Notes under the pieces: model-generated | Seen by the model: only the letters and a program-made list of their open reading frames with translations | The model's database searches: none | Told to the model about the DNA's origin: nothing | From: Candidatus Kaiserbacteria bacterium RIFCSPHIGHO2_01_FULL_54_36 | GTDB lineage: Bacteria > Patescibacteriota > Minisyncoccia > Phycocordibacterales > UBA2100 | Length of the DNA stretch: 64,000 bases | Assembly: GCA_001781105.1 (NCBI GenBank) | Contig: MFKV01000028.1 | Coordinates: forward strand, 10,428-74,427 | Direction of reading: 5' to 3' | Program-made: the position numbers and the translations under genes | Shown: positions 1-64,000 of the stretch, piece after piece | How positions within the stretch are numbered: the stretch's first letter is position 1 | How the letters are laid out: every line of letters starts with the position of its first letter

Positions 1-1245
1 GAGTGGATTCTGAAATACGCCGATGAGAAGTGCTCCGAGACCTACGGTAGCGGTGGCAGTAAGGAGAGAGACAAAAAATGGCACAAAAGTCCTGCCGGAT
101 GCGTAGTATCCTCGTACAAGGAGAAACGCAATGCCCTGGGCGGCAAGGGAAAGTGAAAGTAAGCCAAGTACCGCAGCAGTGAGACGCGTATCGGTCCAAT
201 CGAATGCGCCGCTCCCTAGTATCGCGCGCACGATGTACGCTCGCAGCACGATAATGAGCGCGAGCGCGGGAAGCGACCAGAAGACGACCAGTCGCGCGGC
301 GGTTGCAATGTGCTCGATAAAAAGATCGCGCTCGCCGCGGGCAAATGCTGCAGCAAGGATAGGAAAAGCAGCGACAGAATATGATGCGCCGATGATCGCA
401 AGCGGGACCGCCTGCAGGTTCGAGGCCAACATGTACACCGCGATCGAGCCAGGAGTTAGCGTTGCGGCGAGCGCGACAAGCCCGATGAACGTGATTTGGT
501 TGAGTGAGAGCGCGAGCGCCCGCGGGATCGAGATGGTGGCCGTTTCCCACAGGACCCTCGGCCGCCTCAGGCGCGGGAGCGATCGGAAAAAGCCGTCCGC
601 GAAGGCCGATGGGGCCTGGATACCCACGTGCATGAACGCGCCTAAGACAACGCCGAGCGCGAGCCCCAGCATTCCCCACATGGGATAGAAAAAGACAACG
701 CCAGAGATGATGCCAATGTTGTATAGGAGCGGCGAGAGTGCATACAGGGCATAGCGCTGCCGCACCTGGGTAATTGCCCCGAAGATATTGGATAGCCCCA
801 AAAAGATCGGCTGCAGGAGCATGATACGGGTCAAAAGGACGAGCTCCCCGAGATGCCCAGCGGCGTTCAGTTTCGGGAAAAGAGAGGCAAGGAGAGCCGG
901 CGCGAATAGCGCAGCAAGGGCGGCGACTGCGACGGTAAAGATTGAAAATCCGATGATAATGCTATCGATATACTCGCGCTGATCAGTGAATGTGCGGCGC
1001 GATAGTTCAGGGATCAGAATATACACAGATACCAAGGCGCCGGTCCCAACAAATATGAGATCCGGGATACGAAATGCCGCGTAGTAGATGTCGAGCGTCT
1101 GCGAGGCCCCGAACGTGTGTGCCAGAAGCTTGTCCCGCAGGAGTGCCAAAAGAGAGGAAAGAAACGCGGAGAGCGCGATCATATTCACCGCCGCGTGCAA
1201 GCCGCGCACCTCGTACGAAAGGAGTCGGAGAGCCCGATTCATCAT
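1..1245 (-). CDS. murJ: Lipid II flippase MurJ (MviN family), C-terminally truncated by the window edge
   Basis: Not in the ORF track. My own minus-strand translation from the ATG at 1245 gives MMNRALRLLSYEVRG...LLRDKLLAHTFGASQTLDIYYAAFRIPDLIFVGTGALVSV, a multi-TM protein matching the conserved MurJ N-terminus. Its start abuts the stop of the upstream Wzy/TPR gene. Confidence 0.7.
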   Translation of the reverse strand, partial: MMNRALRLLSYEVRGLHAAVNMIALSAFLSSLLALLRDKLLAHTFGASQTLDIYYAAFRIPDLIFVGTGALVSVYILIPELSRRTFTDQREYIDSIIIGFSIFTVAVAALAALFAPALLASLFPKLNAAGHLGELVLLTRIMLLQPIFLGLSNIFGAITQVRQRYALYALSPLLYNIGIISGVVFFYPMWGMLGLALGVVLGAFMHVGIQAPSAFADGFFRSLPRLRRPRVLWETATISIPRALALSLNQITFIGLVALAATLTPGSIAVYMLASNLQAVPLAIIGASYSVAAFPILAAAFARGERDLFIEHIATAARLVVFWSLPALALIIVLRAYIVRAILGSGAFDWTDTRLTAAVLGLLSLSLAAQGIAFLLVRGYYASGRTFVPFFVSLLTATATVGLGALLIGVFQNPL

Positions 1246-1250
1246 ACGAG

Positions 1251-3563
1251 CTATCTATTCGGCACGGGGTTTTGAGCAACGGGTAGCCGACCGGCGCGAA
1301 GATTCGCGAGTGCCTGCTGCACTACGGGCTGATTTGGATCTATGGTGTTGAGTGCCTCGAATATTTTGATGGAGTCGGCCGTACGGCCTAACTCTGCATA
1401 GGTAAGGCCCAAAACGTACGCGGCGTTGGCGTAGTTGGGCTCGAGGGTCAATGCGCGTTCAAGGGCTGCAGCCGCATTTTGGAAGTCTTTGGCAGCATAG
1501 GCAATTGAGCCTGCATTGAACCATGCGAGCGGGTCGTTCGACGCATATTGGGCGGCAAGCGCTGCGGTAGAGAGTGCGTCTTTGAGATTGTTCTGAGATG
1601 CGTATATCTGCGAGGCAACGTAGTAGGCGGCAGCAAAATCTTGCTTGAGCTGTACCGCTGCCGCCAAGTTTTGCAGCGCTAAGTCAGGATGGTTTTCTAT
1701 GATCTCAAGCTGCGCCAGTTGGAAGAGCGGCACGGGGCTTGAAGGATTCTCTTGCCGAGCACGTTCATAGGCTGCGCGGGCGTTTTCATACGCGCCTGCA
1801 ACCTTAACGCCCGCGAGCTGCTGGTAGAGCCCGGCGACTTCAAGCCAATTTTGATAGTCGTCTCCATTAATCGCAACTGCATCGAGCCCATGTTGGATCG
1901 TTTCTTGCAGTGTGGTTTGCAATTGCGCACGCACTGCTTCATCTTCCGGATCCCCTTTTGCAATAAGTTGCTGCAACTGGACGAGTCCGAGCTGCACTGC
2001 CGCACGATGCGCGCGGGTATTCGACGGATATACCTTGAGTGCCTTCTTTATGAGATCTGATGCCCTCTGAACATCTTGTGTCTGGTTGTAGACAATAATA
2101 CTCTTATTGAGAAGCATCTCCGCTGCGAGCACTCGCGATATCCCGAGAGAAGTTGCCAAAACCACAATGCCAAAAAGGATGAGGCCGATTGCTTGCGCTA
2201 TTCCTTGCCATCCCTCGCCGCGCACGCGCAAGTAGATGAGGCCCGTGATCCCCGCCCCTGCGGCTGAGGCTGTGAGCAATCCGGCGAAGATAAATACAAG
2301 TGCGCTTAGTGCTGGGCCTGGTACGTACAAGATATAGAAGACGACCAGGTACAGAGCTGCAAGGCCAAACGAAGAAGCATAGAGTACATCTGGCGCCCCG
2401 TGCGCCTTAGTATGGCGTATAAGCGAGCGACCCGCGGTGAGTAGGATCGCGCCTACAAAGAGTATCCATACAAGAATGCCAATAATGCCGGTCGTGACAA
2501 ATGAAGTAGGGATAGATCCTACGCCCGCGTTGAAATCAGTGTTCCAAAATGCTGTCTGATTGACGCTTGCCGGCTTATATAATCCCCACTCACGGCCAAA
2601 CGTGTTGGGACCCGCTCCGAAAAAGAGTGACGCGGGCTCTGTAAGAGAGAGGCTGCCTATCTCTATCGTGCCTTGCCAGGACGGCCGTACTTCGACGCTT
2701 GCCACCCGTATTTGAGAAGGCATCACGTTTGTGATAAAGCTGCCGAAGACCATCAAGAAGACCGCAAGGATAATGAGAACCCCCCATTCGCCGTGCGTCT
2801 TCCAGGAGAAAGAAACGTGGCCGCTCTTAGCGCGCTGAGCCATGAGCTCAAATGCAAGCCCAACTGCGCAAGCGACAGCGACCGCCGCCCAGACATCAAA
2901 GAAATTCGCGACAATAAGTAACAAGACCGAGGCGAGAGACACGGCCCAGATAAGGTAGCGCCAGATCCCCTCTGCAGCTTGGCTCTCTCGCAAGCTGAGC
3001 CCCAGAATAGTGAAAAGGCCCAGTATGATCGCAAATTCATGCCAGTTGCCAAACGCATTTCCTGTCTGCCCTGCGATGGCGCCGCCAAATCCGAATTGCG
3101 GCATTGCGAAGTGAAATATTTCAAGACCTACAAGTATCGCGGCTCCAATATAGAGGCCCCGTATTGCCCTCACGCGGGCTTCTGGCGCACCTGAAAAGAT
3201 AAGCGCAGAAAGCGCGAGCGCGGCATACAGAATGCATGCAAAAGCGAGCGTGTCTTGTTCAACTCCTGTTCCCACAAGCGATACTTGAGAAACGCCAGAT
3301 ACGAGGACAGAAGTCGCGTAGATGATCGGCAAAAGCAGTCCAGCAGCGAGGATCAGGCTTGCGGGAATTCTAACGCTTCCTTCTAAGAATCGGGCGGCCA
3401 CCCAACACACTGCCGTAATCGCTAATAGCACGACAATGAGCGCGGCTTTTGCTTGTACTATCGTTATCCAAAGGACGGGCACGAAAAAAATCGGCAAAAG
3501 GCCGATAAGGAGTATCATGCACCACTGCGCTACGGAGTCGAGTTTTGAAGTGCCATTCCCCAT
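1251..3563 (-). CDS. Polytopic membrane protein with O-antigen ligase (Wzy_C)-like core and C-terminal TPR repeats
   Basis: 770-aa ORF with many hydrophobic helices followed by a roughly 250-aa TPR-like repeat region (AYYVASQIY..., NYANAAYVLGLTYAELG...). Its stop lies 6 nt upstream of the murJ start. Confidence 0.7.
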   Translation of the reverse strand: MGNGTSKLDSVAQWCMILLIGLLPIFFVPVLWITIVQAKAALIVVLLAITAVCWVAARFLEGSVRIPASLILAAGLLLPIIYATSVLVSGVSQVSLVGTGVEQDTLAFACILYAALALSALIFSGAPEARVRAIRGLYIGAAILVGLEIFHFAMPQFGFGGAIAGQTGNAFGNWHEFAIILGLFTILGLSLRESQAAEGIWRYLIWAVSLASVLLLIVANFFDVWAAVAVACAVGLAFELMAQRAKSGHVSFSWKTHGEWGVLIILAVFLMVFGSFITNVMPSQIRVASVEVRPSWQGTIEIGSLSLTEPASLFFGAGPNTFGREWGLYKPASVNQTAFWNTDFNAGVGSIPTSFVTTGIIGILVWILFVGAILLTAGRSLIRHTKAHGAPDVLYASSFGLAALYLVVFYILYVPGPALSALVFIFAGLLTASAAGAGITGLIYLRVRGEGWQGIAQAIGLILFGIVVLATSLGISRVLAAEMLLNKSIIVYNQTQDVQRASDLIKKALKVYPSNTRAHRAAVQLGLVQLQQLIAKGDPEDEAVRAQLQTTLQETIQHGLDAVAINGDDYQNWLEVAGLYQQLAGVKVAGAYENARAAYERARQENPSSPVPLFQLAQLEIIENHPDLALQNLAAAVQLKQDFAAAYYVASQIYASQNNLKDALSTAALAAQYASNDPLAWFNAGSIAYAAKDFQNAAAALERALTLEPNYANAAYVLGLTYAELGRTADSIKIFEALNTIDPNQPVVQQALANLRAGRLPVAQNPVPNR

Positions 3564-3671
3564 ACGATCGTATTGACTGGTATCGCACTAGTGTAGCACA
3601 CCTGTTTTTATGCAACTTTTGTCTAAACGGTGGGGATGTTGTTTTTTGGCTAATATATGAAATACTGTCCC

Positions 3672-4042
3672 CCTGCATTAGGCAGCCGCTCGCGCGCAAG
3701 CGTTGAGAGGAAAGTCCGGACACGCACATCGATCAGATGTAGTACGGTAGCGGGTAACGCCCGCCGGGGTAATCCTAGGGATGCGAACAGAGACGTCCGA
3801 GCCGAGAGGCAAAGACACCCCTGTCTGCCGACAGGCAGGCGCAAGGGTGAGCCAGTGTGGAAACGCATTGGGTGCAACGGCAAAAATCCTACCTGCGTGC
3901 AAGGCCGTGCTTGGTCGTGCCGCTTTGAACATTCGGTGTTCAGTGCGGCATGACTGAGAGAGCCGCGCGAGGTGAGTGGCAACATTCATCCCAGATACAT
4001 GGCTGCCCCCGACAGAATCCGGCTTATTGTGCAGTGCAGGCG
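3672..4042 (+). ncRNA. rnpB: RNase P RNA (bacterial type A)
   Basis: GAGAGGAAAGTCCGGAC at 3705-3720 matches the universal P4 5' strand GAGGAAAGUCCGGGC. GGTAGCGGGTAACGCCCGCCGGGG matches the E. coli GGGUGCCAGGUAACGCCUGGG region. GACAGAATCCGGCTTAT at 4011-4027 matches the P4 3' strand ACAGAACCCGGCUUA. No ORF is compatible. Ends are approximate. Confidence 0.85.
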
Positions 4043-4080
4043 AGCAAAGCAAACGAGCTTTGCTCGTTTGCTTTTGAGCC
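4043..4080 (+). terminator. Hairpin plus T-run terminator after rnpB
   Basis: AGCAAACGAGCTTTGCTCGTTTGCTTTTG: perfect stem GCAAACGAGC/GCTCGTTTGC followed by TTTT. Confidence 0.6.
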
Positions 4081-4152
4081 AAACAAACAAAACGAACGAA
4101 GTGAGTATTGTGCAGAGGAAACGAACAAAGCGAAAGCGATGCTCGCTTTCGT

Positions 4153-4632
4153 TTATAGTTGAACCCAGTCTCCCACTTCAACTGAATGCGCCGCAGCGTA
4201 TCCCGCCGGAAGCTCGAGCACGTAGCGCGCCTGCTGCGTAGGCTCGAAGCTCTGTGGATAGGTATCGGGAGACACGTTTTCTGTGATAGAGACGATCGTG
4301 CCGTCAGCGGCGAGCCACAGAATATCGATCGAGAATCGCATATCTTTCATCCAAAATCCGTATTCCCCATCGGCGGGAAAAATAAAGAGCATGCCTTCGT
4401 CGGGAGCTAGTCCTTCGCGGCCACTCAATCCCCTTTGCCGCTCTGCGGGAGTCTCTACAACAGTGGCTTGTACGGTTTGGTCTCCCACGCCTATCGTCCG
4501 CATCGGAGATGCGAGCGAGGAAGTACTGACGGGAGCAGGCTTAACGTGCTGCTCCGTCAAGATCGTATAGAAATATGCGGCGACGAGTAGAAGTACGCCC
4601 GCAACAGCGATGTAGATTGATCCGCGCTTCAT
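4153..4632 (-). CDS. DUF192 family protein
   Basis: 159 aa with an N-terminal membrane anchor. The motif GMLFIF...FWMKDMRFSIDILWL is typical of DUF192/COG1430. Confidence 0.75.
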   Translation of the reverse strand: MKRGSIYIAVAGVLLLVAAYFYTILTEQHVKPAPVSTSSLASPMRTIGVGDQTVQATVVETPAERQRGLSGREGLAPDEGMLFIFPADGEYGFWMKDMRFSIDILWLAADGTIVSITENVSPDTYPQSFEPTQQARYVLELPAGYAAAHSVEVGDWVQL

Positions 4633-4641
4633 ATCACGAGG

Positions 4642-5115
4642 CTACTCTGCAAGATATGCGCCAGTCTGATCCGCTTCCATGTCATAGTTCGCCCCTACCG
4701 CTGCGGACCCGACGACGAGGATGATAGCCATCACAATGAATGAGACAAGCCAGTAGAGCGAGACTATCAAGTAGTAGCGGATGGGTTTTTGCTCCCAGAG
4801 CACCATTCCAAGCATCGGCGGGGCGGTAAAGCCGATCCAACACCAAAAGCCAAGCTCTATGGCACCGATCCAGTCATATACTCCCCAGGCGATGCCGAAA
4901 TAGTTCATCACATATGCGACAAGCATGCTCGCAAGGAGCGCCACGAGTGCATAGAGCGGCATCCACTTCTTGCCGCGCTCCGCCATTTCGGGAGTCATAC
5001 CTCCCATTCGCATCCAGCTGCCGCCGAAAATGCTCGGGTGGTACCATACCCACCCAATGAGAACGGATGCGACGCCTGCGGCGAGTATTGGCCAGAACGT
5101 TACTTCCATCATGTT
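4642..5115 (-). CDS. DUF1761 family membrane protein
   Basis: MMEVTFWPILAAGVASVLIGWVWYHPSIFGGSWMRMGG... is a DUF1761-like multi-TM protein. The longer ORF reaching 5343 overlaps tRNA-Ser, so the start is taken at the MMEV codon. Confidence 0.65.
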   Translation of the reverse strand, partial: NMMEVTFWPILAAGVASVLIGWVWYHPSIFGGSWMRMGGMTPEMAERGKKWMPLYALVALLASMLVAYVMNYFGIAWGVYDWIGAIELGFWCWIGFTAPPMLGMVLWEQKPIRYYLIVSLYWLVSFIVMAIILVVGSAAVGANYDMEADQTGAYLAE

Positions 5116-5169
5116 GTGGTAATGATAACGTGCACCCCACTCACGTCTAGAGGACGATGTGTACAGATT

Positions 5170-5254
5170 CGGAGGCGGAGAGATTCGAACTCTCGATGCC
5201 TTGCGGCATGCCGCCTTTCCAAGGCGGTGCACTAGACCACTATGCGACGCCTCC
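5170..5254 (-). tRNA. tRNA-Ser (anticodon GGA)
   Basis: Reverse complement is GGAGGCGTCGCATAGTGGTCTAGTGCACCGCCTTGGAAAGGCGG...GGTTCGAATCTCTCCGCCTCC. It has a cloverleaf with a 7/7 acceptor stem, anticodon loop TTGGAAA, a long variable arm, and a TΨC arm GAGAGTTCGAATCTCTC. Confidence 0.9.
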
Positions 5255-5304
5255 GTATGTTGCGAAGTATAGAATATCCCCATGCCTTGTTCAATACAAT
5301 GCAA

Positions 5305-5326
5305 TTGTATCGATATATCGATACAA
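5305..5326. promoter_or_regulatory. 22-bp perfect palindrome TTGTATCGATATATCGATACAA, a putative operator
   Basis: Perfect dyad immediately upstream of and overlapping the ATG of the TrpR-like regulator, in the divergent region shared with tRNA-Ser. A near-identical copy lies at 5738-5759. Confidence 0.6.
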
Positions 5327-5733
5327 TGTGGAATATGACTCATGTCTCTCAGCGAACGCTTGCCACAAATACTTCAAGGCGGATCAAGAAGAACCTTATC
5401 AACGCGCTCGGGGGAAATGACGGGGTTATCATCGAGTCTCTTCTTACACCGACGGAAACGACAATGCTCGCAAAGCGCTTAGCAATGATCGTCATGCTCG
5501 AACGCAAATATTCCTCATATGAAATAGGTAAGGGTCTGAACGTGAGTATTTCTACAGTCCTTCGTTTTGAGCGGATGCTTCGCGCGGGGGTATTTCGTGC
5601 AATTCAAAGAATCTTGCGCAGTAAGAAAAAAGTATCACTATTAGAGTTGTTGGAGCTGACGTTCGTGCGCCATGGAAATGCAAAACACAAAAGGCGCATG
5701 GCGGACATCAAGCGCAGGTTATGGGCCACGTAG
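5326..5733 (+). CDS. Small Trp-repressor-like (TrpR/YerC family) DNA-binding protein
   Basis: ...LLTPTETTMLAKRLAMIVMLERKYSSYEIGKGLNVSISTVLRFERML has the HTH signature of the TrpR/YerC family. Start chosen at MWNMTHV (5326); 5335 is also possible. Confidence 0.55.
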   Translation: MWNMTHVSQRTLATNTSRRIKKNLINALGGNDGVIIESLLTPTETTMLAKRLAMIVMLERKYSSYEIGKGLNVSISTVLRFERMLRAGVFRAIQRILRSKKKVSLLELLELTFVRHGNAKHKRRMADIKRRLWAT

Positions 5734-5737
5734 TCTA

Positions 5738-5759
5738 ATGTATCGATATATCGATACAT
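5738..5759. promoter_or_regulatory. Second copy of the palindrome ATGTATCGATATATCGATACAT
   Basis: The same 20-bp core TGTATCGATATATCGATACA as at 5305-5326, placed between the convergent regulator and htpX genes. Confidence 0.55.
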
Positions 5760-5801
5760 TTCATGCTGTGTGATTTGCCAACGATAGGCTGGCGGATGAC
5801 C

Positions 5802-6692
5802 TTACACGCGCATTTGAGTAAGTGCTGCTACTCTTTCTTCAACAGGTGGATGGGTCGAGAAAAGCTTAGCAATAAAGCGGCCAGCTTCGTGCGCACCGAA
5901 TGGATTTGAGATAAAAAGGTGGGCAGTGGCGTGATTTGCCTTTTGCATCGGCGCACCATAGGACGCTATCTTCTGTAAGGCGGAAGCAAGAGCATCCGGA
6001 TAGCGCGTCAGAAGCGCCCCAGACGCGTCAGCTAAGAATTCCCGCTTTCGGGAAACAGCCAACTGTATCAATTGTGCAGCGATGGGCGCAAGAATGATAG
6101 CAGCGATACCGGCAACGAGCAGCAGTGGATTTTTATTGTCGCGATTCCCTCCCCCGAAAAAGCTCATGCGCAAAAAGATATCTGAAACGATGGCGATGAA
6201 TCCAGCGAGGACTACCGCAACCGTCATCACCAGAATATCTCTGTTGCCGATATGTGAGAGCTCGTGCGCAAGGACTCCCTCTAGTTCCGAGCGATCCAGC
6301 CGCTCAAGCAGTCCGGTTGTTACGGCAACCACTGCATGTTTTGGGTCGCGTCCGGCGGCAAATGCGTTCGGAGCGGGCTCCTGCATTACGTAGACGCGTG
6401 GCTTCGGAAGCCCTGCGGTGATCGCGAGATTCTCTACAATGCGATGCAGCTCAAGGTATTCGACAGGATCAGCTTCCTTCGCGCCGGTCGCAGAGAGAGC
6501 GATCTTATCGGAGAACCAGTATGCGGTTATGTTCATTACAAGAGAAAAAGCGACCGCGGCGTAGAGAATGGCAGTATTGCCATACAGCTGCGATACGATC
6601 CATCCGAGCGCGATAACGATGACCAAGAATCCGGCCATGAGGAACCATGTCTTGCGGATGTTTTTGCCTTGTTGGGTGTAAAGAGATGCCAT
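5802..6692 (-). CDS. htpX: Zinc metalloprotease HtpX (peptidase M48)
   Basis: HELSH (HEXXH) motif, N-terminal TM helices, overall HtpX architecture. Adjacent to lemA, as in many bacteria. Confidence 0.9.
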   Translation of the reverse strand: MASLYTQQGKNIRKTWFLMAGFLVIVIALGWIVSQLYGNTAILYAAVAFSLVMNITAYWFSDKIALSATGAKEADPVEYLELHRIVENLAITAGLPKPRVYVMQEPAPNAFAAGRDPKHAVVAVTTGLLERLDRSELEGVLAHELSHIGNRDILVMTVAVVLAGFIAIVSDIFLRMSFFGGGNRDNKNPLLLVAGIAAIILAPIAAQLIQLAVSRKREFLADASGALLTRYPDALASALQKIASYGAPMQKANHATAHLFISNPFGAHEAGRFIAKLFSTHPPVEERVAALTQMRV

Positions 6693-6737
6693 AGTGAAAA
6701 GACTCCGTAACTATACCAAAACGCTACCAATATATTG

Positions 6738-7298
6738 CTAGAAGCTGACCTTGACGGGGTTCCTCGCTGCTTCTTCGCCAGCATCAAGCTGGAAGAACTC
6801 TCTTGTTTTGAATCCGAATGTACTGCCCACAATGTTCGTTGGGAATTGCTCGAGTGCGTTCTGGAGGTCTTGCACGACCGTGTTGTAGAATCGGCGAGCG
6901 GCTTGGATCTTATTCTCGGTGTCGGAGAGTTCTCGCTGGAGCTCGACGAAATTAGAGTTTGCCTTGAGATCGGGGTAGCTCTCAGAAACCGCAAAGAGCG
7001 ATTTAAGCGCGCCGGTAAGCATGTTCTCTGCTTGCGCGTGCTCAGCGACACTTTGCGCCCCCATCGCTTTTGTACGCGCATCCGTTACTTTCTGCAACGT
7101 TCCTGCTTCGTGCGCAGCGTAGCCCTTTACCGTCGCGATGAGATTTGGGATGAGGTCGTAGCGGCGCTTCAGCTGCACATCGATGTCAGACCACGCCTCT
7201 TCTGCCTGATTCGTAAGCCGGACGAATCGGTTGTACGCCCAGACAACGAACAGCACTGCCAGGACAGCGATCCCAAGAAGTATCCACGAAATGTTCAT
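6738..7298 (-). CDS. lemA: LemA family protein
   Basis: N-terminal TM helix plus a conserved LemA core (RRYDLIPNLIATVKGYAAHE...FYNTVV). Confidence 0.9.
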   Translation of the reverse strand: MNISWILLGIAVLAVLFVVWAYNRFVRLTNQAEEAWSDIDVQLKRRYDLIPNLIATVKGYAAHEAGTLQKVTDARTKAMGAQSVAEHAQAENMLTGALKSLFAVSESYPDLKANSNFVELQRELSDTENKIQAARRFYNTVVQDLQNALEQFPTNIVGSTFGFKTREFFQLDAGEEAARNPVKVSF

Positions 7299-7329
7299 GC
7301 GCTTAGTGTATCACAATCGCCTCAACTAT

Positions 7330-8256
7330 CTATATACCTAGGAAATTCTTCAGGGCTTGCGCGATTCCGTCCCAGAAACCTCTTGGCTGCGGGCTTGCGC
7401 TAGGAGTGGGGGCTGGCCCGCCGAATGTATTGAAATCCGGATTAGTATAGAACGATGCTTGGTTTGCCGTTCCACCCGCGGGCCCACTTTGGCCTGCCCC
7501 CTGTGCTTGGAGCGCGACCATTTCCTGTGTTGGATATAGTACGGGCCGCTCGGTCTCACCAGATTGCAACGTTGCACTCGAATTGCTAAAAACATTCCCC
7601 ACAGCCTCTGATGCTGATTTTGCCACATCTTGTATCACTCTCCCCACGGCAAACCAGCTGAACGGAGACTTCGGGGCTTCGGTGGTTGTTGTATCCTCAG
7701 TCGTTTCGTCGGTGATAGGCACAAGTGTGGTGTCCAGCAGATTGCTGATCAGCGTACTGCCGAGCGAGCTCGGGCAAGGCTTTCCATCGGGACCAAGGGC
7801 ATTGGGATCGCTCTCCCCGCTAAAGGCGCTAGATCTGGTAGATCCAGATGCGGGACAGGGCTCGGTTTTCGGCTGCTCTGGCGGTTTCTCGTCTTTTTTT
7901 GGCTCAGGCATTTTCGGCATCTCGGGTGGTTTGCCTCCGCCTGGCGGCTCCCCCTTGCAGATGTTTGGCCCCTTACACTTACCAGGTGTCTCATGCCCAT
8001 TGGTAAAATCCGGACACGAACAGTCGAGTCCCCCTTTCTTTTTTGTTTTGGGATTTATCTTATCGCAGGGATAAGTGTAGTCTTTGTCGGGTGTGCATTT
8101 GGCGTCCGCTTCTTTCGCAACCGCAAGCTGGCTCGAGCGAGATGCCGTAGACATGCTCAGTGAGCCAATTGTAAAGCTCACCACGAATACCGCGGCGAGC
8201 GCGATAGCGCTTGAGGATGTAAACCGGAAGGCCTTCTTCTTCCTCCGCGATGCCAT
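7330..8256 (-). CDS. Hypothetical membrane-anchored, Cys- and Pro/Lys-rich low-complexity protein
   Basis: 308-aa ORF with an N-terminal hydrophobic anchor, a Cys cluster (CTPDKDYTYPCDK...CSCPDF...CKGPNIC) and PEPKK-type repeats. No family recognised. Confidence 0.55.
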   Translation of the reverse strand: MASRRKKKAFRFTSSSAIALAAVFVVSFTIGSLSMSTASRSSQLAVAKEADAKCTPDKDYTYPCDKINPKTKKKGGLDCSCPDFTNGHETPGKCKGPNICKGEPPGGGKPPEMPKMPEPKKDEKPPEQPKTEPCPASGSTRSSAFSGESDPNALGPDGKPCPSSLGSTLISNLLDTTLVPITDETTEDTTTTEAPKSPFSWFAVGRVIQDVAKSASEAVGNVFSNSSATLQSGETERPVLYPTQEMVALQAQGAGQSGPAGGTANQASFYTNPDFNTFGGPAPTPSASPQPRGFWDGIAQALKNFLGI

Positions 8257-8430
8257 ACCGCAATTCTACCACGCAAAATTGCGCTCCTTCCGTATTTTCC
8301 CAACCCCCAAGCGAGGCGCTCAGTGGGCCTGGAGCAAGGCCCCTCGCAGCCGCGACGGCGGCGAGAGGAGCAGATCCGCCAGCAGGCGGATACGCGTGTC
8401 TTGCGAGAGGCCCACTGAGCGCCGAGCGCC

Positions 8431-10071
8431 TCACTCCATGTCCCCACCCATATTTGGGGCAGGGGCTTTCTTGTCTTCTGGGATATCCGCCACCGCAGCC
8501 TCCGTGGTAAGAAGCACTGCCGCAGCTGAGGCAGCATTTTCAACACAGCTGCGCGTTACTTTGACCGGGTCAAGGATCCCTGCTTCGTACATATCAACTA
8601 TTGAAGCGTCCTCCCTTTCGGCGGAAGCGTCAAAGCCGAAGGCTGGGCCTTTTTTCACAACTTCCTGCAAGACGACGGCTGCATCCTCGCGCCCCGCGTT
8701 GCGTGCAATCTGCAAAAGAGGAGCAGAGAGTGCGCTCACAAGAATTCGGTATCCAACCGTATATTCATCGTGTGCCTTTCCGTCGATCTTCTTTCCGAGC
8801 TTCTCGCCCACCTTTGCAAGTGCCGCGCCTCCTCCCGGGACAATGCCCTCAGCGATCGCAGCCTTCGTGGCATTGACCGCGTCTTCAATTTTATCTTTGA
8901 GATATTTCATTTCGGTCTCCGTGGCAGCGCCCACTCGTATGACCGCGACGCCTCCGGAGAGCTTCGCGACGCGCTCTTCGAGTTTTTCTTTGTCGAATTT
9001 GGAATCCGTATTTTCTATCTGCTTGCGTAGCTGTGCCACGCGCTCCGAAATATCGCCTTTCTTCCCTTTCCCACCCACAATAATGGTCGAGTCTTTCGTC
9101 GCGACCACGCGGTTCGCGCGGCCAAGCATGTTGAGCTCCGCCTTTTCTAGTGTAATACCGAGGTCATCGGAGATAACCGTGCCGCCGACGGTGATCGCGA
9201 TGTCCGCCAGCATCTCTTTCTTGCGGTCGCCGTATCCGGGCGCCTTGACGGCAAGTACGTTGAATGCGCCGCGCAGTTTATTGACCACAAACGTCGCAAG
9301 CGCCTCGCCATCTACGTCGTCAGCGATGATAACGAGGTCCTTTTTCCCGCTTTGCGCTACTTTTTCAAGGAGCGGTAAGATCTCTTTTACCGTCGAGATC
9401 TTTTTATCAGTGATGAGGATGGGTGTATCTTTCACTTCCGCTTCCATGCGCTCAGCGTTGGTGATCATATAGGCGGAGACGTACCCTTTGTCGAATTCCA
9501 TGCCTTCCACAAAATCTGACTCGATGCCGATAGATTGAGATTCTTCCACGGTGACAACGCCATCTTTCCCTACCTTCTCTACTGTATCTGCGATCGTTTT
9601 CCCGAGCTCCTCTGATTCAGCAGAGATCGTCGCGACTTGCCGGATATCATTCTTACCTTTCACCTCACGCGCCATTTTTTTCAATTCATCAACAGCATCC
9701 TTTGCTGCCGCCTCAATGCCGCGGCGCACCATCATGGCGTTCGCCCCGAGCGCGGTACGTTTCAAGCCCTCGTGAATGATCGCCTGCGTTAATACGACCG
9801 CAGTCGTGGTGCCATCTCCTGCCTTGTCGTTAGTCTTGGTCGCGACCTCTTTCACGATTGAGGCCCCCATATTTTCGAACTTATCAGCGAGCGTTATTTC
9901 TTTGGCGATAGAAACGCCGTCGTTGGTGATCGTCGGGCCGCCCCAGGATTTGTCGAGGGCAACGTTGCGCCCTTTTGGCCCAAGCGTCACTTTTACCGCA
10001 CTCGCAACGACATCAACCCCGCGCTTCAGCGCTGCCCGAACATCCTGATCGAAAAGTACCTGTTTTGCCAT
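8431..10071 (-). CDS. groL: Chaperonin GroEL (60 kDa)
   Basis: [20 protein letters not shown]...GDGTTTATVL... Full-length Cpn60 with the ATP-binding motifs. Confidence 0.97.
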
Positions 10072-10077
10072 AGAGTT

Positions 10078-10407
10078 TTATGTAATGATGGCTTTTACGT
10101 CGCTCTCGTGAATAAGATGAAGCTTTTGCTCATCGATCTCTATCTCACTCTCCCAGCCCGGATTGAAGTACACTTTCTGTCCGGGCTTTACTTGCATCGG
10201 AAGCACCTTCCCGTCGTCGTTCATTCGTCCCGGGCCGACGGCAAGTACTATTCCGCGCGTCGGCTTCTCTTGTTTTGCAGCGTCAGGGATATAGATGCCG
10301 CCAGCTGTTTTTTTCATCGCCTCTTCCGGTTTGACGAGCACGCGATCGCCGAGAAGCCGCATTTTAATATTTGGTTCTTTGGTATCTTTTTTGGTTTCCT
10401 TTTTCAT
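10078..10407 (-). CDS. groS: Co-chaperonin GroES
   Basis: ...MRLLGDRVLVKPEE...GIVLAVGPGR. AAGGAA sits 4 nt before the ATG at 10407. An internal Met at 10362 is an alternative start. Confidence 0.93.
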   Translation of the reverse strand: MKKETKKDTKEPNIKMRLLGDRVLVKPEEAMKKTAGGIYIPDAAKQEKPTRGIVLAVGPGRMNDDGKVLPMQVKPGQKVYFNPGWESEIEIDEQKLHLIHESDVKAIIT

Positions 10408-10494
10408 ATTTTTTCCTTGCTTAATTAGAATAAATGGGCTCGAAGAGAAGCAGAGCGAGGGCTCACTATAGTCAAATGGCTCCGAAGGGGCAAC

Positions 10495-10522
10495 TTGACA
10501 GCTCTAATATGAGTGATACAAT
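10495..10522 (+). promoter_or_regulatory. Sigma70-like promoter for secG
   Basis: TTGACA (10495-10500), a 16-nt spacer, then TACAAT (10517-10522). Confidence 0.45.
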
Positions 10523-10563
10523 GAATTTGATTGTTTCCTCGCGCCGTGATAGTCTCTACCTCA

Positions 10564-10797
10564 ATGGTTTTGCTCCAGCAGATGCTGCCCTACGTGCAGA
10601 TCGGCCTTTCGGTCCTTCTCATTGTTGCGGTCCTTTTGCAGCGCACGGGTGCCTCGCTGGGGGGAGCTTTTGGAGCCGACAATTTCTCGTCCGGTTTCCA
10701 TACCCGCCGCGGATTGGAGCGTACGCTCTTCCACGCGACGATCCTTCTTGGTATACTGTTTGCACTATCGGCACTGGTTAGTCTTCTTATTAGTTAA
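10564..10797 (+). CDS. secG: Preprotein translocase subunit SecG
   Basis: MLPYVQIGLSVLLIVAVLLQRTGASLGGAFGA... matches the SecG signature LLQ..G.GLGGAFG. The start is ambiguous (10564 or 10582); the track's 10531 is a TTG inside the promoter. Confidence 0.75.
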   Translation: MVLLQQMLPYVQIGLSVLLIVAVLLQRTGASLGGAFGADNFSSGFHTRRGLERTLFHATILLGILFALSALVSLLIS

Positions 10798-10863
10798 CAG
10801 CAGCGCACACCACAGGAATAGCTACGGCTATTCCTCGGCAGCCCGCGCGCGGCTAAAGCCGCT

Positions 10864-12735
10864 ATGGATCCCGATTACGACTCCAACTCCCGTACAGCTC
10901 AAAATCTGAAAGTGACGCTTACCAAAGAGCGCACGGTCGGCCACTTCTCTTCTTTAGGAGACGTGCTTCGTACATTCAGCCCCGGCGAGCGCCTTATTCT
11001 CTATGCGTTCACTATTCTTTTGGGTATCTCAGCGCTTGCGCTGCTCGCGGGCTTGAATTCGGCTGTCTCGGTCACGGTACCTACCCAAGGCGGCACGCTT
11101 GTCGAAGGCGAGGTAGGCCCTGCGCGATTTATCAACCCTATTCTTATGCTTTCGCAGCCTGACGAGGACCTGTCAATGCTTGTCTACTCGGGTCTCACTC
11201 GAGTCTTACCAGAGCCGAGCCCGTCTGGCGCGCAGAGCTCTGTGGTACCGGATCTTGCGAGCCACTATGAGGTTTCTGAAGACGGGACGACGTATACCTT
11301 TACGCTCCGGGAAGATGCAACATTCCACGATGGTTCCCCGGTTACTGCCGACGACGTTATTTTCACGGTGGAAGCAGCACAAGATCCCGCTATCAAGAGC
11401 CCGCGGCGTGCTGATTGGGAAGGCGTCCAAGTGTCGGCGACGGACGAGCATACGGTCGTATTCAAGCTAGCACATGCGTATGCGCCGTTCATCGAGAATA
11501 CGACGCTCGGCATTTTGCCCAAGCACATTTGGGGAAACGTGCCGGCGGAAGAATTCCCTTTTAGCCCTGCCAATACGCACCCAATAGGTAGCGGCCCGTA
11601 TCGAGTGCTAAGTTCTGCCACGGATGCAACCGGCTCTGCTACACGCTACGATCTTGTACCTTTCAGAAACTACACGCTCGGAGAAGCATATGTGAAGCGC
11701 ATTACGTTTGTCTTTTATCCTAACCAAGAGGCAATGCTCGAAGCATTTAACGCGCGAAAGATCGATGCGATCGCTGGCGTAACGCCCGCAGATCTTTCCA
11801 AGCTCGAGCGCACTGATTTTAATTATGTCCATGTGCCGCTGCCGAGAGTGTTCGGAGTCTTTTTTAATCAGAGCCATGCCCCAGTCCTTGCCGATACGGC
11901 AGTCCGAGTGGCGCTGGATCAGGCGCTCGACAAAGAAGAGATCGTGCGCACTGTCCTCAACGGGTACGGCAGGACGCTTGATGGGCCAATACCTCCCGGC
12001 TCAACGGGCGACATGCGCCCCGCTAGCGCGGCGACGTTTACGAAGCCAGAATCTGCGACGAGCTCTGCTGATTCAGCTTCCAACCTTGCAGACACTGCTC
12101 GCGCGACGCTGAAGCGAGCTGGTTGGACATTCCTGCCTGCCGCGACGAGCACGGCGCAAGCAGGCGACGAAGCGACGGGCGTGTGGAAAAAGAAAAATGT
12201 TGAATTAGCGTTCTCACTCGCGACAGCAGGCGAGCCCGAGCTTTTGGCAACGGCAAATAAAGTCGCAGCGTATTGGCGCGCCGCTGGGATCAAGGTAGAG
12301 GTGCAGGTATATTCCCTTTCTGAGCTCAACACGACTGTTTTGCGGCCGCGCGCCTATGACGCGATCCTCTTTGGAGAAGTCGTGGGGCGAACCGCCGATC
12401 TGTTTGCGTTCTGGCACTCAAGCCAGCGCAATGATCCCGGGCTCAATCTTGCCCTCTATGCAAATTCCCGTGTTGATTCACTCTTGAGCCAAGCGCGCGC
12501 GACTACGGATTTTAGGCAGCGTGAAAAATTGTACGAGCAATTTTCTGATGCCGTTGCAAACGACACCCCGGCTATATTCTTGTACGCGCCTGAATTTATT
12601 TACCTCGTGCCAAGCTCTGTGCATGGGATCACGCTTGGTTCGCTCACCACTCCCGCTGAGCGATACGTCAACATTAGAAATTGGTATACCGACACAGAAA
12701 AAGTCTGGAATATCTTTACTGAAAAATCAAACTAA
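10864..12735 (+). CDS. ABC transporter substrate-binding protein, family 5 (peptide/nickel type)
   Basis: 623 aa with an N-terminal membrane anchor and an SBP_bac_5-like core (...YRVLSSATDATGSATRYDLVPFRNY...). Confidence 0.8.
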   Translation: MDPDYDSNSRTAQNLKVTLTKERTVGHFSSLGDVLRTFSPGERLILYAFTILLGISALALLAGLNSAVSVTVPTQGGTLVEGEVGPARFINPILMLSQPDEDLSMLVYSGLTRVLPEPSPSGAQSSVVPDLASHYEVSEDGTTYTFTLREDATFHDGSPVTADDVIFTVEAAQDPAIKSPRRADWEGVQVSATDEHTVVFKLAHAYAPFIENTTLGILPKHIWGNVPAEEFPFSPANTHPIGSGPYRVLSSATDATGSATRYDLVPFRNYTLGEAYVKRITFVFYPNQEAMLEAFNARKIDAIAGVTPADLSKLERTDFNYVHVPLPRVFGVFFNQSHAPVLADTAVRVALDQALDKEEIVRTVLNGYGRTLDGPIPPGSTGDMRPASAATFTKPESATSSADSASNLADTARATLKRAGWTFLPAATSTAQAGDEATGVWKKKNVELAFSLATAGEPELLATANKVAAYWRAAGIKVEVQVYSLSELNTTVLRPRAYDAILFGEVVGRTADLFAFWHSSQRNDPGLNLALYANSRVDSLLSQARATTDFRQREKLYEQFSDAVANDTPAIFLYAPEFIYLVPSSVHGITLGSLTTPAERYVNIRNWYTDTEKVWNIFTEKSN

Positions 12736-12875
12736 CTATGCCCGGCAGGACAATTTCGAATTGCCTCGGCATGAACATTCACCAACCTATGACAAGAAAA
12801 ATCACTTCAGCAGTCTTACCAACCTTCCACAGGCTAACCTGCGGCAGGAATTATTCGAAATTGTACTAGCCGGGT

Positions 12876-14747
12876 ATGGGACCACAATCAACACAACGAA
12901 ACCCTTCCCCCCAGCATGGGAGGCCCCGTTCACGGCCCCCAAGTCGCGCTCCGCAAAGAAGTGGCAGAGTGCGGCATTTTGGCCGCTCCAATCACCCCCC
13001 ACGTCGCACACGCTCGCGCGTCGAACACCAGCAGTCAAAAGATCGCAAACAATTCATAGCTCCGATCGCGCCGCCCCCTGCCGATACCATCCGTATTATC
13101 CCCCTGGGTGGCGTCGAAGAAGTCGGGCGCAACATGACCGCCGTTGAGTTCGGCAACGATATTTTTATTCTGGATTGCGGATTTGCGTTCTCCGAAGGAG
13201 ATACGCCGGGAGTGGATTACATCCTACCCAACACGGGATACCTCGAAGAGCGGCGGGATAAAATACGCGGCCTCCTGATCGGCCACGGCCACCTCGACCA
13301 CATCGGCGGCATTCCCTACATCATCGATCGCATCGGCAACCCCACGATCTACACGCGGCGCCTCACCGCCAAGATGATCCAGAAGCGCCAAGAGGAATTC
13401 ACGTCCGCCGTGCCCGTCAACATCCGCGAAGTGGAGAGCGACGAGGTCATCAAGCTCGGCGCCGCAACCATCCGATTCTTCGGCGTCACGCATACGGTGC
13501 CTGATTCAATGGGCATCATTATCGGGACCCCGCATGGCGACGTCGTCTACACGGGCGATATAAAACTCAATCACTTGGACGGTGAACCATCGGATGAGGA
13601 GAAAAAAGAATTCGGCATCTTTAAGGATCGCAACGTACTTGCGCTTCTTATGGACTCGACCAACGTCTGGCAGCCCGGCTTCTCCATCCCCGAATCAGTT
13701 GTCTATAAGACCCTTGATGGGATCATCAAAGAGTCAAAGGGTCGCCTCATCATCGCGATGTTTGCCTCGCACCTCGAGCGACTCATCCGCGTCGTGCACT
13801 TTGCCGAGCAGTACGGCAAGAAGATCGTCATAGACGGACGTTCCATGCGCACCAACATCGAGATCGCGCGAGAGATCGGACTCATCAAGTACAAGGACGA
13901 CACGGTCGTTGCGGTCGAGAATATGGGGCAATATCAACCCGAGAGAATGATAATCCTTGCTACAGGAGCTCAGGGCGACGAATTCGCCTCGCTCGCGCGC
14001 ATCGGCAATAAATCACACAAGCACATCCGCCTACAGCCGACCGACACCGTCGTGCTCTCTTCTTCGGTCATTCCCGGCAACGAGCGCGCGGTCCAGAAGC
14101 TCAAAGACAATCTCTCACGCCAGGGCGCACACATCATTACCTACCACGCCTCCGACGTGCACGCTTCCGGCCACGGCAACCGCGAAGAAGCTGCGTGGAT
14201 CCACTCCCAGATCAAACCGAAATTCTTCATTCCCGTGCACGGATACCACTACATGCTACGCGTGCATGCCGATCTCGCAATCGAAATGGGCGTGAAGCCC
14301 GAGAACATCGCGATACCTGACAACAGCTCTGTCATTGATATTGTGAAAGGAGAGAAAATCATCAAGCATCCTTTCAAAGCACCTGCAGAGTTACGCGTCG
14401 TCGAAGGGCACACCGTAAGTGAGCTTTCCGATGTCTTGATGCGAGATAGAAAAGCACTGGGTCAAGAAGGATTCTGCGTAGTCGTTGCCACAGTAGATCG
14501 CCGCTCCGGCAAGCTGCACAAATCCCCCGACATCATCTCGCGCGGGTTCGTCTATCTGCGAGACAACAAGGAGCTCATGGACCAGACGCGCCTCATCATC
14601 CGCAAGTCAGTGGAAACATCGCTGCGCAATCCTCGCGCTGCTGACCTCGATGTCGCCCGCGAAGACCTCGCCGACGCAGTCTCCCAATTCCTCCTCCAAC
14701 GCACCATGAAGCGCCCGATCGTTATTCCGGTAATTGTTTCAGTGTAG
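12876..14747 (+). CDS. rnj: Ribonuclease J (metallo-beta-lactamase/beta-CASP)
   Basis: HGHLDHIGG motif, beta-CASP region and C-terminal domain. An unusual roughly 60-aa Arg/Pro/Ser-rich N-terminal extension precedes the conserved IRIIPLGGVEEVGRNM. Confidence 0.88.
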   Translation: MGPQSTQRNPSPQHGRPRSRPPSRAPQRSGRVRHFGRSNHPPRRTRSRVEHQQSKDRKQFIAPIAPPPADTIRIIPLGGVEEVGRNMTAVEFGNDIFILDCGFAFSEGDTPGVDYILPNTGYLEERRDKIRGLLIGHGHLDHIGGIPYIIDRIGNPTIYTRRLTAKMIQKRQEEFTSAVPVNIREVESDEVIKLGAATIRFFGVTHTVPDSMGIIIGTPHGDVVYTGDIKLNHLDGEPSDEEKKEFGIFKDRNVLALLMDSTNVWQPGFSIPESVVYKTLDGIIKESKGRLIIAMFASHLERLIRVVHFAEQYGKKIVIDGRSMRTNIEIAREIGLIKYKDDTVVAVENMGQYQPERMIILATGAQGDEFASLARIGNKSHKHIRLQPTDTVVLSSSVIPGNERAVQKLKDNLSRQGAHIITYHASDVHASGHGNREEAAWIHSQIKPKFFIPVHGYHYMLRVHADLAIEMGVKPENIAIPDNSSVIDIVKGEKIIKHPFKAPAELRVVEGHTVSELSDVLMRDRKALGQEGFCVVVATVDRRSGKLHKSPDIISRGFVYLRDNKELMDQTRLIIRKSVETSLRNPRAADLDVAREDLADAVSQFLLQRTMKRPIVIPVIVSV

Positions 14748-14803
14748 CGTTGTCGCACTGAGCGTGATAAGTTTGAAGCCGTTGCAACCCGGAGGACTTC
14801 TCG

Positions 14804-14989
14804 ATGACGTTCCGACATGGAAAAGATTTACCGTTTCCCAGAATGGTCCGTCTAGGTCGCCTCTTAAAGGGCGCGGGACCTGACATGGTGCAAGGTGTCG
14901 CAAAAGAATACCTCAAGGCTGAGCGGGAAATCAGCAAAAAAGTTCGAAAGGCCAACGAGGCCTTTCGCAAGAAGAAGAACTCTAAGTGA
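14804..14989 (+). CDS. Small basic hypothetical protein (61 aa)
   Basis: GGAGGA sits 8 nt upstream of the ATG, and a clean terminator hairpin follows. Lys-rich C-terminus. Confidence 0.5.
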   Translation: MTFRHGKDLPFPRMVRLGRLLKGAGPDMVQGVAKEYLKAEREISKKVRKANEAFRKKKNSK

Positions 14990-15018
14990 GTCACCGTTCG
15001 GTTTCCTTTGAGCAATTA

Positions 15019-15050
15019 AAATGGCAGGCCGGTCGGTTCTGCCATTTTGC
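15019..15050. terminator. Bidirectional rho-independent terminator
   Basis: AAAATGGCAGGCCGGTCGGTTCTGCCATTTTGCTTTT: a perfect 10-bp stem flanked by A/T runs, between convergent genes. Confidence 0.7.
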
Positions 15051-15052
15051 TT

Positions 15053-15865
15053 TTACGAGATCTGCCACTTCCCTTTTTCTTTCACGATAAGCCCGTCACG
15101 CGCAAGCGAAGCGAGCGCGTTTTGAATGTTTGAACTTTTAAACTTTAAATTCTTCAGGGAAGAAGGTCCGTTGTGCAGCTGACGCAAGATCTCTCCCCGT
15201 ACCTGCCGCAGTGATCCTTCAAACTTCGATTGTTTCGTGTAGTGCGCACTTCGGACATTGTTGCGAATCCCTGAGCGCTTCAGATGCGCGCCATAATCCA
15301 TCAGCGCCCAATGCCATGTGCACGGGTCTTGCCCCTTCGCGGCGCAGTTTGCGAACGGCATGATCTCGCTATCGGGTATGGTCGACCTCGTAGGTCGACC
15401 ATGGAAGAAGTGGTACATAAGCGATGTTCGGATGTTGGTTTCGATAAGAACGTCTGGTTCGTTGAACGCAAAAACTTTCACGGCGGCTTCCGTGTACGGT
15501 CCGACCCCTGGCAATGAATGCTCTAGTGCCTTTCTGAAGTTGCCCTTGAACTTTGAAACGACCACTTTTGCCGCATCGTGCAAGTATTTCCCCCGCCGGT
15601 TGTATCCGAGCCCGCTCCAGACCTTCAAAACGTCCGAGAGTTTTGCCTCCGCGAGCACGTGAACACTCGGGAACGCTTTCAAGAGTTCTTTGTACTTTTC
15701 TTTCACTCGCGACACTTGCGTCTGCTGCAGCATGACTTCCGAAACCAGGATTCGGTATGGGTCTTTAGTCTTTCTCCACGGAAGATCGTGTCTTCCGTGC
15801 TTTTTCCAATAGCTCCAGACAGTTCGCCGGAACGTACTGATGCGACTAGAGTTGGTAGATGACAT
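15053..15865 (-). CDS. HhH-GPD base-excision DNA glycosylase, MutY-like, short form
   Basis: WRKTKDPYRILVSEVMLQQTQV and LPGVGPYTEAAV match the MutY/Nth family. No NUDIX domain, and only 2 Cys where the 4-Cys cluster would be. Confidence 0.75.
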   Translation of the reverse strand: MSSTNSSRISTFRRTVWSYWKKHGRHDLPWRKTKDPYRILVSEVMLQQTQVSRVKEKYKELLKAFPSVHVLAEAKLSDVLKVWSGLGYNRRGKYLHDAAKVVVSKFKGNFRKALEHSLPGVGPYTEAAVKVFAFNEPDVLIETNIRTSLMYHFFHGRPTRSTIPDSEIMPFANCAAKGQDPCTWHWALMDYGAHLKRSGIRNNVRSAHYTKQSKFEGSLRQVRGEILRQLHNGPSSLKNLKFKSSNIQNALASLARDGLIVKEKGKWQIS

Positions 15866-16538
15866 CTTTACGTTCGACGACTACATTCCAGTCGAGGCGT
15901 TTCGCGTACCGATACAGCTTCGCGTTGGGATTAAAGCAGATCGGCTTTGCGACCATTTCAAGAAATGGAATGTCGCTCTCGGTATCCCCGACCCCTATCG
16001 AGTGCTGGAGTGTGAGATTTTCTTTCTCGACAGCGCGACGTACGATCGCAGACTTGTTGAGTATCAAATGCTCCTCGGTGACGTTCCCGGTAAAACACTC
16101 TTGCGGGCCTATTTCATAAATCATTCCATACGTTTTGTTGAATCCAAGGCGCGGACAGAATTTGTCGAGAACCGTTTTCGGCGAGTGCGACACGGCAAGC
16201 AGGAAGTAGCCCCGCTTTTTGAGATCCTTGATCAGATCTCGCGTGTAGCGGTATACCCGCTTCCACTGCTCTTCGACCACTTCTTCCGCAGCATCAGCAA
16301 GTTCCGAATAGTGCACGCCCTTGAGATGGCCTACGAATGCTTCGACGACCGCGCCGATGTACTCCTCATAATCCCCTTCGCGATTGAGCCAGCGCTCGTA
16401 TTCCCGCTCGTAAACTCTTTTTGTGGAAGGAGGAAAGGCTTTCTTTTCGATGAGCCGATCAACGACTTGAATCAAAAGGCTCGAGCGGAAGATCGTGCCG
16501 TCCACATCGAATATTGCTACCTTTCGCTTCTCACTCAT
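15846..16538 (-). CDS. HAD-superfamily hydrolase (subfamily IB-like)
   Basis: FDVDGT motif I and GDTESD motif IV. Confidence 0.85.
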   Translation of the reverse strand: MSEKRKVAIFDVDGTIFRSSLLIQVVDRLIEKKAFPPSTKRVYEREYERWLNREGDYEEYIGAVVEAFVGHLKGVHYSELADAAEEVVEEQWKRVYRYTRDLIKDLKKRGYFLLAVSHSPKTVLDKFCPRLGFNKTYGMIYEIGPQECFTGNVTEEHLILNKSAIVRRAVEKENLTLQHSIGVGDTESDIPFLEMVAKPICFNPNAKLYRYAKRLDWNVVVERKDVIYQL

Positions 16539-16742
16539 ACCCGGCTAGTACAATTTGGCATTGTTTCTGCCGCTGTTATCTTACCCTTAAACAACATACA
16601 TTGCTTACACATGATATATCGACTCTCGTGAGTATGGCCGCAACCAAGGCGATGCCAAATTGTCCTGCCGGGCATACGCCAATACTACTGCGCGCCGCTC
16701 ACAATGGCGAGGGTGCCAGTAATCTAGTATTCTGGGCGTACA

Positions 16743-18005
16743 ATGATCCGCAAGATAAAGAACGCCCTGTATTTCACCGTCGCGAGTTATTTCAGATTCT
16801 TTGCACGAATTCGCCTCCGGTACTGGAAACCGCGAGTAGTCCTTGTCACTGGGTCCAATGGAAAAACGGTCTGCCTGCATCTGTGCGCCGTACAATTTGG
16901 GCCGGCCGCGAAATACTCATTCAATGCAAATAGTGCGTTCGGGATACCGTTCGATATTCTTGGGCTGAAGCGCTCGAGCTTTTCACTGTCGGAATGGCCT
17001 ACCTTATTCCTTCTGGCCCCATTCTATGCCTTTACAGGTCCACATCCTGAAAAAATCTACTTTGTGGAAGTCGACGGAGACCGCCCAGGCGCTGGCGATT
17101 TTTTCGGATCATTTTTGAAGCCCGAGGTATGCGTATTGCTTAGCTCCGCACGAACGCATAGCATGCTCTTTGAAGGCACTGTCGGCCCTGGGAAATTCCA
17201 GAATGCCGACGAGGCGATCGCTTATGGGTTTGGGCGCTTCCTCGCACATACATCCAAGCTCGCGATCATAAACGCTGATAATCCGCGTATCGTCGAAAAC
17301 GCGAAGCAAACGACAGCGGACACATACGAGATCAGCGAACGAGCATTACTAGACGCGTATGCGGTCAGTACGTCCGGCACGGAGTTCACTATTGCCGAGC
17401 GTACGTACCTTGTGCCGTATATGCTCCCCAAAGAAACGTTCTACGCGATCGCGTCCTTGATCAGGCTCGCAGAGTATTTTGGTGTTGAGCCACTGAGCGA
17501 CTTCACCGATCTCGTGCTCCCGCCGGGCAGGAGTTCTGTATTTCGAGGCATCAAGAAAACGACGATCATAGACAGCAGCTACAACGCAAACACCGATTCG
17601 GTCGTAGCAATAGTCCGCATGGCAGAGGCGCTGCCCGGAGAAAAGTGGCTCATTCTGGGGGATCTGATAGAACAAGGTGTACTCGAGCAAGAAGAGCACG
17701 AGCGCCTTGGGCATATACTTGCGTTGTGTAATCTCAAACGAACGATATTGGTGGGTCCCCGCATGCGGGCTTTCGTGATGCCAATCCTCGAGAAAAGCGG
17801 CAAACTTGTGGAGTCGTTCATCGGTCCGAGAGATGCGCTCGACTATCTAGGATCAGCTATACAAGGAGGCGAAACATTGGTATTTAAAGGTGCACGATTT
17901 TTGGAAGGTATCATTGAACATCTCCTTGCTGATAACGCAGATATCGCAAAACTGTGTCGCCGCGAGAAGGTATGGCAGCAGCGCAGGGCGAAATGGGGAC
18001 TCTAA
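16743..18005 (+). CDS. Mur ligase family protein (MurF-like)
   Basis: VLVTGSNGKT P-loop, a Mur ligase middle domain and a C-terminal domain. Confidence 0.8.
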   Translation: MIRKIKNALYFTVASYFRFFARIRLRYWKPRVVLVTGSNGKTVCLHLCAVQFGPAAKYSFNANSAFGIPFDILGLKRSSFSLSEWPTLFLLAPFYAFTGPHPEKIYFVEVDGDRPGAGDFFGSFLKPEVCVLLSSARTHSMLFEGTVGPGKFQNADEAIAYGFGRFLAHTSKLAIINADNPRIVENAKQTTADTYEISERALLDAYAVSTSGTEFTIAERTYLVPYMLPKETFYAIASLIRLAEYFGVEPLSDFTDLVLPPGRSSVFRGIKKTTIIDSSYNANTDSVVAIVRMAEALPGEKWLILGDLIEQGVLEQEEHERLGHILALCNLKRTILVGPRMRAFVMPILEKSGKLVESFIGPRDALDYLGSAIQGGETLVFKGARFLEGIIEHLLADNADIAKLCRREKVWQQRRAKWGL

Positions 18006-18009
18006 CACC

Positions 18010-18708
18010 ATGAACAGACACAAACTTTTTATTCTTCACGGATGGACGTATTACGCGGCTGAGACGTGGAAGCCGCTGCTGGAGATACTTTCCGCACGAG
18101 GCATTGACTATGAATTCCTACGCATCCCCGGCCTCACCGATGGTACCAATCCTGTGTGGACGCTGGACGATTATGTGCGTTGGCTGGAGGAAAGGACCGT
18201 ACCGTTCGATAAGGTCATTCTCTATGGCCACTCCAACGGCGGTCGCATTTCCCTGGCATTTACGGCAAAGCATCCCGAAAAAGTATCGTGCCTCATTCTC
18301 GAGGATAGTGCGGGTATTCCTCCAGTAGGATTGCGGAAGTGGAAGCGCGATATCTTCAAAAAAATAGCCAATATTGGACAGATGTTCGTTCGTTCAGAGC
18401 GTTTCCGAGACCTATTTTACAAGATCATTCGTGAAAGTGATTACCGAAAGGCTACACCCGAGATGCGGAAGACTATGGCAAATCTGCTTTCGGTAGATCT
18501 CTCGCTCGTTTTGGGTCAAATCGTATGTCCGACACTCATCATTTGGGGTGCGAATGATGCCACGACGCCGATCTCCGGCGGCAAGGTGATGCATGCGGGT
18601 ATCCGGAACTCGCGAATGGTCGTCATCCCCGACGCTCGGCACGCGCCGCATATTACCCATACAAAAAAAGTCGCTGATCTCATCTCGGAAGAGTTGAAAC
18701 GAACATGA
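18010..18708 (+). CDS. Alpha/beta-fold hydrolase
   Basis: GHSNGG nucleophile elbow and a conserved His near the C-terminus. Start chosen at MNRHKLFILHGW, directly after the Mur ligase stop. Confidence 0.8.
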   Translation: MNRHKLFILHGWTYYAAETWKPLLEILSARGIDYEFLRIPGLTDGTNPVWTLDDYVRWLEERTVPFDKVILYGHSNGGRISLAFTAKHPEKVSCLILEDSAGIPPVGLRKWKRDIFKKIANIGQMFVRSERFRDLFYKIIRESDYRKATPEMRKTMANLLSVDLSLVLGQIVCPTLIIWGANDATTPISGGKVMHAGIRNSRMVVIPDARHAPHITHTKKVADLISEELKRT

Positions 18709-20921
18709 GTATCTTTAATTCCCTTGGTTCAAATCACACTTTCTTCTCCGCGATCCGGATGCTCTTTACCGCAGGCGGCGCATCAGCGCCCAATAGTTTG
18801 CGTACGTATCTCGAGAAGCGGTATGGCGGGCGCGCGATCCTCACTTACAAGGGCCGTGAAGCCCTGGGCCTCGCATTCACATCCTTGCCGGCAGTTGGGG
18901 GGTCGATCGCGATCAATGGATTTACCTGCTGGGCTGTATTCGAGGCGCTCCATGCGAGCGGCTACAAAACTCATTATTTAGATATTTCAGACCACTCGCT
19001 GCACTTCTCTGCCGATGCGCTCAACGACGCGCTTACAGAAGATCAGTCTATTCGTGCGGTCGTGATCCAGAACACGCTTGGCATTCCATGCGACATCGAG
19101 CCGATCGCCGCTCTGTGCCGAGAACACAATATTGCACTTATTGAAGACCTCGCACACTCGATCGGCACCCAATATGCTTCGGGCCAAGAAGCAGGCACTG
19201 TGGGCGATCTCGTCGTGCTCTCATTTAGCCAAGACAAGGTTATCGACGCGGTCTCAGGTGGCGCACTTATCATACGCAACGAAAAATATGCCAAGCACCC
19301 CACGCTCACCCCAAAAAGAGTTGGCCTCGTTCATCAGATCAAAGACCGATTGTACCCTCTGTTTACCTGCATCATTAGGCAAAGCTATACATTCGGGCTT
19401 GGCGGCATCATCCACCAAATACTTCGCTCGCTCAATATGCTCTCGCGTCCGCTTTCCGATACTGAAACAAGCGAGCTGCATGGGCTTCCGGGATGGTATT
19501 GCGCCGTTATTCACGAAAAATATGTGGCGCTCGAAGCTGCTGCGAAACACCGACAGAAAATTGCGCAAGTATATACCGAGATGATCGATGCGAGGGTGCA
19601 GTTTCCCCGCCACGCGGCACCCGAGCATTCCGCAAACCTGCGATTTCCGCTTGTTCTTAATGGCCGCGATCTTCTCATCCAGCACCTAAAGAATAACGAT
19701 GTACACGTGGGCGATATTTGGTACGACGCGCCGGTGGGGCCGCAGCGCTTCCTGTATCGTACTGATTACTCTGGAGAGTGTCCGCGATCCGAAGATGTTG
19801 CAAGTAAGATCGTAAACCTGCCGACTCATATCAACGTATCTCCAGCGCAAGCACACATGATCGCAAGGGCGGTCAATGAGTGGTTAGCAGAACAATCTGG
19901 CGATGGATACAGCATACGGACGATCTCGCAAGAAGTTGTGTGGGAAGACTTTATGCGTGCAATGAAGCCGCACAGCTTTTTGCACTCATGGAAATGGGGC
20001 GAGCATTTCGAAAAAACTGGATCCAAGATCTTCCGTGTTGGTATCTACCACGGACACTCGCTCGCGGGTGTAGCACTACTCATTAAGGTAGCCGCTCGCC
20101 GCGGATTGTTCTTGCTCTGTCCTCACGGCCCATTGGTGGCCGAATCCGAAAATGAGGAAGAGGTCTTGCGGATGCTCGCTGCACATTGCACGCGCATCGC
20201 CGCGGACGAGCGATGCGATTTCATCCGCTTCTGCCCTCTCTTGCAAAGGAGCGCTGAACATAGCGCGATGTACCGACGCTTGGGCTTCAGTGACGCTCCG
20301 ATCCACATGCATCCTGAGATCTCATGGATGCTCGATATTACGAAATCCGAAGACGAGCTTTTGATGGGCATGCGCAAGACGACCCGGTACTTGATCAAGA
20401 AAATGGAGAAGGAAGGTGTCGTGATAACGACAAGCAAGGATCCTGCAGATATGGAGCACTTCTCGCGTATATATGAGGCAACCGTGGAGCGCCAGCAATT
20501 CACTCCCTTTAGTAAGAGCTACCTGCGGACCGAGTTCGAATTGTATGTAAAAGATGATCAAGCTCTTTTCTTTTTCGGCAAGCAGAAAGGCGTGCTCGTT
20601 GCAGCAGCAATCATTATTTTTTATAATGGTCAGGCGTTTTATCACCATTCTGGGTCGCTCTCGTCCGGCTCCAATGTCTCATACCTCCTACAGTGGCGAG
20701 TCATTCAGGAAGCGAAGCGCCGCGGATGCACGCTCTACAACTTCTGGGGCGTAGCGCCGGAACATAACTCTCGCCATGCATGGACTGGGCTTTCGCGTTT
20801 CAAGCGCGGATTCGGGGGATTTGCCGAACACTATCTGCATGCGCAAGACAAGGCTCTCACTGCGCGATACTTGCTCAATTATGTTATAGAAACGGTCCGC
20901 CGTATTCGGCGACACCTCTAA
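18705..20921 (+). CDS. Fusion protein: N-terminal DegT/DnrJ/EryC1-type PLP-dependent aminotransferase-like domain plus C-terminal FemAB-family (peptidoglycan branch peptidyl-transferase) domain
   Basis: The N-terminal half has IEDLAHSIGTQY...VVLSFSQDKVIDAVSGGALI (DegT family, with the Lys in SQDK as the candidate PLP lysine). The C-terminal half has ...FYNGQAFYHHSGS...LLQWRVIQEAKRRGCTLYNFWGV (FemAB family). ATGA overlap with the upstream gene. Confidence 0.75.
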   Translation: MSIFNSLGSNHTFFSAIRMLFTAGGASAPNSLRTYLEKRYGGRAILTYKGREALGLAFTSLPAVGGSIAINGFTCWAVFEALHASGYKTHYLDISDHSLHFSADALNDALTEDQSIRAVVIQNTLGIPCDIEPIAALCREHNIALIEDLAHSIGTQYASGQEAGTVGDLVVLSFSQDKVIDAVSGGALIIRNEKYAKHPTLTPKRVGLVHQIKDRLYPLFTCIIRQSYTFGLGGIIHQILRSLNMLSRPLSDTETSELHGLPGWYCAVIHEKYVALEAAAKHRQKIAQVYTEMIDARVQFPRHAAPEHSANLRFPLVLNGRDLLIQHLKNNDVHVGDIWYDAPVGPQRFLYRTDYSGECPRSEDVASKIVNLPTHINVSPAQAHMIARAVNEWLAEQSGDGYSIRTISQEVVWEDFMRAMKPHSFLHSWKWGEHFEKTGSKIFRVGIYHGHSLAGVALLIKVAARRGLFLLCPHGPLVAESENEEEVLRMLAAHCTRIAADERCDFIRFCPLLQRSAEHSAMYRRLGFSDAPIHMHPEISWMLDITKSEDELLMGMRKTTRYLIKKMEKEGVVITTSKDPADMEHFSRIYEATVERQQFTPFSKSYLRTEFELYVKDDQALFFFGKQKGVLVAAAIIIFYNGQAFYHHSGSLSSGSNVSYLLQWRVIQEAKRRGCTLYNFWGVAPEHNSRHAWTGLSRFKRGFGGFAEHYLHAQDKALTARYLLNYVIETVRRIRRHL

Positions 20922-21586
20922 CGAACCTTTGGCCACCTGTTGGCGGCCTCGGGCCAAAGCTTGGTAAGCGGATGCGTGATGCAATCGGTGTGCGGGCGGG
21001 CGGGGCAAATATAGCGACCGTGGAGTACGAGGCCATTGTTGACGTATTTCCAGTCTCTTTTTGGAATCAACGATTCCAGGTCTTTCGAGATCTTCGTAAG
21101 GTCCTCATTGTCAGTAAGGTCGAAGCGCTTGGCGAAGCGCTTCACATGCGTGTCCGTCGGTATTCCCTCCCAGATATTATAGAGCTCGCCAAGGACGACG
21201 TTGGCAGTCTTGTAGCCGACACCCGGAAGCGTTTGTAATTCACTGATAGTGCACGGCACACAGCCGCCGAAATCTTGTACGACTTTTTTTGCGGCCGCAA
21301 CGATGTGCTTTGCTTTGTTGCGAAAAAACGTGATGGCCGATATTTCTTTGGTGAATGTCTCGAGGTTTGCCCGTGCAAAATCCTTCGGCGTCTTATATTT
21401 CGTGAAGAGGTGCGCGTCGGTCACGCGATTCACTACCTTGTCGGTACACTGCGCCGACATGACGACCGCAACGACGAATTGGAAGGGCGTCTTATACGTG
21501 AGCTCGCTTTTGGGTTTGGGATACTCTTTTTTGAGATAGGCAACAATTTTTAGTGCTCGAGCGCGCCTTTGTCCTTCTTTGCCCAT
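20918..21586 (-). CDS. nth: Endonuclease III (Nth) family HhH-GPD glycosylase
   Basis: LPGVGYKTANVV and catalytic-region conservation. Only two Cys (CPARPHTDC) where the 4-Cys [4Fe-4S] loop is expected. Confidence 0.85.
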   Translation of the reverse strand: MGKEGQRRARALKIVAYLKKEYPKPKSELTYKTPFQFVVAVVMSAQCTDKVVNRVTDAHLFTKYKTPKDFARANLETFTKEISAITFFRNKAKHIVAAAKKVVQDFGGCVPCTISELQTLPGVGYKTANVVLGELYNIWEGIPTDTHVKRFAKRFDLTDNEDLTKISKDLESLIPKRDWKYVNNGLVLHGRYICPARPHTDCITHPLTKLWPEAANRWPKVR

Positions 21587-21588
21587 GT

Positions 21589-21921
21589 TTATTCCTCTAT
21601 TTCGGTTTTTGCCTTCAAGTATGCCTCAAGGAGCGCAGTTCGGGTTTTAATTGCCCCTTTTAAAATGTCGTTCACTTCTTCCTGATCGGGCTTTACCTGC
21701 GCCTGCAGGCGCAATATGTCTTCGTGTACTTCACCCGCCTCTATAACGCGATGCCCTAGCTCAACAAGCGCGTCATGTACTTCCTGTATGATCGGCTCAT
21801 GCGAGGCCATCAATTCTTGCGCTTCGCTAATTGCGATCTCTAGATCGCTTCTAACCTTTTCAATACGAGGGGCGCTCCACACCTCTCGGGGTCCGGTAAA
21901 ATTATCAGGGCTATTGCCCAT
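21589..21921 (-). CDS. Hypothetical acidic protein (110 aa)
   Basis: ORF tightly packed between nth and the next gene. No family recognised. Confidence 0.5.
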   Translation of the reverse strand: MGNSPDNFTGPREVWSAPRIEKVRSDLEIAISEAQELMASHEPIIQEVHDALVELGHRVIEAGEVHEDILRLQAQVKPDQEEVNDILKGAIKTRTALLEAYLKAKTEIEE

Positions 21922-21922
21922 A

Positions 21923-22393
21923 CTATTGGATCACAATAGGAATCGAAACAGAATCGTCGTTCTCGGGCATTCCCGATGGATTGTCCCGCAAAAGCACTAC
22001 CGTCGCCGGACCGGAATAATTCTCGATAGTGATCACCGACGTAAATGTGACTTGCTCTGTGGTCATCCACTCTCCTTGCGCCTGTGCAATGCCGTTGCCG
22101 ATGAAATCATTGTCGCCATCGACGATCTTGATCGGGAACGATGCTTCAAAGAACCACGGTCCGGGTGCGCTTCCTGAAACGACTAACGTCTTCCCGACTG
22201 TTGCATTGGCCTTTGGAGAAGTGACTATGACGCGAGCAGACAGTGGCTGATCGGGATCGGGTGTAGTGGTCGGGGATGTTGATGTGGCAGTCGGTGCCTC
22301 GACTGGTGATGGTACGGCAAAGAGCACCCACGCAAGGGCAATGATTACTGCAGTGAGAAGCAGTATGATACCCCACCATCCGCGCGTGCTCAT
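21923..22393 (-). CDS. Membrane-anchored Ig-like (Gmad2/GerM-like) domain protein
   Basis: MSTRGWWGIILLLTAV anchor followed by a beta-rich domain. Start trimmed to avoid overlap with the yvcK homologue. Confidence 0.5.
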   Translation of the reverse strand: MSTRGWWGIILLLTAVIIALAWVLFAVPSPVEAPTATSTSPTTTPDPDQPLSARVIVTSPKANATVGKTLVVSGSAPGPWFFEASFPIKIVDGDNDFIGNGIAQAQGEWMTTEQVTFTSVITIENYSGPATVVLLRDNPSGMPENDDSVSIPIVIQ

Positions 22394-22403
22394 ACGGTAT
22401 AGT

Positions 22404-23360
22404 CTACAACTCTGAGATGATCTTCGCAATTTTCTCAGAATCGTGCCGAGCGATGTCGGCTTCAAAGAAAAAGTCGCCAGTAATAACGTGTTCTGCACAG
22501 TCCTTCAGCGCCGAGTCGCAGAGCATCGGATATTTCTTTTCTTTTTCGTAGGATGCAAGGAGTGCCTTGGGGATGGCTTGAGTATTGCAGATGACATGAT
22601 CAAACTTCTCAAGACCACTGTAGATTAGAAGCTCTTTCATCATGTCAGAGCACGAAAAGCCATGAGTTTCTCCCCACTTGGTCATCAAATTACACACCGC
22701 GATCTTCTTTCCTTTGCTTTCTCGCAGCGCTTCCCTCATGCCTTCGACGCACAGTGTCGGAATGAGCGAAGAGTAGAGATCGCCGGGGCCTATAACGATC
22801 AGATCGGCAGCGCGAATGGCGCTTTCAGTTTCCTCATAGATGCGCGCGGGCGGATCGAGGAAGACTTTTTTGATGCGAAGAGTCGCATCATGTTTAGGGA
22901 TATCGATATTCGTCTCTCCCACGATCTCCGTGCCATCTTCGAGGATCGCATGTACGTGCGATTTATCAAGCGACACCGGCAATACCGTGCCTTTGATGTT
23001 GAGGAGCTCCGAAGCTTTGCGTATACCTTCTATCTCGCCTCCGTAGATGGAAGAAAGTGCTGCAAGAAAGAGGTTGCCAAAACTGTGCCCGTGCAAAGTG
23101 CTTCCACCGTTGTTGAATCGGTAGTTGAAAAGTTCACGCAAGATCTCCGCTTGGCCCTCGTCTGCAAGCGCCAAGAGGCCGCGGCGCACATCTCCTGGCG
23201 GCAAAATACCGAATTCGTCACGCAGCACTCCTGCGGATCCGCCGGAATCGAATGAAGTAAAAACGGCCGTGATATCGAGGGGGAACTCTTTAAGCCCGCG
23301 CAAGAGGGTGTAGCCGCCACTTCCCCCTCCGATGCGTACGATCCTTTTCATGCGCGTCAT
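22404..23360 (-). CDS. YvcK/CofD family protein (gluconeogenesis factor / 2-phospho-L-lactate transferase-like, UPF0052)
   Basis: RIVRIGGGSGG N-terminal motif, LPPGDVRR, and overall YvcK similarity. Confidence 0.85.
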   Translation of the reverse strand: MTRMKRIVRIGGGSGGYTLLRGLKEFPLDITAVFTSFDSGGSAGVLRDEFGILPPGDVRRGLLALADEGQAEILRELFNYRFNNGGSTLHGHSFGNLFLAALSSIYGGEIEGIRKASELLNIKGTVLPVSLDKSHVHAILEDGTEIVGETNIDIPKHDATLRIKKVFLDPPARIYEETESAIRAADLIVIGPGDLYSSLIPTLCVEGMREALRESKGKKIAVCNLMTKWGETHGFSCSDMMKELLIYSGLEKFDHVICNTQAIPKALLASYEKEKKYPMLCDSALKDCAEHVITGDFFFEADIARHDSEKIAKIISEL

Positions 23361-23475
23361 TATCGAACAACTTTATACCCCGTGAGATATTCGCGCAATG
23401 TAATCGCTGTACAAGCTTTCATTTTTGAAATCCAAATGAAGTCGCATACCAATTTTGTGCTCTTATCTCATGGGG

Positions 23476-24045
23476 TTATACCCGCACACCAAATTTTGCT
23501 AGCTCCTTCTTCACCGCCGCAAGCGGCAAGCCAGCCACATTATTGGAATCCCCCACGATGCTTGCTATCAGCTTCTCGCCTTTCCCTTGGATAGCATATC
23601 CGCCAGCATTTTTCAGCGACTCTCCTGTTCTCACGTACGCTACGATCTCGGTCGGTGAGAGTTTCCGCATTTTCACGCGGGTGGCGACCGTCTTCGTGAA
23701 CGTTCGGCCCGTTTTTGAATCGACGATCGCAAATCCGGTAATGAGCGTATGAGTTTTACCACTTAATGCAGTCAACATCTGTATGGCGCGCGCTTTGCCA
23801 TGCGGCTTGCCCAGCAGTTTGCCGCGAAATACCGCAAACGTGTCTGCTCCGAGAACGACGGCGTCTTGATGCTGCTTCGCGACCATGAGTGCTTTCCCCA
23901 GCGCCAAGTGCCTTGCAAGCGCGGGAGGCGGGAGCGGCAAGCCCATGTGTTCCTCATACCCGCTTTCCTGTACCTCAAACTCGATGCCGCTCTTTGCAAG
24001 GATCTTCTTGCGCCAGGGCGAGGCAGAGGCGAGGATGAGTTTCAT
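23476..24045 (-). CDS. maf: Maf-like nucleoside triphosphate pyrophosphatase
   Basis: LILASASPWRKKIL...GADT...GKP. Classic Maf. Confidence 0.9.
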   Translation of the reverse strand: MKLILASASPWRKKILAKSGIEFEVQESGYEEHMGLPLPPPALARHLALGKALMVAKQHQDAVVLGADTFAVFRGKLLGKPHGKARAIQMLTALSGKTHTLITGFAIVDSKTGRTFTKTVATRVKMRKLSPTEIVAYVRTGESLKNAGGYAIQGKGEKLIASIVGDSNNVAGLPLAAVKKELAKFGVRV

Positions 24046-24094
24046 TTGCGCACACTATTGCACACTGCCGCTTATACTGCTAGCATTGCCCTAC

Positions 24095-24235
24095 ACACCC
24101 CATACGTATCAAGAGTGCGGTGAGAGTTCTGGCTCTACGACCCGCCGGCAACTTGCTCGAGAATGTTGAAGAAGCCCTTCGACAAGCTCAGGGTAAAGTG
24201 CCCCATCCAGCCCTCACGGGAAGATGCTTTTGTCG
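24095..24235 (+). ncRNA. SAM-I (S-box) riboswitch aptamer
   Basis: TATCAAGAGTGCGGTGAGAGTTCTGGCTC...CCCGCCGGCAAC...AGTGCCCCATCCAGC...GGAAGATG aligns with the SAM-I consensus UAUCAAGAG.GGCGGAGGGACUGGCCC...CCCGGCAACC...GGUGCCAAUUCC...GAAAGAUG. It lies directly upstream of metK. Confidence 0.75.
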
Positions 24236-24239
24236 AAAG

Positions 24240-24275
24240 AATCTCCCTACAGGGAGATGTTTCGTTAGTGGGTGT
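24240..24275 (+). terminator. Riboswitch expression-platform terminator hairpin
   Basis: ATCTCCCTACAGGGAGATGTTTCGTT: stem TCTCCCT/AGGGAGA followed by a T-rich tract. Confidence 0.5.
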
Positions 24276-24321
24276 TTGTATTTACTACTTACTACGTTCT
24301 ACTTACTACTAACTATTCTAT

Positions 24322-25374
24322 ATGTTCCACTCATTAGAGAGATACACGGTAGAGAGCGTTACTTCAGGCCACCCCGACAAAGTCTGCGATCAGATATCCG
24401 ATGCGATACTCGATGCGTGCCTTAAACAAGACAGGTACAGCCGTGTTGCCGTAGAGAGTTTCGGCAGCCACGGCACCCTCATACTCGGCGGCGAGGTGAA
24501 GACCAGGGCAAAAGTCGATTTTGAAAGAATAGCGCGCAAGGTATACCGCGACATCGGATACACAGATACTTTGAAAGTACTTAATACGATTGCAAAGCAG
24601 TCGCCGGATATTGCAATGGGCGTTGATACGGGCGGCGCTGGCGATCAGGGAATCATGTACGGATACGCGACCAACGAGACAAAGGAAATGCTTCCGCTTG
24701 GTGTCGTCCTCTGTCACGCGCTCGCGCGAAGGCTCGAGAAGCTTCGGCGAGACAAAACTCTCAAATGGCTCAAGCCCGACGGCAAGACGCAAGTGACGAT
24801 CAGCAATGGCAAGGTCATCACTGCGCTCTGCTCGACACAGCACGATAAGAAAGTTTCTCAAGAAGAAATACGAAAACAGCTCATCAAGCATCTCTTTACA
24901 CCAATCTTGGGTAATCTGAAAAACATTGAAATACTCGTCAACCCGACAGGACAATTCATACTCGGCGGTTTTACCGCCGACGCCGGCTTGACCGGCCGCA
25001 AGATAATGGTGGATACCTACGGCGGGGTCATGCCGCATGGCGGCGGTGCATTCTCGGGCAAGGATGCTACGAAGGTAGACCGCTCGGCTGCGTACATGTG
25101 CCGTTTTGTTGCGAAAAATCTGGTGGCCAATGGCTATGCGAAAAAAGCGCTCGTATCGGTTGCCTACGCGATCGGTCGCGTAGAGCCAGTCATGATCGAA
25201 GCCTTCGATGAAAAAGGCAAAAACCTCACAAAGATCGTAAACGAACATTTCGATTTTCGTCCGCGCGCGATCATCAAGCGCCTCGGGCTCAATCGTCCGA
25301 TCTTTCAGGCAACCGCAGCCTACGGCCACTTCGGCGTCGCCGGCAGGCCGTGGGAGAAGATCGTTAAGATCTAA
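24322..25374 (+). CDS. metK: S-adenosylmethionine synthetase
   Basis: GHPDKVCDQISDAILDA and GGGAFSGKD motifs. Confidence 0.95.
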   Translation: MFHSLERYTVESVTSGHPDKVCDQISDAILDACLKQDRYSRVAVESFGSHGTLILGGEVKTRAKVDFERIARKVYRDIGYTDTLKVLNTIAKQSPDIAMGVDTGGAGDQGIMYGYATNETKEMLPLGVVLCHALARRLEKLRRDKTLKWLKPDGKTQVTISNGKVITALCSTQHDKKVSQEEIRKQLIKHLFTPILGNLKNIEILVNPTGQFILGGFTADAGLTGRKIMVDTYGGVMPHGGGAFSGKDATKVDRSAAYMCRFVAKNLVANGYAKKALVSVAYAIGRVEPVMIEAFDEKGKNLTKIVNEHFDFRPRAIIKRLGLNRPIFQATAAYGHFGVAGRPWEKIVKI

Positions 25375-27216
25375 CTATTCGACAGTAACGGATTTTGCGA
25401 GGTTGCGCGGGCGATCCACGTTGAGACCCTTTTCTTTCGCGAAATAGTACGCGAAAAGCTGCAAGGGCACGATGTTGAGAATGGGAGCGAGCATTTCAAG
25501 CGTACTCGGGACAAACAACACATCATTCACAAGCTTTCCGATCTCTGTGTCTCCTTCGGTCGCAAGCGCAATGACAGGGCCTTTGCGTGCCTTTATTTCG
25601 TGAATGTTGGATACATTCTTTTCATACACGCTGTCTTGGGGCACGATCGCGAATGTTGGAAAGTGCTCGTCTATCATCGCGATGGGGCCATGCTTCATCT
25701 CCCCGGCTCCATATCCTTCCGCGTGGATATATGAAATTTCTTTCAATTTCAGTGCGCCTTCGAATGCTACGGGATAGTTGTACTTGCGCCCGATAAAAAT
25801 AAAGTCCCGCACTCCCGCGTACTTCTTCGCAATTTTCTCAATCTTCTGTTTCGTGTCGAGTATGTGCTGTACTTTATTCGGCAATTCTTTGAGCGCGAGC
25901 GCGATTTCCTTAGCGGTCTTCTCCGACATCCCGCCCTGGCCGGGCAGGCGCTGCCGCCCTAGGAATATCGTAAGGAGCACCAGCGCGGCGAGCTCTGAAA
26001 TAAGTGCTTTCGTAGAGGCGACGCTTACTTCCGGCCCTGCGTGATTGTAGACTCCGGCATCGGTCTCACGAGCAATCGTACTACCGACGGCGTTGACGAT
26101 ACCGAGCGTGAGCGCGCCTCTGCGTTTCCCTTCTCGTACCGCTTCGAGCGTATCGAGAGTCTCTCCTGATTGTGAGATAGCGATGAGGGCAGTCCTTTGA
26201 TTCAAAACGGGAGAGCGATAGCGAAATTCGCTCGCATGCTCTACCTCGACTGGAATACCTGCGAATTCCTCGAGCATGTACTCACCGATGAGACCGGCGA
26301 TATGGGCCGATCCGCACGCCACAATGATGATGCGTTCTATCTGTGCGAGTTCTGTGGCGACACTTTCAAGCCCTCCGAGTTTCACCATTCCTTTCTCGGC
26401 AATTAATCGCCCGCGAAGGGTATTTTCGATCACATCTGGACCCTCCATTATTTCCTTGAGCATGAAGTGCTCATAGCCACCCTTTTGTGCTTCCTCGGCA
26501 TTCCAATCGATCTCGGTAGCGATGCGATTCACTTTCGTCGCATCAAGCTTGGTGATGCTGTGGCCATCGGGTGTAATGATAGCGACCTCGCCATCTTCGA
26601 GAAAAACCACCTTTTTCGTATGCGGCAAGATCGGCGAAGGGTCCGACGCGATAAAATGTTCGCCATCGCCAAGACCGAGCACTATTGGGCTGCCCATACG
26701 CGCGGCGATTATTTTGTCAGGCTCGCCCTTGTACTGAAGCGCGATTCCATAGGTGCCGCGCACTTCGTTGAGCGCCATGAGCGCGGCTTTTTCAAAATCC
26801 TTGGTTTTCTTTAAGTGCTCCTCCACAAGGTGCGGGAGAACTTCTGTATCGGAGTCAGATAGAAACGTATGTCCTTGGACGACCAGCTTTGCCTTCAATT
26901 CTTTGAAATTCTCGATAATACCGTTGTGCACGACCCATATTTCGCCATCGCCGCTTGCATGCGGGTGCGCGTTCTTCTCCGTAGGCTCGCCGTGCGTTGC
27001 CCAGCGTAGATGCGCGATGCCACTTTTGCCGGTAAAGCTTGCTGGCATTTTCTTGCGCAGTTCTGCGACCGCCCCCGGAGTTTTAATACTGCCGGATTCC
27101 GGTGTATAGATGCCGGCTGAATCGTAGCCGCGATACTCGAGCGAGAGCAGTCCATCGAGAAGAACGCCCCCGGCGTCTTTCCCGTTTTTTCCTGTATAGG
27201 CAAAAATGCCACACAT
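25375..27216 (-). CDS. glmS: Glutamine--fructose-6-phosphate aminotransferase
   Basis: MCGIFAY N-terminal nucleophile and two SIS domains. 613 aa. Confidence 0.97.
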   Translation of the reverse strand: MCGIFAYTGKNGKDAGGVLLDGLLSLEYRGYDSAGIYTPESGSIKTPGAVAELRKKMPASFTGKSGIAHLRWATHGEPTEKNAHPHASGDGEIWVVHNGIIENFKELKAKLVVQGHTFLSDSDTEVLPHLVEEHLKKTKDFEKAALMALNEVRGTYGIALQYKGEPDKIIAARMGSPIVLGLGDGEHFIASDPSPILPHTKKVVFLEDGEVAIITPDGHSITKLDATKVNRIATEIDWNAEEAQKGGYEHFMLKEIMEGPDVIENTLRGRLIAEKGMVKLGGLESVATELAQIERIIIVACGSAHIAGLIGEYMLEEFAGIPVEVEHASEFRYRSPVLNQRTALIAISQSGETLDTLEAVREGKRRGALTLGIVNAVGSTIARETDAGVYNHAGPEVSVASTKALISELAALVLLTIFLGRQRLPGQGGMSEKTAKEIALALKELPNKVQHILDTKQKIEKIAKKYAGVRDFIFIGRKYNYPVAFEGALKLKEISYIHAEGYGAGEMKHGPIAMIDEHFPTFAIVPQDSVYEKNVSNIHEIKARKGPVIALATEGDTEIGKLVNDVLFVPSTLEMLAPILNIVPLQLFAYYFAKEKGLNVDRPRNLAKSVTVE

Positions 27217-27322
27217 CGGGCCACTTTATCACGCCTAGCGAGGATTCGAAATGCAAGCTTGTTTGCATTTCGTCCGAGCGACGGCGCGATACGATACCTA
27301 GTAGCACGTTTGCCCCGAAAAA

Positions 27323-28303
27323 TTAACGGAGCAAAATGTCTGCGATGTTCGCACGAAATCGATTGATCGCAGAGTTCGCCAACGCTGCGTCTGGCGGGCG
27401 CTTGGGGTACGTGCGGTTGGAAAGAATGGCAAATGCGACACCTCGCTCCACATCAACAACAACCGACGTGCCGGTGAATCCTGTTTTGCCGAATGTGTGC
27501 GGTCTATTCATGAGCTCCCAGCCCCAGCCTTTTTGTGCACCTTCCGCAATTGCTGGCAGCTCGCCTTGCAAGACGCGCTCAAGAAAATTCAGGAGGTCGG
27601 GCGCGGTAGAGAAAAGCCCGGCGTGCCCGCATGCACGATCGCTCTTTGCAAAAATGTACGCGCTCTCATCATGCGGGAATCCACACACTTCGCCGCGCCA
27701 CTCGTCGATCTCCGTAGGCGCGATCTCATCTTTCTTATCAGGAAGGTCGCGAAATGGAAAGAATGTCGTTCGCTGCATCTGAAGTGGTCCGAAAAAATAC
27801 TTTCTAGCGAGGCTCTCAAGCGGCTGATCGGCAGCCCGCTCAATGGCAAGCCCAAGGAGAAGCGCCGGGAGGTTCGTATAGTTCGATTCGCCCGAAGGCG
27901 CGTCGAACCCACGTTCAAAAATGTGCTCCAAGATCCCCTCGGCAGTTTTATCTTTCAGGGTCGAAAGTTTGGGTCCGCGGACGCGGTAGGTCAGCAGGTC
28001 TTCGATGGTCGCCTGGTGATCGTTCTTAAGTTCGGGCAGGTACTCCACTATGCGGTCTGTGGCTCGCAGCTTCCCTTCCGCGATGAGGGCGAGCGCGAGC
28101 GATGCGGTGGGAATGGATTTGGTGATAGAAGCGAGGTCGTAAATGGTGTCCTCCCTGACGGCCGCTGAATTCGGCTCATAGGTAAAATTCCCGAATGCCA
28201 AAATCTCTTTGGTCTTATTCGGGCGAATAAGTCCTATAACACACCCCGGAAACACCTTCTCCGAGATGGCTCTTTCTGTTCGGACGGTTATTTCGCTATG
28301 CAT
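27323..28303 (-). CDS. Serine hydrolase of the beta-lactamase/PBP (class C-like) family
   Basis: SITKS (SxxK) active-site motif and overall AmpC/DD-peptidase-like fold signals. Confidence 0.75.
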   Translation of the reverse strand: MHSEITVRTERAISEKVFPGCVIGLIRPNKTKEILAFGNFTYEPNSAAVREDTIYDLASITKSIPTASLALALIAEGKLRATDRIVEYLPELKNDHQATIEDLLTYRVRGPKLSTLKDKTAEGILEHIFERGFDAPSGESNYTNLPALLLGLAIERAADQPLESLARKYFFGPLQMQRTTFFPFRDLPDKKDEIAPTEIDEWRGEVCGFPHDESAYIFAKSDRACGHAGLFSTAPDLLNFLERVLQGELPAIAEGAQKGWGWELMNRPHTFGKTGFTGTSVVVDVERGVAFAILSNRTYPKRPPDAALANSAINRFRANIADILLR

Positions 28304-29366
28304 CCGGGTAGGCTTCTTTGATTTCTTTTGCGAGGTATGGGTTCCACATGGCGCCGGTAGCGGTCATGACGAGGTCGGCGCCGGCGTCGCGGTACTCTTT
28401 GAAATCTTCTGGCACCGTGACTCCTCCGCTCCCTACGATCGCGTATTGCATGCCGAATTCTTTGCGCAGTGCGCTGAGGCGGCGTGTCATGTCGAGCCCT
28501 GCCCACTTCACCGCATGTCCGCAGATGCCGCTCTTTACGCGGTGTGCACCGGGAAGCGCTTGCGAGCCATCAGGGTTCACGACAGGCGCGGGGATGGTGT
28601 TGATGGCAGCAAACCCGTCCACGACGGTGCCGACTTCTTTTACTAATTCGCGCAATTCATTTTCTCCAAAATACGCGATTTTGATAAGAAGCTTGGTGTC
28701 GCCGATCTGATCTTTTATCGCGCTCGTGATGAGCCTTATTTTCGGCACATCGAAGCAAAGGAGCGATGCGGCGCCTTCGTTGGGGCAAGAAAAATTCGTC
28801 TCGACTATTTTGACGCCTGTGTCCTTGATCATTCTAGCGCCCTGTACCCAATCATTGACGTAGTCATCGTGTGAAAATCCTTCCCACTTGGTGCCTTCGA
28901 AGCTGCAAACGACGAGCTGCCCTGGCTTTGCGTAGGCGACGCAATCGCGCAGATCTTTCATCCAGATCTCTGGATCATACGATGGATTGCCGAATGAATT
29001 GGTTATCGAAAGTGGCTCTTTGTATTCGTTGCGCACCACGATCGGCTCGTTTGCCTTTTCGAGCGTGAGATCGCCTTCGATATCGGCGCCCAAGACGTTG
29101 GGCCATTCGTTGCTCGCGCGCACACGGCTGCGCACTGTCTTGTGTATCGGCACATTGAAACTCTTATCGAGCGCCGCTTTGACGAACTTTGCATTGAGAA
29201 GCGGCCCTGCGGGAATGCCGATCGGATACTCGAGTTTCTCACCCAAGAATTCAAACCGCGGTTCGCCGAGGGGCACGACGACGCCATCCTCAAAGCCATT
29301 GAAAGGGCCTTCCTCCCAATTTTCCGAGTAGGTCTTATTGGGGTCGAAAAAAGGCGCCTGGAGCAT
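28296..29366 (-). CDS. Dihydroorotate dehydrogenase-like (DHOD family, PF01180-like) TIM-barrel protein
   Basis: IGIPAGPL, NFSCPN and SGGV motifs. Start set at MLQAPFFDP (29366), which is preceded by GGGGTATACT-N6-ATG. Confidence 0.7.
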   Translation of the reverse strand: MLQAPFFDPNKTYSENWEEGPFNGFEDGVVVPLGEPRFEFLGEKLEYPIGIPAGPLLNAKFVKAALDKSFNVPIHKTVRSRVRASNEWPNVLGADIEGDLTLEKANEPIVVRNEYKEPLSITNSFGNPSYDPEIWMKDLRDCVAYAKPGQLVVCSFEGTKWEGFSHDDYVNDWVQGARMIKDTGVKIVETNFSCPNEGAASLLCFDVPKIRLITSAIKDQIGDTKLLIKIAYFGENELRELVKEVGTVVDGFAAINTIPAPVVNPDGSQALPGAHRVKSGICGHAVKWAGLDMTRRLSALRKEFGMQYAIVGSGGVTVPEDFKEYRDAGADLVMTATGAMWNPYLAKEIKEAYPDA

Positions 29367-29373
29367 GCGCACA

Positions 29374-29415
29374 GTATACCCCATGAGATATATTCCTATC
29401 TCATGGGGTATACCC
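29374..29415. promoter_or_regulatory. Perfect 17-bp inverted repeat GTATACCCCATGAGATA-N6-TATCTCATGGGGTATAC
   Basis: Seen directly, between the GGDEF gene stop and the DHOD-like gene start. Its right arm provides the TATACT element 6 nt before the DHOD-like ATG. Confidence 0.6.
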
Positions 29416-29421
29416 CCGTGC

Positions 29422-30033
29422 CTACAAAAATTCGACTCTATTGCGACCTTTCGCCTTTGCCGAATGCATGAGAGCATCGTCCGCGCGTTTAATGGCGCTC
29501 TCGAAGGTGTCCTCCTCATTGACCAACGTCACGCCAAAACTCATGGTGAGTGAGGTATTTTCAATTGCAATGCCGAGTTCTTCGATGTCCTTCCGCAGAC
29601 TTTCTGCTATTCTCACAATTTGATCCTTGTCGCCGTCGATGATGCAGATGGCGAATTCTTCTCCTCCCCATCTCCCAACCAAGTCTTGAGGTCGTAGGTT
29701 CGTGCGTAGCGTCGAAGCAACCTTTTGCAGAGCTTTATCGCCCGCCGTATGGCCCTGAGTATCATTGAGCACCTTGAAGTGATCGATATCGCACATCATG
29801 ATCCCGATCTGCTTTTCTGGATCGCTAGCACGTCCACCTATTCGCATGCCTTCAATAATGTCGCTGGCTCGCTTCTCGAACTCGCGGCGGTTTGAGAGGC
29901 CAGTCAGCGCATCGCTGGTTGCCAGCTGTTCAAACTCTTTTGCCTTGCGGTACGTCGCCTCACGCGCATCAAGCTTTTGCTTTTTTGCCTCCTGCGCATC
30001 AAGCGATGCAGGACGATGGGATCCTTCTACCAT
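29422..30033 (-). CDS. GGDEF-domain diguanylate cyclase (stand-alone, coiled-coil N-terminus)
   Basis: RWGGEEF active-site motif, DHFK and the conserved GGDEF core. Confidence 0.85.
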   Translation of the reverse strand: MVEGSHRPASLDAQEAKKQKLDAREATYRKAKEFEQLATSDALTGLSNRREFEKRASDIIEGMRIGGRASDPEKQIGIMMCDIDHFKVLNDTQGHTAGDKALQKVASTLRTNLRPQDLVGRWGGEEFAICIIDGDKDQIVRIAESLRKDIEELGIAIENTSLTMSFGVTLVNEEDTFESAIKRADDALMHSAKAKGRNRVEFL

Positions 30034-30092
30034 CTTGCAAGTATACCCCTTACCGCCGTTAGCAAAGGCGGCAAGGGGTATCGCCTTACGCG

Positions 30093-30236
30093 TTATTGAT
30101 CCTTGTTCTTATCGAAGTCCGATTGCTCTTTCTCCTTCGTCCGATCCGCCTGAGCGTTGGTGTCTTTGCTCTTCATGTCCTTGTCCTGCTCAGTGTCCTT
30201 CGTAGCGGTGCTGCTTGAGTCATGTTCTTGGTTCAT
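30093..30236 (-). CDS. Possible small acidic/Lys-rich protein (47 aa)
   Basis: Own translation: MNQEHDSSSTATKDTEQDKDMKSKDTNAQADRTKEKEQSDFDKNKDQ. No clear SD. Low confidence. Confidence 0.3.
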   Translation of the reverse strand: MNQEHDSSSTATKDTEQDKDMKSKDTNAQADRTKEKEQSDFDKNKDQ

Positions 30237-30335
30237 ATTAGTTTGTGTGAGTTGAGTTTTGTAATAGGCCTCTATCGACCGATAGTGGTATGTATACCGA
30301 AGGACTCATGAAGAACCCCTGAAATTGTCTCCCGC

Positions 30336-30605
30336 TTATTTTTTTGCCTTGAATCGCCTACCGATATTCTTGAAAAAACGGCCGATGAATTTGAGGCCGA
30401 AGCCCTCGCGGCGCACATTTGCTCGCAGCTCTGAAATATCTTTGCGCACGAGCGTTCCCTCTTCGGAGACCATATCGGAGATCTCCTCGACTTTCCCCAA
30501 GATGCGCCATACGCGTACAAGAACGAACGTAACGCCAATACCGAGCAAGACAACTGCAATAGTTGTAACTAAAAAAAAGATGTCCATCTTCGCAAAATCA
30601 TTCAT
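30336..30605 (-). CDS. DUF948-like small membrane protein
   Basis: N-terminal TM helix plus a coiled-coil region. 89 aa. Confidence 0.55.
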   Translation of the reverse strand: MNDFAKMDIFFLVTTIAVVLLGIGVTFVLVRVWRILGKVEEISDMVSEEGTLVRKDISELRANVRREGFGLKFIGRFFKNIGRRFKAKK

Positions 30606-30656
30606 ACGCGCAGCCTCTGTATATGTCGTTACAGAATAGCAATACTTTCACAAGCA

Positions 30657-30827
30657 TTATTTCATCTTGACCCCCTTGAAGGCTCGGCCACGCTTTGCCA
30701 TCTGGTCCATAAAGCGTCCGGTCTTCTTGTTGACCTTCGTCCAGCGCTTATTGCGGCCGGAGAGGACTTGCGTGCGACTCTTTACCTCGCCCTTTCGCCC
30801 ATGCCCTTTTCGTGCGTTCTTTGCCAT
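30657..30827 (-). CDS. Small basic protein (56 aa), possibly ribosomal protein bL33-like
   Basis: Own translation: MAKNARKGHGRKGEVKSRTQVLSGRNKRWTKVNKKTGRFMDQMAKRGRAFKGVKMK. Weak resemblance to bL33 (MAK..R..S....T..KNKR...K.K). Not in the ORF track. Confidence 0.35.
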   Translation of the reverse strand: MAKNARKGHGRKGEVKSRTQVLSGRNKRWTKVNKKTGRFMDQMAKRGRAFKGVKMK

Positions 30828-30864
30828 ACATCAATTGTACCGCGTGCCCAAAAAAAGCAACTGA

Positions 30865-31425
30865 CTATCCTCCGATCTGCCACTTCGAGATGAATTCGAG
30901 TGGATAGATAAGATTGATGACATTGAGCGCCAGGTTGTCGCGGATCATATAGAGTACAAAGAGCTCGAGGCCTACTCCCAGCGCGATCGTGCTCCACAGA
31001 GGCGCTCTCCACGCGAGCACGAAGCCCAATAGCATCGCAAACGTGTCGGAGAGCGAATTGAGGATGCTATCGCCTATGTAGCCCTGCGCGAGCGCTTGCT
31101 GCCTGTAGTGATCAATAACGACCGGCGTATTCTCGACTATCTCCCACGCGATCTCAATACCTAGGGCAAGCAAGAGCCGCATCCCCACAGAGAGGCGCGG
31201 GAAGAAGTACCACAAGCCCAGGTAAAAGAGGAGACCATGGATAATGTGCGAGAAGGTATACCAGTCCATCAAGTGCTGTGAATTGCCGCTGCTCAGTACG
31301 ACTCCTTCCCAGAGCTTCACATATCCACACGTGCATATCGTCGGCTGGCCCATCAAGTAGAGCACCAGCGCTTGTGCGGCTATGAGCAGCGCCCCGACCC
31401 ACATATCCCGTCTGGATAATTGCAT
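30865..31425 (-). CDS. DUF2585-like multi-pass membrane protein
   Basis: 186 aa with 5-6 TM helices. Family call is tentative. Confidence 0.55.
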   Translation of the reverse strand: MQLSRRDMWVGALLIAAQALVLYLMGQPTICTCGYVKLWEGVVLSSGNSQHLMDWYTFSHIIHGLLFYLGLWYFFPRLSVGMRLLLALGIEIAWEIVENTPVVIDHYRQQALAQGYIGDSILNSLSDTFAMLLGFVLAWRAPLWSTIALGVGLELFVLYMIRDNLALNVINLIYPLEFISKWQIGG

Positions 31426-31475
31426 GCAACGTATTCTATCTTATAATTTAAAGACTATTCGCTAACAATCTTCTC

Positions 31476-31808
31476 ATGGATCAACCATCAGGCATTCCGA
31501 GCCCTCATAAGAATACGCTCATGGCGGTGCTCGCGTACTTAGGGATTCTCGTCGTTATCCCGCTTATCGTCGCCAAAGGCGATCCGTTCGTGAAATTCCA
31601 CATCAAGCAGGGGCTCGTGCTTGTGATCATCGAGCTCGCGATGTGGGCACTCGCAATGACGATGCTTGGCTGGCAGCTGATGCCGCTCGTCCAGATCGTC
31701 AATCTCGGGGTCTTGATCTTGGCTGTTATCGGCATCGTGAACGCTGTACAGGGCAAGGAGAAAGAGCTGCCATTGGTCGGGTCATTCGCCAGGAATTTCA
31801 ACTTTTAA
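31476..31808 (+). CDS. DUF4870 family small membrane protein
   Basis: LAYLGILVVIPLIVAKGDPFVKFHIKQGLVL motif. 110 aa. Confidence 0.65.
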   Translation: MDQPSGIPSPHKNTLMAVLAYLGILVVIPLIVAKGDPFVKFHIKQGLVLVIIELAMWALAMTMLGWQLMPLVQIVNLGVLILAVIGIVNAVQGKEKELPLVGSFARNFNF

Positions 31809-32335
31809 TCGAAGAATATTGCGACCGACCGCAATTCGGTTCTCGCTTTCTGATAGGCTGGTATCGTACGCGCAACCAAGTCCCAGAATCGCTGCGAGTG
31901 GTTCATTTCGCGCAAGTGACACAATTCATGGACGATGATGTATTCGGCAAGAGGCTGAGAAAGTGCCGCGATTTTGTAATTGAAGCTCAGATCGCCATTG
32001 CGCGAGCATGATCCCCAGCGCGTCTTTTGCGCGCGGATGGTTATCTTGTTGTACGAGAGGCCGTATATTCTCGAGAAATGCTCGCAGCGGGCGCTCGCGA
32101 GCGCGAGCGCCCGCTGCTTAAGCCTCGGTATGCTCCCCCGAGGCACCCTGAGCGCAGTTCGCGTGTGCGCCTTCTCGACGTGCCTTTGGATCCAGGAAGA
32201 ATGCTTGGCGACGAAGCGCTCTATTGCGCCTTGCCCAAAGAGTCTTGGCGTCGTGACCACCACACGCGCATCAGGGTACACTGCGAGCCGCATCGTGCGC
32301 GCTCGTGCACTCACTCGGAGCGTGTAGCCGCCCAT
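31805..32335 (-). CDS. YgjP/DUF45 (SprT-like) metal-dependent hydrolase
   Basis: HELCHL (HEXXH) and WGSCS...L.FN motifs. Start at MGGYTLRVS. Confidence 0.75.
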   Translation of the reverse strand: MGGYTLRVSARARTMRLAVYPDARVVVTTPRLFGQGAIERFVAKHSSWIQRHVEKAHTRTALRVPRGSIPRLKQRALALASARCEHFSRIYGLSYNKITIRAQKTRWGSCSRNGDLSFNYKIAALSQPLAEYIIVHELCHLREMNHSQRFWDLVARTIPAYQKARTELRSVAIFFD

Positions 32336-32343
32336 GATCTTCT

Positions 32344-32607
32344 CTAGCGCGCGTGCACTCTGTTCCACACTTCTGCGATGATATAGCCGACGCAATACCC
32401 CACGAGCGTCGCGATGATAATGACAGTCGCTGCCGCCCCTGCATCAAACGGCCCGACGACCACAGCAAAGTGAGCCATGTGCGCCCACATAGAGAAATCG
32501 ATCAGTGGCTGGGCCCATCCCAAGAGTATGAGCAGCGACCACAGAACGTGCCATCCCCCGAGTACTACCGCGCCAACGGTTCCTACTTTTTTTGCGTTTA
32601 CATGCAT
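32344..32607 (-). CDS. Small hypothetical membrane protein
   Basis: 88 aa with 2-3 hydrophobic helices. Start at MHVNAKK. Confidence 0.45.
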   Translation of the reverse strand: MHVNAKKVGTVGAVVLGGWHVLWSLLILLGWAQPLIDFSMWAHMAHFAVVVGPFDAGAAATVIIIATLVGYCVGYIIAEVWNRVHAR

Positions 32608-32688
32608 ACGAATTGTGTGAGCTTCTAATGGGATAAGTATATCCCCAAAAGACGGCACGGCTACGAGCGATTTGCGTGATGCCCGACT

Positions 32689-33648
32689 TTACAGCCACTG
32701 CCCGATGCCCGCAGAGCAAGCAGCATCGAGTGCCGCCGTGTCGTCGGCGCTCAAGACAAGCGTGTCGCTTCGGTTGATCTCATACATGATCGCTTCCGGA
32801 TCTGCCACATGCCCGATGCCGAATGCATGGCCGAACTCGTGCGCGAGTACGCGTACGAGCTCGGTGCGACTCGAATACTCATAGATATCGATCCGCTGCT
32901 CCCCTGCACGGCTTTCGTACGTCCCTTCTTCAAATTCCTTCCCCGCTGACGCTCCGGCCTGATTGTATTTCTCGACGTTGAGATTGAGCTCTGCAATGAG
33001 CTTATTGAGCGACGCTCCGAGCGCGTTTAGGGTATCGATATCGGCATTCACTTTCGCCTGCGCCGCTTTGATCGCTTGTACCTGTCCTTGGAGCGCGGCT
33101 TTCTCTTCCTGCAGACGATCATAGGTCGCAGGTGGCGCACCACCTTTGCGATTCCATTTCTCCACCTCCGCATTGTATGCAGCTTCGCGCGCTTCATAGG
33201 TAGCAATGTTTTTCTGGAGCGCCGCTTTCTCCGCACTGATGCTTCTTTCCATTCTCTCGTATTGCGCCTTGAGGGATTCGTACGACGAGAGGCTCCTTGT
33301 GATCTGTATGCCAGAGGCTTTCATCTTGTCGGTCGCTTGCTGGCGATAGTCATAGACAAGGTTGACGGTAACGGCTCCGCCCGAGGCTGCGTATGCAAAG
33401 AGGTCTCTGCCGGATGGCTGCTCCCAAATAGTTTCCGCTTCTTTGAGGCGCGCGATGAGCGTGCTCGTCCCCATGCCGAATTGTGGATCTATCGCGCCGA
33501 GGCTATAGGTAATGGGGCTGCGGCACGGCAAGAATTTCGCTTCGATCTGCCGCGCCGCGACCATCACCTCTGTTTGGTGCAAGTAGCCAAAATATGCCGC
33601 CCCTCCGAGCAGCAACGCCCAAATGAGAAAATCTATCGCTCGCCGCAT
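32689..33648 (-). CDS. Membrane-anchored zinc metalloprotease (matrixin/M10-like HEXXHXXGXXH) with coiled-coil region
   Basis: HEFGHAFGIGHV zinc-binding motif near the C-terminus, an N-terminal TM helix and a long coiled coil. Confidence 0.7.
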   Translation of the reverse strand: MRRAIDFLIWALLLGGAAYFGYLHQTEVMVAARQIEAKFLPCRSPITYSLGAIDPQFGMGTSTLIARLKEAETIWEQPSGRDLFAYAASGGAVTVNLVYDYRQQATDKMKASGIQITRSLSSYESLKAQYERMERSISAEKAALQKNIATYEAREAAYNAEVEKWNRKGGAPPATYDRLQEEKAALQGQVQAIKAAQAKVNADIDTLNALGASLNKLIAELNLNVEKYNQAGASAGKEFEEGTYESRAGEQRIDIYEYSSRTELVRVLAHEFGHAFGIGHVADPEAIMYEINRSDTLVLSADDTAALDAACSAGIGQWL

Positions 33649-33840
33649 CCGATATAGTGTATCAAACTTACTTTCTCACCTGTTGCTTTTGCTTCTCGAT
33701 CTTTTTGATCCCGCGGTTTTTGTGCACCGGCTGCAGCCGTGCGGCCTGCCAGCGCATTGTCCCCGTACCTTTTTTGATGGGGTTTTTCATGCCGTATCAG
33801 TCTATAGACTGTGCATGTATCGGCCATGAACTCTGAAATC

Positions 33841-34278
33841 CTACGCCAATATTTTTTCAAGTTTGGTGAAGCTCGAAGACCAGCCCTGCTCGTGCATCTG
33901 CTTAGACTTTTCACCGGCAAGGCGCTCATGGGTCATCGTCATCTCGGTCTTACTGCCCATAGCCTTGAATTCTACCGTTACCACCGTCTCTGCGTTCATC
34001 TCCGCGCCACCGTCGCCTTCCCACTGCCAGGTAAAGACTAACTTTTTCGGGCGTTCTACCGTAATGAATTTGCCTTTGAGCGGATGCATTTCCCCGTCGG
34101 GAGAATGCATCGTCAGGCGGTAGACACCTCCCGGTGTGGCACAGTATTCGTGAATATCGTTGGTAAATCCTTCGGGCCCGTACCATTTCGCTACCTGTAC
34201 CGGATCAATCCACGCATCGAACACATTCTCAGGCGTGGCATCAAACGTGCGCTCTATAACCAATGTTGCGTCTGCCAT
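33841..34278 (-). CDS. SRPBCC family protein (AHSA1/START-like)
   Basis: TLVIERTFDATPENVFDAWIDPVQVAKWYGP... Start at MADATLV, giving a 2-nt gap to the upstream ArsR gene. Confidence 0.75.
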   Translation of the reverse strand: MADATLVIERTFDATPENVFDAWIDPVQVAKWYGPEGFTNDIHEYCATPGGVYRLTMHSPDGEMHPLKGKFITVERPKKLVFTWQWEGDGGAEMNAETVVTVEFKAMGSKTEMTMTHERLAGEKSKQMHEQGWSSSFTKLEKILA

Positions 34279-34279
34279 A

Positions 34280-34615
34280 CTATTGTTTCTTTTTACTCTT
34301 TGTAATGTGTCTCCCCAGGCGATCAAAGCTCCCCTGCCAAAAGGCTGCCTGTGATGTGAGCCAGGTGCTGTATTCCCTGAACGCCTTTTGGTTGAGTACA
34401 CAGATGCGCACGCGTCCGCGCTTGTGCGAGGAAATGATGCCCACATCCTCAAGAATGCGCGCGTGCTTCAGCGCTGCCGGAAGCGAGATTGCAAACGGTT
34501 CGGCCATTTTCGAAAGCGACATAGCGCCGCCATGGTGCAGCCGCTCGACCATGCGCCGCCTCACCGACTGGCACACCTCCTCCCATCCGCGCTCCACATC
34601 CCTATACTTAACCAT
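34280..34615 (-). CDS. ArsR/SmtB family transcriptional regulator
   Basis: HTH region LSKMAEPFAISLPAALKHARILEDVGII. Forms a classic ArsR-SRPBCC pair. Confidence 0.8.
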   Translation of the reverse strand: MVKYRDVERGWEEVCQSVRRRMVERLHHGGAMSLSKMAEPFAISLPAALKHARILEDVGIISSHKRGRVRICVLNQKAFREYSTWLTSQAAFWQGSFDRLGRHITKSKKKQ

Positions 34616-34630
34616 GGGTTAAGTATAGGG
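34600..34630. promoter_or_regulatory. 30-bp perfect palindrome CCCTATACTTAACCATGGGTTAAGTATAGGG overlapping the ArsR start codon
   Basis: Seen directly. Centred on CCATGG, which contains the ATG. Candidate autoregulatory operator. Confidence 0.6.
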
Positions 34631-34689
34631 ATACAGGGATGAACGTCAAGTGAAGATTCGGGAATAGAGTTATCCCGACCACGTATTTT

Positions 34690-35160
34690 CTATCGGATAC
34701 TGAGGATCACTACTGGCTCTACCGGGCGATCGGAGCCAGTGGTCTCCACGTCTTGAATAGCGTTCACGACGTCCATGCCTTGTATAACTTTGCCGAAGAC
34801 CGTGTGCTTGGCATCGAGGAAATTGTTGGGGGCGGTGTTGATGAAAAATTGGCTTCCATTGGTATTGGGCCCGGAATTCGCCATCGCTATCGTGCCGACG
34901 TCATTTCTGTTCTGCCCATGTATCTCGTCTTCAAATTTATACCCAGGGCCACCTGTCCCCCACCTGGCCATAAGTGCATCGTCTTTGGTCTGCGGATCGC
35001 CGCCCTGGATCATAAAGCCCTTGATGACGCGGTGGAATTTGGTGCCGTCATAAAATCCCTCTTTCGCGAGCTTCACAAAGTTCTCGGTAGTCTTCGGCGC
35101 ATCAGCAACCATCAGCTCCAGCTCAATATCTCCCTTATTTGTTTTCAAAGTAATTTGCAT
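34690..35160 (-). CDS. ppiB: Peptidyl-prolyl cis-trans isomerase, cyclophilin type
   Basis: FHRVIKGFMIQGGDP and FFI motifs. Confidence 0.93.
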   Translation of the reverse strand: MQITLKTNKGDIELELMVADAPKTTENFVKLAKEGFYDGTKFHRVIKGFMIQGGDPQTKDDALMARWGTGGPGYKFEDEIHGQNRNDVGTIAMANSGPNTNGSQFFINTAPNNFLDAKHTVFGKVIQGMDVVNAIQDVETTGSDRPVEPVVILSIR

Positions 35161-35177
35161 CGGGGCAGTATATCAAA

Positions 35178-35212
35178 CCGAAACCCCCGCGAGCGGGGGT
35201 TTGCCTGGACTA
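35178..35212 (-). terminator. Rho-independent terminator (minus strand)
   Basis: Minus-strand reading CAAACCCCCGCTCGCGGGGGTTTCGGTTTGATAT: stem CCCCCGC/GCGGGGG plus a T-rich tail. Confidence 0.55.
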
Positions 35213-35537
35213 TTTGTTGAACTATTCGGCTTTCGGTGTGGCCGCTGGGGCTGCCGCAGGTGTTTCCACCTTTGGCTCGACCACTGGCGTTACGGGTGTC
35301 GTAGCGACAGGAGCAGCCGGAGTTGTGTCGTTTGTCATATTCGTAGTGAGAAATTAGGCTTACAATAGGATAGAGCGGCTTGTAACCTCGACGCGTGCCT
35401 AAGCACAGCTAATTACCGATCCCACACACTCTACCACGAATTTCGCATTTTCTCAAGAGAATCACGTGCTACTCTCTACGTCTCTACGTATTTTTTGAAA
35501 TTGTCTGCAATTGCTTACCAGCCACTGCCAGTTGCTT

Positions 35538-35966
35538 CTATCGCATCAAGTCGCCGCAGGCGACGTACACGCTCACCTCTTCGGCAGATTTGTGGACGTT
35601 CAGCGCAAGCGGCAGCTGCGCGAGGATAGCATCGAGCGAGACATTGAGCGTCGTTGCAGACACGCCATTGACCGGAAACTCAAGCGGATAGACGACTCCT
35701 CCGATAGTCGCGCACGACCCCGTGTGAATGTGCGCCGGCTGCACGATACCTGCCGGGGCACCCGTGAGCGCAAGCTCGACGAGTGTGCTTCCGCCCATCG
35801 AGGTCAAAGTGGCTGTGCCGTTCATGCCCGAATCGTTCTGCGCGCTCAAAGCTACGACGACGGGCTCCGAAGCCTCCGAAGCGGGCTCGGCCCCTTGATT
35901 CATGTACCAATAAATTCCTCCGACCACGAGAATTGCAACAACGATCCACATTAGCTTATTTTGCAT
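35538..35966 (-). CDS. CHRD-domain protein with N-terminal signal anchor
   Basis: AHIHTGSC...GGVVYPL motif typical of CHRD domains. 142 aa. Confidence 0.6.
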   Translation of the reverse strand: MQNKLMWIVVAILVVGGIYWYMNQGAEPASEASEPVVVALSAQNDSGMNGTATLTSMGGSTLVELALTGAPAGIVQPAHIHTGSCATIGGVVYPLEFPVNGVSATTLNVSLDAILAQLPLALNVHKSAEEVSVYVACGDLMR

Positions 35967-36117
35967 ACTATGCGTGTATAAATCGTACTAATTATTTTAT
36001 TCGACGCGTTCACTGTAGCACGCACCTCCCCTAGAGAGCGAGCCGATCCGCCCCCGCAACCCATACAATGAATTCCGCTCCATTCTGGTCCCTGACCCAA
36101 TTCTCTTTGAGCGCAGA

Positions 36118-36147
36118 TAGAAAGACCGCCTCTGCGGCGGTCTTTCT
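36118..36147. terminator. Perfect hairpin AGAAAGACCGCC-TCTGC-GGCGGTCTTTCT
   Basis: 12-bp perfect stem immediately downstream of the 36168 gene stop. No strong U-tract. Confidence 0.45.
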
Positions 36148-36167
36148 TCAAACAGCAGTCGGGAGAT

Positions 36168-36653
36168 TTAGTTCCCGTATCCGTTGGGTGTCGCACGCGC
36201 AAACCAATAGTGCGAACCCGCGTCAGTGCCCTGATCCATGAGGACCTCGAACTGGCCCCAGATGCAGTAGCCGCCGTCGGGAAGCGTTGCAAAGTCGGTG
36301 CACGCGCCGATCCACTTGATCTTGTAGTGCCATACCGAGCCCGAACCGCCCTTCTTGCCGTTCCACTCGTTGTCTATCCACGCGTCATAGGGTGGATTCA
36401 ACCAGCCTTCATCGTTGCCGCGATCCCACTCCGCATTCCACTTCATCACGATCTTATCGTTCGCATAGGTCGTGTCGCCGAAGTATGTGCCGTCTAGATT
36501 GCGGTCGATGCCGTCGGCAAGGCCGTTGAAAATACGCGCCGTCTCGTTGTATCCATACTGGTCGAAGCCGGCGGCAGAAACGGCCGTGGCGCCGAGCAAT
36601 GTCATCCCAAGGACCGCCGCGGCGAGCCAGGAATTTTTTATAGTTAGATTCAT
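36168..36653 (-). CDS. Secreted hypothetical protein (Trp/Asp/Gly-rich)
   Basis: Signal peptide MNLTIKNSWLAAAVLGMTLLGATAVSAAG. No family recognised. Confidence 0.6.
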   Translation of the reverse strand: MNLTIKNSWLAAAVLGMTLLGATAVSAAGFDQYGYNETARIFNGLADGIDRNLDGTYFGDTTYANDKIVMKWNAEWDRGNDEGWLNPPYDAWIDNEWNGKKGGSGSVWHYKIKWIGACTDFATLPDGGYCIWGQFEVLMDQGTDAGSHYWFARATPNGYGN

Positions 36654-36740
36654 AGATTTTAAAGATTACTACTAATGAACAGATTGTACTCCGCCATACT
36701 ACAAGTTCAAGAATGTCGGGCAGTATATCAAATTCCGTTT

Positions 36741-37415
36741 CTATTGCCGCAAAACGAAGTTAATTATTTGCCATATCGGGCGAGCAATTTTTTCGATTGT
36801 AAGCGCAAAAGTCTCTGCAAAGTTAGGAACATTTGAGCTTGATTCTTCGACTTTTTCGCCTGTGGCTACAATAGCCTCTTGAATGAGAATACTGGTATTT
36901 GCCAGATTGTGAATTGTGGCATCGGGTATCGCATTTAATACGTCCGTTATGGGTACGATTCGTCCGACAGTAATATAAAAACTTCCCGTCCCGGTGAGGG
37001 TTGAAGTCTTTCTCAGTGGGTATTTATCGATATTTTCGATAAACCACGCTCGAGTTTGCCGCAAAGGCAAAATATACAACCTTTTTGTAGTTACAAAATA
37101 ATAATATAAATCATCTGCTTCACTATAGAGGAAACATCCGGGCGTTTGATGTTCTTCGTTACTAATCGTTTCAAAAAAGAAGTTTCCGGTCCGGTCATAT
37201 GTATCTCCTTTTACCTCGATAAGCCGTTCCATTCTTAATCCGTTGAGTTTGAATTTCCAAATCAGGTCTATATCTCTTTTTTGATATTCTATATTTTTCT
37301 CGACATTAAATATTTCTACCGTTTCAGCCATCGCTCTCATGTAACGGGTTACGGCAAAGACTGCATCATCAGCGATTGTAAACGAGTCAGCAATCTTATA
37401 CGTTCTAAGATCCAT
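36741..37415 (-). CDS. Hypothetical protein with PD-(D/E)XK nuclease-like motif, a candidate restriction endonuclease
   Basis: 224 aa in the low-GC island. RDIDLIWKF...ERLIEVKGD fits D-x(n)-E-x-K. Immediately downstream of the MTase and the 140-aa gene. Confidence 0.5.
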   Translation of the reverse strand: MDLRTYKIADSFTIADDAVFAVTRYMRAMAETVEIFNVEKNIEYQKRDIDLIWKFKLNGLRMERLIEVKGDTYDRTGNFFFETISNEEHQTPGCFLYSEADDLYYYFVTTKRLYILPLRQTRAWFIENIDKYPLRKTSTLTGTGSFYITVGRIVPITDVLNAIPDATIHNLANTSILIQEAIVATGEKVEESSSNVPNFAETFALTIEKIARPIWQIINFVLRQ

Positions 37416-37418
37416 GGA

Positions 37419-37841
37419 CTACAGTTCACCTTTATTTGCCAAGGCAACAAATCTTTCCAAAGTTACTATCTTTACTTTATCTGTATCTTTAAAAAATTTA
37501 TTCAGTCCACCAGCTATATAAAAATCTCTGAGCTTCCATCCATCACCGCCTAAAATGACATATGCCTTTGAATACACACCTTTGTTATCAATGAGTGCTT
37601 CGGCAAGACACATGACCTCAAAAGGAACTTTTTGTTCTGCCGTACCACTCGTTTGTTGCCATTTGGATGAGATGAGTATTTTTTCTCCGCCTTTTTCTGC
37701 AATAGCATCGACCATATGGCGGCCTTTTCCGCCAAGTCGTATGCCGATATGCATTTGCTTTGTGTAGTCATAGCCGCCTCTTTTTAAAGCAGGTAGCACC
37801 ATATTTTCCAAAACTCCTCCGGTATTAGTATTTCGCGACAT
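37419..37841 (-). CDS. Hypothetical 140-aa protein in the R-M-like island (possible second nuclease or accessory subunit)
   Basis: Overlaps the MTase stop by 17 nt. Contains VDAIAEKGGEKILISSKWQQTSGTAEQK (a D...E-Q-K arrangement). No family recognised. Confidence 0.5.
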   Translation of the reverse strand: MSRNTNTGGVLENMVLPALKRGGYDYTKQMHIGIRLGGKGRHMVDAIAEKGGEKILISSKWQQTSGTAEQKVPFEVMCLAEALIDNKGVYSKAYVILGGDGWKLRDFYIAGGLNKFFKDTDKVKIVTLERFVALANKGEL

Positions 37842-38673
37842 TAACCAGATCCTTATACCTTTTCACAGAAAGATCAAGGTAGTTCTTTTCAAGGTCGATT
37901 CCGATAAACTTCCTACCGTGCGCTGCAGCTGCTAACCCCGTTGTTGAGCTGCCGGCAAACGGGTCGAGAACAATATCGTCTTTTCTTGTACTAGCGAGGA
38001 CAATTCGTCTTAAAAGCTCCAGGGGTTTCTGGGTCGGATGTTTTCCAAATTTCTTCTCTCCAGGTTTAGGGGTTCCAATGGACCACACGGAGCGCATTTG
38101 CAGACCTGGTTTCTTTAGAAAATCTCTGCCCCAATCTCCCGCTTTCATCAGATCATAATCGAAATGATGCTTTGCTTTCTTTTCCTTTCTCGCCCAAATC
38201 AGAGTCTCATGACTCGCCGTAAAGAATCGGCAGCTCAAATTTGGCGACGCATTCGGCTTGAACCACGAGATGTCATTAAGGATGTGGTAGTTGAGCGATT
38301 GCAGGGCGTGTCCGCATTGGTAAATGGAATGATACGTTCCGCTTACCCAGAGCGTTCCGTGCGGTTTGAGGACTCGTCTGCAGGCTTCGAGCCATCGGTA
38401 GTGAAAGTCATAATCGTCCTCAAACCCCTTACTCTTGTCCCAATCTCCCTTATTCACACTTACCATCTTTCCTGCGTGTACCGAGAAGCCACCATTCGAA
38501 AGATTGTACGGCGGATCCGCAAAAATCATGTCGATAGAATTTTCAGGAAGCGAACTGAGCAAATCTATCGAGTCGGCATTGTAGAGAACAAAGTTGTCCT
38601 GTTTGAAATAGGGCTTGAACTCGACAGACGCGAGGATTTTCTGTCTTGGTTTCTGAAAGGTTACGAGCGCCAT
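37825..38673 (-). CDS. Beta-class amino DNA methyltransferase (N6-adenine or N4-cytosine; DPPY motif IV precedes motif I FAGSSTTG)
   Basis: IFADPPYN and LDPFAGSSTTGLAA. Start set at MALVTF (38673), which is preceded by TATAAT-N7-ATG. The track start at 38706 lies inside that promoter. Confidence 0.85.
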   Translation of the reverse strand: MALVTFQKPRQKILASVEFKPYFKQDNFVLYNADSIDLLSSLPENSIDMIFADPPYNLSNGGFSVHAGKMVSVNKGDWDKSKGFEDDYDFHYRWLEACRRVLKPHGTLWVSGTYHSIYQCGHALQSLNYHILNDISWFKPNASPNLSCRFFTASHETLIWARKEKKAKHHFDYDLMKAGDWGRDFLKKPGLQMRSVWSIGTPKPGEKKFGKHPTQKPLELLRRIVLASTRKDDIVLDPFAGSSTTGLAAAAHGRKFIGIDLEKNYLDLSVKRYKDLVNVAKY

Positions 38674-38813
38674 GTGGATTATTATACCCCACGCGCGGTT
38701 GCTCATTTTGGGGAATCGGGGCCGTATTGCGGGGGTGGAGTGCGGGTGCCATAGTTGGGGTCGAAACTTAACCCAGCTCTTTGAGGTGGAAAGAGCTCTA
38801 CTTGGAGGCTACA

Positions 38814-39530
38814 ATGCGCACTTTGCTTGGCGCAGCCCTCTGCGCCTTTATCCTCGCCTTCTCTACGGTCGCCGCCTCGGCGCAGCGCAAGGAGGAGGTC
38901 GACCTTCTCCTCGTCCTCGCGGCCGATGTGTCGGGCAGCGTCGATCCGGATGAATTCGCGCTCCAGCGCCGCGGACACGCGGAGGCACTGCTTCACCCGC
39001 GCGTTCAGAAAGCGATTACCTCGGGCATGCTCGGAAAGATCGCCGTCACCTACATCGAGTGGTCCGGCGATTACCAGCAGACGGTCATCGTCGACTGGAC
39101 GATCATCGATGGCCTCGCTTCAGCGCAACACTTCGGCGCTCAGATGGTGGAAGTTGAGCGACCGCGCGGCAGGAGCACCGCCATCGGCGCAGCTATCGAC
39201 TTTTCTGTCAAACGACTCGAGGCGGCGCCGTATCACGCACACCGCCGGACAATCGACATCTCCGCCGACGGCACGAACACATCTTCGAATCTCGAGAAGG
39301 CGCGGAGTGAGGCGGTTGCGAAAGGGATCACGATCAACGTCCTCGCGATCCTCAGCGTGCTTCCTTCGCCGAGCTTCCCCTGGCACACGCATCCTGTTGG
39401 CGGACTCGAGAATTACTTCCGCAGTCATGTGATCGGCGGGCCGGGGTCGTTCGTCGTCGTCGCCGAAGAACACAGAAGCTTCGGCGAAGCGATCGTCAAG
39501 AAACTCATCGCCGAGATCGCGATGCGGTGA
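38814..39530 (+). CDS. Secreted DUF1194-like von Willebrand factor A-fold protein
   Basis: Signal peptide MRTLLGAALCAFILAFSTVAASA, then LLLVLAADVSGSVD (DxSxS MIDAS-like). Locally higher GC. Confidence 0.7.
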   Translation: MRTLLGAALCAFILAFSTVAASAQRKEEVDLLLVLAADVSGSVDPDEFALQRRGHAEALLHPRVQKAITSGMLGKIAVTYIEWSGDYQQTVIVDWTIIDGLASAQHFGAQMVEVERPRGRSTAIGAAIDFSVKRLEAAPYHAHRRTIDISADGTNTSSNLEKARSEAVAKGITINVLAILSVLPSPSFPWHTHPVGGLENYFRSHVIGGPGSFVVVAEEHRSFGEAIVKKLIAEIAMR

Positions 39531-39558
39531 GCACCGTATCGAAAATGCGAGAAGGCCC

Positions 39559-39595
39559 GGCGCAATGCGCACGGGCCTTCTATCTTTTCTGCTCT
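39559..39595 (+). terminator. Rho-independent terminator
   Basis: GAGAAGGCCCGGCGCAATGCGCACGGGCCTTCTATCTTTTCTG. Confidence 0.65.
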
Positions 39596-39774
39596 ATGAG
39601 GTGGAGCTGTTTTCGGAAGGTTTTGTGATGGGGAGTAGCGCGCTCCACATACCTATTCAAGTATTTTGCAAAACACTAGAATAGATCTCATCCCACAAAT
39701 CTTCATTTTGAACGAATTGACCTACGTACGATGCCGTGGCATTATATCGGCCGGCCCAAACCAGGAGGTACCCC

Positions 39775-40338
39775 ATGGACCGCATTAAAGATAGGCGTGG
39801 TGATCGGTGCAGTGGACTCGGACTTTTGCTCGACTCGAAAGGCGGCCGTTGGCCCGATTTCGACGCGCTCGGCCCTCGCCTCAAGAAAGTGACTGAACAC
39901 CCGTTTGGCTTCAGTCTGCCTGAACACATCGGCCACGGGGCAGCCTACATCCTTCCCTGTCGCGGTTCTGACGATTCCGTCAAAGACATGGCAACGTGTA
40001 TTCGCTGCTATGCAGCTGGACACGGAAAATCATCCGGCGTTCAGCGCCTTCGGATATTCACGGTCCGGCAGGTGAGCGATATGGCGGAGCGGCGCTATCT
40101 CTTCGAGGTTCAGTTCACCAACATGATGTTCATCGGCGGTGACTGCACCTACTTCAGTGGAGGTGGTGGTAGCGCGACGCAGCAGTTGCGCGGCATCTTC
40201 CTCGCACTGTCGAGCATCTACGACATCGACGTCGAAGAAGAGGTTGTCATGATGGAGAGCCTCGTCAACCTCAGCGATTCCGTCCTTGAAGATCTCGGGC
40301 TGCGAATGGAGATGCGACAGCTCAAGAAGGCATCGTGA
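39775..40338 (+). CDS. Hypothetical protein
   Basis: About 187 aa with Cys/His pairs (CRGSDD...CIRCYAAGHG). Start chosen at MDRIKD. Followed by a strong terminator. Confidence 0.5.
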   Translation: MDRIKDRRGDRCSGLGLLLDSKGGRWPDFDALGPRLKKVTEHPFGFSLPEHIGHGAAYILPCRGSDDSVKDMATCIRCYAAGHGKSSGVQRLRIFTVRQVSDMAERRYLFEVQFTNMMFIGGDCTYFSGGGGSATQQLRGIFLALSSIYDIDVEEEVVMMESLVNLSDSVLEDLGLRMEMRQLKKAS

Positions 40339-40357
40339 TGGTGCCTACACGCTTCCA

Positions 40358-40390
40358 TGCGACGAAAAGCCCCGGGCATGCCCGGGGCTT
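40358..40390. terminator. Bidirectional terminator AAAAGCCCCGGGCATGCCCGGGGCTTTT
   Basis: Perfect 10-bp GC stem flanked by A and T runs, between convergent genes. Confidence 0.8.
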
Positions 40391-40428
40391 TTATACATTT
40401 CAACCTTATTTTAGAGGATTGATTCGAG

Positions 40429-41007
40429 TTAGCCTTGGGATTCGGTGGCGGGGTTGAGGGAATGGCGCTTGCCGGCAAGCGCGGAGGCCAGGATCTGCTT
40501 TACTCGCTTCTCCCGGGTTGCGGGTTGTTTTCCGCGAAGGATCCATCGATAAAGCATCCGTTTTTGCGAGGGTGGGTGGGATTCAAATGCTTGCTTTGCC
40601 TTCGCGCTCTTTGCGAGCGCCTTTTCGAGCTCGATTGGCATGTCGGGATTCTTCGGGATTCCGTGATCGTGTATGGGCTTTGCCTTACCGAGTTTGTAAA
40701 ATCGCATCCCCTCAGGGCTCATCCTCCCCTCTTTGATAAGCTTCTTTGCATAAGAAATAGTATTGTCGCTCCACTTGCTCTTCTCATTGCGCCGCGAGAA
40801 ATGCCGCAAGAAAGTATCTTCGTCAAGGCGTTTGATGATCGTGTCTATCCAGCCATAGCAGATCGCCTCTTCGATAAGCTCGCGATGCGTGGGGAAAGGC
40901 TTCCCCGTGTGTTTCTTGTGCACAACGACAGACATCTTTGTTTCCTTCTTATGATTCCTCTTCAGCCACTTCCTAAAGTCCTTCGCGCTGAATACAACAA
41001 TCTGCAT
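40429..41007 (-). CDS. YdeI/OmpD-associated (PF13376-like) family protein
   Basis: ...FRKWLKRNHKKE...ELIEEAICYGWIDTIIKRLDEDTF... Confidence 0.65.
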   Translation of the reverse strand: MQIVVFSAKDFRKWLKRNHKKETKMSVVVHKKHTGKPFPTHRELIEEAICYGWIDTIIKRLDEDTFLRHFSRRNEKSKWSDNTISYAKKLIKEGRMSPEGMRFYKLGKAKPIHDHGIPKNPDMPIELEKALAKSAKAKQAFESHPPSQKRMLYRWILRGKQPATREKRVKQILASALAGKRHSLNPATESQG

Positions 41008-41024
41008 AATCAATTTACATCCCG

Positions 41025-41297
41025 CTATTGCAGTCTTTTGCAAAACACTAGTATAGATTCTGCGCGCGGTGTCAGTTTGTGACGGACAGCGCTTCCCTGG
41101 TTCCGTTTAAAAACGAGGCCGGCGATTGCCAGTTTGCGTACGTGATCCGAAGCATTTTCATATCCTATTTTTAGACGCTGTGAAATATCTTCGACCGACA
41201 GTTCAGGTTCTCGTTTTAACAAATCGAGGATTTGCAGACGCCGATGATTCGCAAATCCTTTGACTATTCGTTCCAGCTGTCTGTATGTAGCTGCCAT
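41025..41297 (-). CDS. ArsR-family HTH transcriptional regulator (about 90 aa)
   Basis: FANHRRLQILDLL...SVEDISQRLKIGYENASDHVRKLAIAGLV. Start at MAATYRQ; the track start is a TTG inside a repeated motif. Confidence 0.7.
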   Translation of the reverse strand: MAATYRQLERIVKGFANHRRLQILDLLKREPELSVEDISQRLKIGYENASDHVRKLAIAGLVFKRNQGSAVRHKLTPRAESILVFCKRLQ

Positions 41298-41353
41298 AGA
41301 TCGATTGTACTCTATTGCAGTCTTTTGCAAAACACTAGCATAGGAATAAAGAT

Positions 41354-41650
41354 CTAGATGGTGAGTGTGAAAGCAATCGTATCGCCTTCGGCGAGGCCTT
41401 CCGCGCGGCGCGCGGCTGCTTTGAGCGGGAGGAGGTAGGTGCCCGAGCGTTTGTCGGGAAAGATAGATGTCTTCCAGCTTGTTTTACCGATAGTCACCTT
41501 CACACGAACCGAGCCGAATCCCCTGCGCACTCTCGTATGCTTTTCCTTTATCTCTTCCGAAAGCTTCTTATCGACATGGGCGAAATGCCAGACACCTTGC
41601 TCGCCCGGCCAGAGCCACACCTTTCCTTTCGCCTTGTACACCTGCGCCAT
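41354..41650 (-). CDS. DUF1905 domain protein
   Basis: ...VRRGFGSVRVKVTIGKTSWKTSIFPDKR... DUF1905 frequently partners with the YdeI-family domain. Confidence 0.7.
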   Translation of the reverse strand: MAQVYKAKGKVWLWPGEQGVWHFAHVDKKLSEEIKEKHTRVRRGFGSVRVKVTIGKTSWKTSIFPDKRSGTYLLPLKAAARRAEGLAEGDTIAFTLTI

Positions 41651-41660
41651 GCGCCAGGGT

Positions 41661-42737
41661 TTAGGCTGTCCCGAAGCGGCGGCGGTCGTAGAGTAGCGAG
41701 AGAAATGCGAGTACTGCGAATATGGTGGGGATCCAGTAGCCAGGCAGGTAGAGCTGCGCCATTTCCCACAGGCTGATCCACTGTATCGAGACAGAGCCCG
41801 TCACGGTCGCGACGTTATCCAGAAGCGCCTGATCCTGCGTCTTCACCGCCTTCTGCCAATCTTCGGCGTACTTGATATTGGCATCCGCGTTCTTTAGCTG
41901 TGCCGAATACGATGCGTTCTCGTTGCTGAGACGCGCTCTTAGTGTGATCACCTCATTGGTGAGCGCCTGGATCTGTGCTTGCACCTCTACAGTCTGGGGC
42001 TGTGCGCGAAGTGAAGTGAGCTGCTGCTCGTCGGCGTTGATCTGGGATTGGAGCGACTGCGCGGCACTCGTGTGCGCACTGACTATTTTTTGGCGTGCCG
42101 CTTTGTAATCCGCGAGTGTCGAGTCTGCTTGCTTCTGCTGCTCCTCGATGCTCTGCTTTTGCGGCAAGAGATTCTGCGAAGAAATGTTGAGCGTAAGAAA
42201 GCGGCTATCTACCAGGCCCTCGAGCTCAGTGCGGAAGGCATCGTATTTGCTCATAGGGACCGCGAAATTGACGTAGCCGTATTTCGGCGAGCTCGATTCC
42301 TGATCGATGCGGCCGTCGTATCCGCGCACGGTCGTCTCGACACGACGCACTAATCCCCCCACATCGCGGGTGCGCATTTCGGCGTTGTAATTAACTTTCA
42401 AGAATTCTCGCGTGTCGGTGATGGGTACGTCTTGGCCCGGGTACGGGTAGGGATAATATGCTTCTCTCCCCGGCATGCCTTGCGGCGCCATGCTTGCTCC
42501 ATTGGTAGCACCCATGTCGTACATGGGTTTAGAAGGCATGGAGGGTGGCGAATAGCTGACGGAATCCTCCACTACGCCTCGTGAGCCACCGCCTTCCCCG
42601 TAACCCATAGGCATCGGGTAATACGAAGAAGGGCGCGCGATCGCTACAAAGGAGCCGAGGGCAAGGAGCACAAGGACGATCGTCAGCCATGAGATACGGC
42701 GCGGCCAAAAGCGAGCGCGGACTATTTCATCGGTCAT
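41661..42737 (-). CDS. DUF4349-like membrane protein (N- and C-terminal TM helices, Gln-rich coiled coil)
   Basis: 358-aa ORF. Family call is tentative. Confidence 0.55.
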   Translation of the reverse strand: MTDEIVRARFWPRRISWLTIVLVLLALGSFVAIARPSSYYPMPMGYGEGGGSRGVVEDSVSYSPPSMPSKPMYDMGATNGASMAPQGMPGREAYYPYPYPGQDVPITDTREFLKVNYNAEMRTRDVGGLVRRVETTVRGYDGRIDQESSSPKYGYVNFAVPMSKYDAFRTELEGLVDSRFLTLNISSQNLLPQKQSIEEQQKQADSTLADYKAARQKIVSAHTSAAQSLQSQINADEQQLTSLRAQPQTVEVQAQIQALTNEVITLRARLSNENASYSAQLKNADANIKYAEDWQKAVKTQDQALLDNVATVTGSVSIQWISLWEMAQLYLPGYWIPTIFAVLAFLSLLYDRRRFGTA

Positions 42738-42770
42738 ACCAAGATGCTATCACGGAAACAGAGACAAGGC

Positions 42771-42884
42771 CTACCATTTGTAGCCCTTCTTTTCGAGCAT
42801 CACGCGCTTCGCCTCCAGCCGCTTTTTCGTCTTTCTTGAGCGTGTCTTTTTTCTCCTGATGTCCTGATCCGGTCTTTTTCCCAT
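42771..42884 (-). CDS. Possible 37-aa highly basic peptide
   Basis: Own translation: MGKRPDQDIRRKKTRSRKTKKRLEAKRVMLEKKGYKW. The ATG is preceded by GGGGTATACT-N6. Confidence 0.3.
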   Translation of the reverse strand: MGKRPDQDIRRKKTRSRKTKKRLEAKRVMLEKKGYKW

Positions 42885-42953
42885 CGGGGTAGTATACCCC
42901 ATGAGATGAAGCAAGCTATTCCCAGGGGTATACCCTATTACTTCGCTGCATCC

Positions 42954-43208
42954 TCACATGATGTCTTTGGTTTGTATTGGGCTCTGGATCCCGGGCTTCC
43001 ACTCCGCTTTGATCTCTCCGAATTGTTTCTCGTACTCCCCGATCTGGTGCACGAGGTACTGCGAGAGGCGCTTCATGTGCTGCGGCGTGAGCGCGTAGGC
43101 AATGCCACTCTCGCCCGTGATCATGCCGAGGACAAAAAACTCCTGTGAAAAGGCGGCGGAAATGTTCTCGCAAAATTGCTTCGGTACTTTGTTGATATCC
43201 ATTGGCAT
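42954..43208 (-). CDS. DUF3467 family protein
   Basis: ...EFFVLGMITGESGIAYALTPQHMKRLSQYLVHQIGEYEKQFGEI. Confidence 0.65.
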   Translation of the reverse strand: MPMDINKVPKQFCENISAAFSQEFFVLGMITGESGIAYALTPQHMKRLSQYLVHQIGEYEKQFGEIKAEWKPGIQSPIQTKDIM

Positions 43209-43290
43209 AGGCTTGATGATGCTATCTACTAATGCGGAGATGCATTATAGGCTCGCGTGCGCTCTTTTCCTAAGCGCGGCGTTTATTGAG

Positions 43291-43476
43291 TCATTTGCGC
43301 TTTTTCGCTCGTGGGACCTTGCCACCGGCTTTGCGCGCCTCTGAGAGTCCGATCGCTATGGCCTGCTTGCGGCTCGTCACTTTTTTCCCGCTTCTGCCGC
43401 TCTTTAATTTGCCGCGCTTCATTTCGTGCATCGCGCGCTTCACTTTTTCCTGTGCTTTTTTCCCGTACCTGGCCAT
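43291..43476 (-). CDS. Small basic protein (61 aa), conserved hypothetical
   Basis: MARYGKKAQEKVKRAMHEMKRGKLKSGRSGKKVTSRKQAIAIGLSEARKAGGKVP. Confidence 0.5.
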   Translation of the reverse strand: MARYGKKAQEKVKRAMHEMKRGKLKSGRSGKKVTSRKQAIAIGLSEARKAGGKVPRAKKRK

Positions 43477-43516
43477 TCCTCAGTCTCCTACTGTGGGAAT
43501 GAAGGTTGCGTTAATT

Positions 43517-43699
43517 TTACTTCCTCCACTCCTGCACGAGGATGTAGACGAGGAGAGCGAGAATGGTGAGCGGTGAAATCACCGTTCCGATCCCACCCAA
43601 TATGAGGCCGAGGCCTCCGAGCTGCATCGATGGGTTGTAGATAAGAAGATAGATCGGGAGAGAAAGTAGTACCAAGACCGTGACAATAAGTTTCCGCAT
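43517..43699 (-). CDS. Small membrane protein
   Basis: MRKLIVTVLVLLSLPIYLLIY... Two TM helices. Confidence 0.45.
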   Translation of the reverse strand: MRKLIVTVLVLLSLPIYLLIYNPSMQLGGLGLILGGIGTVISPLTILALLVYILVQEWRK

Positions 43700-43703
43700 A
43701 TGG

Positions 43704-44168
43704 CTATTGCATCCTGGCAAACGTCAGGACGTTGCCGCGACCGCTCAAGTTGACGAGGACCAGCCTGTCGTCAGTTGTGTCTGCGGCGATCGCAAAATAC
43801 ATCGGCTCACCATCGCTAAAGACAAGCTTGAGGAACGTTGCATTATCGACTGCTGGGAATTCGAATTGCTCCGCGGAAATATCAATGACCTGGCTCCAGG
43901 TGCCGTTTGCAGTTGCAGCGGCATCGCCTTCGTACATATCGGTAACGGTGCCATCGATACGGAATTCGCGCGTGAATTTCGGATCCTCTGTGCTTTGCCA
44001 CGTACCTACCGCCCTGCTTGCCTCCGGTGTCCAGCTTATCTCTGTCGTCGTGCTTACCACTTCCGGCTGTGTATCTGCCGGCGCTGGATTATTCTGTGTA
44101 GCAACGAGATACGCCCCGACGACGAGGATGATAATGATGATGCCGCCTACCAGTACTTTCATATTCAT
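43704..44168 (-). CDS. Hypothetical membrane-anchored protein
   Basis: MNMKVLVGGIIIIILVVGAYL anchor. 154 aa. Confidence 0.55.
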   Translation of the reverse strand: MNMKVLVGGIIIIILVVGAYLVATQNNPAPADTQPEVVSTTTEISWTPEASRAVGTWQSTEDPKFTREFRIDGTVTDMYEGDAAATANGTWSQVIDISAEQFEFPAVDNATFLKLVFSDGEPMYFAIAADTTDDRLVLVNLSGRGNVLTFARMQ

Positions 44169-44395
44169 ATCGTTTCGTTATGTTTCTAAATGTCGGCTCA
44201 TTCTACCGCTCTTCCAAATCTAGGCAAACCGAGTTAATCGCCGACGCGAGCTCGCTTACGGCACGTCCTCGCACCACAAGAGTACTTCCAAATTTCTAAC
44301 TCGCTACCGCTCCTAAGAAATTTTGGTCGCTCAACGTTCGGTCGGCTTCGCCCTACTGGCCTCAGCACTTCCTCGCTCAACGCTCGGTCGCAGTA

Positions 44396-44791
44396 TCACT
44401 TTTGTTCAAGGTCCAGACAAACGGAATTGATGCAGTAGCGCTTGCCTGTGGATGTCGGGCCGTCGTCGAACACGTGGCCCAAGTGCCCGCCACAACGCGC
44501 GCACGTGATCTCTGTGCGCACCATTCCGCGATCCGTGTCGCGATGCTGCTCTATGGCGCCGGGAAGTGCTGTATCAAAAGAGGGCCAGCCGGTACCAGAA
44601 TCGAATTTTGCCTCCGACGAGAAAAGCGGATTGCCGCACGCCTTACACTCATAGGTGCCATCGGCTTTTTCGTGTACGTACTCGCCCGTGAACGGTGCTT
44701 CCGTTCCCTTCTCCCGAAGCACGGCGTATTCTTCGGGCGTAAGCGCTTGCTTCCACCCTTCCTCATTCTCGGGCATAGGACGTTTCGTCAT
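44396..44791 (-). CDS. msrB: Peptide-methionine (R)-S-oxide reductase
   Basis: CxxC...CxxC zinc site and the RYCINS catalytic motif. Confidence 0.92.
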
Positions 44792-44814
44792 GCCGCGATT
44801 GTAGCACGGGCGAT

Positions 44815-46617
44815 TTATTGCCGTCTGGCCCGAGAGCGATCGATGTCGGTCAGCTGCTGCTTGCGCAATCGAACGCTTGTAGGAGTTATTTCCAAATACT
44901 CATCTTCTGCCATCACTTCAAGCCCGCGCTCGATCGTGAGCGTAAAGGGTGGGATGAGATTGATCGCTTCGTCGGCGCCACTCGAGCGCATGTTGGTGAG
45001 CTGCTTGCCTTTGGTCGGGTTCACGGTCATCTCTTCACCTTTCGAGGTGTTGCCGATGACCTGGCCTTCATACACATCAACGGCAGGGCCGATATATATG
45101 ACACCGCGCTCCTGCAAATTCCAGAGCGAGAATCCGAGCGCCTTTCCGCTTGCCATCGAGATCATGGAGCCCACGTTCTTGCGGCGTATCTCGCCGACGT
45201 GCGGCTTGAAGCCCACAAAGCGCGAAGAAAGGATCCCCTCGCCCGAGGTGTCGAGCACGAATTGGCTGCGGTAACCGAGAAGCCCGCGTGTTGGCCCTTC
45301 GAAGATGAGCCTCACTTGGTTCTCATGGACTTTCAGATCTTTCATTATGAATTTGCGTGTGCCGAGACGCTCGATGATGGCACCTTGGTACACTTGTGGC
45401 GTGTCCACGATCACCTCTTCAAAGGGCTCCTGCATTTCCCCATTCTCCTCGTGGAAGATGACCTGTGGCTGCGAGACCTGCATTTCATATCCTTCACGGC
45501 GCATGTTCTCGAGGAGTATCGCAATGTGGAGCTCGCCGCGGCCTGAGACCTTGAAGGTATCGCCGCCGGAGAAATCCACGCGCAATCCGACGTTGACCTC
45601 GAGCTCACGCTCGAGCCTGTCGCGGATCTGCCGCGACGTCACGAATTTGCCTTCGCGGCCGGCGAAGGGAGAATTGTTGACGAGGAAGTTGAGCGTGATG
45701 GTGGGCTCATCGATCGCTATCGCGGGAAGCGCTTCGGTACTTTCATCGGTCGTAATAGTCTCGCCGATATAGATCTCCGGAATGCCCGCGATCATCGCGA
45801 TATCGCCAGCGGAGACTTCACTCGATTCGATCTTCTTGAGTCCTCTGAACGTGAACATCTTCGTGATCTTTCCAGTATGCGTCTCGACCTGGCCGGTCAG
45901 GCCGTCTACCTTTTTGACGAATACCGCATCTCCCGTCTTGAGAGTGCCTTCGTAGCAGCGCACGATCGCAAGGCGCCCGAGAAAGTTGTCGTAGCCGAGG
46001 TTAAAGGGCTGGAGCCGCGCAGGCTTCGTGAGCGCCTCCGGGCTTGAGGCGGGTGGGACGTGGCTCAGTATCGTCTCCAACAGCGGCGTGAGATCTGCCG
46101 ATTCGTCGGTGAGTTTGAGCTTCGCTATCCCCTGCCTGCCGATAGAGTAGACAATAGGAAAATCGGCCTGCTCATCAGAAGCGCCCAATTCCAAGAAAAG
46201 TTCGAGTACCTGTTCTTCCGTGCGCGCAGGATCTGCCGCAGGCTTATCGATCTTGTTGATGACAACTATTGGCTTTATGCCCAACTCCAGTGATTTTTTT
46301 AGCACGAAGCGTGTCTGCGGCATGGGGCCTTCTTGGGCGTCGACGACAAGCAATACCGAATCGATCGAGCGCAGTACTCGCTCCACTTCGCTCCCGAAGT
46401 CGGCGTGGCCGGGAGTGTCGACGATGTTGATCTTGGTATCCTGATAGAAAATCGCTGCGTTCTTGGAGTAAATGGTGATGCCCCGCTCAAGTTCGAGCGC
46501 ATTACTATCCATGGATACACCCTCTTCGGCTACTCCCGTTTGTCGTAAAAGCGCGTCTGTCAGCGTCGTCTTCCCATGATCAACATGGGCAATAATAGCT
46601 ATGTTCCTGATTTCCAT
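44815..46617 (-). CDS. typA: Translational GTPase TypA/BipA
   Basis: [18 protein letters not shown] and NKID G-motifs. 600 aa with the BipA C-terminal domain. Confidence 0.95.
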
Positions 46618-46620
46618 ATG

Positions 46621-46713
46621 TTAAAAAGTACCACCTACAGAGTGGGCGACCTGCCCCGTTAGAACGCGTATTCGCGTTTCTAATGGGGTGATCGCAATGT
46701 TCCGTATCTCCAT
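46621..46713 (-). CDS. 30-codon upstream ORF (leader-peptide candidate) mimicking the typA N-terminus
   Basis: Own translation: [30 protein letters not shown]. Its first 8 residues are identical to the typA start, and its stop lies 3 nt before the typA ATG. Confidence 0.4.
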   Translation of the reverse strand: MEIRNIAITPLETRIRVLTGQVAHSVGGTF

Positions 46714-46736
46714 GGTCTTTAATGCAAAATGCCCCC

Positions 46737-46775
46737 GTCGGGGCACCCCGTAGCTCAATTGTGCCTTATTTTAGG
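46737..46775 (-). terminator. Rho-independent terminator after the dsbA-like gene
   Basis: Minus strand reads GGTGCCCCGACGGGGGCATTTTGCATT. Confidence 0.6.
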
Positions 46776-46786
46776 CTTCGCGTCAA

Positions 46787-47509
46787 TTACAACTGCGGAT
46801 CGATCGCGCTCTTAAAGCTCGAAACCTCTGCGGCTCCTCCGATCAAGACCTTACCCGTGATAAAGCCAGGAGTGCCGTTGATGCCGAATTTCGTGCCCTC
46901 TTCGCGATCGGCATCGAGTAGCGCTTGATACTGTGCTCTGTTCCCTGCAACATCCGCTTTCACTCGGTCGGCGTCTATGCCACTGATACCGCGCATGAGC
47001 GTAACTATGGTCGCCTCGTTGCCAAAGCCTGCGTGCTCTTCGTCTTGTGCCTTGTACATCGCTTCGCGCCACTCCCAATACTTTTGTGGATACAGTGCCC
47101 AGACAGCGCGGCCGTAGAGAGCCGCCGTAGTAGAGTCCTCGCTCAAAAATGGGTAATCCTTGAATACGATCTTAAGCTTGCCTGTGTCAACGTAGTCTTT
47201 GATCAATATAGGAAGCGCCGGCTCGATCGGGATCTGCGCATGCCCCATCTCGACTGCTTTGCAGTACGGGCACTGATAATCCGACCAATATGCGAGAACG
47301 ACTTTGGCGTTCGCATCACCAATATACGGACTCCCCTCGACACTCACGTCCTTAATATCGACATTTGCCTGAGGCTGACCACCTGGCGCAGGTGCGGCGC
47401 TCTGTGAGGAGAGGCCGAGGTAGAGGCCGCCGGCAATAAGCGCGCCCGCCGCGACGATCGCTACGGGGAGATATAGCTTGCTGGTATCGCGTGCGGATTC
47501 AGTCGGCAT
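46787..47509 (-). CDS. DsbA-family thiol:disulfide oxidoreductase (membrane-anchored)
   Basis: CPYC active site in a thioredoxin fold. Start at MPTESARD. Confidence 0.8.
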   Translation of the reverse strand: MPTESARDTSKLYLPVAIVAAGALIAGGLYLGLSSQSAAPAPGGQPQANVDIKDVSVEGSPYIGDANAKVVLAYWSDYQCPYCKAVEMGHAQIPIEPALPILIKDYVDTGKLKIVFKDYPFLSEDSTTAALYGRAVWALYPQKYWEWREAMYKAQDEEHAGFGNEATIVTLMRGISGIDADRVKADVAGNRAQYQALLDADREEGTKFGINGTPGFITGKVLIGGAAEVSSFKSAIDPQL

Positions 47510-47558
47510 AATCGTTCTATTGTACATGATTCTAGAAAACTGCAACTAGCGAAGCGCC

Positions 47559-48986
47559 CTACTTTTTGACACCCTGCAAGACGCTCCAGATATTCGGGTC
47601 TTGTCCGCCATCAAATTTGAATATAGAGATACCGCGCACGCCAAGGCGCTTTGCAAGATCGATCTTCTGTTGGATCGATTGCGCATCCGGCCAATCGAGC
47701 AGGCGGTACGTTAGATTGGAATTCTGCTGCGTCGCGATCTGGCTTGCAGCGGCAGCGGCAAGATTCCCCGATACGAGCGAGACAGGAGTCGAGGTCGGCA
47801 GATCCGAGAAGTACGTGAAGTACATCTCGCCCGCAGAGTTGCGCACCGGCGTGATGCCCCGCACTTCAGCGATCGGGAGCGCGTATCCGGGATTGAAGGG
47901 CCAGAGAATGGTGTACACATGCTCGTTGTTGGCGTAGGTAGTAACGGAGTATTCGTATCCGTATGTCGGCACCCCGATCAATATCTTGCTCTTATCAATA
48001 TCTTTTGACATGAGATTCACTACCTTTTCTACCCAACGCGGGTCAGCAACTGGCGCGTGAAGTTCCCCGGTCGCTTCGACCTCGGCTTTGAGCTTCCTAT
48101 CTATTCCCTGCTGATCATACGCCATGATACGCACGCGATCGCAGTACTTGTTGATCTCGGGGAGATCATTGGAGAAGATGCCAGCGTCTTGTGGGACGGA
48201 AGTACCGTAGTATCGGTCCTCGTTGGGTATGCGCGATTCGATGGTACACATGAGCAGCTTGGTACCGAGGCGCTGCTTGAGTTCCTTGAGGAACAGCGAG
48301 AAATAATCTTTTGTCTTGGCGTGCTTGAACTCGAAATCGATGTCGATGCCGTCGTAACCCTTCTCGTTTACGAGCGTGGAAATTTGGTCTATGAGCGTGG
48401 TCCGTAGTATCTGGTCGCTGAGGACATTGTGCATCACCTCGCGATCCCCCGACATAAGGGTCGGTATCACGCGAACGCCTTTTGCCTTTGCCTGTGCGTT
48501 GAAGCTAAGCCAGATGGCTGCATCCGTTGTCGAACCATTGAAGAGAAGTGTTGCGTCTCCTCGCAGCGTGTAGATGAACGGATTGACCTCTGTGAGCAAG
48601 TCGAGATGCGGCAAAGTATCTGCTGTGCCGGTCGCGACGCGCCAGTACGGGATCCATCCGGTTACTTCAAAGCTCTCGGCTGCCGGGTTGCAAGTGAGGA
48701 TTGCGATCTTTGCGCGCGTAATGGGCCCGACAGTCCCGACCGCTGAAATTCCATTGGCGCGTTGGAAATTGCGGACCGCTGTACGTGTGGCAGGTCCAAA
48801 GCGAGGAACCGACGCCGCCGTGAAGTAGCCCTGCGCCCTCAAAAAGGTTTGGAGTTTGGTGACTTCGCTCCCTGTTGCGCCAAATGAGAGGTTACGAGTG
48901 AACGTGACACAGCTCGATGTTTGCGCAAATGAAAGAGTCGGCACGAGGAACGCCGCTGTAACCAGCAAAAGTCGGACATATTTCAT
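47559..48986 (-). CDS. Secreted glycoside hydrolase family 18 (chitinase-like) with N-terminal peptidoglycan-binding domain
   Basis: Signal peptide. PG_binding_1-like LSFGATGSEVTKLQTFLRAQGY. GH18 DGIDIDFE catalytic motif. Confidence 0.8.
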   Translation of the reverse strand: MKYVRLLLVTAAFLVPTLSFAQTSSCVTFTRNLSFGATGSEVTKLQTFLRAQGYFTAASVPRFGPATRTAVRNFQRANGISAVGTVGPITRAKIAILTCNPAAESFEVTGWIPYWRVATGTADTLPHLDLLTEVNPFIYTLRGDATLLFNGSTTDAAIWLSFNAQAKAKGVRVIPTLMSGDREVMHNVLSDQILRTTLIDQISTLVNEKGYDGIDIDFEFKHAKTKDYFSLFLKELKQRLGTKLLMCTIESRIPNEDRYYGTSVPQDAGIFSNDLPEINKYCDRVRIMAYDQQGIDRKLKAEVEATGELHAPVADPRWVEKVVNLMSKDIDKSKILIGVPTYGYEYSVTTYANNEHVYTILWPFNPGYALPIAEVRGITPVRNSAGEMYFTYFSDLPTSTPVSLVSGNLAAAAASQIATQQNSNLTYRLLDWPDAQSIQQKIDLAKRLGVRGISIFKFDGGQDPNIWSVLQGVKK

Positions 48987-49203
48987 ACCCAGTCAGTAGA
49001 ATGTGCCTTTGCGGCAGACGCCTGCCGGCTGCCGCGGCTCGGTACACAAGCTCTCGACTAGAGCACTTTGCATGCGTTTATGGTTAGTTTTCATGGGTTG
49101 TTTATGCCTAAGGCACATTTCACTGCTGGGCATACTTCTCAACTTCAGACGCACCAGTATACCTATCACTTACCGGTATGCATAGGTGTGGGCGGGCTTT
49201 GGT

Positions 49204-49569
49204 TCACTGGATCAGGATCGTTGCCGAGAAATTATCGCCGGTAAGGGCGCAGGTGCCGTGAGCTACGCCTTGAAACACAGCAGTGTAGGTAGAATCCGAG
49301 GCGGCAGCATCCTCCATTCGCGCGATCACTCCTTCGGGAATACAACGCAAGCTTCTTGATGGATTGTTGCTCTCCGTCATCACAATGCTGAATTGCACTC
49401 CCTCGTGATATGCGAAGGTCTTTCTTGCATCGGTTTCGTGAAGCACACGCGGGCATGCCCCTATCGCGCACGGGGGCGCCTCGGGGGAAAATCCATACAG
49501 CCCATATACAATTACAATGAACCCCACGAGAAGAAGCCAGGGCACTGCGATATGAAGTGCGGTCCGCAT
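49204..49569 (-). CDS. Hypothetical membrane-anchored protein
   Basis: MRTALHIAVPWLLLVGFIVIVYG anchor. Start trimmed from the track ORF, whose N-terminus runs through repeat element A. Confidence 0.5.
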   Translation of the reverse strand: MRTALHIAVPWLLLVGFIVIVYGLYGFSPEAPPCAIGACPRVLHETDARKTFAYHEGVQFSIVMTESNNPSRSLRCIPEGVIARMEDAAASDSTYTAVFQGVAHGTCALTGDNFSATILIQ

Positions 49570-49572
49570 CTC

Positions 49573-49740
49573 TCGTATTTTACCCCGCAGTGAATGGTGG
49601 CGAAAGTCTTTTCTTGCGCCAGCACATTCATTTGGACCGCAGTGTCGATGACTGGAACGCTGAATTTCCCTAGCAACTGCGCTTTGCGCATCGCCACCAT
49701 CTACTGACGGGGTTTTACCACCCCGCATCAAACGTCTCAC
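49573..49740. repeat. Repeat element copy A (about 165 nt, inverted-repeat termini)
   Basis: Shares 33-nt 5' and about 60-nt 3' conserved ends with 55868-56030 (TACCCCGCAGTGAATGGTGGCGA...TCGCCACCATCTACTGACGGGGT). Confidence 0.6.
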
Positions 49741-49795
49741 TACATTCGGTACTTAGGACCAGCTCGCGAACGGATGGCGTTGATGCGGGACAGGT

Positions 49796-50446
49796 TCAAT
49801 ACCAGGTGATTTCTCCATCCCCCGAAAGTGGAATGGTGGGGCCGAGGTATTTGGGCTGTCGGCGCAGTACTACGTCGACGAACGCTTTTGCAGACGCAGG
49901 TATCTCGCGAAAATAATCGCGCATCGAACCGCTCCCGGGCGCAACTATCCCGTAGGCTTCCAATCCGAGCTGCCGCGCGATCCAGAGGGCGCGAGGCAAG
50001 TGAAATTCTTGGGTCACGATAATAAGCGAGCGAGCCTGAAAGACTTCGCGCGCACGATAAAAACTGCTGTAGGTATCAAAACCCGCGTGATCAAGGAAGA
50101 TATCGGGCGCGGGAATGCCTGCATCGAGGAGGTATTTGCGCACTGGGGTTACTTCATCATGCGTCAGTGCACCATTATCACCCGTAACCAATATCTTCGA
50201 CACTTTGGCATCTTTGTAGAGCGCGATCGCCATGTCCGCGCGTCTGGCAAGGACAGGAGATGGAGCCCGGCGTATTACTGATGCACCGAGTACGAGCGCG
50301 GCTTCCGTTTGCGGCACATCTTGGATCGAGGCGTGGACGTACGGCTCTACCGCCAAACGCATGAGGATGGGGATCATCATCGCAAGCGCAAGAAGCGCCA
50401 ACAGTCCTACGATAGCGAGCCAATAGTACCTGCGAACAATGTACAT
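49796..50446 (-). CDS. SanA/YdcF (DUF218) family protein
   Basis: ALVLGASV...KILVTGDNG...VTQEFHLPRA. Confidence 0.8.
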   Translation of the reverse strand: MYIVRRYYWLAIVGLLALLALAMMIPILMRLAVEPYVHASIQDVPQTEAALVLGASVIRRAPSPVLARRADMAIALYKDAKVSKILVTGDNGALTHDEVTPVRKYLLDAGIPAPDIFLDHAGFDTYSSFYRAREVFQARSLIIVTQEFHLPRALWIARQLGLEAYGIVAPGSGSMRDYFREIPASAKAFVDVVLRRQPKYLGPTIPLSGDGEITWY

Positions 50447-50489
50447 GGCTGCATTATGCACCACGCACCTCCTTCTTTCACCAGAAAGG

Positions 50490-52193
50490 TTAGTTGACCT
50501 GGAACATCAGTGTCTGCGAGGTGCCGCTGCTGTTGGTGACGTAGATCGGGTAGGAGCCTCCTGTCACTTGCTGGCTGTACGGCGAACATGCATTGCCTGA
50601 AGATACGACATCGCACGGAGAAACGTATGAAGGGATCGTAAAGTAGAGCGTTGTGTTGTTGGAGCTTGGGATATGCTTCGTGCCTCCGATGCCGAAGTGC
50701 ACGGTGTTGTCGAGCGCGCTGAATCCAGTTCCTTGCAGGATCACTTGCGTACCCACCGCTCCTGTGGTTGGGTTGAGAGAAGAGAGCGTTACCGAACCCG
50801 AACTTGTGCTCCCGACAACAACGGTGATCGTAGAGGTGTTGCTGAGGCCATCGACGCCAGTAACGGTGAAGGTGATCGTATAGGTGCCGCTTTGCGAGTA
50901 GCTGTGAGTGAAGGTAAGCGTCTGATTCCCCTGTGCGTACGTGGTCTGATTAGCCGAGAGCTGCGCACCGGAAATATATTGATCGCCCCAATTAACCGAT
51001 GTCGTTGTGTACGAATTCGTTTGATTGTTGTTGATCTGGATCGTCCAGGTACCCTGCGTGTTCAGCGCCAACGAAGTTGGGCCGTTCACGCTTGTAATGG
51101 TCGGTGCTCCAGATGAATTGGATGACGTAACGTTGAACGTGAGCGCGTTACTCGTCTGTCCCGAGAAGTTCGATACGGATACATTGTATGTGCCCTGAGT
51201 GACGAATTGCGATGTGCCACCGAGCTGCGAAGGGATCACGAATGAGAGCGTGTTGCCATTCGGAGAATTCACTCCTGTGATAACGCCGGCGCCAAAGCGT
51301 ACGGTATTGCCCGTGGTGCTGAACCCGTTGCCGGTCACAGTAACGGTAGTGCCTACGCTACCAGAGCTTGGGGAGAGGTATTGGATGTTGACTGAGCCGT
51401 AGCAGTTCGTGTACGGGTACTGGCAGATATTTCCTGTGATGTTGAAGGTGAGCGTGTTGCTTGTGCCACGTGTGTTCGTGACGTAGACGTTGACTGCGTT
51501 TTGGGACACTGTGCTAGGGACGGTGACGGTGAGCGATGTCCCGTTGTACGACGAGACATTCGCGATCGGCATGGTGCCGAAGTAGACGGTATTGTTGGCG
51601 TAATCGAAATTGGATCCATAGATCGTGACGCTGCTCCCCGGCTGGCCTGATGTGACCGAGAGCGAGGTAAGCGTGACGTTCTGGTAGTTGTTGAATGGTG
51701 GGCAAATGTACGGGTAGGTGTAGTAGCAAGTCGTGTTATTCGGCGGCGTGGTAGGTGGATAGGTGTATGTGGGAGGCGTCGGGTAGGGATACGGATTATA
51801 GCCAGTACCGCCACAGCTCACACGCGCGATCGCCGCACGTGTCATAGGACCAACGATCCCGACTGGCGAGAGCCCTTGCTCCATCTGGAAATTCCGCACA
51901 GCGGCCTGTGTCGCCCGTCCGAAGTAACCGGTGATCATCCAGCTGCCACCTCCCGGATAATTGCGGCTTACAAGAAATGTCTGGAGCTTCCGCACCTCGG
52001 TGCCGCGGGAGCCGAACGAAAGATTCCACATCAAATTGATGCAGCCGCCAATGTAGGGTTGCTGATACTGAGTTTGCGTCTGTGTCTGATATGTCGGGGT
52101 GTAGGAGTAGGTAGGATAATAGCTTTGAGCAGCGGCCACATTGGCACTCAGCGCGACGACTGCTACGAGCGAGGAAACGAGTATCTTTTTCAT
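50490..52193 (-). CDS. Secreted cell-surface protein: peptidoglycan-binding domain plus multiple IPT/TIG-like Ig repeats (Ser/Thr/Asn-rich)
   Basis: Signal peptide, LSFGSRGTEVRKLQTFL PG-binding motif, then at least 4 repeats of the ...TVTGNGFS..NTV.FG... type. Confidence 0.7.
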   Translation of the reverse strand: MKKILVSSLVAVVALSANVAAAQSYYPTYSYTPTYQTQTQTQYQQPYIGGCINLMWNLSFGSRGTEVRKLQTFLVSRNYPGGGSWMITGYFGRATQAAVRNFQMEQGLSPVGIVGPMTRAAIARVSCGGTGYNPYPYPTPPTYTYPPTTPPNNTTCYYTYPYICPPFNNYQNVTLTSLSVTSGQPGSSVTIYGSNFDYANNTVYFGTMPIANVSSYNGTSLTVTVPSTVSQNAVNVYVTNTRGTSNTLTFNITGNICQYPYTNCYGSVNIQYLSPSSGSVGTTVTVTGNGFSTTGNTVRFGAGVITGVNSPNGNTLSFVIPSQLGGTSQFVTQGTYNVSVSNFSGQTSNALTFNVTSSNSSGAPTITSVNGPTSLALNTQGTWTIQINNNQTNSYTTTSVNWGDQYISGAQLSANQTTYAQGNQTLTFTHSYSQSGTYTITFTVTGVDGLSNTSTITVVVGSTSSGSVTLSSLNPTTGAVGTQVILQGTGFSALDNTVHFGIGGTKHIPSSNNTTLYFTIPSYVSPCDVVSSGNACSPYSQQVTGGSYPIYVTNSSGTSQTLMFQVN

Positions 52194-52305
52194 ACAGATA
52201 TCTAAAATATGGCTCTCTGTCAGGCTTTTTGCTTGACCTATTACTAATATTGAGTGCTAATACCCAAAATATGCACCCTGGTGGTTTTTTATGCAAGCAG
52301 TTGGA

Positions 52306-53214
52306 TCACCTGTACCGACTCAACTTCAAATGGTCGGTCAAAAAAAGCACGCCGAGGATGAGGGGCACGACAGAGGCAAGTTGCCAAATGTTGGGCGCTT
52401 GATGGAGAATGAGCCACGCAAAGAATAGCGTCGCGAGCGGACCGAAGCTCTGCAGCGCCATAGCTTTGGTGACCGAGATGCGGTGGATCGCCTCGATCCA
52501 GAGCACTTTGGATATACCGAGAATGATGACGCCGTTGATAACAAGGAACAGTGCCGCTTCTTGTATATTGCCCAGTGATGCGTGTTGGCCAAAAACAAAG
52601 GCGAAAAAGAATATGGCAGGGACCGCGAGCATACCCCGCAAGAAAAGGATAGTTTCGCTCGATGCGATGTTGCGCGCTTTCTGCTGGAAAAGATTGCCGA
52701 TCGGTGCCGACACAGTGGCAGCGAGAATGAGGAGGTCTCCAACATTGATGTGCGAGAAGTCCTTCCCCAGAACGATGAGCGCGCCGATGACCATGAGAAG
52801 CGCCCCAATTTTATAGTCCCATGAGATGCGCTCTCCTCGAAATACATTGAAAAATAAAAACGAGGTAAAAACCTCAAATAGCGCAATGATGGCCGCGTTG
52901 CCGGGAAGCGTGTACGTGAGGCCGATGTAATAGAAACCGTAATAGAGAATACTGATGAAAAGTGTCACAAGAGCGACGTATTTCCACAAAAGCGGCTGCG
53001 CGAGTTCTTTCCACTTTTTCCGGTACGCCACGACAGCCCCAAAGAATAGCGCGGCAATAAGAGTGCTCCAGCCTAATGATATGAGGCTTGGCACGGCTGC
53101 GTATGAGAGCACCGTCACTATCGGGAAAAAAGAGCCGATTGCCATTGCAGAGAGCACGGAGAGCTCCCCTTTTTTTCTTTCGGGCAGCGGCATCGGTACA
53201 GTATACACAGGCAA
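52306..53214 (-). CDS. EamA-family (DMT superfamily) transporter
   Basis: 10-TM profile with a duplicated EamA domain. 302 aa. Confidence 0.75.
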   Translation of the reverse strand: MPVYTVPMPLPERKKGELSVLSAMAIGSFFPIVTVLSYAAVPSLISLGWSTLIAALFFGAVVAYRKKWKELAQPLLWKYVALVTLFISILYYGFYYIGLTYTLPGNAAIIALFEVFTSFLFFNVFRGERISWDYKIGALLMVIGALIVLGKDFSHINVGDLLILAATVSAPIGNLFQQKARNIASSETILFLRGMLAVPAIFFFAFVFGQHASLGNIQEAALFLVINGVIILGISKVLWIEAIHRISVTKAMALQSFGPLATLFFAWLILHQAPNIWQLASVVPLILGVLFLTDHLKLSRYR

Positions 53215-53282
53215 CTACAGGCGTGGTTTGGACACTATGTACTTATGAACTTCGGTCGGTGTTTATAAGTACATGGATTTTT

Positions 53283-54578
53283 CTAACGGGAGAAGCGGCG
53301 AGGGCCGCGTGAGGGCGACTGTCTGCGCGGACGACTTCCAAAACTAGACCTGCCTCTCGGAGTGAAGCCTCTCTGTTGTGGTCGGGAAAATCTTCGAGGG
53401 CGATCATCATTATATGTAGAGGTGGGGGTCGCGCGTGCGGGCGGAAGCGCAGGCAAAGTGGAGATAGGGACCGTCTTCCTGATGAGGCGTTCGATGTCGC
53501 GGATGTCGCGCTTCTGATGAGGCTCAGCGAATGAAATAGCGTGGCCTTTAGCGCCTGCACGCGCCGTGCGGCCGATGCGGTGCACGTAATCCGAGCTATC
53601 CATCGGTAAGTCGTAATTGACGACAAGCTCGATGCCTTTGACGTCGATCCCCCGCGAAGCGATGTCGGTGGCTACAAGCACGCGATAGCGGCCATTCTTG
53701 AATCCTTCGAGCGCTTCCTTGCGCTGCGAGAGCGAGCGATTGCCGTGGATCTCGGCTGCGGTGTGACCCATTGCCGCGACCGTCCGCATGACCTTTTTCG
53801 CACCATGCTTGGTGCGAGAAAAGACGAGTGTCGAGCCGGCATAGTCGCTGAGGATCTTTTCCAAAAGCCGTGTTTTTTCTTCCTTGCGCACGACGAAAAA
53901 TTCTTGGCTTACTTTCTCGACGGTGGTACCTGCGGGCGCAACCTCAATGCGCAGGGGCAGCTTCATGTGCGCCGTTGCAAGTTGCATGATATCGGGTGAA
54001 AGCGTCGCGGAGAAAAGCATCGTCTGCCGCTCTTTGGGTGCTGCAGCGATTATCTTTTTCACTTGCGGCCAGAAACCCATATCGAGCATGCGATCGGCCT
54101 CGTCAAGGACGAGGACCTCAACCTTGTCGAGTCGGATCGTTTTTTGTGCAAGGTGGTCCAAAAGGCGGCCGGGTGTCGCGATCACAACGTGCGGATCCCG
54201 CCGAAGTGCGGAGATCTGTGCTCCCATAGAAGCTCCGCCGATAAAAACAGCGCTTCTTATTCCAAGTGGGCGTGCGATCTTTGCAAGCGTCTCATCTACT
54301 TGAAGTGCGAGCTCGCGCGTCGGGACAAGTATTAGCCCGCGACCTCCTGCCCCTGCAAGACGCTGGAGCAGTGGGATGCCGAAGGCCAATGTCTTCCCCG
54401 TGCCCGTTTGGGCGACGCCAACGACGTCTTTGCCGGCAACTCCCGGCGGAATTGCCCGATGCTGAATGGGAGTAGGGACGACAAAATTAAGCTTGCCAAG
54501 TATGTCGAGAATATTCGGTGCGATACCGAGGCCATTGAATGTGGGCTCCAGAGTATGCGGAGCAACGGTAGGCGTCAT
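53283..54578 (-). CDS. DEAD-box ATP-dependent RNA helicase with Arg-rich C-terminal tail
   Basis: AQTGTGKT, DEAD (VLDEADRM), SAT and HRIGRTARAG motifs. Confidence 0.93.
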   Translation of the reverse strand: MTPTVAPHTLEPTFNGLGIAPNILDILGKLNFVVPTPIQHRAIPPGVAGKDVVGVAQTGTGKTLAFGIPLLQRLAGAGGRGLILVPTRELALQVDETLAKIARPLGIRSAVFIGGASMGAQISALRRDPHVVIATPGRLLDHLAQKTIRLDKVEVLVLDEADRMLDMGFWPQVKKIIAAAPKERQTMLFSATLSPDIMQLATAHMKLPLRIEVAPAGTTVEKVSQEFFVVRKEEKTRLLEKILSDYAGSTLVFSRTKHGAKKVMRTVAAMGHTAAEIHGNRSLSQRKEALEGFKNGRYRVLVATDIASRGIDVKGIELVVNYDLPMDSSDYVHRIGRTARAGAKGHAISFAEPHQKRDIRDIERLIRKTVPISTLPALPPARATPTSTYNDDRPRRFSRPQQRGFTPRGRSSFGSRPRRQSPSRGPRRFSR

Positions 54579-54647
54579 TGAAGTAAAGCTCGAGAGAGCA
54601 ATACTTCGAGAGTACCACGAGAATTGATTGAGCGCAACTTTTTGGGG

Positions 54648-54986
54648 CTATGCCGTGTGCACTGTTTCTGTCTTTTCGATGACCGTCGTATGCGGCGCAT
54701 GCGCCGTCGTATCGGCAAGCGCACGGCGCGTGCTCGCAAGCTCATCTTCCAGCTGTTTCTTTTGCTTCTTTATAGATGAGAGATAAAAGTCGCCGCGAAT
54801 GAGGCTCGGCAAAAGTACGAGCAGTGTCATGACGATACCGAGAATAATGGTAAAAAGCAGCACGAGCGCGAGAGAGCTCGTAAGTTGCCAATCGAAGAAC
54901 GCGACGGTAACCGTGCCAATATTTTGGAGCACGAAGATCATCGAAAGCGCTCCGAGGACAACGCCGAGTATAAGTGAAAATATCAT
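54648..54986 (-). CDS. LapA/DUF1049-family small membrane protein
   Basis: Two TM helices (FVLQNIGTVTVAFFDWQ) plus a coiled-coil tail. Confidence 0.6.
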   Translation of the reverse strand: MIFSLILGVVLGALSMIFVLQNIGTVTVAFFDWQLTSSLALVLLFTIILGIVMTLLVLLPSLIRGDFYLSSIKKQKKQLEDELASTRRALADTTAHAPHTTVIEKTETVHTA

Positions 54987-55211
54987 AGCGATAGTAAGAG
55001 GCTGCTAATGGGTATATTCATGAAGACGTATTGTATTCTAACACCTTACGTTGACACTTCGGTGCCTCTGTATCGAACAAAATGACTGCTGCGAGACAAG
55101 GACCCTTGGGAAACCCACGGTTTTCCCATTCCTTCCTCCACGGGAAAACAGGTGTTTTCCCGACCCCTTTCCTAATCCAAGCCCTTCGCAAAATGCGTGA
55201 CACTTATTTTG

Positions 55212-55282
55212 CTGCGGGACTTGGATTCGAACCAAGATACACTGCTCCAGAGGCAGTAGTCCTACCATTAGACGATCCCGCA
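55212..55282 (-). tRNA. tRNA-Gln (anticodon CTG)
   Basis: Reverse complement is TGCGGGATCGTCTAATGGTAGGACTACTGCCTCTGGAGCAGTGTATCTTGGTTCGAATCCAAGTCCCGCAG. It has a 7-bp acceptor stem, anticodon loop CTCTGGA, and a T-arm CTTGG-TTCGAAT-CCAAG. Confidence 0.88.
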
Positions 55283-55337
55283 ATGATCGAACGCGGGTTA
55301 ACAATACCCGAAAAAGAAGCCTTCTTCAATTACGATT

Positions 55338-55817
55338 TTATTTGGTACCGCCTCCAGCATTGGCATCAACAGATGCATTCGCAGAATCAGCGATGCTTGA
55401 AGCGTTTGAGCCGCATGCTTTGAGTGCGGTCTTGAAGCCCGACCATGCACTTTGCTGTGTTTTCTGCCAACTCTTGTGCGCGAGCCGCATCGCGCCGTTG
55501 AAGCTATTCCATGCGCTCTTTACTGCCTTCCTGATAGCATCGTTCCCTGTCTGAGTGTAGGCGGAAGCAAGCGCGGAAGCGCGAGTGGTATATGCTGCGG
55601 TAACGTCCTGCATGTTGGTCGAGATACCGGCCTGGAGCGAAGCTTCGCGCGCGGCGACAGCCGCTGCAACGCATGCGATGTTCACGCCGGAGGCAGTGGA
55701 TGACGCATGTATCTTTATCTGATTCCTATCCTGTAGCGGCGCTTTGTGGTCTCCGCCACCGAGCCCCCCAAAGATCGCTGCAATGCTTGCGGCCGCTGCT
55801 ACAAATATACTTTCCAT
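55338..55817 (-). CDS. Secreted Ala/Ser-rich hypothetical protein
   Basis: Signal-like N-terminus MESIFVAAAASIAAIFG. 159 aa. Confidence 0.5.
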   Translation of the reverse strand: MESIFVAAAASIAAIFGGLGGGDHKAPLQDRNQIKIHASSTASGVNIACVAAAVAAREASLQAGISTNMQDVTAAYTTRASALASAYTQTGNDAIRKAVKSAWNSFNGAMRLAHKSWQKTQQSAWSGFKTALKACGSNASSIADSANASVDANAGGGTK

Positions 55818-55867
55818 AGTTGTCGAAAATTAAAGTAATGCGTAAGCTCCACTCACGCACTCATTGT

Positions 55868-56030
55868 ACCCCGCAGTGAATGTCGGCGATAGTCTTTTCG
55901 ATATTGAGAGTTGTTTATATCGCACAAGAGACACTAATTTTCAAGATTGAGTTCCCTGGCGACTGCGCTTCGCGCCTCGCTGACATCTACTGTCGGGGTG
56001 TACTGCCCGCGCAGCTGCGTGGGCGCTCTC
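55868..56030. repeat. Repeat element copy B
   Basis: TACCCCGCAGTGAATGTCGGCGA...TCGCTGACATCTACTGTCGGGGT. Same architecture as copy A, with compensatory changes in the terminal stem. Confidence 0.6.
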
Positions 56031-56044
56031 GTGTGTATATCCCT

Positions 56045-57118
56045 CTATTCCTGGGTGATGCCTGCAAGCGAATGCGGCTTGCCTTCGGCTATCGCCGCGT
56101 GGGTGATGCGAATGAATTGCGCTTTCTTTTCAAATTCTGAAATAGTGCGAGCGCCCACGTAGCCCATGCCGACTTGGACGCCAGAGACAAGAGTCGCGAT
56201 GATCTCAGCAACGGGGCCTTTGTAGGGCACCAGGGCCTCTACCCCTTCGGGCACGGCTTTGCGCCCATGGGTGAAGTAGCGCTCGGATCCTGATGCGCTT
56301 TTGATGACCGCTTCTGAGCCCATGCCGCGATATTCTTTGAACTTGACTCCCCCCTTCTCGACGATCTTTCCTGGCGCTTCATCGGTGCCCGCGAAAAGAT
56401 TACCGAGCATGACCGCTGAAGCTCCTGCCGCAAGTGCTTTTGCGATATCTCCTGATGTGCGGATGCCTCCGTCGGCGATAACAGGCACTTTGTACTTCTT
56501 TGCAACGGCAGCAACCTCAAGTATTGCCGATAGCTGTGGCACGCCTACACCGGAAATGAGTCGCGTCGTGCAGATAGAGCCGGGGCCTACTCCCACTTTC
56601 ACCGCATCAGCAAATTGACATGCCGCTTTTGCCGCCTCAGCGGTCGCGATGTTGCCAAATATCATTTTTGCGTGTTTGAGACTTTTCTTTATTTTCTTTG
56701 CGCTTTCAACGACATTCAAATTATGCCCGTGCGCGCAATCGATGACGACCGCGTCTACTCCCGCTTCGTCGAGCGCTTTCGCTCGGTCGGCGGCAAAAGG
56801 TCCGCATGCGGCAGCGACTTTGACGCCCGCCTTTTTCACGTGCGTGACTATCTTGACTTGCACTTCTATGGAGCAGTTACGATGAATGACACCTAAGCCC
56901 CCGAGCTTACCCAATGCAATCGCCATTTCCTCTTCTGTCACACGATCCATCGCGGCACTCAAAAAAGGCACCGCAAGAGTGATGCCGGCAATATTGGTTT
57001 TGAGAGATGCTTCTGCCGGCTCCATCGAGCTTGCCGCAGGCCGGATCAAAACATCGTCGAAGGTGAATCCTTCTTGGAGAATTTTCACACCCACTTGTGG
57101 TGAGCTGCGTCGAACCAT
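56045..57118 (-). CDS. IMP dehydrogenase/GMP reductase family protein (CBS-less)
   Basis: GPGSICTTR catalytic loop in a TIM barrel. 357 aa without a CBS subdomain, so IMPDH and GuaC cannot be separated from sequence alone. Confidence 0.8.
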
Positions 57119-57147
57119 GAGCCATTATACTCTCACGAGCGAAAAAG

Positions 57148-57666
57148 TCAATGGGCTGAAATATTTTCTGCGGCTTTTTGCAATTCCGGGATACGGACAG
57201 GAGGCAGGGACTCCATGACTTCTTCACTTGGAATATGGATGCCGCCATTTCTCTGGAGTGTATAGAGTGTCACATGCGCGGGCTGCAACGGTAGGTCGAT
57301 GTTGAATTTCCGGCGTATCTCCCTGAACAACTCTTCAAGATTTGATACGCGACAACGGATTACGACAGATGCTCTCTCCCCTTCCCGCACGAAGCGGAAA
57401 TCATCCAAGAAAGCGGTGGGTTCGAACCGGTGTTGCTTCGCGAACTCGTCAAGAAAAGACATGACTGTCTCGTCGGATATGCCCGCACCATTGCGCAGAG
57501 AGGTGATGTTGAGAAGCGTGACGTGGAACTCATCTTTCTTGAGGAGCGTCAGGCCTTCCCATACGACTGTCTTCGGGAACTCTTCGAACAGTCCGGGTTC
57601 GACCGGCAGGCATATAGAATCTCCGCTCCTACCACCCCGATGAACGAAGGGCAACAGAGCGCTCAT
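57148..57666 (-). CDS. 2H phosphoesterase superfamily (LigT/ThpR-like) protein
   Basis: Two H-x-T-x motifs (FHVTLL and AHVTLY) at the expected spacing. Confidence 0.6.
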   Translation of the reverse strand: MSALLPFVHRGGRSGDSICLPVEPGLFEEFPKTVVWEGLTLLKKDEFHVTLLNITSLRNGAGISDETVMSFLDEFAKQHRFEPTAFLDDFRFVREGERASVVIRCRVSNLEELFREIRRKFNIDLPLQPAHVTLYTLQRNGGIHIPSEEVMESLPPVRIPELQKAAENISAH

Positions 57667-57669
57667 ACG

Positions 57670-59322
57670 CTATTTCTTACTCTCTATCGCCGCTTTGATG
57701 AACGCGTTGAAAAGCGGGTGCGGGGAGAGCGGGCGGGCCTTGAGTTCGGGATGGAATTGGGTGCCGAGCATAAAAGGATGCACGTTTTTGGGAAGTTCCG
57801 CGATCTCCATCAGTCGGCTGTCAGGCGAGCGGCCAGAAAATACGAGGCCTGCAGCTTCGAGCTTCTCGATGTAATCCGGATTCACTTCGTATCGATGCCG
57901 GTGCCTCTCTGAGATCGCTTTTTTCTCATATGCGTCGCTTGCAATCGTGCCTTGGACAAGATCGCACGGGTACGCACCAAGGCGCATGGTGCCGCCATAT
58001 GCCTTGCGCGCGAGCTTTGCTTTCTGCTCCGGCAGGATGGCGATGATCGGGTGCGGTGTGTTTGGATCAATCTCGGTCGTATGCGCACCTTTCAATCCCG
58101 CGACATTGCGCGCGAATTCGATGGTCATCAATTGCATGCCGTAGCAGAGGCCGAAGTATGGGATCTTGTGCTCGCGCGCGTATTTGATGGCTGCGATCTT
58201 CCCTTCAATTCCCGTTTCTCCAAATCCTCCTGGCACGATGATGCCGTCGTATTCTTTTAGCTCCGCGATAGATGCGGGTGTGCTCTCATAATTCTTGGCA
58301 TTGAGCCAGCTGATCTCTGGCTTCACCCCGTGCGCATATGCCGAGAACTTGATGGCTTCGATGACCGAAAGGTACGCGTCGGAGAGAACGAAGTCACCCG
58401 TGTCGAAATATTTGCCGACGATCCCGATCTTCACTGTGCTACGTCCGTTGTGCGCGTGATCTGCAAAATGTTTCCACTCGGAGAAATCCGGCGTCTGCTT
58501 CGGCTTCTTCCCCAAAAGATCCATGAGGAGCTCCGAGAGTTTGTCGCGTTCGAAGTTGAGCGGCACGTCGTATATCGAATCCACGTCGGGCGCGGAAATA
58601 ATTCGATCTGGCTGCACATTGCATGAAATTGATAACTTTTCCTTACGCTTTTTGTCCAAAGTATGCGTGGAACGCGCGATGATGATGTCGGGCTGTACGC
58701 CGTATGAATTGAGTTCTCGTACTGCCGTCTGTGTCGGCTTGGTTTTCATTTCCCCTATCGTGCCCGGGACTGGCAGGTAGGAAACCATCACGAAAAGAAT
58801 GTCCGATGGATGTTCGAGGTGCATCACGCGCGCGGCATCGATGAAAAGCGCATTTTGGAAATCCCCTACCGTGCCGCCGACTTCGACGACTGAAACGTCG
58901 GAGCCGGCGCGTTTCGCGGCGTGTTTAAGCCGATTAACGATCTCGTCACGTACGTGTGGGATCGCTTCAACGCATTTGCCGCCATAGCCCAAATTGCGCT
59001 CACGCGCGATGACCGACTGATAGACCATACCACTCGTCATGTAATCATCTGGCCCGAGATCGCGCCCCAAAAAACGCTCGTAGTTGCCCATGTCTTGATC
59101 GGTCTCTAATCCAGAGTCGAGGACAAACACTTCGCCATGCTCTATCGGATTCATCGTACCTGCGTCCACATTGAGATATGGATCGATCTTCACGAGATTC
59201 ACCGAGAGTCCGCGCGCCGTGAGTAGCTTGCCGATCGAGGCAGTCGCGATGCCTTTGCCGACGGCCGACATAACACCGCCCACAACAAAAACATACTTGT
59301 GTCCCGCACGCACGCGCTTCAT
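57670..59322 (-). CDS. pyrG: CTP synthase
   Basis: N-terminal synthetase domain (KYVFVVGGVMS..GKG) plus a C-terminal glutamine amidotransferase domain (GLCYGMQ). Confidence 0.97.
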   Translation of the reverse strand: MKRVRAGHKYVFVVGGVMSAVGKGIATASIGKLLTARGLSVNLVKIDPYLNVDAGTMNPIEHGEVFVLDSGLETDQDMGNYERFLGRDLGPDDYMTSGMVYQSVIARERNLGYGGKCVEAIPHVRDEIVNRLKHAAKRAGSDVSVVEVGGTVGDFQNALFIDAARVMHLEHPSDILFVMVSYLPVPGTIGEMKTKPTQTAVRELNSYGVQPDIIIARSTHTLDKKRKEKLSISCNVQPDRIISAPDVDSIYDVPLNFERDKLSELLMDLLGKKPKQTPDFSEWKHFADHAHNGRSTVKIGIVGKYFDTGDFVLSDAYLSVIEAIKFSAYAHGVKPEISWLNAKNYESTPASIAELKEYDGIIVPGGFGETGIEGKIAAIKYAREHKIPYFGLCYGMQLMTIEFARNVAGLKGAHTTEIDPNTPHPIIAILPEQKAKLARKAYGGTMRLGAYPCDLVQGTIASDAYEKKAISERHRHRYEVNPDYIEKLEAAGLVFSGRSPDSRLMEIAELPKNVHPFMLGTQFHPELKARPLSPHPLFNAFIKAAIESKK

Positions 59323-59458
59323 ACGAACTACTTTACCATGCCGCGTGAAATCGAATGCAATTCAAGGCGTGGGGAAAGCGGCGCACGAGCCGTACGAAAG
59401 TACGGTGAGTGCGCCGCGGGGGCCCCACAACGACGAAGTGCGTCGATTTCACGCGGCG

Positions 59459-60400
59459 TTACGCTCGTAAGTAGCGGCGAACGGCTAGATAACTGGACAA
59501 AGCACCAAGACCAGTACCAGTGCCCATTAGCACCAGAAAGAAGAGCGGGAAATACGCCAGGAAATAGTCGAACGAGTTGAAAGAGCCAAAGAGCAGCTCT
59601 GTCGTTGGGTCGAGCCCTATAAGGACGGGGTAATAGAGAAGGATCGGGTATAAGACCAGGAGTACAAGCGCTGCTGACACTGCGCCATACAGAACTCCCG
59701 CAACCATAAATGGGCCTCGCACGTACCAGCGGCCTGCGCCTACCAGGTTCATAACTCCGATCTCATCGCGCGAGGTATAGATCGCAAGGCGGATTGTATT
59801 GAGAACGATGAGTAGGGCGCAGATCCCTAGAAACACCGTCTTTGCGATCCCGTTCCTCTGAGACGTGGCAATGATCGTAGTGAGCCGATCGATTGCCGTC
59901 TTGTTCTGATAGAAATTCACTTTATCGATGATAGCGCCTGCTTCTGATTGGGATGCTTGTTGCGCTTCCAGATATTTTGCTATTGCTTCATATTGGCTCG
60001 TCTGCTTTGCGCGGATCTCGAGAGATGCGCCAAAAGGGTTGCTGCCGAGCTCATCAAGAGCTTGCATGGTGAGTTGGTCGCCTTTGTGTCGCGCGCGGAA
60101 GTCTTCGAGCGCCTGCTCTTTGCTCACATACGTGATCGAAGCGACTTCGGGGAGCGCCTGAATCGTTCTTTGTACCTCCTGTATTTGCAACACCGAGGCT
60201 GATGTCTTGAAGTACACACTTACGTCTACCTTGTTGGTGAGGTCATTGAGCGTTGAGCGCATGGCAGCGTTGGAGATCATGATGTTGGCGAGCATGAAGA
60301 GCATGATCGTCATCATAAGAATGGCCGACAGCGAGATGAACCCGTTGCGCACGAACCCGACGAGTCCGTATCGTGCAATCCTTTTGATAGTGGTCCACAT
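59459..60400 (-). CDS. ftsX: Cell-division ABC transporter permease FtsX
   Basis: 4-TM FtsX topology with a periplasmic loop. Sits downstream of ftsE. Confidence 0.88.
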   Translation of the reverse strand: MWTTIKRIARYGLVGFVRNGFISLSAILMMTIMLFMLANIMISNAAMRSTLNDLTNKVDVSVYFKTSASVLQIQEVQRTIQALPEVASITYVSKEQALEDFRARHKGDQLTMQALDELGSNPFGASLEIRAKQTSQYEAIAKYLEAQQASQSEAGAIIDKVNFYQNKTAIDRLTTIIATSQRNGIAKTVFLGICALLIVLNTIRLAIYTSRDEIGVMNLVGAGRWYVRGPFMVAGVLYGAVSAALVLLVLYPILLYYPVLIGLDPTTELLFGSFNSFDYFLAYFPLFFLVLMGTGTGLGALSSYLAVRRYLRA

Positions 60401-60415
60401 AGGTATATAGATATC

Positions 60416-61099
60416 TTACAACGAGTATTTCCCTTCTTTATCGTCACGTACGATCCTTCCCTGATCCATGGTGACCACGCGCCTGCCTACAGAATCCACG
60501 ACTGATTTGTTGTGCGTCGTGAGCAGGACCGTCGTACCGAGGTCGTTGATCTTCTTTAAAATACCCACGATGTCGTGCGTGTTGATCGGATCGAGGTTGC
60601 CTGTCGGCTCATCTGCGATAAGCACATCTGGCTGGTTCACGATCGCGCGCGCGATCGCCACACGTTGCTGTTCTCCGCCTGAGAGCTCATGCGGGAAGCT
60701 CCAAATTTTGTCCGAAAGGCCGACGAGGTCTAGAACATGCGGCACGTCCCCCGCGATATCCTCATCGCTTCTTCCCGCGACTTCGAGGGCAAATGCGATA
60801 TTTTCATACACATTCTTGGTGGGAAGGAGGCGGTAATCCTGGAAAATAGTGCCGATATTGCGCCTAAGCCTCAGTAGATCGTTGTCCGAGAGCTTGCTCA
60901 CGTCGCGAGTACCGAAAAAAACCGCTCCCTCGGTCGGTAAGACTTCGGCAAAGAGCATCTTGAGGAGCGTCGTCTTGCCAGCCCCCGAGTGGCCTACGAT
61001 GGAGACAAACTCGCCCGGGTCTACTCCCAGAGTAATCTCAGCGACCGCAGGTGGCGCTCCATCGGCATATATCTTCGTTACTTTGTCGAAATAAATCAT
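60416..61099 (-). CDS. ftsE: Cell-division ATP-binding protein FtsE
   Basis: Walker [13 protein letters not shown] signature LSGGEQQR, and Walker B. Confidence 0.93.
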
Positions 61100-61157
61100 A
61101 ACAAATGGCTTCCAGCTGTCAGATTACAGCTTCTAGGAAAATGCATACAAGTAAACA

Positions 61158-62057
61158 TTATACCGCAGTCGGAGCTCCTTCCAAATTCTTTCCCGCATCT
61201 ATGAAGCCCTGGATATCGCCATTGAGTACTTTTTCGACATTTCTTTCTTCATGATCAGTGCGATGATCCTTAACCATCTGGTACGGATGAATGACATAGG
61301 AGCGGATCTGGCTGCCCCACTCAATTTTGGTTGAGGCACCCGCAGAGAGCCCACGTGATTCACGCAACTGCGCTGCTTCTTGCATGGTGTAAAGCTTGCC
61401 GCGCAACATCTCGAGCGCCTTCTCCCTATTTTGCAATTGGCTGCGCTCGCTCGTTACGTGCACGGTAAGGCCCGTCGGTTTATGCGTCATGCGCACCGCG
61501 GTATCACGCTTATTCACATTTTGACCACCCGGCCCACCTGAGCGAGCGATAGATGTTTCAAGGTCTTTTTCGGGAATATGCGTTTCCGGCAGATCCGGCA
61601 GCTTGGGCAGGACTTCGACGAGCGAAAAGCTCGTCTGGCGCTTCCCCGCGGCATTAAAAGGCGACATGCGCACTAGGCGGTGCACTCCCGCTTCGTGCTT
61701 GAGCGCGCCGTATGCGCCCTTTCCGTTTACCTCAAATGAGATACTTCGGTATCCTCCCATCGGATTTTGGTTGGAAGAAAGGAGCACTGTCTTCCATCCT
61801 TTACTCGCGCCGTACTTACCGTACATCTCAAAGAGAATGCGAGAGAAATCTTCTGCGTCGTCGCCCCCTGCGCCCGAGACTATTGTGACGAGCGCGTCGG
61901 AGCTTTCGTACCCTCCGCCGCCTACGAGCTTTGCTTTAAGGTCTTGGTACTCTTTCAGTACCATTTGGGCCTTTTCCTTATCTGCCCAAAAGTCCGCCGC
62001 GCCCATTTGGGCCTCGATCTCTGTAATGCGCGCTTCTATGGCGCCTTTTTGTTGCAT
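61158..62057 (-). CDS. prfB: Peptide chain release factor 2 (N-terminally short ORF)
   Basis: SPF tripeptide (RF2-specific) and GGQ motif. 299 aa, lacking about 65 residues relative to E. coli RF2. Confidence 0.85.
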   Translation of the reverse strand: MQQKGAIEARITEIEAQMGAADFWADKEKAQMVLKEYQDLKAKLVGGGGYESSDALVTIVSGAGGDDAEDFSRILFEMYGKYGASKGWKTVLLSSNQNPMGGYRSISFEVNGKGAYGALKHEAGVHRLVRMSPFNAAGKRQTSFSLVEVLPKLPDLPETHIPEKDLETSIARSGGPGGQNVNKRDTAVRMTHKPTGLTVHVTSERSQLQNREKALEMLRGKLYTMQEAAQLRESRGLSAGASTKIEWGSQIRSYVIHPYQMVKDHRTDHEERNVEKVLNGDIQGFIDAGKNLEGAPTAV

Positions 62058-62104
62058 TCAAAGAGTATAGCAAAGGGGAGCACGTGCGTGCTCCCGCTCG
62101 CCAT

Positions 62105-62329
62105 CTAATGATAGCGGTCCACCATCTTGAGCCCGTGGACAACCCAGTACGAGTGCCCGTCGTTTTGCGGCTCCACTTCAGCCCGACGAATGACACGGAA
62201 ACGGTTCCCAAAGATCTGATCAACGTGCCCGACCGCCGGGTCATAGTCCTCATCATGCAACGAGAAAACGACGCTGATCTTCCCATCTTCGGCATGAAGG
62301 CAGAGCAATCTCTCGCTTGGCTTGAACAT
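62105..62329 (-). CDS. Small hypothetical protein (74 aa)
   Basis: MFKPSERLLCLHAEDGKISVVFSLHDEDYDP... GGAGGT sits 7 nt upstream of the ATG. A terminator hairpin follows. Confidence 0.55.
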   Translation of the reverse strand: MFKPSERLLCLHAEDGKISVVFSLHDEDYDPAVGHVDQIFGNRFRVIRRAEVEPQNDGHSYWVVHGLKMVDRYH

Positions 62330-62401
62330 CAAGTACCTCCATGGTTGACCCTTCATCAGGAAACCATAGACAAGCCGATACTCCTAATCACTTTGCTATT
62401 G

Positions 62402-62474
62402 AGCCACCTCGCGGAATCGAACCGCGGACATCGTCTTTACGAAAGACGTGCTCTACCAACTGAGCTAAGGTGGC
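62402..62474 (-). tRNA. tRNA-Thr (anticodon CGT)
   Basis: Reverse complement is GCCACCTTAGCTCAGTTGGTAGAGCACGTCTTTCGTAAAGACGATGTCCGCGGTTCGATTCCGCGAGGTGGCT. All four stems are canonical. Confidence 0.9.
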
Positions 62475-62559
62475 AAACATCAATATCCTACGCTAAGAAA
62501 CTAGCTTTTTCAATCATTCGTTTGATTCTGGAGTCCCTATTAAAGCACGCTCGAACCTA

Positions 62560-63480
62560 TTTTGCTGAACACTCCTGATGTTCGCGCGCTCCGCGCGCGT
62601 GGTGGCTTTGTACCGGATTGTACGATTCGATTCCGTGCCTGCTCTCTCGGGCGCGCGAGTACGCCGCGCCCTCGGCCCCCGCCCCGCCGCCAATCCTCTC
62701 CGCCAAAGGCGGACAGGCATGCACATCTATTTCGCGGGGGTTTTTTGAAAATTGAATGGGCGGCGGGGTTGCGAATCGAATGCATGAAGATTCGCAAGAC
62801 CTTGCGAGCTGTTTTGGAGCGAAGCGAACAAAAGAGCCGCAAGGTGTACTGCTCCTGTAAGGAGGCGGCAAACGGCTCACATACCCGTTATGTGAGCCGT
62901 TTGGATGCGAGAATCCAAAATGCAAATCCACTGCGGATGCCACGGGTTGCGAACAGTGCCTTCGTATAGATGTTGAATTACTGCCCGCCATCCGGCGGGC
63001 AGGGTATCTCGCTAGGGCTCGTCCGGCAGTATCGGTGCGCCTACGGCGCTCCACCTTGTGGGGTGGGCACACCCACCCCCCGCTCCATCGCGCTAGTGCT
63101 CCAAAAACCCTCGTTTATACTTAGTGCCTCGCGGTGCGTCCGTTCGCTTCGTCTTTTATCGCTCATCAGTTTGATATCTTGCTACGGGTCTCATATTGCT
63201 GCCACTCCGTTTGCGTTTGTGCCTCGGCTTTTGGAGCCTCCTAGCGCGCTGCAGCTCCCCCCACCCGCGGTCAGTATTTCACTTCCACTTATTCGTACAT
63301 AGTTGCAAATCCGCTTGTGCGGGCCGGCCTCGTTACAGTCCCCCCTAGCGAGATACCTGCCCGCCAGATGGCATCCATTTTATGCACGCGCCTGCTTCGG
63401 GCAGGCGCATGACACTCGCCGCGCTTCTCGCGGCTGCGCGTCGTTTGTATATCGCATTTCACATCTGATTTTCTGCCTCC
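62560..63480. other. ORF-free, hairpin-dense GC-rich region of about 0.9 kb (candidate structured ncRNA or degenerate element)
   Basis: Numerous perfect 7-12-bp GC hairpins, plus a long-range 23-nt inverted repeat (62988-63012 against 63343-63366). Only implausible low-complexity ORFs on either strand. Confidence 0.5.
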
Positions 63481-63510
63481 TTGCAAGCAAAAGCCAAATT
63501 CAAAAATGTC

Positions 63511-63951
63511 TCAAGGTTTTGTGTAAGTTACCGCTTTTCCAGTTTTGCCAACCTGTTTTATTTTTCCTTCCTTTTCCAATGCAGAGAGATACCGTGTTGC
63601 TGTTGCGTCAGAAACGTGCAGCAACTTCTCAACTTCGTCGTTGGTGATTTTGCCTGCCCTTCGTAGCTTTAGCGTAGTAGGGCCTTTCCCATCAAGAGCT
63701 TCCAGGATCTTTTCGAGTTTCTTCTGTTTTCGGGTTTGGATCGTTGCTCGTGCTTTCACCAAGAGATCGCGCGAGGCGTGCGTGGCTTGCGGTGAGCTTG
63801 TCGAAGCCGGTGCGGGTGCCACTGACGCACTCGCCGCCTGCGGCGGCTCTGGTTCCGGAGGCAACGGCTCATTTACTGGTATTTGAGCCGATTGCGTCGG
63901 CTCGCCGGAGCCTTGCGTGGAGGGGGCGGTTTCAGGGGGAGTGGTTTGCAC
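63511..63951 (-). CDS. Winged-helix DNA-binding protein with Pro/Ala/Ser-rich N-terminal region (N-terminus may extend beyond the window)
   Basis: C-terminal ITNDEVEKLLHVSDATATRYLSALEKEGKIKQVGKTGKAVTYT is a wHTH. The frame stays open toward the window end. Confidence 0.55.
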   Translation of the reverse strand: MQTTPPETAPSTQGSGEPTQSAQIPVNEPLPPEPEPPQAASASVAPAPASTSSPQATHASRDLLVKARATIQTRKQKKLEKILEALDGKGPTTLKLRRAGKITNDEVEKLLHVSDATATRYLSALEKEGKIKQVGKTGKAVTYTKP

Positions 63952-64000
63952 AGGCTCGCTCGGCGCGACTTCGGGCGCTGGAGCAAGTTCTGCCGGTGCT

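What the first reader, a model, noticed from the sequence alone, without database searches (positions are those of the whole stretch)
16743..20921. Cell-wall operon: Mur ligase, alpha/beta hydrolase, and a DegT-aminotransferase::FemAB fusion protein
Three tightly coupled plus-strand genes; the last overlaps the second by ATGA. The 738-aa product joins a PLP-dependent DegT/DnrJ-type domain to a FemAB-type aminoacyl-transferase domain. That domain combination is not classical. Sitting next to a MurF-like ligase, it suggests a pathway that builds or modifies a peptidoglycan stem or branch, or a nucleotide-sugar amino group, with an unusual substituent.
Basis: partly seen in the sequence, partly recalled or inferred. 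Interest (0 to 1): 0.6.

Follow-up and report, generated by a model that had tools for sequence, protein, structure and literature searches.

The report
Conserved CPR cell-wall precursor gene cassette
The three genes are real and form a four-enzyme cassette (MurF-type ligase, serine hydrolase, PLP enzyme, tRNA-dependent peptide-bond enzyme) found throughout the tiny Patescibacteria, sitting where other bacteria keep D-Ala-D-Ala ligase, so it may be an undescribed way to finish the cell-wall stem peptide.

Summary
Three coupled plus-strand genes encode a MurF-type ligase without the N-terminal domain, a serine alpha/beta hydrolase, and a 738-aa DegT-like::FemX-like fusion. All catalytic residues are intact. 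The window is from a Candidatus Kaiserbacteria genome.

The fusion is not an artefact. Elsewhere in Patescibacteria the same two domains are adjacent, overlapping genes. The four components travel together in about 150 loci examined. In some Microgenomates-type loci the cassette lies inside the mur/dcw cluster, in the murF position upstream of mraY. Those clusters hold every other cytoplasmic step but no Ddl or Alr.

In six loci with otherwise matching synteny, the hydrolase/PLP/Fem trio (four loci) or the whole cassette (two) is replaced by canonical Ddl, with or without Alr. The FemX-like domain keeps the catalytic Lys but lacks FemX's UDP-phosphate-binding residues.

My best reading (about 0.4) is that the trio makes the dipeptide that the MurF-type ligase adds, using aminoacyl-tRNA instead of Ddl. 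DhpH is a precedent for the logic. Two loci with a divergent Ddl-like gene, and one with a second MurF, weaken strict exclusivity. Whole-genome Ddl absence could not be tested. I found no literature on the cassette.

The parts
16743..18005 (+). MurF-type ATP-dependent ligase (420 aa) without N-terminal domain 1. A long helix (aa 2-28) leads straight into the P-loop.
   Evidence: Pfam and NCBIfam hits. E. coli MurF aligns its residues 99-148 to query residues 29-75. AF2 pLDDT 92.3 and pTM 0.90. The ten best Foldseek matches are all MurF. The MurF-type DSSYNAN and GD(L/M)xEQG motifs are conserved.
16851..16868 (+). P-loop GSNGKT (aa 37-42) of the ligase
   Evidence: Read from the sequence. G37, S38, K41 and T42 are invariant in the family.
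18010..18708 (+). Alpha/beta-fold serine hydrolase (232 aa). It starts 4 nt after the ligase stop.
   Evidence: PF00561 scores 73.5 bits. Generic esterase relatives in the PDB. The Ser75/Asp183/His211 triad and the HGW oxyanion motif are invariant in 77 of 77 homologues.
18232..18234 (+). Codon of the nucleophile Ser75 (GHSNGG)
18705..19919 (+). DegT-like PLP domain of the fusion (aa 1-~405), with a ~50-aa helical insert at about aa 200-262
   Evidence: PF01041 scores 125.9 bits. A family profile against PDB sugar aminotransferases gives E = 2e-32 in two blocks. Foldseek TMt is 0.75-0.80.
19236..19238 (+). Codon of Lys178, the PLP Schiff-base lysine (SFSQDK)
   Evidence: Aligned to the catalytic Lys of 7b0d, 7n63 and 3frk. 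Invariant.
19905..20921 (+). FemX-like double-GNAT domain of the fusion (aa ~401-738), without the FemA coiled-coil arm
   Evidence: PF02388 scores 110.6 bits. A family profile against FemX_Wv gives E = 5e-24 over the full length. Foldseek to 1ne9/1xf8 gives TMt 0.79 and rmsd 3.4-3.6.
20802..20804 (+). Codon of Lys700, equivalent to the catalytic Lys305 of FemX_Wv (invariant F-K)
   Evidence: Alignments. F699 and K700 are invariant.
18705..18708 (+). ATGA start/stop overlap between the hydrolase and the fusion gene

Best explanation
The three genes are the Kaiserbacteria form of a four-component peptidoglycan-precursor cassette that is conserved across Patescibacteria.

The 420-aa protein is most likely the organism's MurF-type enzyme. 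It would use ATP to add the C-terminal dipeptide to UDP-MurNAc-tripeptide, and it is streamlined by loss of domain 1.

I propose that the other three activities supply that dipeptide in place of D-Ala-D-Ala ligase:
- The FemX-like domain forms the peptide bond by transferring an aminoacyl group, most simply alanyl, from aminoacyl-tRNA to the amino group of a free amino acid such as D-Ala, or of a second aminoacyl ester.
- The fused or adjacent DegT-like PLP enzyme sets the D configuration. It could act on the free amino acid, on the aminoacyl ester, or on the free N-terminal residue of the dipeptide.
- The serine hydrolase performs an ester or peptide hydrolysis step, either product release or proofreading.

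Shown here: gene structure, domain identity, intact catalytic residues, strict co-occurrence of the four components, placement in the murF slot of mur/dcw clusters, and replacement by Ddl (with or without Alr) in matching synteny.

Inferred: the Ddl-substituting role, the tRNA donor, the identity of the amino acids, the chemistry of the PLP step and the role of the hydrolase.
For: 1. Linkage. Of 80 GTDB loci fetched with the ligase, 66 carry hydrolase, DegT-like and FemAB-like genes directly downstream on the same strand (11 fused, 55 split). Twelve contigs end too early, and none has any other arrangement apart from two with Ddl. Of JGI loci fetched with the DegT-like protein, 38 of 39 with enough upstream flank have hydrolase plus ligase, and 55 of 55 with enough downstream flank have FemAB. 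Distant versions keep all four parts in another order, hydrolase-ligase-fusion.

2. Pathway position. L073 reads FtsI-MurE-MurC-MurB-MurA-[cassette]-MraY-MurL-MurD. L159 and L168 read MurE-MurC-(MurD)-MurI-[cassette]-MraY-FtsW-MurG-..-FtsA-FtsZ. These clusters contain every other cytoplasmic step but no Ddl, Alr or second MurF.

3. Displacement in matching synteny. In the frame M24 peptidase-3 hypotheticals-DnaB-ligase-X-..-EF-P-MFS, X is the trio in the Levybacteria chromosome (L005) and X is Ddl in L089 and L090. L059 reads ligase-Ddl and L082 reads ligase-Ddl-Alr. In the frame HolB-GyrB-MurC-MurI/MurL-MurD-X-GyrA, X is the cassette in L026, L038 and L043 and Alr-Ddl in L088 and L092.

4. 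The Ddl-linked ligases belong to the same family (355-410 bits). They nest at two places among trio-linked ones in a neighbour-joining tree.

5. A classical PBP transpeptidase sits in the same cluster, so an acyl-D-Ala-D-Ala-type terminus is needed.

6. The FemX-like family keeps the catalytic F-K but has H/F at FemX_Wv K36 and Phe at R211, the UDP-phosphate binders (the roles of K36/R211 are from my knowledge of the FemX_Wv literature).

7. The DegT-like family keeps Lys178 and Asp148 but has invariant Cys75, His151, Gln122 and Arg51 at positions that sugar aminotransferases fill with F/Y, Q, H and S/T.

8. Precedent. DhpH-C, a FemX-like domain, condenses Leu-tRNA with free L-Ala(P) into a dipeptide (PMC12945691). 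That its N-terminal half is a PLP domain making the acceptor is from my memory of Bougioukou et al., PNAS 2013.

9. A true alanine racemase (TIGR00492, 343 bits) lies 0.9 kb downstream of the trio in L075. D-amino-acid-transaminase-like genes flank it in L005 and L084. This is consistent with free D-Ala being a substrate.
Against: - Whole-genome absence of Ddl in trio-bearing genomes was not testable with these tools. Only flanks of 7-10 kb were seen.
- Two trio loci (L138, L145) carry a short divergent Ddl-family ATP-grasp gene next to the ligase. It scores 150-155 bits against a cut-off of 243, and 47-54 bits against E. coli DdlB.
- One locus (L127) has a second, more canonical MurF (268.7 bits on TIGR01143) between the cassette and mraY. 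The cassette ligase therefore need not be the only MurF.
- ddl is often next to murF or inside dcw clusters in ordinary bacteria, so sharing a slot is weaker evidence than it looks.
- Aminoacyl-tRNAs carry L-amino acids, so a D,D-dipeptide needs an epimerisation. No member of this PLP family is known to do that.
- No role for the hydrolase follows from the data.
- No biochemical data exist.
Confidence: 0.4

Rival explanations
1. This is a FemX_Wv-type branch pathway. The ligase is the ordinary MurF using Ddl-made D-Ala-D-Ala. The FemX-like enzyme then adds an amino acid from aminoacyl-tRNA to the position-3 side-chain amine of UDP-MurNAc-pentapeptide. The PLP enzyme modifies the free alpha-amine of that branch residue by epimerisation or transamination, and the hydrolase trims or proofreads.
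For: FemX_Wv and S. aureus FemX are the best sequence and structure matches. The cassette sits between murF-type and mraY genes, which is the stage at which FemX_Wv acts. DegT enzymes usually bind nucleotide-linked substrates, and UDP-MurNAc-peptide is one (general knowledge). L003 has an extra FemAB gene after the fusion, as in multi-step bridges. L127, L138 and L145 show that a canonical MurF or a Ddl-like gene can coexist with the trio.
Against: The residues equivalent to FemX_Wv K36 and R211, which hold the UDP phosphates, are not conserved, and D108 is not either. A decoration would not be expected to be kept so strictly in genomes of 0.7-1.1 Mb. Nor would it be expected to be swapped for Ddl/Alr in the same slot at least twice. 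The NCBIfam FemX equivalog scores only 51.5 bits against a cut-off of 500.
Confidence: 0.27
2. This is an aminoacylated amino-sugar pathway. The DegT-like enzyme aminates a nucleotide-linked keto-sugar. The FemX-like enzyme acylates the new amine with an amino acid from tRNA. The Mur-type ligase extends the peptide. The product decorates a wall glycopolymer or glycoprotein rather than the stem peptide.
For: All closest DegT relatives are sugar or inositol aminotransferases. FemX-like enzymes that acylate non-peptidoglycan amines are known, such as Orf11, VlmA and PacB (PMC12945691).
Against: No 4,6-dehydratase, oxidoreductase, nucleotidyltransferase or glycosyltransferase recurs next to the cassette. 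The only recurrent neighbours are mur/dcw and housekeeping genes. Several active-site residues typical of sugar aminotransferases are replaced. The best equivalog score is 92.7 bits against a cut-off of 420. The ligase is MurF-lineage and pairs with Ddl in four loci.
Confidence: 0.1
3. This is a salvage or editing module. The hydrolase and PLP enzyme process host-derived muropeptides or peptides, and the ligase and FemX-like enzyme re-attach them to precursors. That would suit epibiotic bacteria that cannot make amino acids.
For: Patescibacteria have reduced biosynthesis (general knowledge). The hydrolase has weak similarity to S33 aminopeptidases and proline iminopeptidases. An SBP_bac_5 peptide-binding protein lies 4 kb upstream in the window and in L001.
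Against: Mpl-type recycling ligases are MurC-like, whereas this ligase is MurF-like. In dcw-embedded clusters the cassette takes the murF slot of the biosynthetic pathway. The peptide-binding neighbour is not conserved outside Kaiserbacteria.
Confidence: 0.08
4. The 738-aa fusion is an assembly or sequencing artefact that joins two genes.
For: In most Patescibacteria the two halves are separate genes that overlap by about 19 nt, so a single indel could fuse them.
Against: Fifty-seven full-length fused homologues from independent assemblies exist, with 100% query coverage and lengths of 722-765 aa. Twenty-eight fused clusters appear among the best 150 representatives at 50% identity. AF2 shows a continuous, confident linker region. 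The fusion is also seen in rearranged cassettes.
Confidence: 0.01

Closest known systems
FemX of Weissella viridescens (UDP-MurNAc-pentapeptide:L-alanine transferase; PDB 1NE9, 4II9)
   Same: Double-GNAT fold without the coiled-coil arm, with TMt 0.79. Full-length profile match at E = 5e-24. The catalytic Phe-Lys (F304-K305) is conserved as F699-K700. It acts at the soluble precursor stage, next to MurF.
   Different: About 20% identity. K36 and R211 (UDP-phosphate binding) and D108 are not conserved. It is fused to, or translationally coupled with, a PLP enzyme. It scores 51.5 bits against a cut-off of 500 on the FemX equivalog model. The acceptor is unknown.
DhpH of dehydrophos biosynthesis (PLP domain fused to a FemX-like tRNA-dependent domain)
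   Same: The same logic of a PLP enzyme joined to a FemX-like transferase. The FemX-like half makes a dipeptide by condensing an aminoacyl-tRNA with a free amino-acid-type acceptor (PMC12945691).
   Different: DhpH is a secondary-metabolite enzyme in Streptomyces. Its sequence relationship to the present protein was not tested, because no DhpH sequence was available. The nature of its PLP domain is from memory only. DhpH has no Mur ligase or hydrolase partner.
MurF (UDP-MurNAc-tripeptide:D-Ala-D-Ala ligase)
   Same: The best sequence and structure matches are MurF proteins. It has the P-loop, the Mg-binding Glu, and the DxSYNAN and GDMxE-type motifs. It takes the murF slot upstream of mraY in some clusters and lies next to Ddl in four loci.
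   Different: It lacks N-terminal domain 1. It scores 91 bits against a cut-off of 288.6 on TIGR01143. One genome has an additional, more canonical MurF beside it.
Ddl plus Alr (D-Ala-D-Ala ligase and alanine racemase)
   Same: They occupy the same genomic slot as the trio or cassette in related genomes. I propose the same pathway role, namely supply of the MurF dipeptide.
   Different: There is no homology. Ddl is an ATP-grasp enzyme and Alr is a fold-type III PLP enzyme. The trio is an alpha/beta hydrolase, a fold-type I PLP enzyme and a GNAT-fold tRNA-dependent transferase. Equivalence is inferred from context only.
DegT/DnrJ/EryC1/StrS sugar aminotransferases (e.g. ArnB, PseC, QdtB, WbpE)
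   Same: Fold-type I PLP fold with TMt 0.75-0.80. The Schiff-base Lys and the Asp that binds the pyridine nitrogen are conserved. The Pfam score is well above threshold.
   Different: At most about 22% identity. It has a ~50-aa helical insert. Invariant Cys75, His151, Gln122 and Arg51 replace the usual F/Y, Q, H and S/T. No keto-sugar-forming partner is present, and no equivalog threshold is reached.

Membership tests
DegT/DnrJ/EryC1/StrS aminotransferase family (PF01041) | Profile HMM score above the gathering threshold | tested here: met
   125.9 bits against 19.8
DegT/DnrJ/EryC1/StrS aminotransferase family (PF01041) | PLP Schiff-base lysine and the aspartate that binds the pyridine nitrogen | tested here: met
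   K178 and D148 align to the catalytic residues of 7b0d, 7n63 and 3frk, and are invariant
DegT/DnrJ/EryC1/StrS aminotransferase family (PF01041) | Fold-type I aminotransferase fold | tested here: met
   AF2 pLDDT 90. Foldseek TMt 0.75-0.80 to ArnB, WbpE, HCAN_0200 and WlaRG.
DegT/DnrJ/EryC1/StrS aminotransferase family (PF01041) | Active-site residues typical of nucleotide-sugar aminotransferases: the aromatic residue after the conserved Thr, the Gln after D-x-A, and the His of the vHlyG strand | tested here: not met
   They are replaced by family-invariant C75, H151 and Q122. That these positions line the cofactor is inferred from fold-type I topology.
DegT/DnrJ/EryC1/StrS aminotransferase family (PF01041) | Membership of a characterised sugar-aminotransferase equivalog, or a neighbouring enzyme that forms the keto-sugar | tested here: not met
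   The best equivalog is LegC-type at 92.7 bits against 420. No dehydratase or oxidoreductase family recurs among neighbours.
FemAB/FemX aminoacyl-tRNA transferases (PF02388) | Profile HMM score above the gathering threshold, and a double-GNAT fold | tested here: met
   110.6 bits against 24. Foldseek to FemX_Wv gives TMt 0.79 and rmsd 3.4.
FemAB/FemX aminoacyl-tRNA transferases (PF02388) | Catalytic lysine equivalent to FemX_Wv Lys305, preceded by Phe | tested here: met
   F699-K700 are invariant. The role of Lys305 is taken from PMC12945691.
FemAB/FemX aminoacyl-tRNA transferases (PF02388) | Residues that bind the UDP phosphates of UDP-MurNAc-pentapeptide (FemX_Wv K36, R211) | tested here: not met
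   The profile alignment puts H/F at K36 and a nearly invariant Phe at R211. The alignment around K36 is less certain.
FemAB/FemX aminoacyl-tRNA transferases (PF02388) | Use of aminoacyl-tRNA as the donor | not testable with these tools
   Needs an enzyme assay. tRNA-Ala(GGC) lies 3-6 kb upstream in 7 of 60 loci, which is only a weak hint.
MurF (TIGR01143) | Curated HMM cut-off | tested here: not met
   91.3 bits against 288.6
MurF (TIGR01143) | ATP-binding P-loop, central and C-terminal Mur ligase domains, and the MurF-type DxSYNAN motif | tested here: met
   GSNGKT at aa 37-42, and IDSSYNAN at aa 276-283 with D277, Y280 and N281 invariant. The ten best structural matches are all MurF.
MurF (TIGR01143) | N-terminal domain 1, which contributes to UDP binding | tested here: not met
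   The P-loop starts at residue 37, against about 107 in E. coli MurF. The AF2 model shows only one helix before it. The MurE of related loci is truncated in the same way.
MurF (TIGR01143) | Genomic position in the mur/dcw cluster upstream of mraY, or next to ddl | tested here: met
   L073, L032, L081, L159, L168 and L156 for the cluster position. L059, L082, L089 and L090 are next to Ddl. Not so in the window itself, where the cassette stands alone.
Alpha/beta hydrolase fold (PF00561) | HMM threshold and a Ser-Asp-His triad with the GxSxG elbow | tested here: met
   73.5 bits against 25.8. S75, D183 and H211 are invariant in 77 of 77 sequences.
DhpH-type PLP::FemX-like bifunctional enzymes | Sequence relationship of both halves to DhpH | not tested
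The resemblance is in architecture and logic only (and memory).

The most novel reading that the evidence does not exclude
Most Patescibacteria make the D-Ala-D-Ala (or an equivalent D,D-dipeptide) end of the stem peptide without an ATP-grasp Ddl. Alanyl-tRNA is the activated donor. A DegT-derived PLP enzyme inverts the alanyl alpha-carbon while the amine is free, either on the tRNA ester or at the dipeptide N-terminus, perhaps using the invariant Cys75 as a second base. A FemX-derived enzyme forms the peptide bond. The serine hydrolase releases the product, or frees D-Ala, from the ester. A domain-1-less MurF adds the product. This would be the first tRNA-dependent route to a core, not accessory, peptidoglycan building block, and a new reaction type for the DegT family.
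Probability: 0.25. Interest if true: 0.92.

Novelty: new variant of a known kind. Interest (0 to 1): 0.77.

Why it matters
Peptidoglycan precursor synthesis is regarded as one of the most uniform pathways in bacteria, and Ddl and Alr are antibiotic targets (D-cycloserine). If a large radiation finishes the stem peptide with a tRNA-dependent, PLP-assisted module instead of Ddl, several things follow:
- It would change how cell-wall capacity is scored in metagenomic reconstructions. These ligases are currently auto-annotated as MurF, 'cyanophycin synthetase' or hypothetical, and the fusion as a 'peptidoglycan bridge formation glycyltransferase'.
- It would add a new chemistry to the DegT and Fem families.
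- It would tie cell-wall synthesis in these reduced genomes to the translation apparatus.
- It would predict a different antibiotic susceptibility.

Even if the dipeptide hypothesis is wrong, a four-gene cassette conserved in hundreds of species next to core mur genes is an unassigned step in cell-wall assembly. It can be tested with standard complementation and in vitro assays.

Tried and rejected
- **Frameshift or assembly artefact for the fusion.** Rejected.
- **Ligase as MurT, FolC, CapB or cyanophycin-type.** Rejected. The best sequence and structure matches are MurF and the MurF motifs are present.
- **Genome-level test of Ddl absence.** I searched with the L059 Ddl and looked for hits whose longest contig matched a trio contig. 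None matched among the 120 listed of more than 8000 hits, so this is uninformative.
- **The 391-aa protein after Alr-Ddl in L088 as a cryptic MurF.** Rejected (hhalign probability 0.2; no Pfam or NCBIfam hit).
- **Recurrent extra partners.** All-against-all clustering of flanking ORFs found none beyond the four components. Other neighbours are mur/dcw or housekeeping genes that vary by lineage.
- **tRNA genes as a clue to the donor amino acid.** tRNA-Ala(GGC) and tRNA-Leu each occur near several loci, but 3-6 kb away and partly through shared synteny. This is too weak to use.
- **Promoter and terminator scan.** Nothing above the shuffled expectation.
- **Literature.** Six full-text searches found no paper that describes the cassette or a Ddl substitute in Patescibacteria. 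A 2025 domain-combination preprint and the lipocone paper mention FemAB or Patescibacteria only in other contexts.
- **Inter-domain geometry.** Model coordinates are not exposed, so I could not measure the distance or orientation between the two active sites of the fusion.

Full report
**1. What is in the window**

The window is 100% identical, at the level of the 738-aa protein, to a hypothetical protein of a Candidatus Kaiserbacteria bacterium (RIFCSPHIGHO2_01_FULL_54_3x).

- ORF 16743-18005 (420 aa) ends with TAA at 18003-18005.
- The next gene most plausibly starts at the ATG at 18010, not the upstream GTG at 17890 that the mechanical ORF list gives. It ends with TGA at 18706-18708.
- The third gene starts at ATG 18705, so the ATGA overlap is real.
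- The flanking genes are on the other strand: a HAD hydrolase and an HhH-GPD glycosylase upstream, and an endonuclease III-type gene that overlaps the 3' end by 4 nt.

The three genes therefore form a self-contained unit. A consensus promoter/terminator scan gave nothing above the shuffled expectation.

**2. Domain identity**

- *Ligase.* It passes Pfam Mur_ligase_C, and its best NCBIfam model is murF at 91 bits against a cut-off of 288.6. Its P-loop GSNGKT is at residues 37-42. E. coli MurF aligns its residues 99-148 there, so the ~80-residue domain 1 is missing. An AlphaFold model (pLDDT 92.3, pTM 0.90) shows one long helix and then the P-loop strand. The ten best Foldseek matches in the PDB are all MurF, ahead of MurC, MurD, MurE, pseudomurein ligases and MurT.
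- *Hydrolase.* It is a generic alpha/beta-fold serine hydrolase. Ser75, Asp183 and His211 are invariant in 77 homologues.
- *Fusion.* The 738-aa protein passes both PF01041 (125.9 bits) and PF02388 (110.6 bits). Its model has pLDDT 90.1. The N-terminal half superposes on sugar aminotransferases (TMt 0.75-0.80) and the C-terminal half on FemX of Weissella viridescens (TMt 0.79, rmsd 3.4 A). Lys178 (SFSQDK) and Asp148 align to the PLP lysine and aspartate. Phe699-Lys700 align to Phe304-Lys305 of FemX_Wv. All are invariant.

**3. The fusion is real but is only one state of a wider cassette**

- There are 57 full-length fused homologues at 53-77% identity and others at 31-41%.
- In the library clustered at 50% identity, 28 of the best 150 representatives are full-length fusions. 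The rest are stand-alone DegT-like (~395 aa) or FemAB-like (~340 aa) proteins.
- Reading the DNA around stand-alone DegT-like genes showed the same four genes in the same order: ligase, hydrolase, DegT-like, FemAB-like.
- A scan of one genome per GTDB species with the ligase alignment found 229 relatives. The named record titles are Patescibacteria lineages (Kaiser-, Nomura-, Kerfeld-, Colwell-, Doudna-, Davies-, Roizman-, Levybacteria, Saccharimonadia). About 25 TPA records are implausibly titled 'uncultured Gammaproteobacteria'.
- Of the 80 loci kept, 66 have the full trio after the ligase (11 fused, 55 split, typically with a 19-nt ORF overlap). Twelve contigs end too early, two have Ddl instead, and none has anything else.
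- A JGI metagenome scan with the DegT-like alignment gave 425 relatives. Among the 80 loci kept, 38 of 39 with enough upstream flank have hydrolase plus ligase, and 55 of 55 with enough downstream flank have FemAB.
- Two distant fused versions have the order hydrolase, MurF-type ligase, fusion. One of these ligases carries an N-terminal membrane domain.

The association therefore survives rearrangement. That is strong evidence that all four proteins work together.

**4. Pathway context**

In the window and in other Kaiserbacteria the cassette stands among unrelated genes. In some Microgenomates-type loci it lies inside the mur/dcw cluster:

- L073: FtsI-MurE-MurC-MurB-MurA-[ligase-hydrolase-DegT-like-FemAB-like]-MraY-MurL-MurD.
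- L032 and L081: the cassette sits between MurI and MraY-FtsW-MurG.
- L159 and L168: MurE-MurC-(MurD)-MurI-[cassette]-MraY-FtsW-MurG-..-FtsA-FtsZ.

So the ligase takes the murF slot, and the other three genes sit between murF and mraY. These clusters hold every other cytoplasmic step of precursor synthesis, and L073 also holds a classical PBP transpeptidase, but they hold no Ddl or Alr. The MurE of L073 also lacks its N-terminal domain. Loss of domain 1 thus looks like lineage-wide streamlining rather than a change of substrate class.

**5. Swaps with Ddl and Alr**

I searched all fetched loci with E. coli dcw proteins. In the first 86 loci, Ddl turned up only in L059 and L082. These are exactly the two loci where the ligase is not followed by the trio, and in both Ddl follows the ligase directly. 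L082 continues with a true alanine racemase.

I then looked up other CPR Ddl genes:

- L089 and L090 have the frame M24 peptidase, three small ORFs, DnaB, ligase, Ddl.., EF-P, MFS. This is the same frame as the Levybacteria chromosome L005, where the trio stands in place of Ddl.
- L088 and L092 have HolB-GyrB-MurC-MurI/MurL-MurD-[Alr-Ddl]-..-GyrA. L026, L038 and L043 have the whole cassette in that place.

The ligases next to Ddl are ordinary members of the cassette-ligase family (355-410 bits). In a neighbour-joining tree they fall at two separate places among trio-linked ligases. This suggests at least two replacements, although the tree is a rough one.

**6. Active-site clues**

- *FemX-like family.* A family profile aligns to FemX_Wv over its whole length. 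It places H/F at Lys36 and a nearly invariant Phe at Arg211, and Asp108 is also not kept. From my knowledge of the FemX_Wv structural work, Lys36 and Arg211 hold the UDP phosphates of UDP-MurNAc-pentapeptide. This argues that the acceptor is not bound as in FemX_Wv.
- *DegT-like family.* It keeps the PLP lysine and aspartate. It replaces four positions that are near-constant in sugar aminotransferases with its own invariant residues: Cys75 for the F/Y after the conserved Thr, His151 for Gln, Gln122 for His, and Arg51 for Ser/Thr. It also has a ~50-residue helical insert. By fold-type I topology these positions line the cofactor. That is an inference, since I could not inspect coordinates. Altered chemistry or substrate is likely, but which one is not shown.

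**7. Best explanation**

I take the cassette to be the module that completes the stem peptide. The ligase adds a dipeptide. The trio provides that dipeptide in place of Ddl, using an aminoacyl-tRNA as the activated donor (FemX-like), a PLP step to obtain the D configuration (DegT-like), and a hydrolytic step (hydrolase).

The logic has a precedent. The FemX-like domain of DhpH condenses Leu-tRNA with free L-Ala(P) to give a dipeptide (PMC12945691). From memory, DhpH's N-terminal PLP domain makes that acceptor.

A true Alr 0.9 kb downstream of the trio in L075, and D-amino-acid-transaminase-like genes beside it in L005 and L084, fit a scheme in which free D-Ala is the acceptor. How the donor residue becomes D, and what the hydrolase does, remain open.

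**8. What weakens this explanation**

- I could only see 7-10 kb around each gene, so Ddl may lie elsewhere in trio genomes.
- L138 and L145 carry a short, divergent Ddl-family gene on the opposite strand beside the ligase. It scores 150-155 bits against a cut-off of 243, and only 47-54 bits against E. coli DdlB, compared with 163-183 bits for the canonical CPR Ddl.
- L127 has a second, more canonical MurF (268.7 bits) between the cassette and mraY. It is unique among about 170 loci.
- ddl is commonly found near murF in ordinary bacteria.

I therefore give the Ddl-substitute reading about 0.4. I give a FemX_Wv-type branch pathway about 0.27, and smaller weights to an aminoacylated amino-sugar pathway and to salvage.

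**9. Comparison with what is known**

Each protein belongs to a known superfamily, but none reaches the threshold of a characterised equivalog. Automated names in the databases are 'peptidoglycan bridge formation glycyltransferase FemA/FemB family protein', 'MurF', 'cyanophycin synthetase' or 'hypothetical'. Six full-text searches found no description of the cassette.

I class it as a new variant of a known kind: peptidoglycan precursor synthesis with a Fem-type transferase. If the Ddl-independent route proves true, it would deserve a stronger label.

Noticed in passing
L073:12207-13610; L088:4973-6223 (-); L021:2294-4618 (-); L043:4633-6960 (-): Homologues of MurL, the UDP-MurNAc-L-Ala-L-Glu epimerase known from Xanthomonadales (NF041275, 397 bits), occur in patescibacterial mur clusters. 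Some appear fused to MurD (~775 aa). They occupy the place that glutamate racemase MurI holds in related loci, so this looks like a second in-place swap in the same clusters.
   Followed up: partly
L073:2261-3529; L030:11160-12341 (-): The MurE of these genomes (393-422 aa) also lacks the N-terminal UDP-binding domain (TIGR01085 aligned from model position 64). Domain-1 loss therefore affects both MurE and MurF in this lineage.
   Followed up: partly
L032:3732-5912; L138:2898-5021; L081:2626-4890; L159:3878-7285: Several natural Mur fusions occur: MurB::MurD (707-726 aa), and longer MurC-containing ORFs (754 and 1135 aa).
   Followed up: no
L127:12282-13481: A second, more canonical but also N-terminally short MurF (399 aa; TIGR01143, 268.7 bits) lies directly between the cassette and mraY on a 1.15-Mb contig. 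It is unique among about 170 loci. It could be a transitional state or could point to distinct roles for the two ligases.
   Followed up: partly
L138:6523-7374 (-); L145:2388-3248 (-): A short (283-286 aa), divergent Ddl-family ATP-grasp protein is encoded beside the cassette ligase on the opposite strand. Its specificity is unknown.
   Followed up: partly
L003:10243-11289 and 11353-13869: In a deep-branching fused cassette on an 877-kb contig, the fusion gene is followed by an extra stand-alone FemAB gene and then leucyl-tRNA synthetase.
   Followed up: no
L173:7129-8781: In a distant, rearranged cassette the MurF-type ligase (550 aa) carries an N-terminal region of ~190 aa with several hydrophobic helices, in place of domain 1. 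This suggests membrane anchoring.
   Followed up: no
L003, L030, L037, L042, L052, L064, L068 (3-6 kb upstream of the cassette): tRNA-Ala(GGC) genes lie upstream of the cassette in 7 of 60 loci scanned, in at least four different synteny contexts. tRNA-Leu is about as frequent. This may be chance.
   Followed up: partly
window 36100-38710 (-): A low-GC stretch (0.456 against about 0.53) holds an N6/N4 DNA methylase and a PD-(D/E)XK nuclease-domain protein, plus two ORFs with no family. It is probably a restriction-modification island.
   Followed up: partly
window 20918-20921: The endonuclease III-type gene on the minus strand (20918-21586) overlaps the stop codon of the fusion gene by 4 nt, tail to tail.
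   Followed up: no
L022, L026, L030-L033, L039, L042, L044, L045 and others (record titles): About 25 TPA_asm records titled 'uncultured Gammaproteobacteria bacterium' carry the patescibacterial cassette. Their ligases nest among Microgenomates sequences, and some contigs are 0.8 Mb. The taxonomic labels are probably placeholders or errors.
   Followed up: no
window 24322-25374 (+) and 25375-27216 (-): MetK (350 aa, all three S-AdoMet synthetase domains) lies tail to tail with GlmS. GlmS is the entry enzyme for UDP-GlcNAc and lies 4.5 kb from the cassette. This neighbourhood is conserved in L001.
   Followed up: no

Follow-up and report, generated by a model that had tools for sequence, protein, structure and literature searches.

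The 64,000-nucleotide stretch of DNA analysed here (the window), part of a Candidatus Kaiserbacteria genome, carries a short inverted repeat at three intergenic sites, called S1, S2 and S4 in the following, which are probably REPIN- or MITE-like, gene-less satellites of elements bearing a small GIY-YIG nuclease gene, and which would sit on promoters. S1, S2 and S4 would thus be miniature members of a family whose full-length form encloses an Slx1-like GIY-YIG gene. The repeats of the window belong to a family that is associated with GIY-YIG genes, its arms covary between nuclease subfamilies, and the elements are absent at orthologous loci of relatives. Moreover, the arms occur in the geometry that places a -10 box before an ATG.

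The motif is real and non-random, yet the sites that carry it are not equivalent. Allowing up to three mismatches, TATACCCCRTGAGATA has five matches in the window against 0.35 expected, a number reached in none of 100 shuffles. ATACCCC is present in 13 copies against 2.9 expected, and the pair TATACCCC-N(0-30)-GGGGTATA in two against 0 expected. The arm TATACCCC[G/A]TGAGATA is common to S1 (23374-23481), S2 (29374-29413) and S4 (42892-42933). A sequence-only reading of the window had described one recurring motif at four loci; recurrence does exceed chance and these three sites share the arm, but the fourth, S3 (30041-30081), has only the outer GTATACCCC/GGGGTAT in common with them. All four sites are intergenic and their flanking genes lie on the minus strand. 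The sequence of S2 and S3 is identical in six independent metagenome assemblies, so that the palindromes are not assembly artefacts. The features of the sites, together with the predicted promoters and starts of the adjacent genes, are as follows:

23374-23389, S1 arm A: TATACCCCGTGAGATA, C-type, read as TATCTCACGGGGTATAAAG on the minus strand; upstream of the CofD/YvcK-like gene
23390-23463, S1 spacer: 74 nt, within the long class (67-78 nt) of other Patescibacteria
23464-23481, S1 arm B: TATCTCATGGGGTTATAC, T-type, with a 1-nt insertion (GGGGTTATAC); overlaps the Maf stop codon (23476-23478)
29364-29378, minus strand, predicted promoter and start of the DHOD-like gene: TATACT (29373-29378), GTGCGC, ATG (29364-29366)
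29374-29390, S2 proximal arm, on the side of the DHOD-like gene: GTATACCCCATGAGATA on the plus strand, TATCTCATGGGGTATAC on the minus strand
29391-29396, S2 loop or spacer: 6 nt
29397-29413, S2 distal arm, far from the DHOD-like gene: TATCTCATGGGGTATAC on the plus strand
30031-30045, minus strand, predicted promoter and start of the GGDEF gene: TATACT (30040-30045), TGCAAG, ATG (30031-30033)
30041-30081, S3 variant hairpin: GTATACCCCTTACCGCC-N9-GGCGGCAAGGGGTAT, with family-like outer bases and a different inner stem
42882-42896, minus strand, predicted promoter and start of the 37-aa basic ORF: TATACT (42891-42896), ACCCCG, ATG (42882-42884)
42892-42908, S4 arm: GTATACCCCATGAGATG, one mismatch; its outer end on the minus strand supplies the predicted -10 box
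42925-42933, S4 degenerate partner arm: retains only GGGGTATAC

The perfect 17-bp arms and 6-nt spacer that the sequence-only reading gave for S2 are indeed present, and the folding energy of this stem is -31.8 kcal/mol (z = -7). The arms of S1, which it placed about 45 nt apart, are in fact separated by 74 nt, and S4, which it took as a copy or variant, deserves this name for one arm, the other being reduced to GGGGTATAC. The inner stem of S3 (TTACCGCC/GGCGGCAA) is unrelated to the stems of S1, S2 and S4. A TATACCCC/GGGGTATA base is kept around other inner stems in a few Patescibacteria hairpins too (loci L085 and L099), and S3 may be either a diverged copy of the family or an independent GC-clamped hairpin abutting a -10 box. 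Rfam 15 gave no match at the sites at the gathering score and none around S1 at E up to 10, and the motif strings had no match in the literature searched.

On the minus strand, S1 lies between Maf and the CofD/YvcK-like gene (PF01933) and S4 between an 84-aa ORF and the 37-aa basic ORF, while S3 and S2 flank the GGDEF gene in the order 47-aa ORF, S3, GGDEF, S2, DHOD-like gene. At S1 and S2, the distal arm is adjacent to the stop codon of the preceding gene; at S2 it lies 8 nt downstream, in the direction of minus-strand transcription, of the GGDEF stop codon (29422-29424). At the other end, S2, S3 and S4 terminate on the minus strand in GGGGTATACT, followed by 6 nt and then ATG. Their gene-proximal arm ends in GGGGTATAC+T, which forms the predicted -10 box; at S2, the hexamer is made of the outer TATAC of the proximal arm and the next base. 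This coincidence of the proximal arm with a leaderless -10 box had been overlooked in the earlier account. S1 is ambiguous: the TATA of its arm is 11 nt from the first ATG, a separate GATAAT stands 7 nt before the ATG at 23351, and judging from this arrangement the S1 arm may not be the promoter of the CofD/YvcK-like gene.

The same geometry is widespread in the window. A TAnnnT hexamer, in many cases as GTGnTAnnnT (extended -10), precedes the start of dozens of long ORFs by 6-7 nt, and a TAnnnT located 5-8 nt upstream was found for 16 of 64 first ATGs (25%) versus 9 of 325 internal ATGs (2.8%), with no enrichment of SD-like motifs at window starts (11% versus 10.5%). The source organism therefore appears, from its sequence, to rely on leaderless mRNAs. 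The same holds for 72 Patescibacteria loci, where position -15 is T and position -14 is G; no paper linking Patescibacteria and leaderless promoters was found in the literature searched. S2, S3 and S4 thus have what is expected of a sigma-70-type -10 element of a leaderless mRNA, in a geometry seen genome-wide. Considering the arms of the whole family, T occupies the sixth hexamer position in 86% of those preceding a start codon versus 29% of the others, and the spacing between arm and start codon peaks at 6 nt; about half of all arms face no gene start. By this geometry, the arm would be part of the promoter.

The start of the DHOD-like gene at 29366 is consistent with the length of its homologues (356-358 aa) and of a 100% identical, NCBI-annotated protein of Candidatus Kaiserbacteria bacterium RIFCSPHIGHO2_01_FULL_54_3x (356 aa), and is further backed by a TATACT-N6/7-ATG conserved in four relatives. 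Gene callers begin this gene within the palindrome or before it, so that in some assemblies it is called as 362 or 393 aa instead of 356 (loci L001, L004 and L005); the miscalled start is the ATG within CTCATGGGG, in frame with the true start (window 29366-29519).

Some other sequences of the window deserve mention. The start of the DNA methylase gene (37825-38673, minus strand) lies 7 nt downstream of GGGGTATAAT (region 38671-38690), with the geometry of GGGG plus hexamer seen in the arms, but without an arm; GC3 is low (0.33-0.37) in the genes next to it (36741-37841), suggestive of an acquired restriction-modification island. The -10 box and start codon of a 111-aa HTH_20 (ArsR-like) gene (34280-34615) are covered by a perfect inverted repeat of 16 nt, ATCCCTATACTTAACC/GGTTAAGTATAGGGAT (34598-34632), which is likely an autoregulatory site. 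A 32-nt imperfect palindrome with the consensus CTATTGCAGTCTTTTGCAAAACACTAGTATAG is present in three copies (39653-39684, 41025-41056 and 41312-41343), the last of them just upstream of a leaderless start, TACAAT-N6-ATG, at 41297; this is possibly the true operator-type motif of the window.

We then turn to the orthologous loci. In four related Kaiserbacteria, whose DHOD-like protein is 75-87% identical, the TATACT-N6/7-ATG is kept and the palindrome upstream of the DHOD-like gene is absent in all four, as are the palindromes upstream of the GGDEF and CofD genes. The density of elements is three in the 64-kb window, one in a relative (L125) and none in L126-L128. In other genomes, the 67 genes downstream of promoter-type arms share no function according to Pfam; genes found after arms include PheS, HisS, YidC, RF, RNase PH and UvrC.

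These observations bear on the shared regulator to which the sequence-only reading had attributed the palindromes as one of two options. In such a scheme, they would be operators for one transcription factor, overlapping the -10 box and co-regulating the yvcK-like, GGDEF, DHOD-like and small-ORF genes. It is true that the arms overlap the -10 box, from -24 to -8, that their sequence is very strongly conserved and that a single C-type arm is, by eye, a weak 16-bp pseudo-palindrome. Nevertheless, the element is missing at the orthologous loci of relatives that keep the promoters, the arms are 6 to 78 nt apart, and up to 290 nt, instead of showing the fixed spacing of half-sites, the 67 downstream genes are not a coherent set of targets, about half of the arms have no facing gene start and the core is common to at least five phyla, all of which makes this explanation very improbable. 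The Pfam results for the 67 downstream proteins were too incoherent for a regulon. A CsoR/RcnR-type operator (ATACCCC-N3-5-GGGGTAT; cf. PMC3902906) was also rejected, the C- and G-tracts being here at least 22 nt apart at a variable spacing. One arm may bear a resemblance to the ParB parS site or to Noc NBS half-sites. Another promoter-centred explanation is that TATCTCAYGGGGTATACT defines a special promoter class recognised by an alternative sigma factor, or an extended -10 of unusual length. The arm does provide a G at -14, as in the general GTGnTAnnnT promoters of these genomes, and GGGGTAT presumably resembles the -10 element of SigB/SigF-type promoters. However, it is carried by a minority of leaderless promoters only, half of the arms have neither a gene nor a T at -7, arms are also found on the 3' side of a gene, and TGAA or TAAA replaces TATA in the subfamilies outside Patescibacteria, so that the probability of this explanation is next to negligible.

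The distribution of the repeat is consistent with the satellite interpretation. Scanning one genome per species for the 16-mer ATCTCATGGGGTATAC, we found it in at least 118 genome stretches; among the matches listed, most of 80 rows bear Patescibacteria names, including Kaiserbacteria, Paceibacteria, Nomurabacteria, Saccharibacteria and Moranbacteria. A 12-nt core, CCCCGTGAGATA...TATCTCACGGGG, is paired across Patescibacteria in the layout TATACCCCGTGAGATA, spacer, TATCTCAYGGGGTATA; the core arms are CCCC[G/A]TGAGATA ... TATCTCA[C/T]GGGG, extended outward by TATA(C) in this group. Spacer lengths cluster at about 6-13, 33-39 and 67-78 nt; in sequence, the spacers show no relation to each other, even inside one genome. 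No conservation by position was found inside the spacers and no structure in those of 33-78 nt (mean z of +0.46 and +0.13 versus shuffles). Tandem arrays share a GGGGTATACCCC junction.

An unbiased metagenome scan for the pattern CCCCNTGAGATA-N8-38-TATCTCANGGGG yielded 116 distinct elements, 71 of them perfectly complementary, 43 mixed and 1 T/T. These counts roughly match independent arms, and a strand-specific RNA hairpin with a conserved G.U pair was therefore discarded, the G/T asymmetry of 85 out of about 89 pairs being an artefact of the scan pattern used before. The T-type arm is a CpG-to-TpG variant that accounts for about 19% of arms. In the unbiased scan, only the 12-nt core is universal, and subfamilies differ in the four bases outside it: TATA in Patescibacteria and, in other groups, TTCA or TTTA with TGAA or TAAA as the partner, besides further types. 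Contigs with non-TATA arms were assigned, through co-members of 90%-identity protein clusters with named proteins, to Thermodesulfobacteriota, Acidobacteriota (Pyrinomonadaceae), Planctomycetota and Verrucomicrobiota. A phage origin was rejected, the viral collection giving only seven solitary matches, consistent with chance, as was a CRISPR array, since solitary units end in half-repeats and the spacers of one array are almost identical copies of each other. Patescibacteria loci also contain gene-less pairs of a second inverted-repeat family, CCCGTTAGARAY/RTYTCTAACGGG (L007:2262-2371, L025:1165-1276, L053:7865-7982, L067:2323-2446, L084:5703-5764, L118:2045-2160 and L218:557-592), which in L088 flanks a GIY-YIG gene of another subfamily.

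Arm pairs separated by more than 150 nt form an extra spacing class of 253-290 nt, and these intervals encode Slx1-like GIY-YIG proteins of 80-94 aa, of the type MYYVYILRS..FYTGSTNDLKRR..EH....PW.LVYYEA....DAR.REKYLKTAWGKRYIK. Matches of the enclosed ORFs are PF01541, the GIY-YIG catalytic domain (E about 1e-16), and the UPF0213 protein BH0048 (PDB 1ZG2, E = 3e-7). With a local profile, 16 GIY-YIG ORFs were detected in about 1.9 Mb of loci, eight with both canonical arms and one with a single arm, the best-scoring ORFs being almost all in the arm-carrying group; the profile search found no GIY-YIG ORF in the 64-kb window. Three further close homologues, fetched by protein sequence, are all flanked by arms (one each from Kaiserbacteria, Lloydbacteria and another Patescibacterium). 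The small GIY-YIG family is large, at least 1,689 cluster representatives having matched a single query.

The arms are closely fitted to the nuclease gene. The inner end of the left arm, GAGATAAT, is located about 8 nt before the start codon, which is the -10 geometry of the leaderless type; at the other end, the right arm adjoins the stop codon or covers part of it. The C-terminal [Y/S]LTG of some nucleases is encoded by this right arm, and synonymous changes in this segment (CTC, TTA, CTA) are mirrored in the left arm, indicating that complementarity itself is maintained. Of eight more distant GIY-YIG genes lacking both canonical arms, five have different inverted repeats of 13-19 nt at their flanks, such as CCCGTTAAAGAC/GTCTTTAACGGG, the average in shuffled controls being 9 nt, and the alternative arm type CCCGTTAGAGAT also forms gene-less pairs in several other loci. 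Arm type tracks protein identity loosely, the nuclease of L273 being 61% identical to that of L036 and having other arms. An internal 14-nt inverted repeat, nested within the outer arms, was noted in some of the GIY-YIG ORFs (L036:6930-7160, L070 and L039): its one half, CCCCAAGCAGTTTT, encodes PKQF close to the N-terminus, and the other, AAAACTGCTTGGGG, KTAWG close to the C-terminus.

The gene-bearing copies have the same neighbours in 23 contigs each, and hence the GIY-YIG gene has not moved recently. One locus, L069, is a deletion intermediate in which the nuclease promoter and first 13 codons are retained inside an 89-nt spacer. No similarity was found between gene-less spacers and the ends of GIY-YIG genes, and none of 197 distinct spacers held a coding remnant. 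As gene-less spacers are related neither to each other nor to the nuclease gene, a simple copy-and-paste of the whole unit fits poorly.

In several Patescibacteria, a GIY-YIG element lies inside the RNase P RNA gene (L256:2976-3260, L265:2979-3666, and also L266-L272). Its right arm TATCTCACGGGG runs directly into GAGGAAAGTCCG, and it is this arm that the Rfam alignment identifies as the 3' strand of P3; on this alignment the arms of the rnpB-borne copies apparently make up the P3 helix, whose loop would contain the nuclease ORF. The rnpB gene of the window (3673-4038) is without a GIY-YIG insert. Earlier work describes the stand-alone Slx1-like GIY-YIG proteins of prokaryotes as repair nucleases that are inherited vertically, and does not mention flanking repeats (PMC1564403); one study lists GIY-YIG genes among the horizontal transfers out of Patescibacteria (PMC12455944). 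No paper linking GIY-YIG genes to flanking repeats was found in the literature searched.

Taken together, these data lead us to propose that the window copies relate to GIY-YIG genes roughly as REPINs do to RAYT genes, or MITEs to their parent element, and that they were gained in this lineage, in intergenic DNA. The arms, in the form of a hairpin, a cruciform or a symmetric duplex site, would be the target of a GIY-YIG nuclease, which would spread or maintain them. Insertion may favour TATA-containing -10 boxes; alternatively, arms may be retained where they serve as promoters. At the DHOD-like gene and the 37-aa ORF, the outer end of the arm and the next base (GGGGTATAC+T) coincide with the predicted -10 box, as does the variant hairpin of S3 for the GGDEF gene, with the other arm abutting the stop codon of the upstream gene. 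The arm could accordingly be a working promoter element and the hairpin an insulator or terminator.

Such a role of the hairpin could also be imagined without mobility or any part for the GIY-YIG nuclease, as a host-selected punctuation of transcription in which the hairpin ends or insulates the upstream transcript and the 3' arm is the next promoter. The distal arm abutting the stop codon at S1 and S2, the very high stability of stems such as that of S2, the variant hairpins that keep the TATACCCC/GGGGTATA base around other inner stems and the arms of L265, which apparently serve as helix P3 of the RNase P RNA, all agree with this idea. We consider it unlikely, however: the stems are followed by TATACTGTGCGC or similar, with no T run as required of an intrinsic terminator, the 33-78 nt spacers are unstructured (mean z at or above 0), the stem sequence, beyond mere pairing, is invariant across phyla, and the orientation of the element is independent of gene direction. 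A classical bidirectional intrinsic terminator, AAAAGCCCCGGGCATGCCCGGGGCTTTT, is present at 40365-40392 of the window; terminators with a U-tract are thus in use in this organism, and the palindromes of S1-S4 are not of that type. The deletion intermediate L069, with its 13 codons kept, raises the further question of whether the pairs are decaying pseudogene scars, left where resident GIY-YIG genes were deleted in place and never spread as short units. The positional stability of the gene-bearing copies and the [Y/S]LTG encoded by the right arm of some nucleases would fit as well. Against this, the 64 kb contain three elements, tandem arrays exist and a genome has many pairs for few nuclease genes, coding remnants are missing from all 197 distinct spacers, the arms are near-perfect while the spacers have fully diverged, and spacer lengths are clustered rather than spread; deletion scars are thus decidedly unlikely as a general explanation. 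Finally, dispersed intergenic inverted repeats forming tandem arrays, and copies whose spacers and flanks are related in some non-Patescibacteria lineages, recall a classical REP/REPIN with its RAYT (Y1 HUH) transposase, or else MITEs that descend from an ordinary insertion sequence. This is extremely improbable, given that GIY-YIG is the only gene found between the arms, that the arms are without a GTAG or CGTC head, that no transposase is encoded among the 67 downstream genes and that the core is identical across phyla, whereas REPs are species-specific.

Satellites of GIY-YIG elements remain for us the probable nature of S1, S2 and S4. A more general proposal, which we advance tentatively and with rather less conviction, is that minimal Slx1-like GIY-YIG nucleases are the trans partners of a RAYT-independent, REPIN-like system in Patescibacteria and at least four other phyla, with subfamily-cognate repeats originating from the 3' coding end of the gene, co-option of the repeats as -10 boxes in leaderless organisms and tolerance of the element inside RNase P RNA. 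If true, a large family of small GIY-YIG proteins would gain a concrete role and a testable DNA partner, and a second nuclease class would join the pattern of repeat plus domesticated nuclease so far represented by RAYTs and REPINs. It would also mean that, in candidate-phyla-radiation bacteria with their compact genomes and leaderless mRNAs, a selfish repeat can be positioned precisely on promoters. In practical terms, gene callers mis-start genes inside an arm, as for the DHOD-like gene, and the arm could be a ready-made promoter module for the few cultivable Saccharibacteria.

Several known systems resemble these elements in part. Like integron attC sites, they have two conserved inverted ends and a centre variable in length and sequence; unlike attC, they show no R'/R'' core sequences, cassette arrays or integrase context, and the genes that they flank are ordinary housekeeping genes. 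As with GIY-YIG homing endonuclease genes (I-TevI, Seg) and the insertions in CPR rRNA genes (PMC11270868), the nuclease gene is a compact insert, which in L256 and L265-L272 lies within a structured RNA gene (P3 of rnpB) with flanks that can pair. Homing enzymes, however, have a separate DNA-binding domain and about 250 aa, whereas the proteins found here are of the Slx1-like/UPF0213 type and consist of the catalytic domain only in 80-94 aa, and gene-less repeat pairs are a feature of the present elements only.

Transcripts of Correia elements fold into hairpins. Correia elements (CREE, Neisseria) and promoter-bearing MITEs are likewise small intergenic elements with terminal inverted repeats, whose ends form -10 boxes with the flanking bases and alter or supply promoters. 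Correia copies differ in sharing internal sequence and a TA target duplication, while here the internal sequence is not conserved and the promoters would drive leaderless mRNAs. As in MITEs, the terminal inverted repeats are common to a longer, gene-bearing element, but there is no shared internal sequence, L069 alone keeping a coding remnant. A target-site duplication is not distinguishable, because the outer TATA reads the same on both strands; other subfamilies have their outer 4 nt in inverted and not direct orientation (TTCA...TGAA), and the rnpB copies are without matching outer bases.

The closest likeness is to REP/REPIN-RAYT systems (Bertels & Rainey 2011, PMC3116915), with which the elements share intergenic inverted pairs at preferred spacings, tandem clusters, a single-copy, positionally stable nuclease-type gene flanked by its own repeats, and different repeats going with different gene subfamilies. 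The REP-like alternative of the sequence-only reading therefore holds as far as dispersed inverted repeats (three in the 64-kb window, several in other MAGs), tandem arrays and presence or absence at orthologous loci are concerned. It fails on the gene, since what the repeats enclose, in each case found, is a minimal GIY-YIG nuclease of the Slx1-like kind (PF01541) in place of a RAYT of the Y1 HUH type, and on the GTAG/CGTC head, the arms beginning with TATA, TTCA or TTTA and then CCCC; furthermore, the 12-nt core is identical in several phyla instead of being species-specific, and the spacers are unrelated. Because several hallmarks of both REP/REPINs and MITEs are lacking, we place the GIY-YIG repeat elements in neither family and regard them as a variant of their own kind.

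Follow-up and report, generated by a model that had tools for sequence, protein, structure and literature searches.

Sigma-70 promoters of the extended -10 (TGn) type need no -35 element; the E. coli galP1 promoter is one example, and such promoters are common in Gram-positive bacteria. Leaderless transcription units have been described for the bacteria in group C of the GeneMarkS-2 classification (Actinobacteria and Deinococcus-Thermus), in which a Pribnow box lies 6–8 nt before the start of first operon genes with no Shine-Dalgarno (SD) sequence between (PMC6028130). Examples are M. tuberculosis, M. smegmatis, C. glutamicum, S. coelicolor, and D. deserti; a large share of transcription units in this group is leaderless, and the signal helps to choose start codons (PMC6028130). 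In Parcubacteria, the 16S anti-SD motif was found in just 48% (Tsurumaki et al. 2022, PMC9297842). Our search of the literature returned no paper linking leaderless mRNAs to CPR, including Kaiserbacteria. Here we describe -10-like hexamers placed at a near-constant distance from start codons in a 64,000-nt stretch of DNA (the window) of Candidatus Kaiserbacteria bacterium RIFCSPHIGHO2_01_FULL_54_36 (Parcubacteria, CPR), which comes from groundwater. These hexamers are, with good probability, -35-independent extended -10 promoters that would yield leaderless mRNAs.

Results

A -10-like hexamer at a fixed distance from start codons

The pattern TATACT-N6-ATG occurs seven times in the window against an expectation of 0.15 (sd 0.36), and none of 100 dinucleotide-preserving shuffles of the window gives seven copies. 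A genome-wide count of this kind had been suggested in a sequence-only reading of the window, and the count in the window confirms that the pattern noticed there is real. The four N6 sites named in that reading are all present on the minus strand, as GGGGTATACTGTGCGCATG with its ATG at 29366-29364 (pyrD-like gene), TGATATACTGCCCCGATG with ATG at 35160 (ppiB homologue), GGGGTATACTACCCCGATG with ATG at 42884 (37-aa ORF), and TGCTATACTCTTTGAATG with ATG at 62057 (release factor 2, RF2), but the list was incomplete, missing 30033, 34615, and 53193. The ppiB site had been placed at 35161-35178, 3 nt away from its true span of 35158-35175. TATAAT-N7-ATG, reported for the methyltransferase start at 38673, is present as well. 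All seven TATACT-N6-ATG copies are on the minus strand, and each of their ATGs opens a homology-supported gene or ORF or lies in frame at most 21 nt from where one begins. TATACT has 24 copies in the window, with seven at N6 and zero or one at each of the other spacings from N3 to N11. Of the seven, the HTH_20 site alone has a good -35 (TTGACG, 16-nt spacer), and a terminator-like hairpin with a T-rich tail after it stands directly upstream of the peptidyl-prolyl isomerase site.

Sites with a looser hexamer are more numerous (Table 1). TANNNT is found 5–8 nt upstream of the ATG in 25 of 74 window genes, with a sharp peak at N6, where it precedes 12 of 73 pipeline-called ATG starts versus 21 of 1985 other ATGs (odds ratio 18, p = 3e-10). 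In a pooled set of 203 genes from the window and six related loci, TANNNT occurs at N5–8 in 77 genes (50 at N6) versus 12 at a control spacing of N17–20; at this control rate, about one-sixth of the 77 sites may be due to chance. A profile that uses no gene calls was constructed from TA[TC]A[AC]T-Nk-ATG, leaving out hexamers able to be stop codons. It gives 11 matches at k = 6 in the window versus a background of 1.26, and 15 versus 1.0 at N6 in 77 kb of Kaiserbacteria-like relatives; the excess in 1.7 Mb of non-CPR loci is merely 1.7-fold. Pipeline start calls are possibly biased toward upstream motifs; the raw-sequence hexamer profile is independent of such calls. A loose count, of TANNNT or TA[CT]NNT upstream of all ATGs that open ORFs of at least 60 codons, was too noisy, with a weak excess at k = 6–7 even in cyanobacteria, and was superseded by the strict hexamers and the gene-call-based counts.

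Table 1. Putative -10 elements and adjacent start codons in the window.
Gene	Spacer	Span	Strand	Sequence	Remarks
pyrD-like (PF01180) gene	N6	29364..29381	-	gggTATACTgtgcgcATG	-10 box, 6-nt spacer, start codon
GGDEF gene	N6	30031..30048	-	gggTATACTtgcaagATG	ATG 30033; added here
ArsR-like HTH_20 gene	N6	34613..34630	-	cccTATACTtaacccATG	ATG 34615; added here
Peptidyl-prolyl isomerase (ppiB homologue)	N6	35158..35175	-	tgaTATACTgccccgATG	Extended -10 (TGn)
37-aa basic ORF (putative gene)	N6	42882..42899	-	gggTATACTaccccgATG	
EamA-family transporter	N6	53191..53208	-	gtgTATACTgtaccgATG	ATG 53193; added here
Short release factor 2 (RF2, prfB; 299 aa)	N6	62055..62072	-	tgcTATACTctttgaATG	Extended -10
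N6/N4 DNA methyltransferase	N7	38671..38689	-	gggTATAATaatccacATG	
LemA gene	N6	7296..7313	-	tgaTACACTaagcgcATG	TGn
308-aa gene	N6	8254..8271	-	tggTAGAATtgcggtATG	TGn
secG	N8	10547..10566	+	tgaTAGTCTctacctcaATG	TGn; 1–2 nt leader possible
maf	N6	24043..24060	-	caaTAGTGTgcgcaaATG	Weak hexamer
glmS	N6	27214..27231	-	tgaTAAAGTggcccgATG	TGn
DUF2585 gene	N7	31423..31441	-	agaTAGAATacgttgcATG	
M10 peptidase	N7	33646..33664	-	tgaTACACTatatcggATG	TGn
40-aa ORF	N8	33788..33807	-	ctaTAGACTgatacggcATG	Tentative
Small HTH gene	N6	41295..41312	-	gagTACAATcgatctATG	
DUF4349 gene	N6	42735..42752	-	tgaTAGCATcttggtATG	TGn
msrB (SelR)	N6	44789..44806	-	tgcTACAATcgcggcATG	TGn
bipA	N7	46615..46633	-	tggTACTTTttaacatATG	TGn
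IMPDH-family gene	N5	57116..57132	-	gagTATAATggctcATG	
CTP synthase	N7	59320..59338	-	tggTAAAGTagttcgtATG	TGn
Gmad2 gene	N7	22391..22409	-	ttgTAGACTataccgtATG	TAG doubles as upstream gene's stop codon
DUF192 gene	N6	4630..4647	-	gagTAGCCTcgtgatATG	Doubtful
48-aa ORF	N8	14826..14845	+	attTACCGTttcccagaATG	Doubtful

Promoter-like signature of the motif

Numbered from the A of the ATG, the pooled sites give the logo G-16 T-15 G-14 n T-12 A-11 t A-9 a/c T-7, which by its base pattern is a putative sigma-70 extended -10 element without a -35. TG at -15/-14 is present in 37 of 77 sites (48%) versus 6.0% in the background (p = 9e-25), and in just one of 12 hexamers at the control spacing. Hexamer positions that were not used to choose the sites match TATAAT (T-10 42%, A-9 76%, A/C-8 84%), and the commonest hexamers are TATACT, TACAAT, and TATAAT. 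At four window sites, a G-rich variant, GGGGTATAMT, takes the place of TGn. Upstream of -17 the pooled logo carries no information, with an even base composition between -30 and -18, and a scan for classical two-hexamer -35/-10 promoters found 15 versus 14.9 expected, which is no enrichment. The base at -1 is not distinctive. Of the 10 copies of TGNTA[TC]A[ACT]T, eight lie between genes and are oriented toward one, with five of the eight at N6–7. No sigma factor gene lies within the window.

An upstream terminator-like hairpin was considered as a general companion of the motif and rejected (19% of motif genes versus 16% of others with z < -2; p = 0.36). The hairpin is striking upstream of the starts at 29366, 30033, and 62057 and of several RF2 orthologues.

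Operons and RNA genes

The motif is distributed according to gene arrangement. It is present at three of 36 translationally coupled genes in the pooled set versus 56 of 134 gap-separated or divergent genes (Fisher p = 1.2e-4). It also occurs at 16 of 26 genes located 9–35 nt downstream of a same-strand gene; the promoters of these 16 would then be within, or directly next to, the upstream gene, and some of the 16 may also be transcribed by read-through. Two window sites, at 4632 and 22393, draw their TA from the stop codon of the upstream gene. The first, before the DUF192 gene, is doubtful because its TAG is the stop codon of a gene 9 nt away. The second, before the Gmad2 gene, is probably real because orthologues carry TATACT-N6 (L172) and TATAAT-N6 (L173). 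The site of the 48-aa ORF is doubtful because hexamer and ORF are both weak.

Genes for non-coding RNAs have the same element. TANNNT lies 8–16 nt before the mature 5' end in about 15 of 27 tRNA and RNase P RNA genes, counted by reading the output, often with TGn. TATACT is also found about 25 nt before the SAM riboswitch in front of metK.

Start codons

The start codon is ATG in 198 of 203 pooled genes. Pipeline starts differ from the N6 or N7 ATG in four genes (29384, 38706, 42902, and 44776), and protein comparisons bear on the choice in two of them. For the pyrD-like gene, the start at 29366 gives a 356-aa product, the same as GenBank OGG49652.1, and of the 120 best homologues nearly all have 356–358 aa, in agreement with that start. 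For the methyltransferase, the motif puts the start at 38673 in place of the pipeline's 38706, and most homologues begin at, or within about two residues of, the Met encoded at 38673. Both of these start codons had been proposed from the motif in the sequence-only reading, and the homologues uphold them. The 156-aa peptidyl-prolyl isomerase equals GenBank OGG49662.1, and OGG49652.1, OGG49693.1, and OGG49662.1 all begin at the motif-adjacent ATG. Most RF2 homologues are 295–299 aa, versus 299 aa here. The pipeline version of the 37-aa ORF has 43 aa and starts with MGYTTPM; longer pipeline forms of unrelated proteins begin with MGYT or MGYN, which is what the promoter ATG-GGG-TAT-ACT/AAT encodes when translated. 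The predicted start of msrB is 44791, five codons upstream of the pipeline's 44776.

Shine-Dalgarno sequences

SD sequences are not enriched in the pooled set: by a crude test, an SD-like match of at least 5 nt at -20 to -4 is present in seven of 203 genes versus nine and six in control windows. The same test detects SD sequences in cyanobacterial and Chloroflexi loci. Matches of at least 4 nt occur in just seven of 77 motif genes, where the 5–8 nt spacer is too short for an SD sequence. Strong AGGAGG-like sites precede three window genes. Leaderless initiation is not the whole story, since about 60% of genes have neither the motif nor an SD sequence.

Conservation in relatives

Before orthologues, the spacing of the hexamer is fixed and the spacer sequence varies. 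TATACT is kept at N6 and N7 before the pyrD-like orthologues in loci L172 and L173, and the orthologue inside the pyr operon of L174 is without the motif. The GGDEF orthologue in L173 has cTATACTagcctcATG at N6. The glmS orthologue in L172 has tgcTAAAGTggctcgATG, and glmS in L173, which lies 5 nt after another gene, is without a -10. CTP synthase orthologues in L089 (N7) and L090 (N6) retain the TGn -10, and IMPDH has the N5 spacing in four genomes (the window, L090, L091, and L174).

A metagenome scan gave about a dozen useful relatives among the matches listed. RF2 orthologues with as little as about 58% identity still carry TTTTGnTATACT-N6-ATG, and forms with TATAAT-N7 are seen as far as about 55% protein identity. 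A terminator of hairpin and T-run ends right before TGn in several RF2 orthologues, leaving no room for a leader, and in some relatives the RF2 ATG lies 1–3 nt after tRNA-Thr. The ends of short metagenome contigs with RF2 homologues were considered as possible transcript ends and rejected; these contigs end randomly, with genes starting at positions 100 and 49.

Discussion

A proposed promoter fused to the start codon

In the explanation that we favour, the hexamers act as -10 elements in housekeeping promoters of the sigma-70 type, and these promoters are extended -10 ones (TGnTAnnnT) that would not need a -35. The -10 spans -12 to -7, counted from the A of the ATG; RNA polymerase would therefore start on that A at N6 sites and within 1–2 nt of it at N5, N7, and N8 sites, where leaders of 1–2 nt are possible. 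The resulting mRNA would have neither a 5' UTR nor an SD sequence, and ribosomes would presumably bind the 5'-terminal AUG directly. Both the positions of transcription starts and the way translation is initiated are predicted here from the DNA. The sequence-only reading had proposed that these hexamers are -10 boxes setting the start of transcription at the ATG, and the TGn, operon, tRNA, and conservation evidence argues for it. The leaderless layout would be a genome-wide habit of this organism and its relatives, affecting about 40–60% of the genes that lack tight coupling to a gene upstream. A broader proposal, to which we give an even chance, is that Kaiserbacteria and, from small samples, some other Parcubacteria and Peribacteria have largely abandoned SD initiation, with about half of their transcription units leaderless through a -35-less extended -10 fused to the ATG, and with the RF2 mRNA of some relatives made nearly leaderless by 3' processing of tRNA-Thr.

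Alternative explanations

A regulator could be the main reason for one subset of sites. The GGGGTATAC sites (29366, 30033, 42884, and 38673) might mainly be a palindromic operator or repeat (GGGGTATACCCC, ATCTCAYGGGGTATAC), with the likeness to a -10 secondary. A 16–17-nt unit does occur in inverted pairs at 29376-29415 and 42893-42935, and also in L090 with a 44-nt spacer, and GGTATACC palindromes are found at six window sites versus about one estimated for a random 8-mer. We nevertheless consider this unlikely as the main explanation: the gene-proximal copy always ends in TATACT or TATAAT at N6–N8 whereas the distal copy ends in TATACC, pyrD-like orthologue promoters keep TATACT at N6/N7 without the palindrome, and the subset is merely four of 25 window sites. 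An operator would also be compatible with a promoter at the same place. It is very unlikely that the hexamer is instead a non-SD ribosome-binding or enhancer element in ordinary leadered mRNA, as in GeneMarkS-2 group B (Bacteroidetes type). Some other initiation signal is needed in a lineage where SD sequences are not enriched, and the frequent motif close behind a same-strand gene would suit such an element, but TG at -15/-14 and A-11/T-7 are sigma-70 contacts with DNA. A group B motif is expected at first and internal operon genes alike, not at three of 36 coupled genes, and here the motif is lost where the same gene is operon-internal in a relative. The terminator directly before TGn in several RF2 orthologues leaves no leader for such an element, and the motif cannot be a ribosome-binding site because it also precedes tRNA genes, which stay untranslated.

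The -10 boxes could be real and the adjacent ATG not the start, with translation beginning downstream, or upstream on another transcript, and N6 incidental. The metagenome pipeline did prefer other starts in four genes, but homologue lengths and N-termini fit the N6/N7 ATG for RF2, the pyrD-like protein, and the methyltransferase, three GenBank proteins begin at that ATG, and the MGYT/MGYN of the longer forms is promoter sequence read as codons. This explanation would leave the sharp N6 peak unexplained, and we give it hardly any weight. The idea that the pattern arose by chance or from base composition, or that it echoes TAA/TAG stops upstream of starts, would draw on the two sites that take TA from a stop codon and on the weak k = 6–7 excess of the crude TANNNT count in unrelated taxa. 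It is refuted by the shuffles, none of which reaches seven copies, by the strongest peak coming from hexamers unable to be stop codons, by the co-occurrence of TGn with the hexamer, and by conservation of the motif before orthologues.

Significance

CPR are a large, almost wholly uncultured share of bacterial diversity with reduced ribosomes, and the programs that annotate their gene starts are tuned to SD sequences. A -10 box at -12 to -7 is a simple rule for marking start codons, which corrects three to four starts in the window and explains the MGYT/MGYN N-termini. It also provides a concrete hypothesis for initiation in Parcubacteria reported to lack the anti-SD. If SD initiation has indeed been largely abandoned, there would be a mechanistic answer to how CPR ribosomes lacking the anti-SD locate start codons, and start codons would be systematically mis-called across much CPR metagenome annotation. 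Compact native promoters of about 15 bp with no -35 may be of use for future CPR genetic tools.

Comparison with known systems

The proposed mechanism is a known one, used in Actinobacteria and Deinococcus too, in a lineage where no report of a leaderless layout was found. The geometry and the TANNNT core are identical to those of group C, no SD sequence precedes the motif genes, and the signal is scarce at operon-internal genes. In contrast to group C, the host here belongs to CPR/Parcubacteria, the start codon is almost exclusively ATG, and SD sequences are not enriched at all, whereas the remaining genes of group C carry them; transcription starts have been mapped in the known cases and are predicted from sequence here. 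Archaeal leaderless genes (group D) are similar in that their mRNA begins at the start codon or beside it and in that the layout is widespread in the genome, but their promoter box is 22–26 nt upstream, a distance at which no signal was seen here, and the element described here is a bacterial -10. Like the SD-poor Parcubacteria of Tsurumaki et al. 2022 (PMC9297842), the present loci have no SD enrichment; leaderless mRNAs were not proposed in that study. The likeness to extended -10 promoters lies in the TG one base upstream of the hexamer in about half of the sites, the unconserved -35, the TAtAaT-like consensus, and the presence of the element at non-coding RNA genes. The difference is that the promoter here is fused to the start codon, with recognition predicted to be by a Kaiserbacteria sigma factor.

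A start-proximal hexamer in Kaiserbacteria-like genomes

The gene map combines Pfam labels with the pipeline calls of identical metagenome contigs (74 genes, window positions 2876–62329), and three products match GenBank proteins exactly (OGG49652.1, OGG49693.1, OGG49662.1; contig of 85.8 kb), which assigns the window to Candidatus Kaiserbacteria bacterium RIFCSPHIGHO2_01_FULL_54_36 (Parcubacteria, candidate phyla radiation). Rfam and ARAGORN searches added three tRNAs, the RNA of RNase P, and, upstream of metK, a SAM riboswitch scoring close to threshold. The hexamer TATACT occurs 24 times in the 64-kb window: seven copies lie exactly six nucleotides from an ATG (TATACT-N6-ATG), with at most one at each other spacing from N3 to N11. 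All seven are on the minus strand and fall at a gene start or in frame within 21 nt of one. The genes are pyrD-like, GGDEF, ArsR-like HTH, cyclophilin, a 37-aa ORF, an EamA transporter, and a short RF2. The comparison with shuffled sequence proposed in the sequence-only reading was run on the window; the expected mean is 0.15, and none of 100 dinucleotide-preserving shuffles reached seven. That reading had recorded four of the sites correctly and missed three; its ppiB site exists, with coordinates 3 nt off, and its TATAAT-N7-ATG at the methyltransferase was found as claimed.

Relaxed to TANNNT, the hexamer stands at N6 before 12 of the window's 73 called ATG starts; among the 1985 remaining ATGs it does so before 21 (odds ratio 18, p = 3e-10). 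Four of these 21 are in-frame alternatives at most 33 nt from a called start, and after those starts are shifted, 25 of 74 genes carry the hexamer at N5–8. At two of the 25 sites the preceding gene's stop codon supplies the TA; one of these sites, Gmad2, is nonetheless conserved in relatives. Six 20-kb loci with gene calls from other Kaiserbacteria-like genomes (identity to the window ~80% for RF2 and 73–83% for the pyrD-like protein) were pooled with the window to give 203 genes. The hexamer occurs at N5–8 in 77 (N6, 50; N7, 15; N8, 8; N5, 4), compared with 12 at the control spacing N17–20. A profile independent of gene calls, counting by distance k to ATG only those hexamers unable to be stop codons, gave 11 at k = 6 in the window (background 1.26), 15 in 77 kb of Kaiserbacteria-like relatives (1.0), 14 at k = 6 and 16 at k = 7 in 137 kb of other short-RF2 Parcubacteria (4.8), and 48 at k = 6 in 1.7 Mb of loci from outside the candidate phyla radiation (CPR; 28.9).

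Coordinates of features in the window and in comparison loci from other genomes (prefix L)
Feature	Locus	Position	Strand
TATACT-N6-ATG, previously recorded (ATG)	window	29366, 35160, 42884, 62057	-
TATACT-N6-ATG, additional (ATG)	window	30033, 34615, 53193	-
ppiB site, true span	window	35158–35175	-
Methyltransferase TATAAT-N7-ATG (ATG)	window	38673	
AGGAGG-like sites (gene start)	window	39775	+
AGGAGG-like sites (gene start)	window	43476, 62329	-
DUF1761/Trp-repressor-like start region	window	5283–5335	
SAM riboswitch-like element	window	24103–24230	+
TATACT before aptamer	window	24073–24078	
metK start	window	24322	
Lower-GC region	window	35500–38710	
Gene in lower-GC region	window	36741–37418	
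Short RF2	window	61158–62057	-
tRNA-Thr/RF2 junction	L091	9927–10003	
tRNA-Thr/RF2 junction	L096	9924–10003	
16-bp-stem palindrome	window	29376–29415	-
ATCTCAYGGGGTATAC(T/C) inverted pairs	window	42893–42935	
ATCTCAYGGGGTATAC(T/C) unit	L090	20086–20160	
aaattgTACTAGCCGGGTATG/attcTACTGACTGGGTATG blocks	window	12856–12878	+
aaattgTACTAGCCGGGTATG/attcTACTGACTGGGTATG blocks	window	16536–16558, 48984–49003	-
CTAGTGTTTTGCAAAAGACTGCAATAG copies	window	~41030–41060, ~41315–41345	-
CTAGTGTTTTGCAAAAGACTGCAATAG copies	L173	~3385–3430	
Divergent start codons	L174	7139–7158	
Group I intron match	L089	5621–5908	

Promoter or ribosome-binding site

Sites were aligned on ATG and positions unused in selection were examined. 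The N6 class shows G-16 (56%), T-15 (56%), G-14 (66%), T-12 A-11, t-10 (42%), A-9 (76%), a/c-8, and T-7, a GC-rich spacer before ATG, and no conservation upstream of -17. Numbered with the A of ATG as +1, these preferences are the sigma-70 extended -10 consensus at its canonical positions. TG stands one base before the hexamer (TGn) at 37 of the 77 sites, where the dinucleotide background is 6% (p = 9e-25), and at only 1 of 12 control-spacing hexamers. A two-hexamer (-35/-10) scan showed no enrichment (15 found, 14.9 expected), and the HTH_20 promoter alone carries a good -35.

Activity as a promoter rather than as a ribosome-binding site is supported by where the motif occurs. It is carried by 3 of 36 coupled genes (same strand, gap of at most 8 nt), 16 of 26 that lie 9–35 nt behind a same-strand neighbour, and 56 of 134 that are divergent or follow a longer gap, and is rarer at coupled than at uncoupled genes (Fisher p = 1.2e-4; 203-gene pool). 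The -10 is lost from the pyrD-like gene of the L174 pyr operon (2-nt gap), where the N-terminus ML(Q/R) is retained, and likewise from glmS in L173, 5 nt after another gene. Of the 27 tRNA and RNase P RNA genes in these loci, about 15 (counted by eye) also have TGnTANNNT 8–16 nt ahead of the mature 5' end, a spacing that would leave short 5' leaders removable by RNase P. TGNTA[TC]A[ACT]T occurs ten times in the window, with eight copies intergenic and directed toward a gene. Five of the eight are at N6–7, and three, 26–68 nt ahead of a start, would act as ordinary promoters of leadered transcripts. The earlier interpretation of a -10 box at ATG and leaderless mRNAs is supported as far as sequence analysis reaches.

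SD-like matches of at least 5 nt at -20 to -4 were found in 7 of 203 genes, compared with 9 and 6 in control windows, and are not enriched. Strong AGGAGG-like sites precede three window genes only. ATG is the start codon of 198 of 203 genes (97.5%). About 60% of genes are without both SD and a proximal -10; motif-less genes show mild A-richness and T at -1, nothing more.

SD-like and -10 signals by group, from a crude longest-ORF test made without gene calls (control in parentheses)
Group	SD-like at -20 to -4	-10 at N6–7
Kaiserbacteria	2.2% (3–4%)	14% (2%)
Other Parcubacteria	0.9% (~3%)	17% (8%)
Peribacteria	3.3% (2–4%)	21% (2%)
Chloroflexi	11% (2–3%)	5.7% (2.1%)
Cyanobacteria	15% (~2%)	3.7% (6.4%)

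All four Candidatus Peribacteria loci (L008, L017, L057, L065) show the -10 at N6–7, with 19 of 90 long ORFs carrying it compared with 2 at control spacing, and SD is not enriched; the leaderless layout may extend past Parcubacteria within CPR. The -10 signal is not universal there: in small samples, L060 has SD without it, and L059 and L083 have neither.

Conservation before orthologous genes

TTTTGnTATACT-N6-ATG precedes RF2 in the window, L089, L090, L092, L095, L097/L098, L006, and L175, with N7 variants in L099, L007, and L102 and a more distant hexamer (N10) in L094 and L108. The series reaches down to 55% protein identity and spans GC contents of ~37–53%; the six spacer bases vary between genomes, and at several loci a hairpin and T-run terminator runs directly into TGn. 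The unusual N5 spacing of IMPDH is kept in four genomes, TAAAGT is retained in one relative each for CTP synthase (L090) and glmS (L172), and the L089 CTP synthase gene carries TACTAT at N7.

The window RF2 has only 299 aa; its N-terminal domain is truncated, and it lacks a programmed frameshift site. This short form also occurs in Kaiserbacteria and other Parcubacteria. Matches from elsewhere in CPR and from outside it begin only at query residue 30–50, with longer open frames upstream. RF2 in L091 and L096 lacks a -10 box, and its ATG lies 1–3 nt past the 3' end of tRNA-Thr; tRNA 3' processing could yield an almost leaderless mRNA, by analogy with mitochondrial tRNA punctuation.

Start codons and annotation

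The pipeline starts the pyrD-like gene at 29384, giving 362 aa and the N-terminus MGYTVRM. Lengths of 356–358 aa, covering 98% of this query, are shared by the deposited protein and almost all of the 120 best homologues, and match the start at 29366 proposed from sequence. The proposed methyltransferase start also agrees with its homologues, most of whose N-termini align at this Met or within ~2 residues; two homologues open with MGYNxxM, as does the 43-aa product that the pipeline places at 42902 with MGYTTPM. MGYT/MGYN N-termini are the promoter ATG-GGG-TAT-ACT/AAT translated as codons, a recognisable annotation artefact. A start at 44791, a 5-codon extension, is predicted for msrB. Only 15 nt separate the called starts of the divergent DUF1761 and Trp-repressor-like genes; in the latter an in-frame TACAAT-N7-ATG follows 36 nt farther on, and its ATG (5335) suggests a shorter product.

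Regulatory elements and other loci

metK has no hexamer at N5–8. Its 276-nt upstream region holds the SAM riboswitch-like element (42.9 bits, gathering score 44.4, E = 2e-6), with TATACT ~25 nt ahead of the aptamer and a terminator-like hairpin downstream; metK in L173 has a clear SAM riboswitch (62 bits).

The pyrD-like promoter overlaps a perfect 16-bp-stem hairpin or palindrome, GGGGTATACCCCATGAGAT-aggaatat-ATCTCATGGGGTATAC (RNA fold -37 kcal/mol, z = -6.3), whose 3' arm includes the -10 box. Its 16–17-nt unit, ATCTCAYGGGGTATAC(T/C), is found again as inverted pairs at the 42884 promoter and, with a 44-nt spacer, between divergent HisKA and AI-2E genes in L090; the orthologous pyrD-like promoters of L172 and L173 lack it. 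The element may act as an operator, mark a regulon, or represent a G-rich promoter subclass. RNase J and a HAD hydrolase have identical 21-mers, aaattgTACTAGCCGGGTATG, ending at their ATG, and a similar block, attcTACTGACTGGGTATG, precedes a GH18 gene. GCGGCAG lies farther upstream of each, their hexamer does not match TANNNT, and no such block was found in relatives. The 27-nt repeat CTAGTGTTTTGCAAAAGACTGCAATAG precedes the adjacent DUF8412 (start 41007) and small HTH (start 41297) genes. Also retained in a relative, ahead of a MarR-like gene, it probably serves as an operator for autoregulation. Two divergent genes in L174 have start codons 20 nt apart, with the palindrome CTAGTATACTAG in the spacer reading TATACT-N7-ATG on either strand; this looks like a bidirectional leaderless promoter.

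The lower-GC region, likely a restriction-modification island, contains hypothetical genes alongside an N6/N4 DNA methyltransferase and a PDDEXK_11 nuclease-like gene; the gene at 36741–37418 has 37–44% GC at each codon position. Its methyltransferase nevertheless has a native-looking GGGGTATAAT-N7-ATG promoter. The group I intron match (82 bits) in L089 is intergenic, on a Kaiserbacteria-like contig.

Comparison with known leaderless systems

Literature on leaderless transcripts together with Patescibacteria, candidate phyla radiation, Saccharibacteria, or Parcubacteria yielded no CPR description; full-text coverage was incomplete and a prior description is possible. The 16S anti-SD motif is present in only 48% of Parcubacteria (Tsurumaki et al. 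2022; PMC9297842). GeneMarkS-2 group C, with a Pribnow box 6–8 nt from the start, takes in 90% of Actinobacteria and 97% of Deinococcus-Thermus (PMC6028130). The geometry in Kaiserbacteria is that of group C and of experimentally established bacterial leaderless genes. The mechanism is known, and what appears new is the lineage and the combination with undetectable SD usage.
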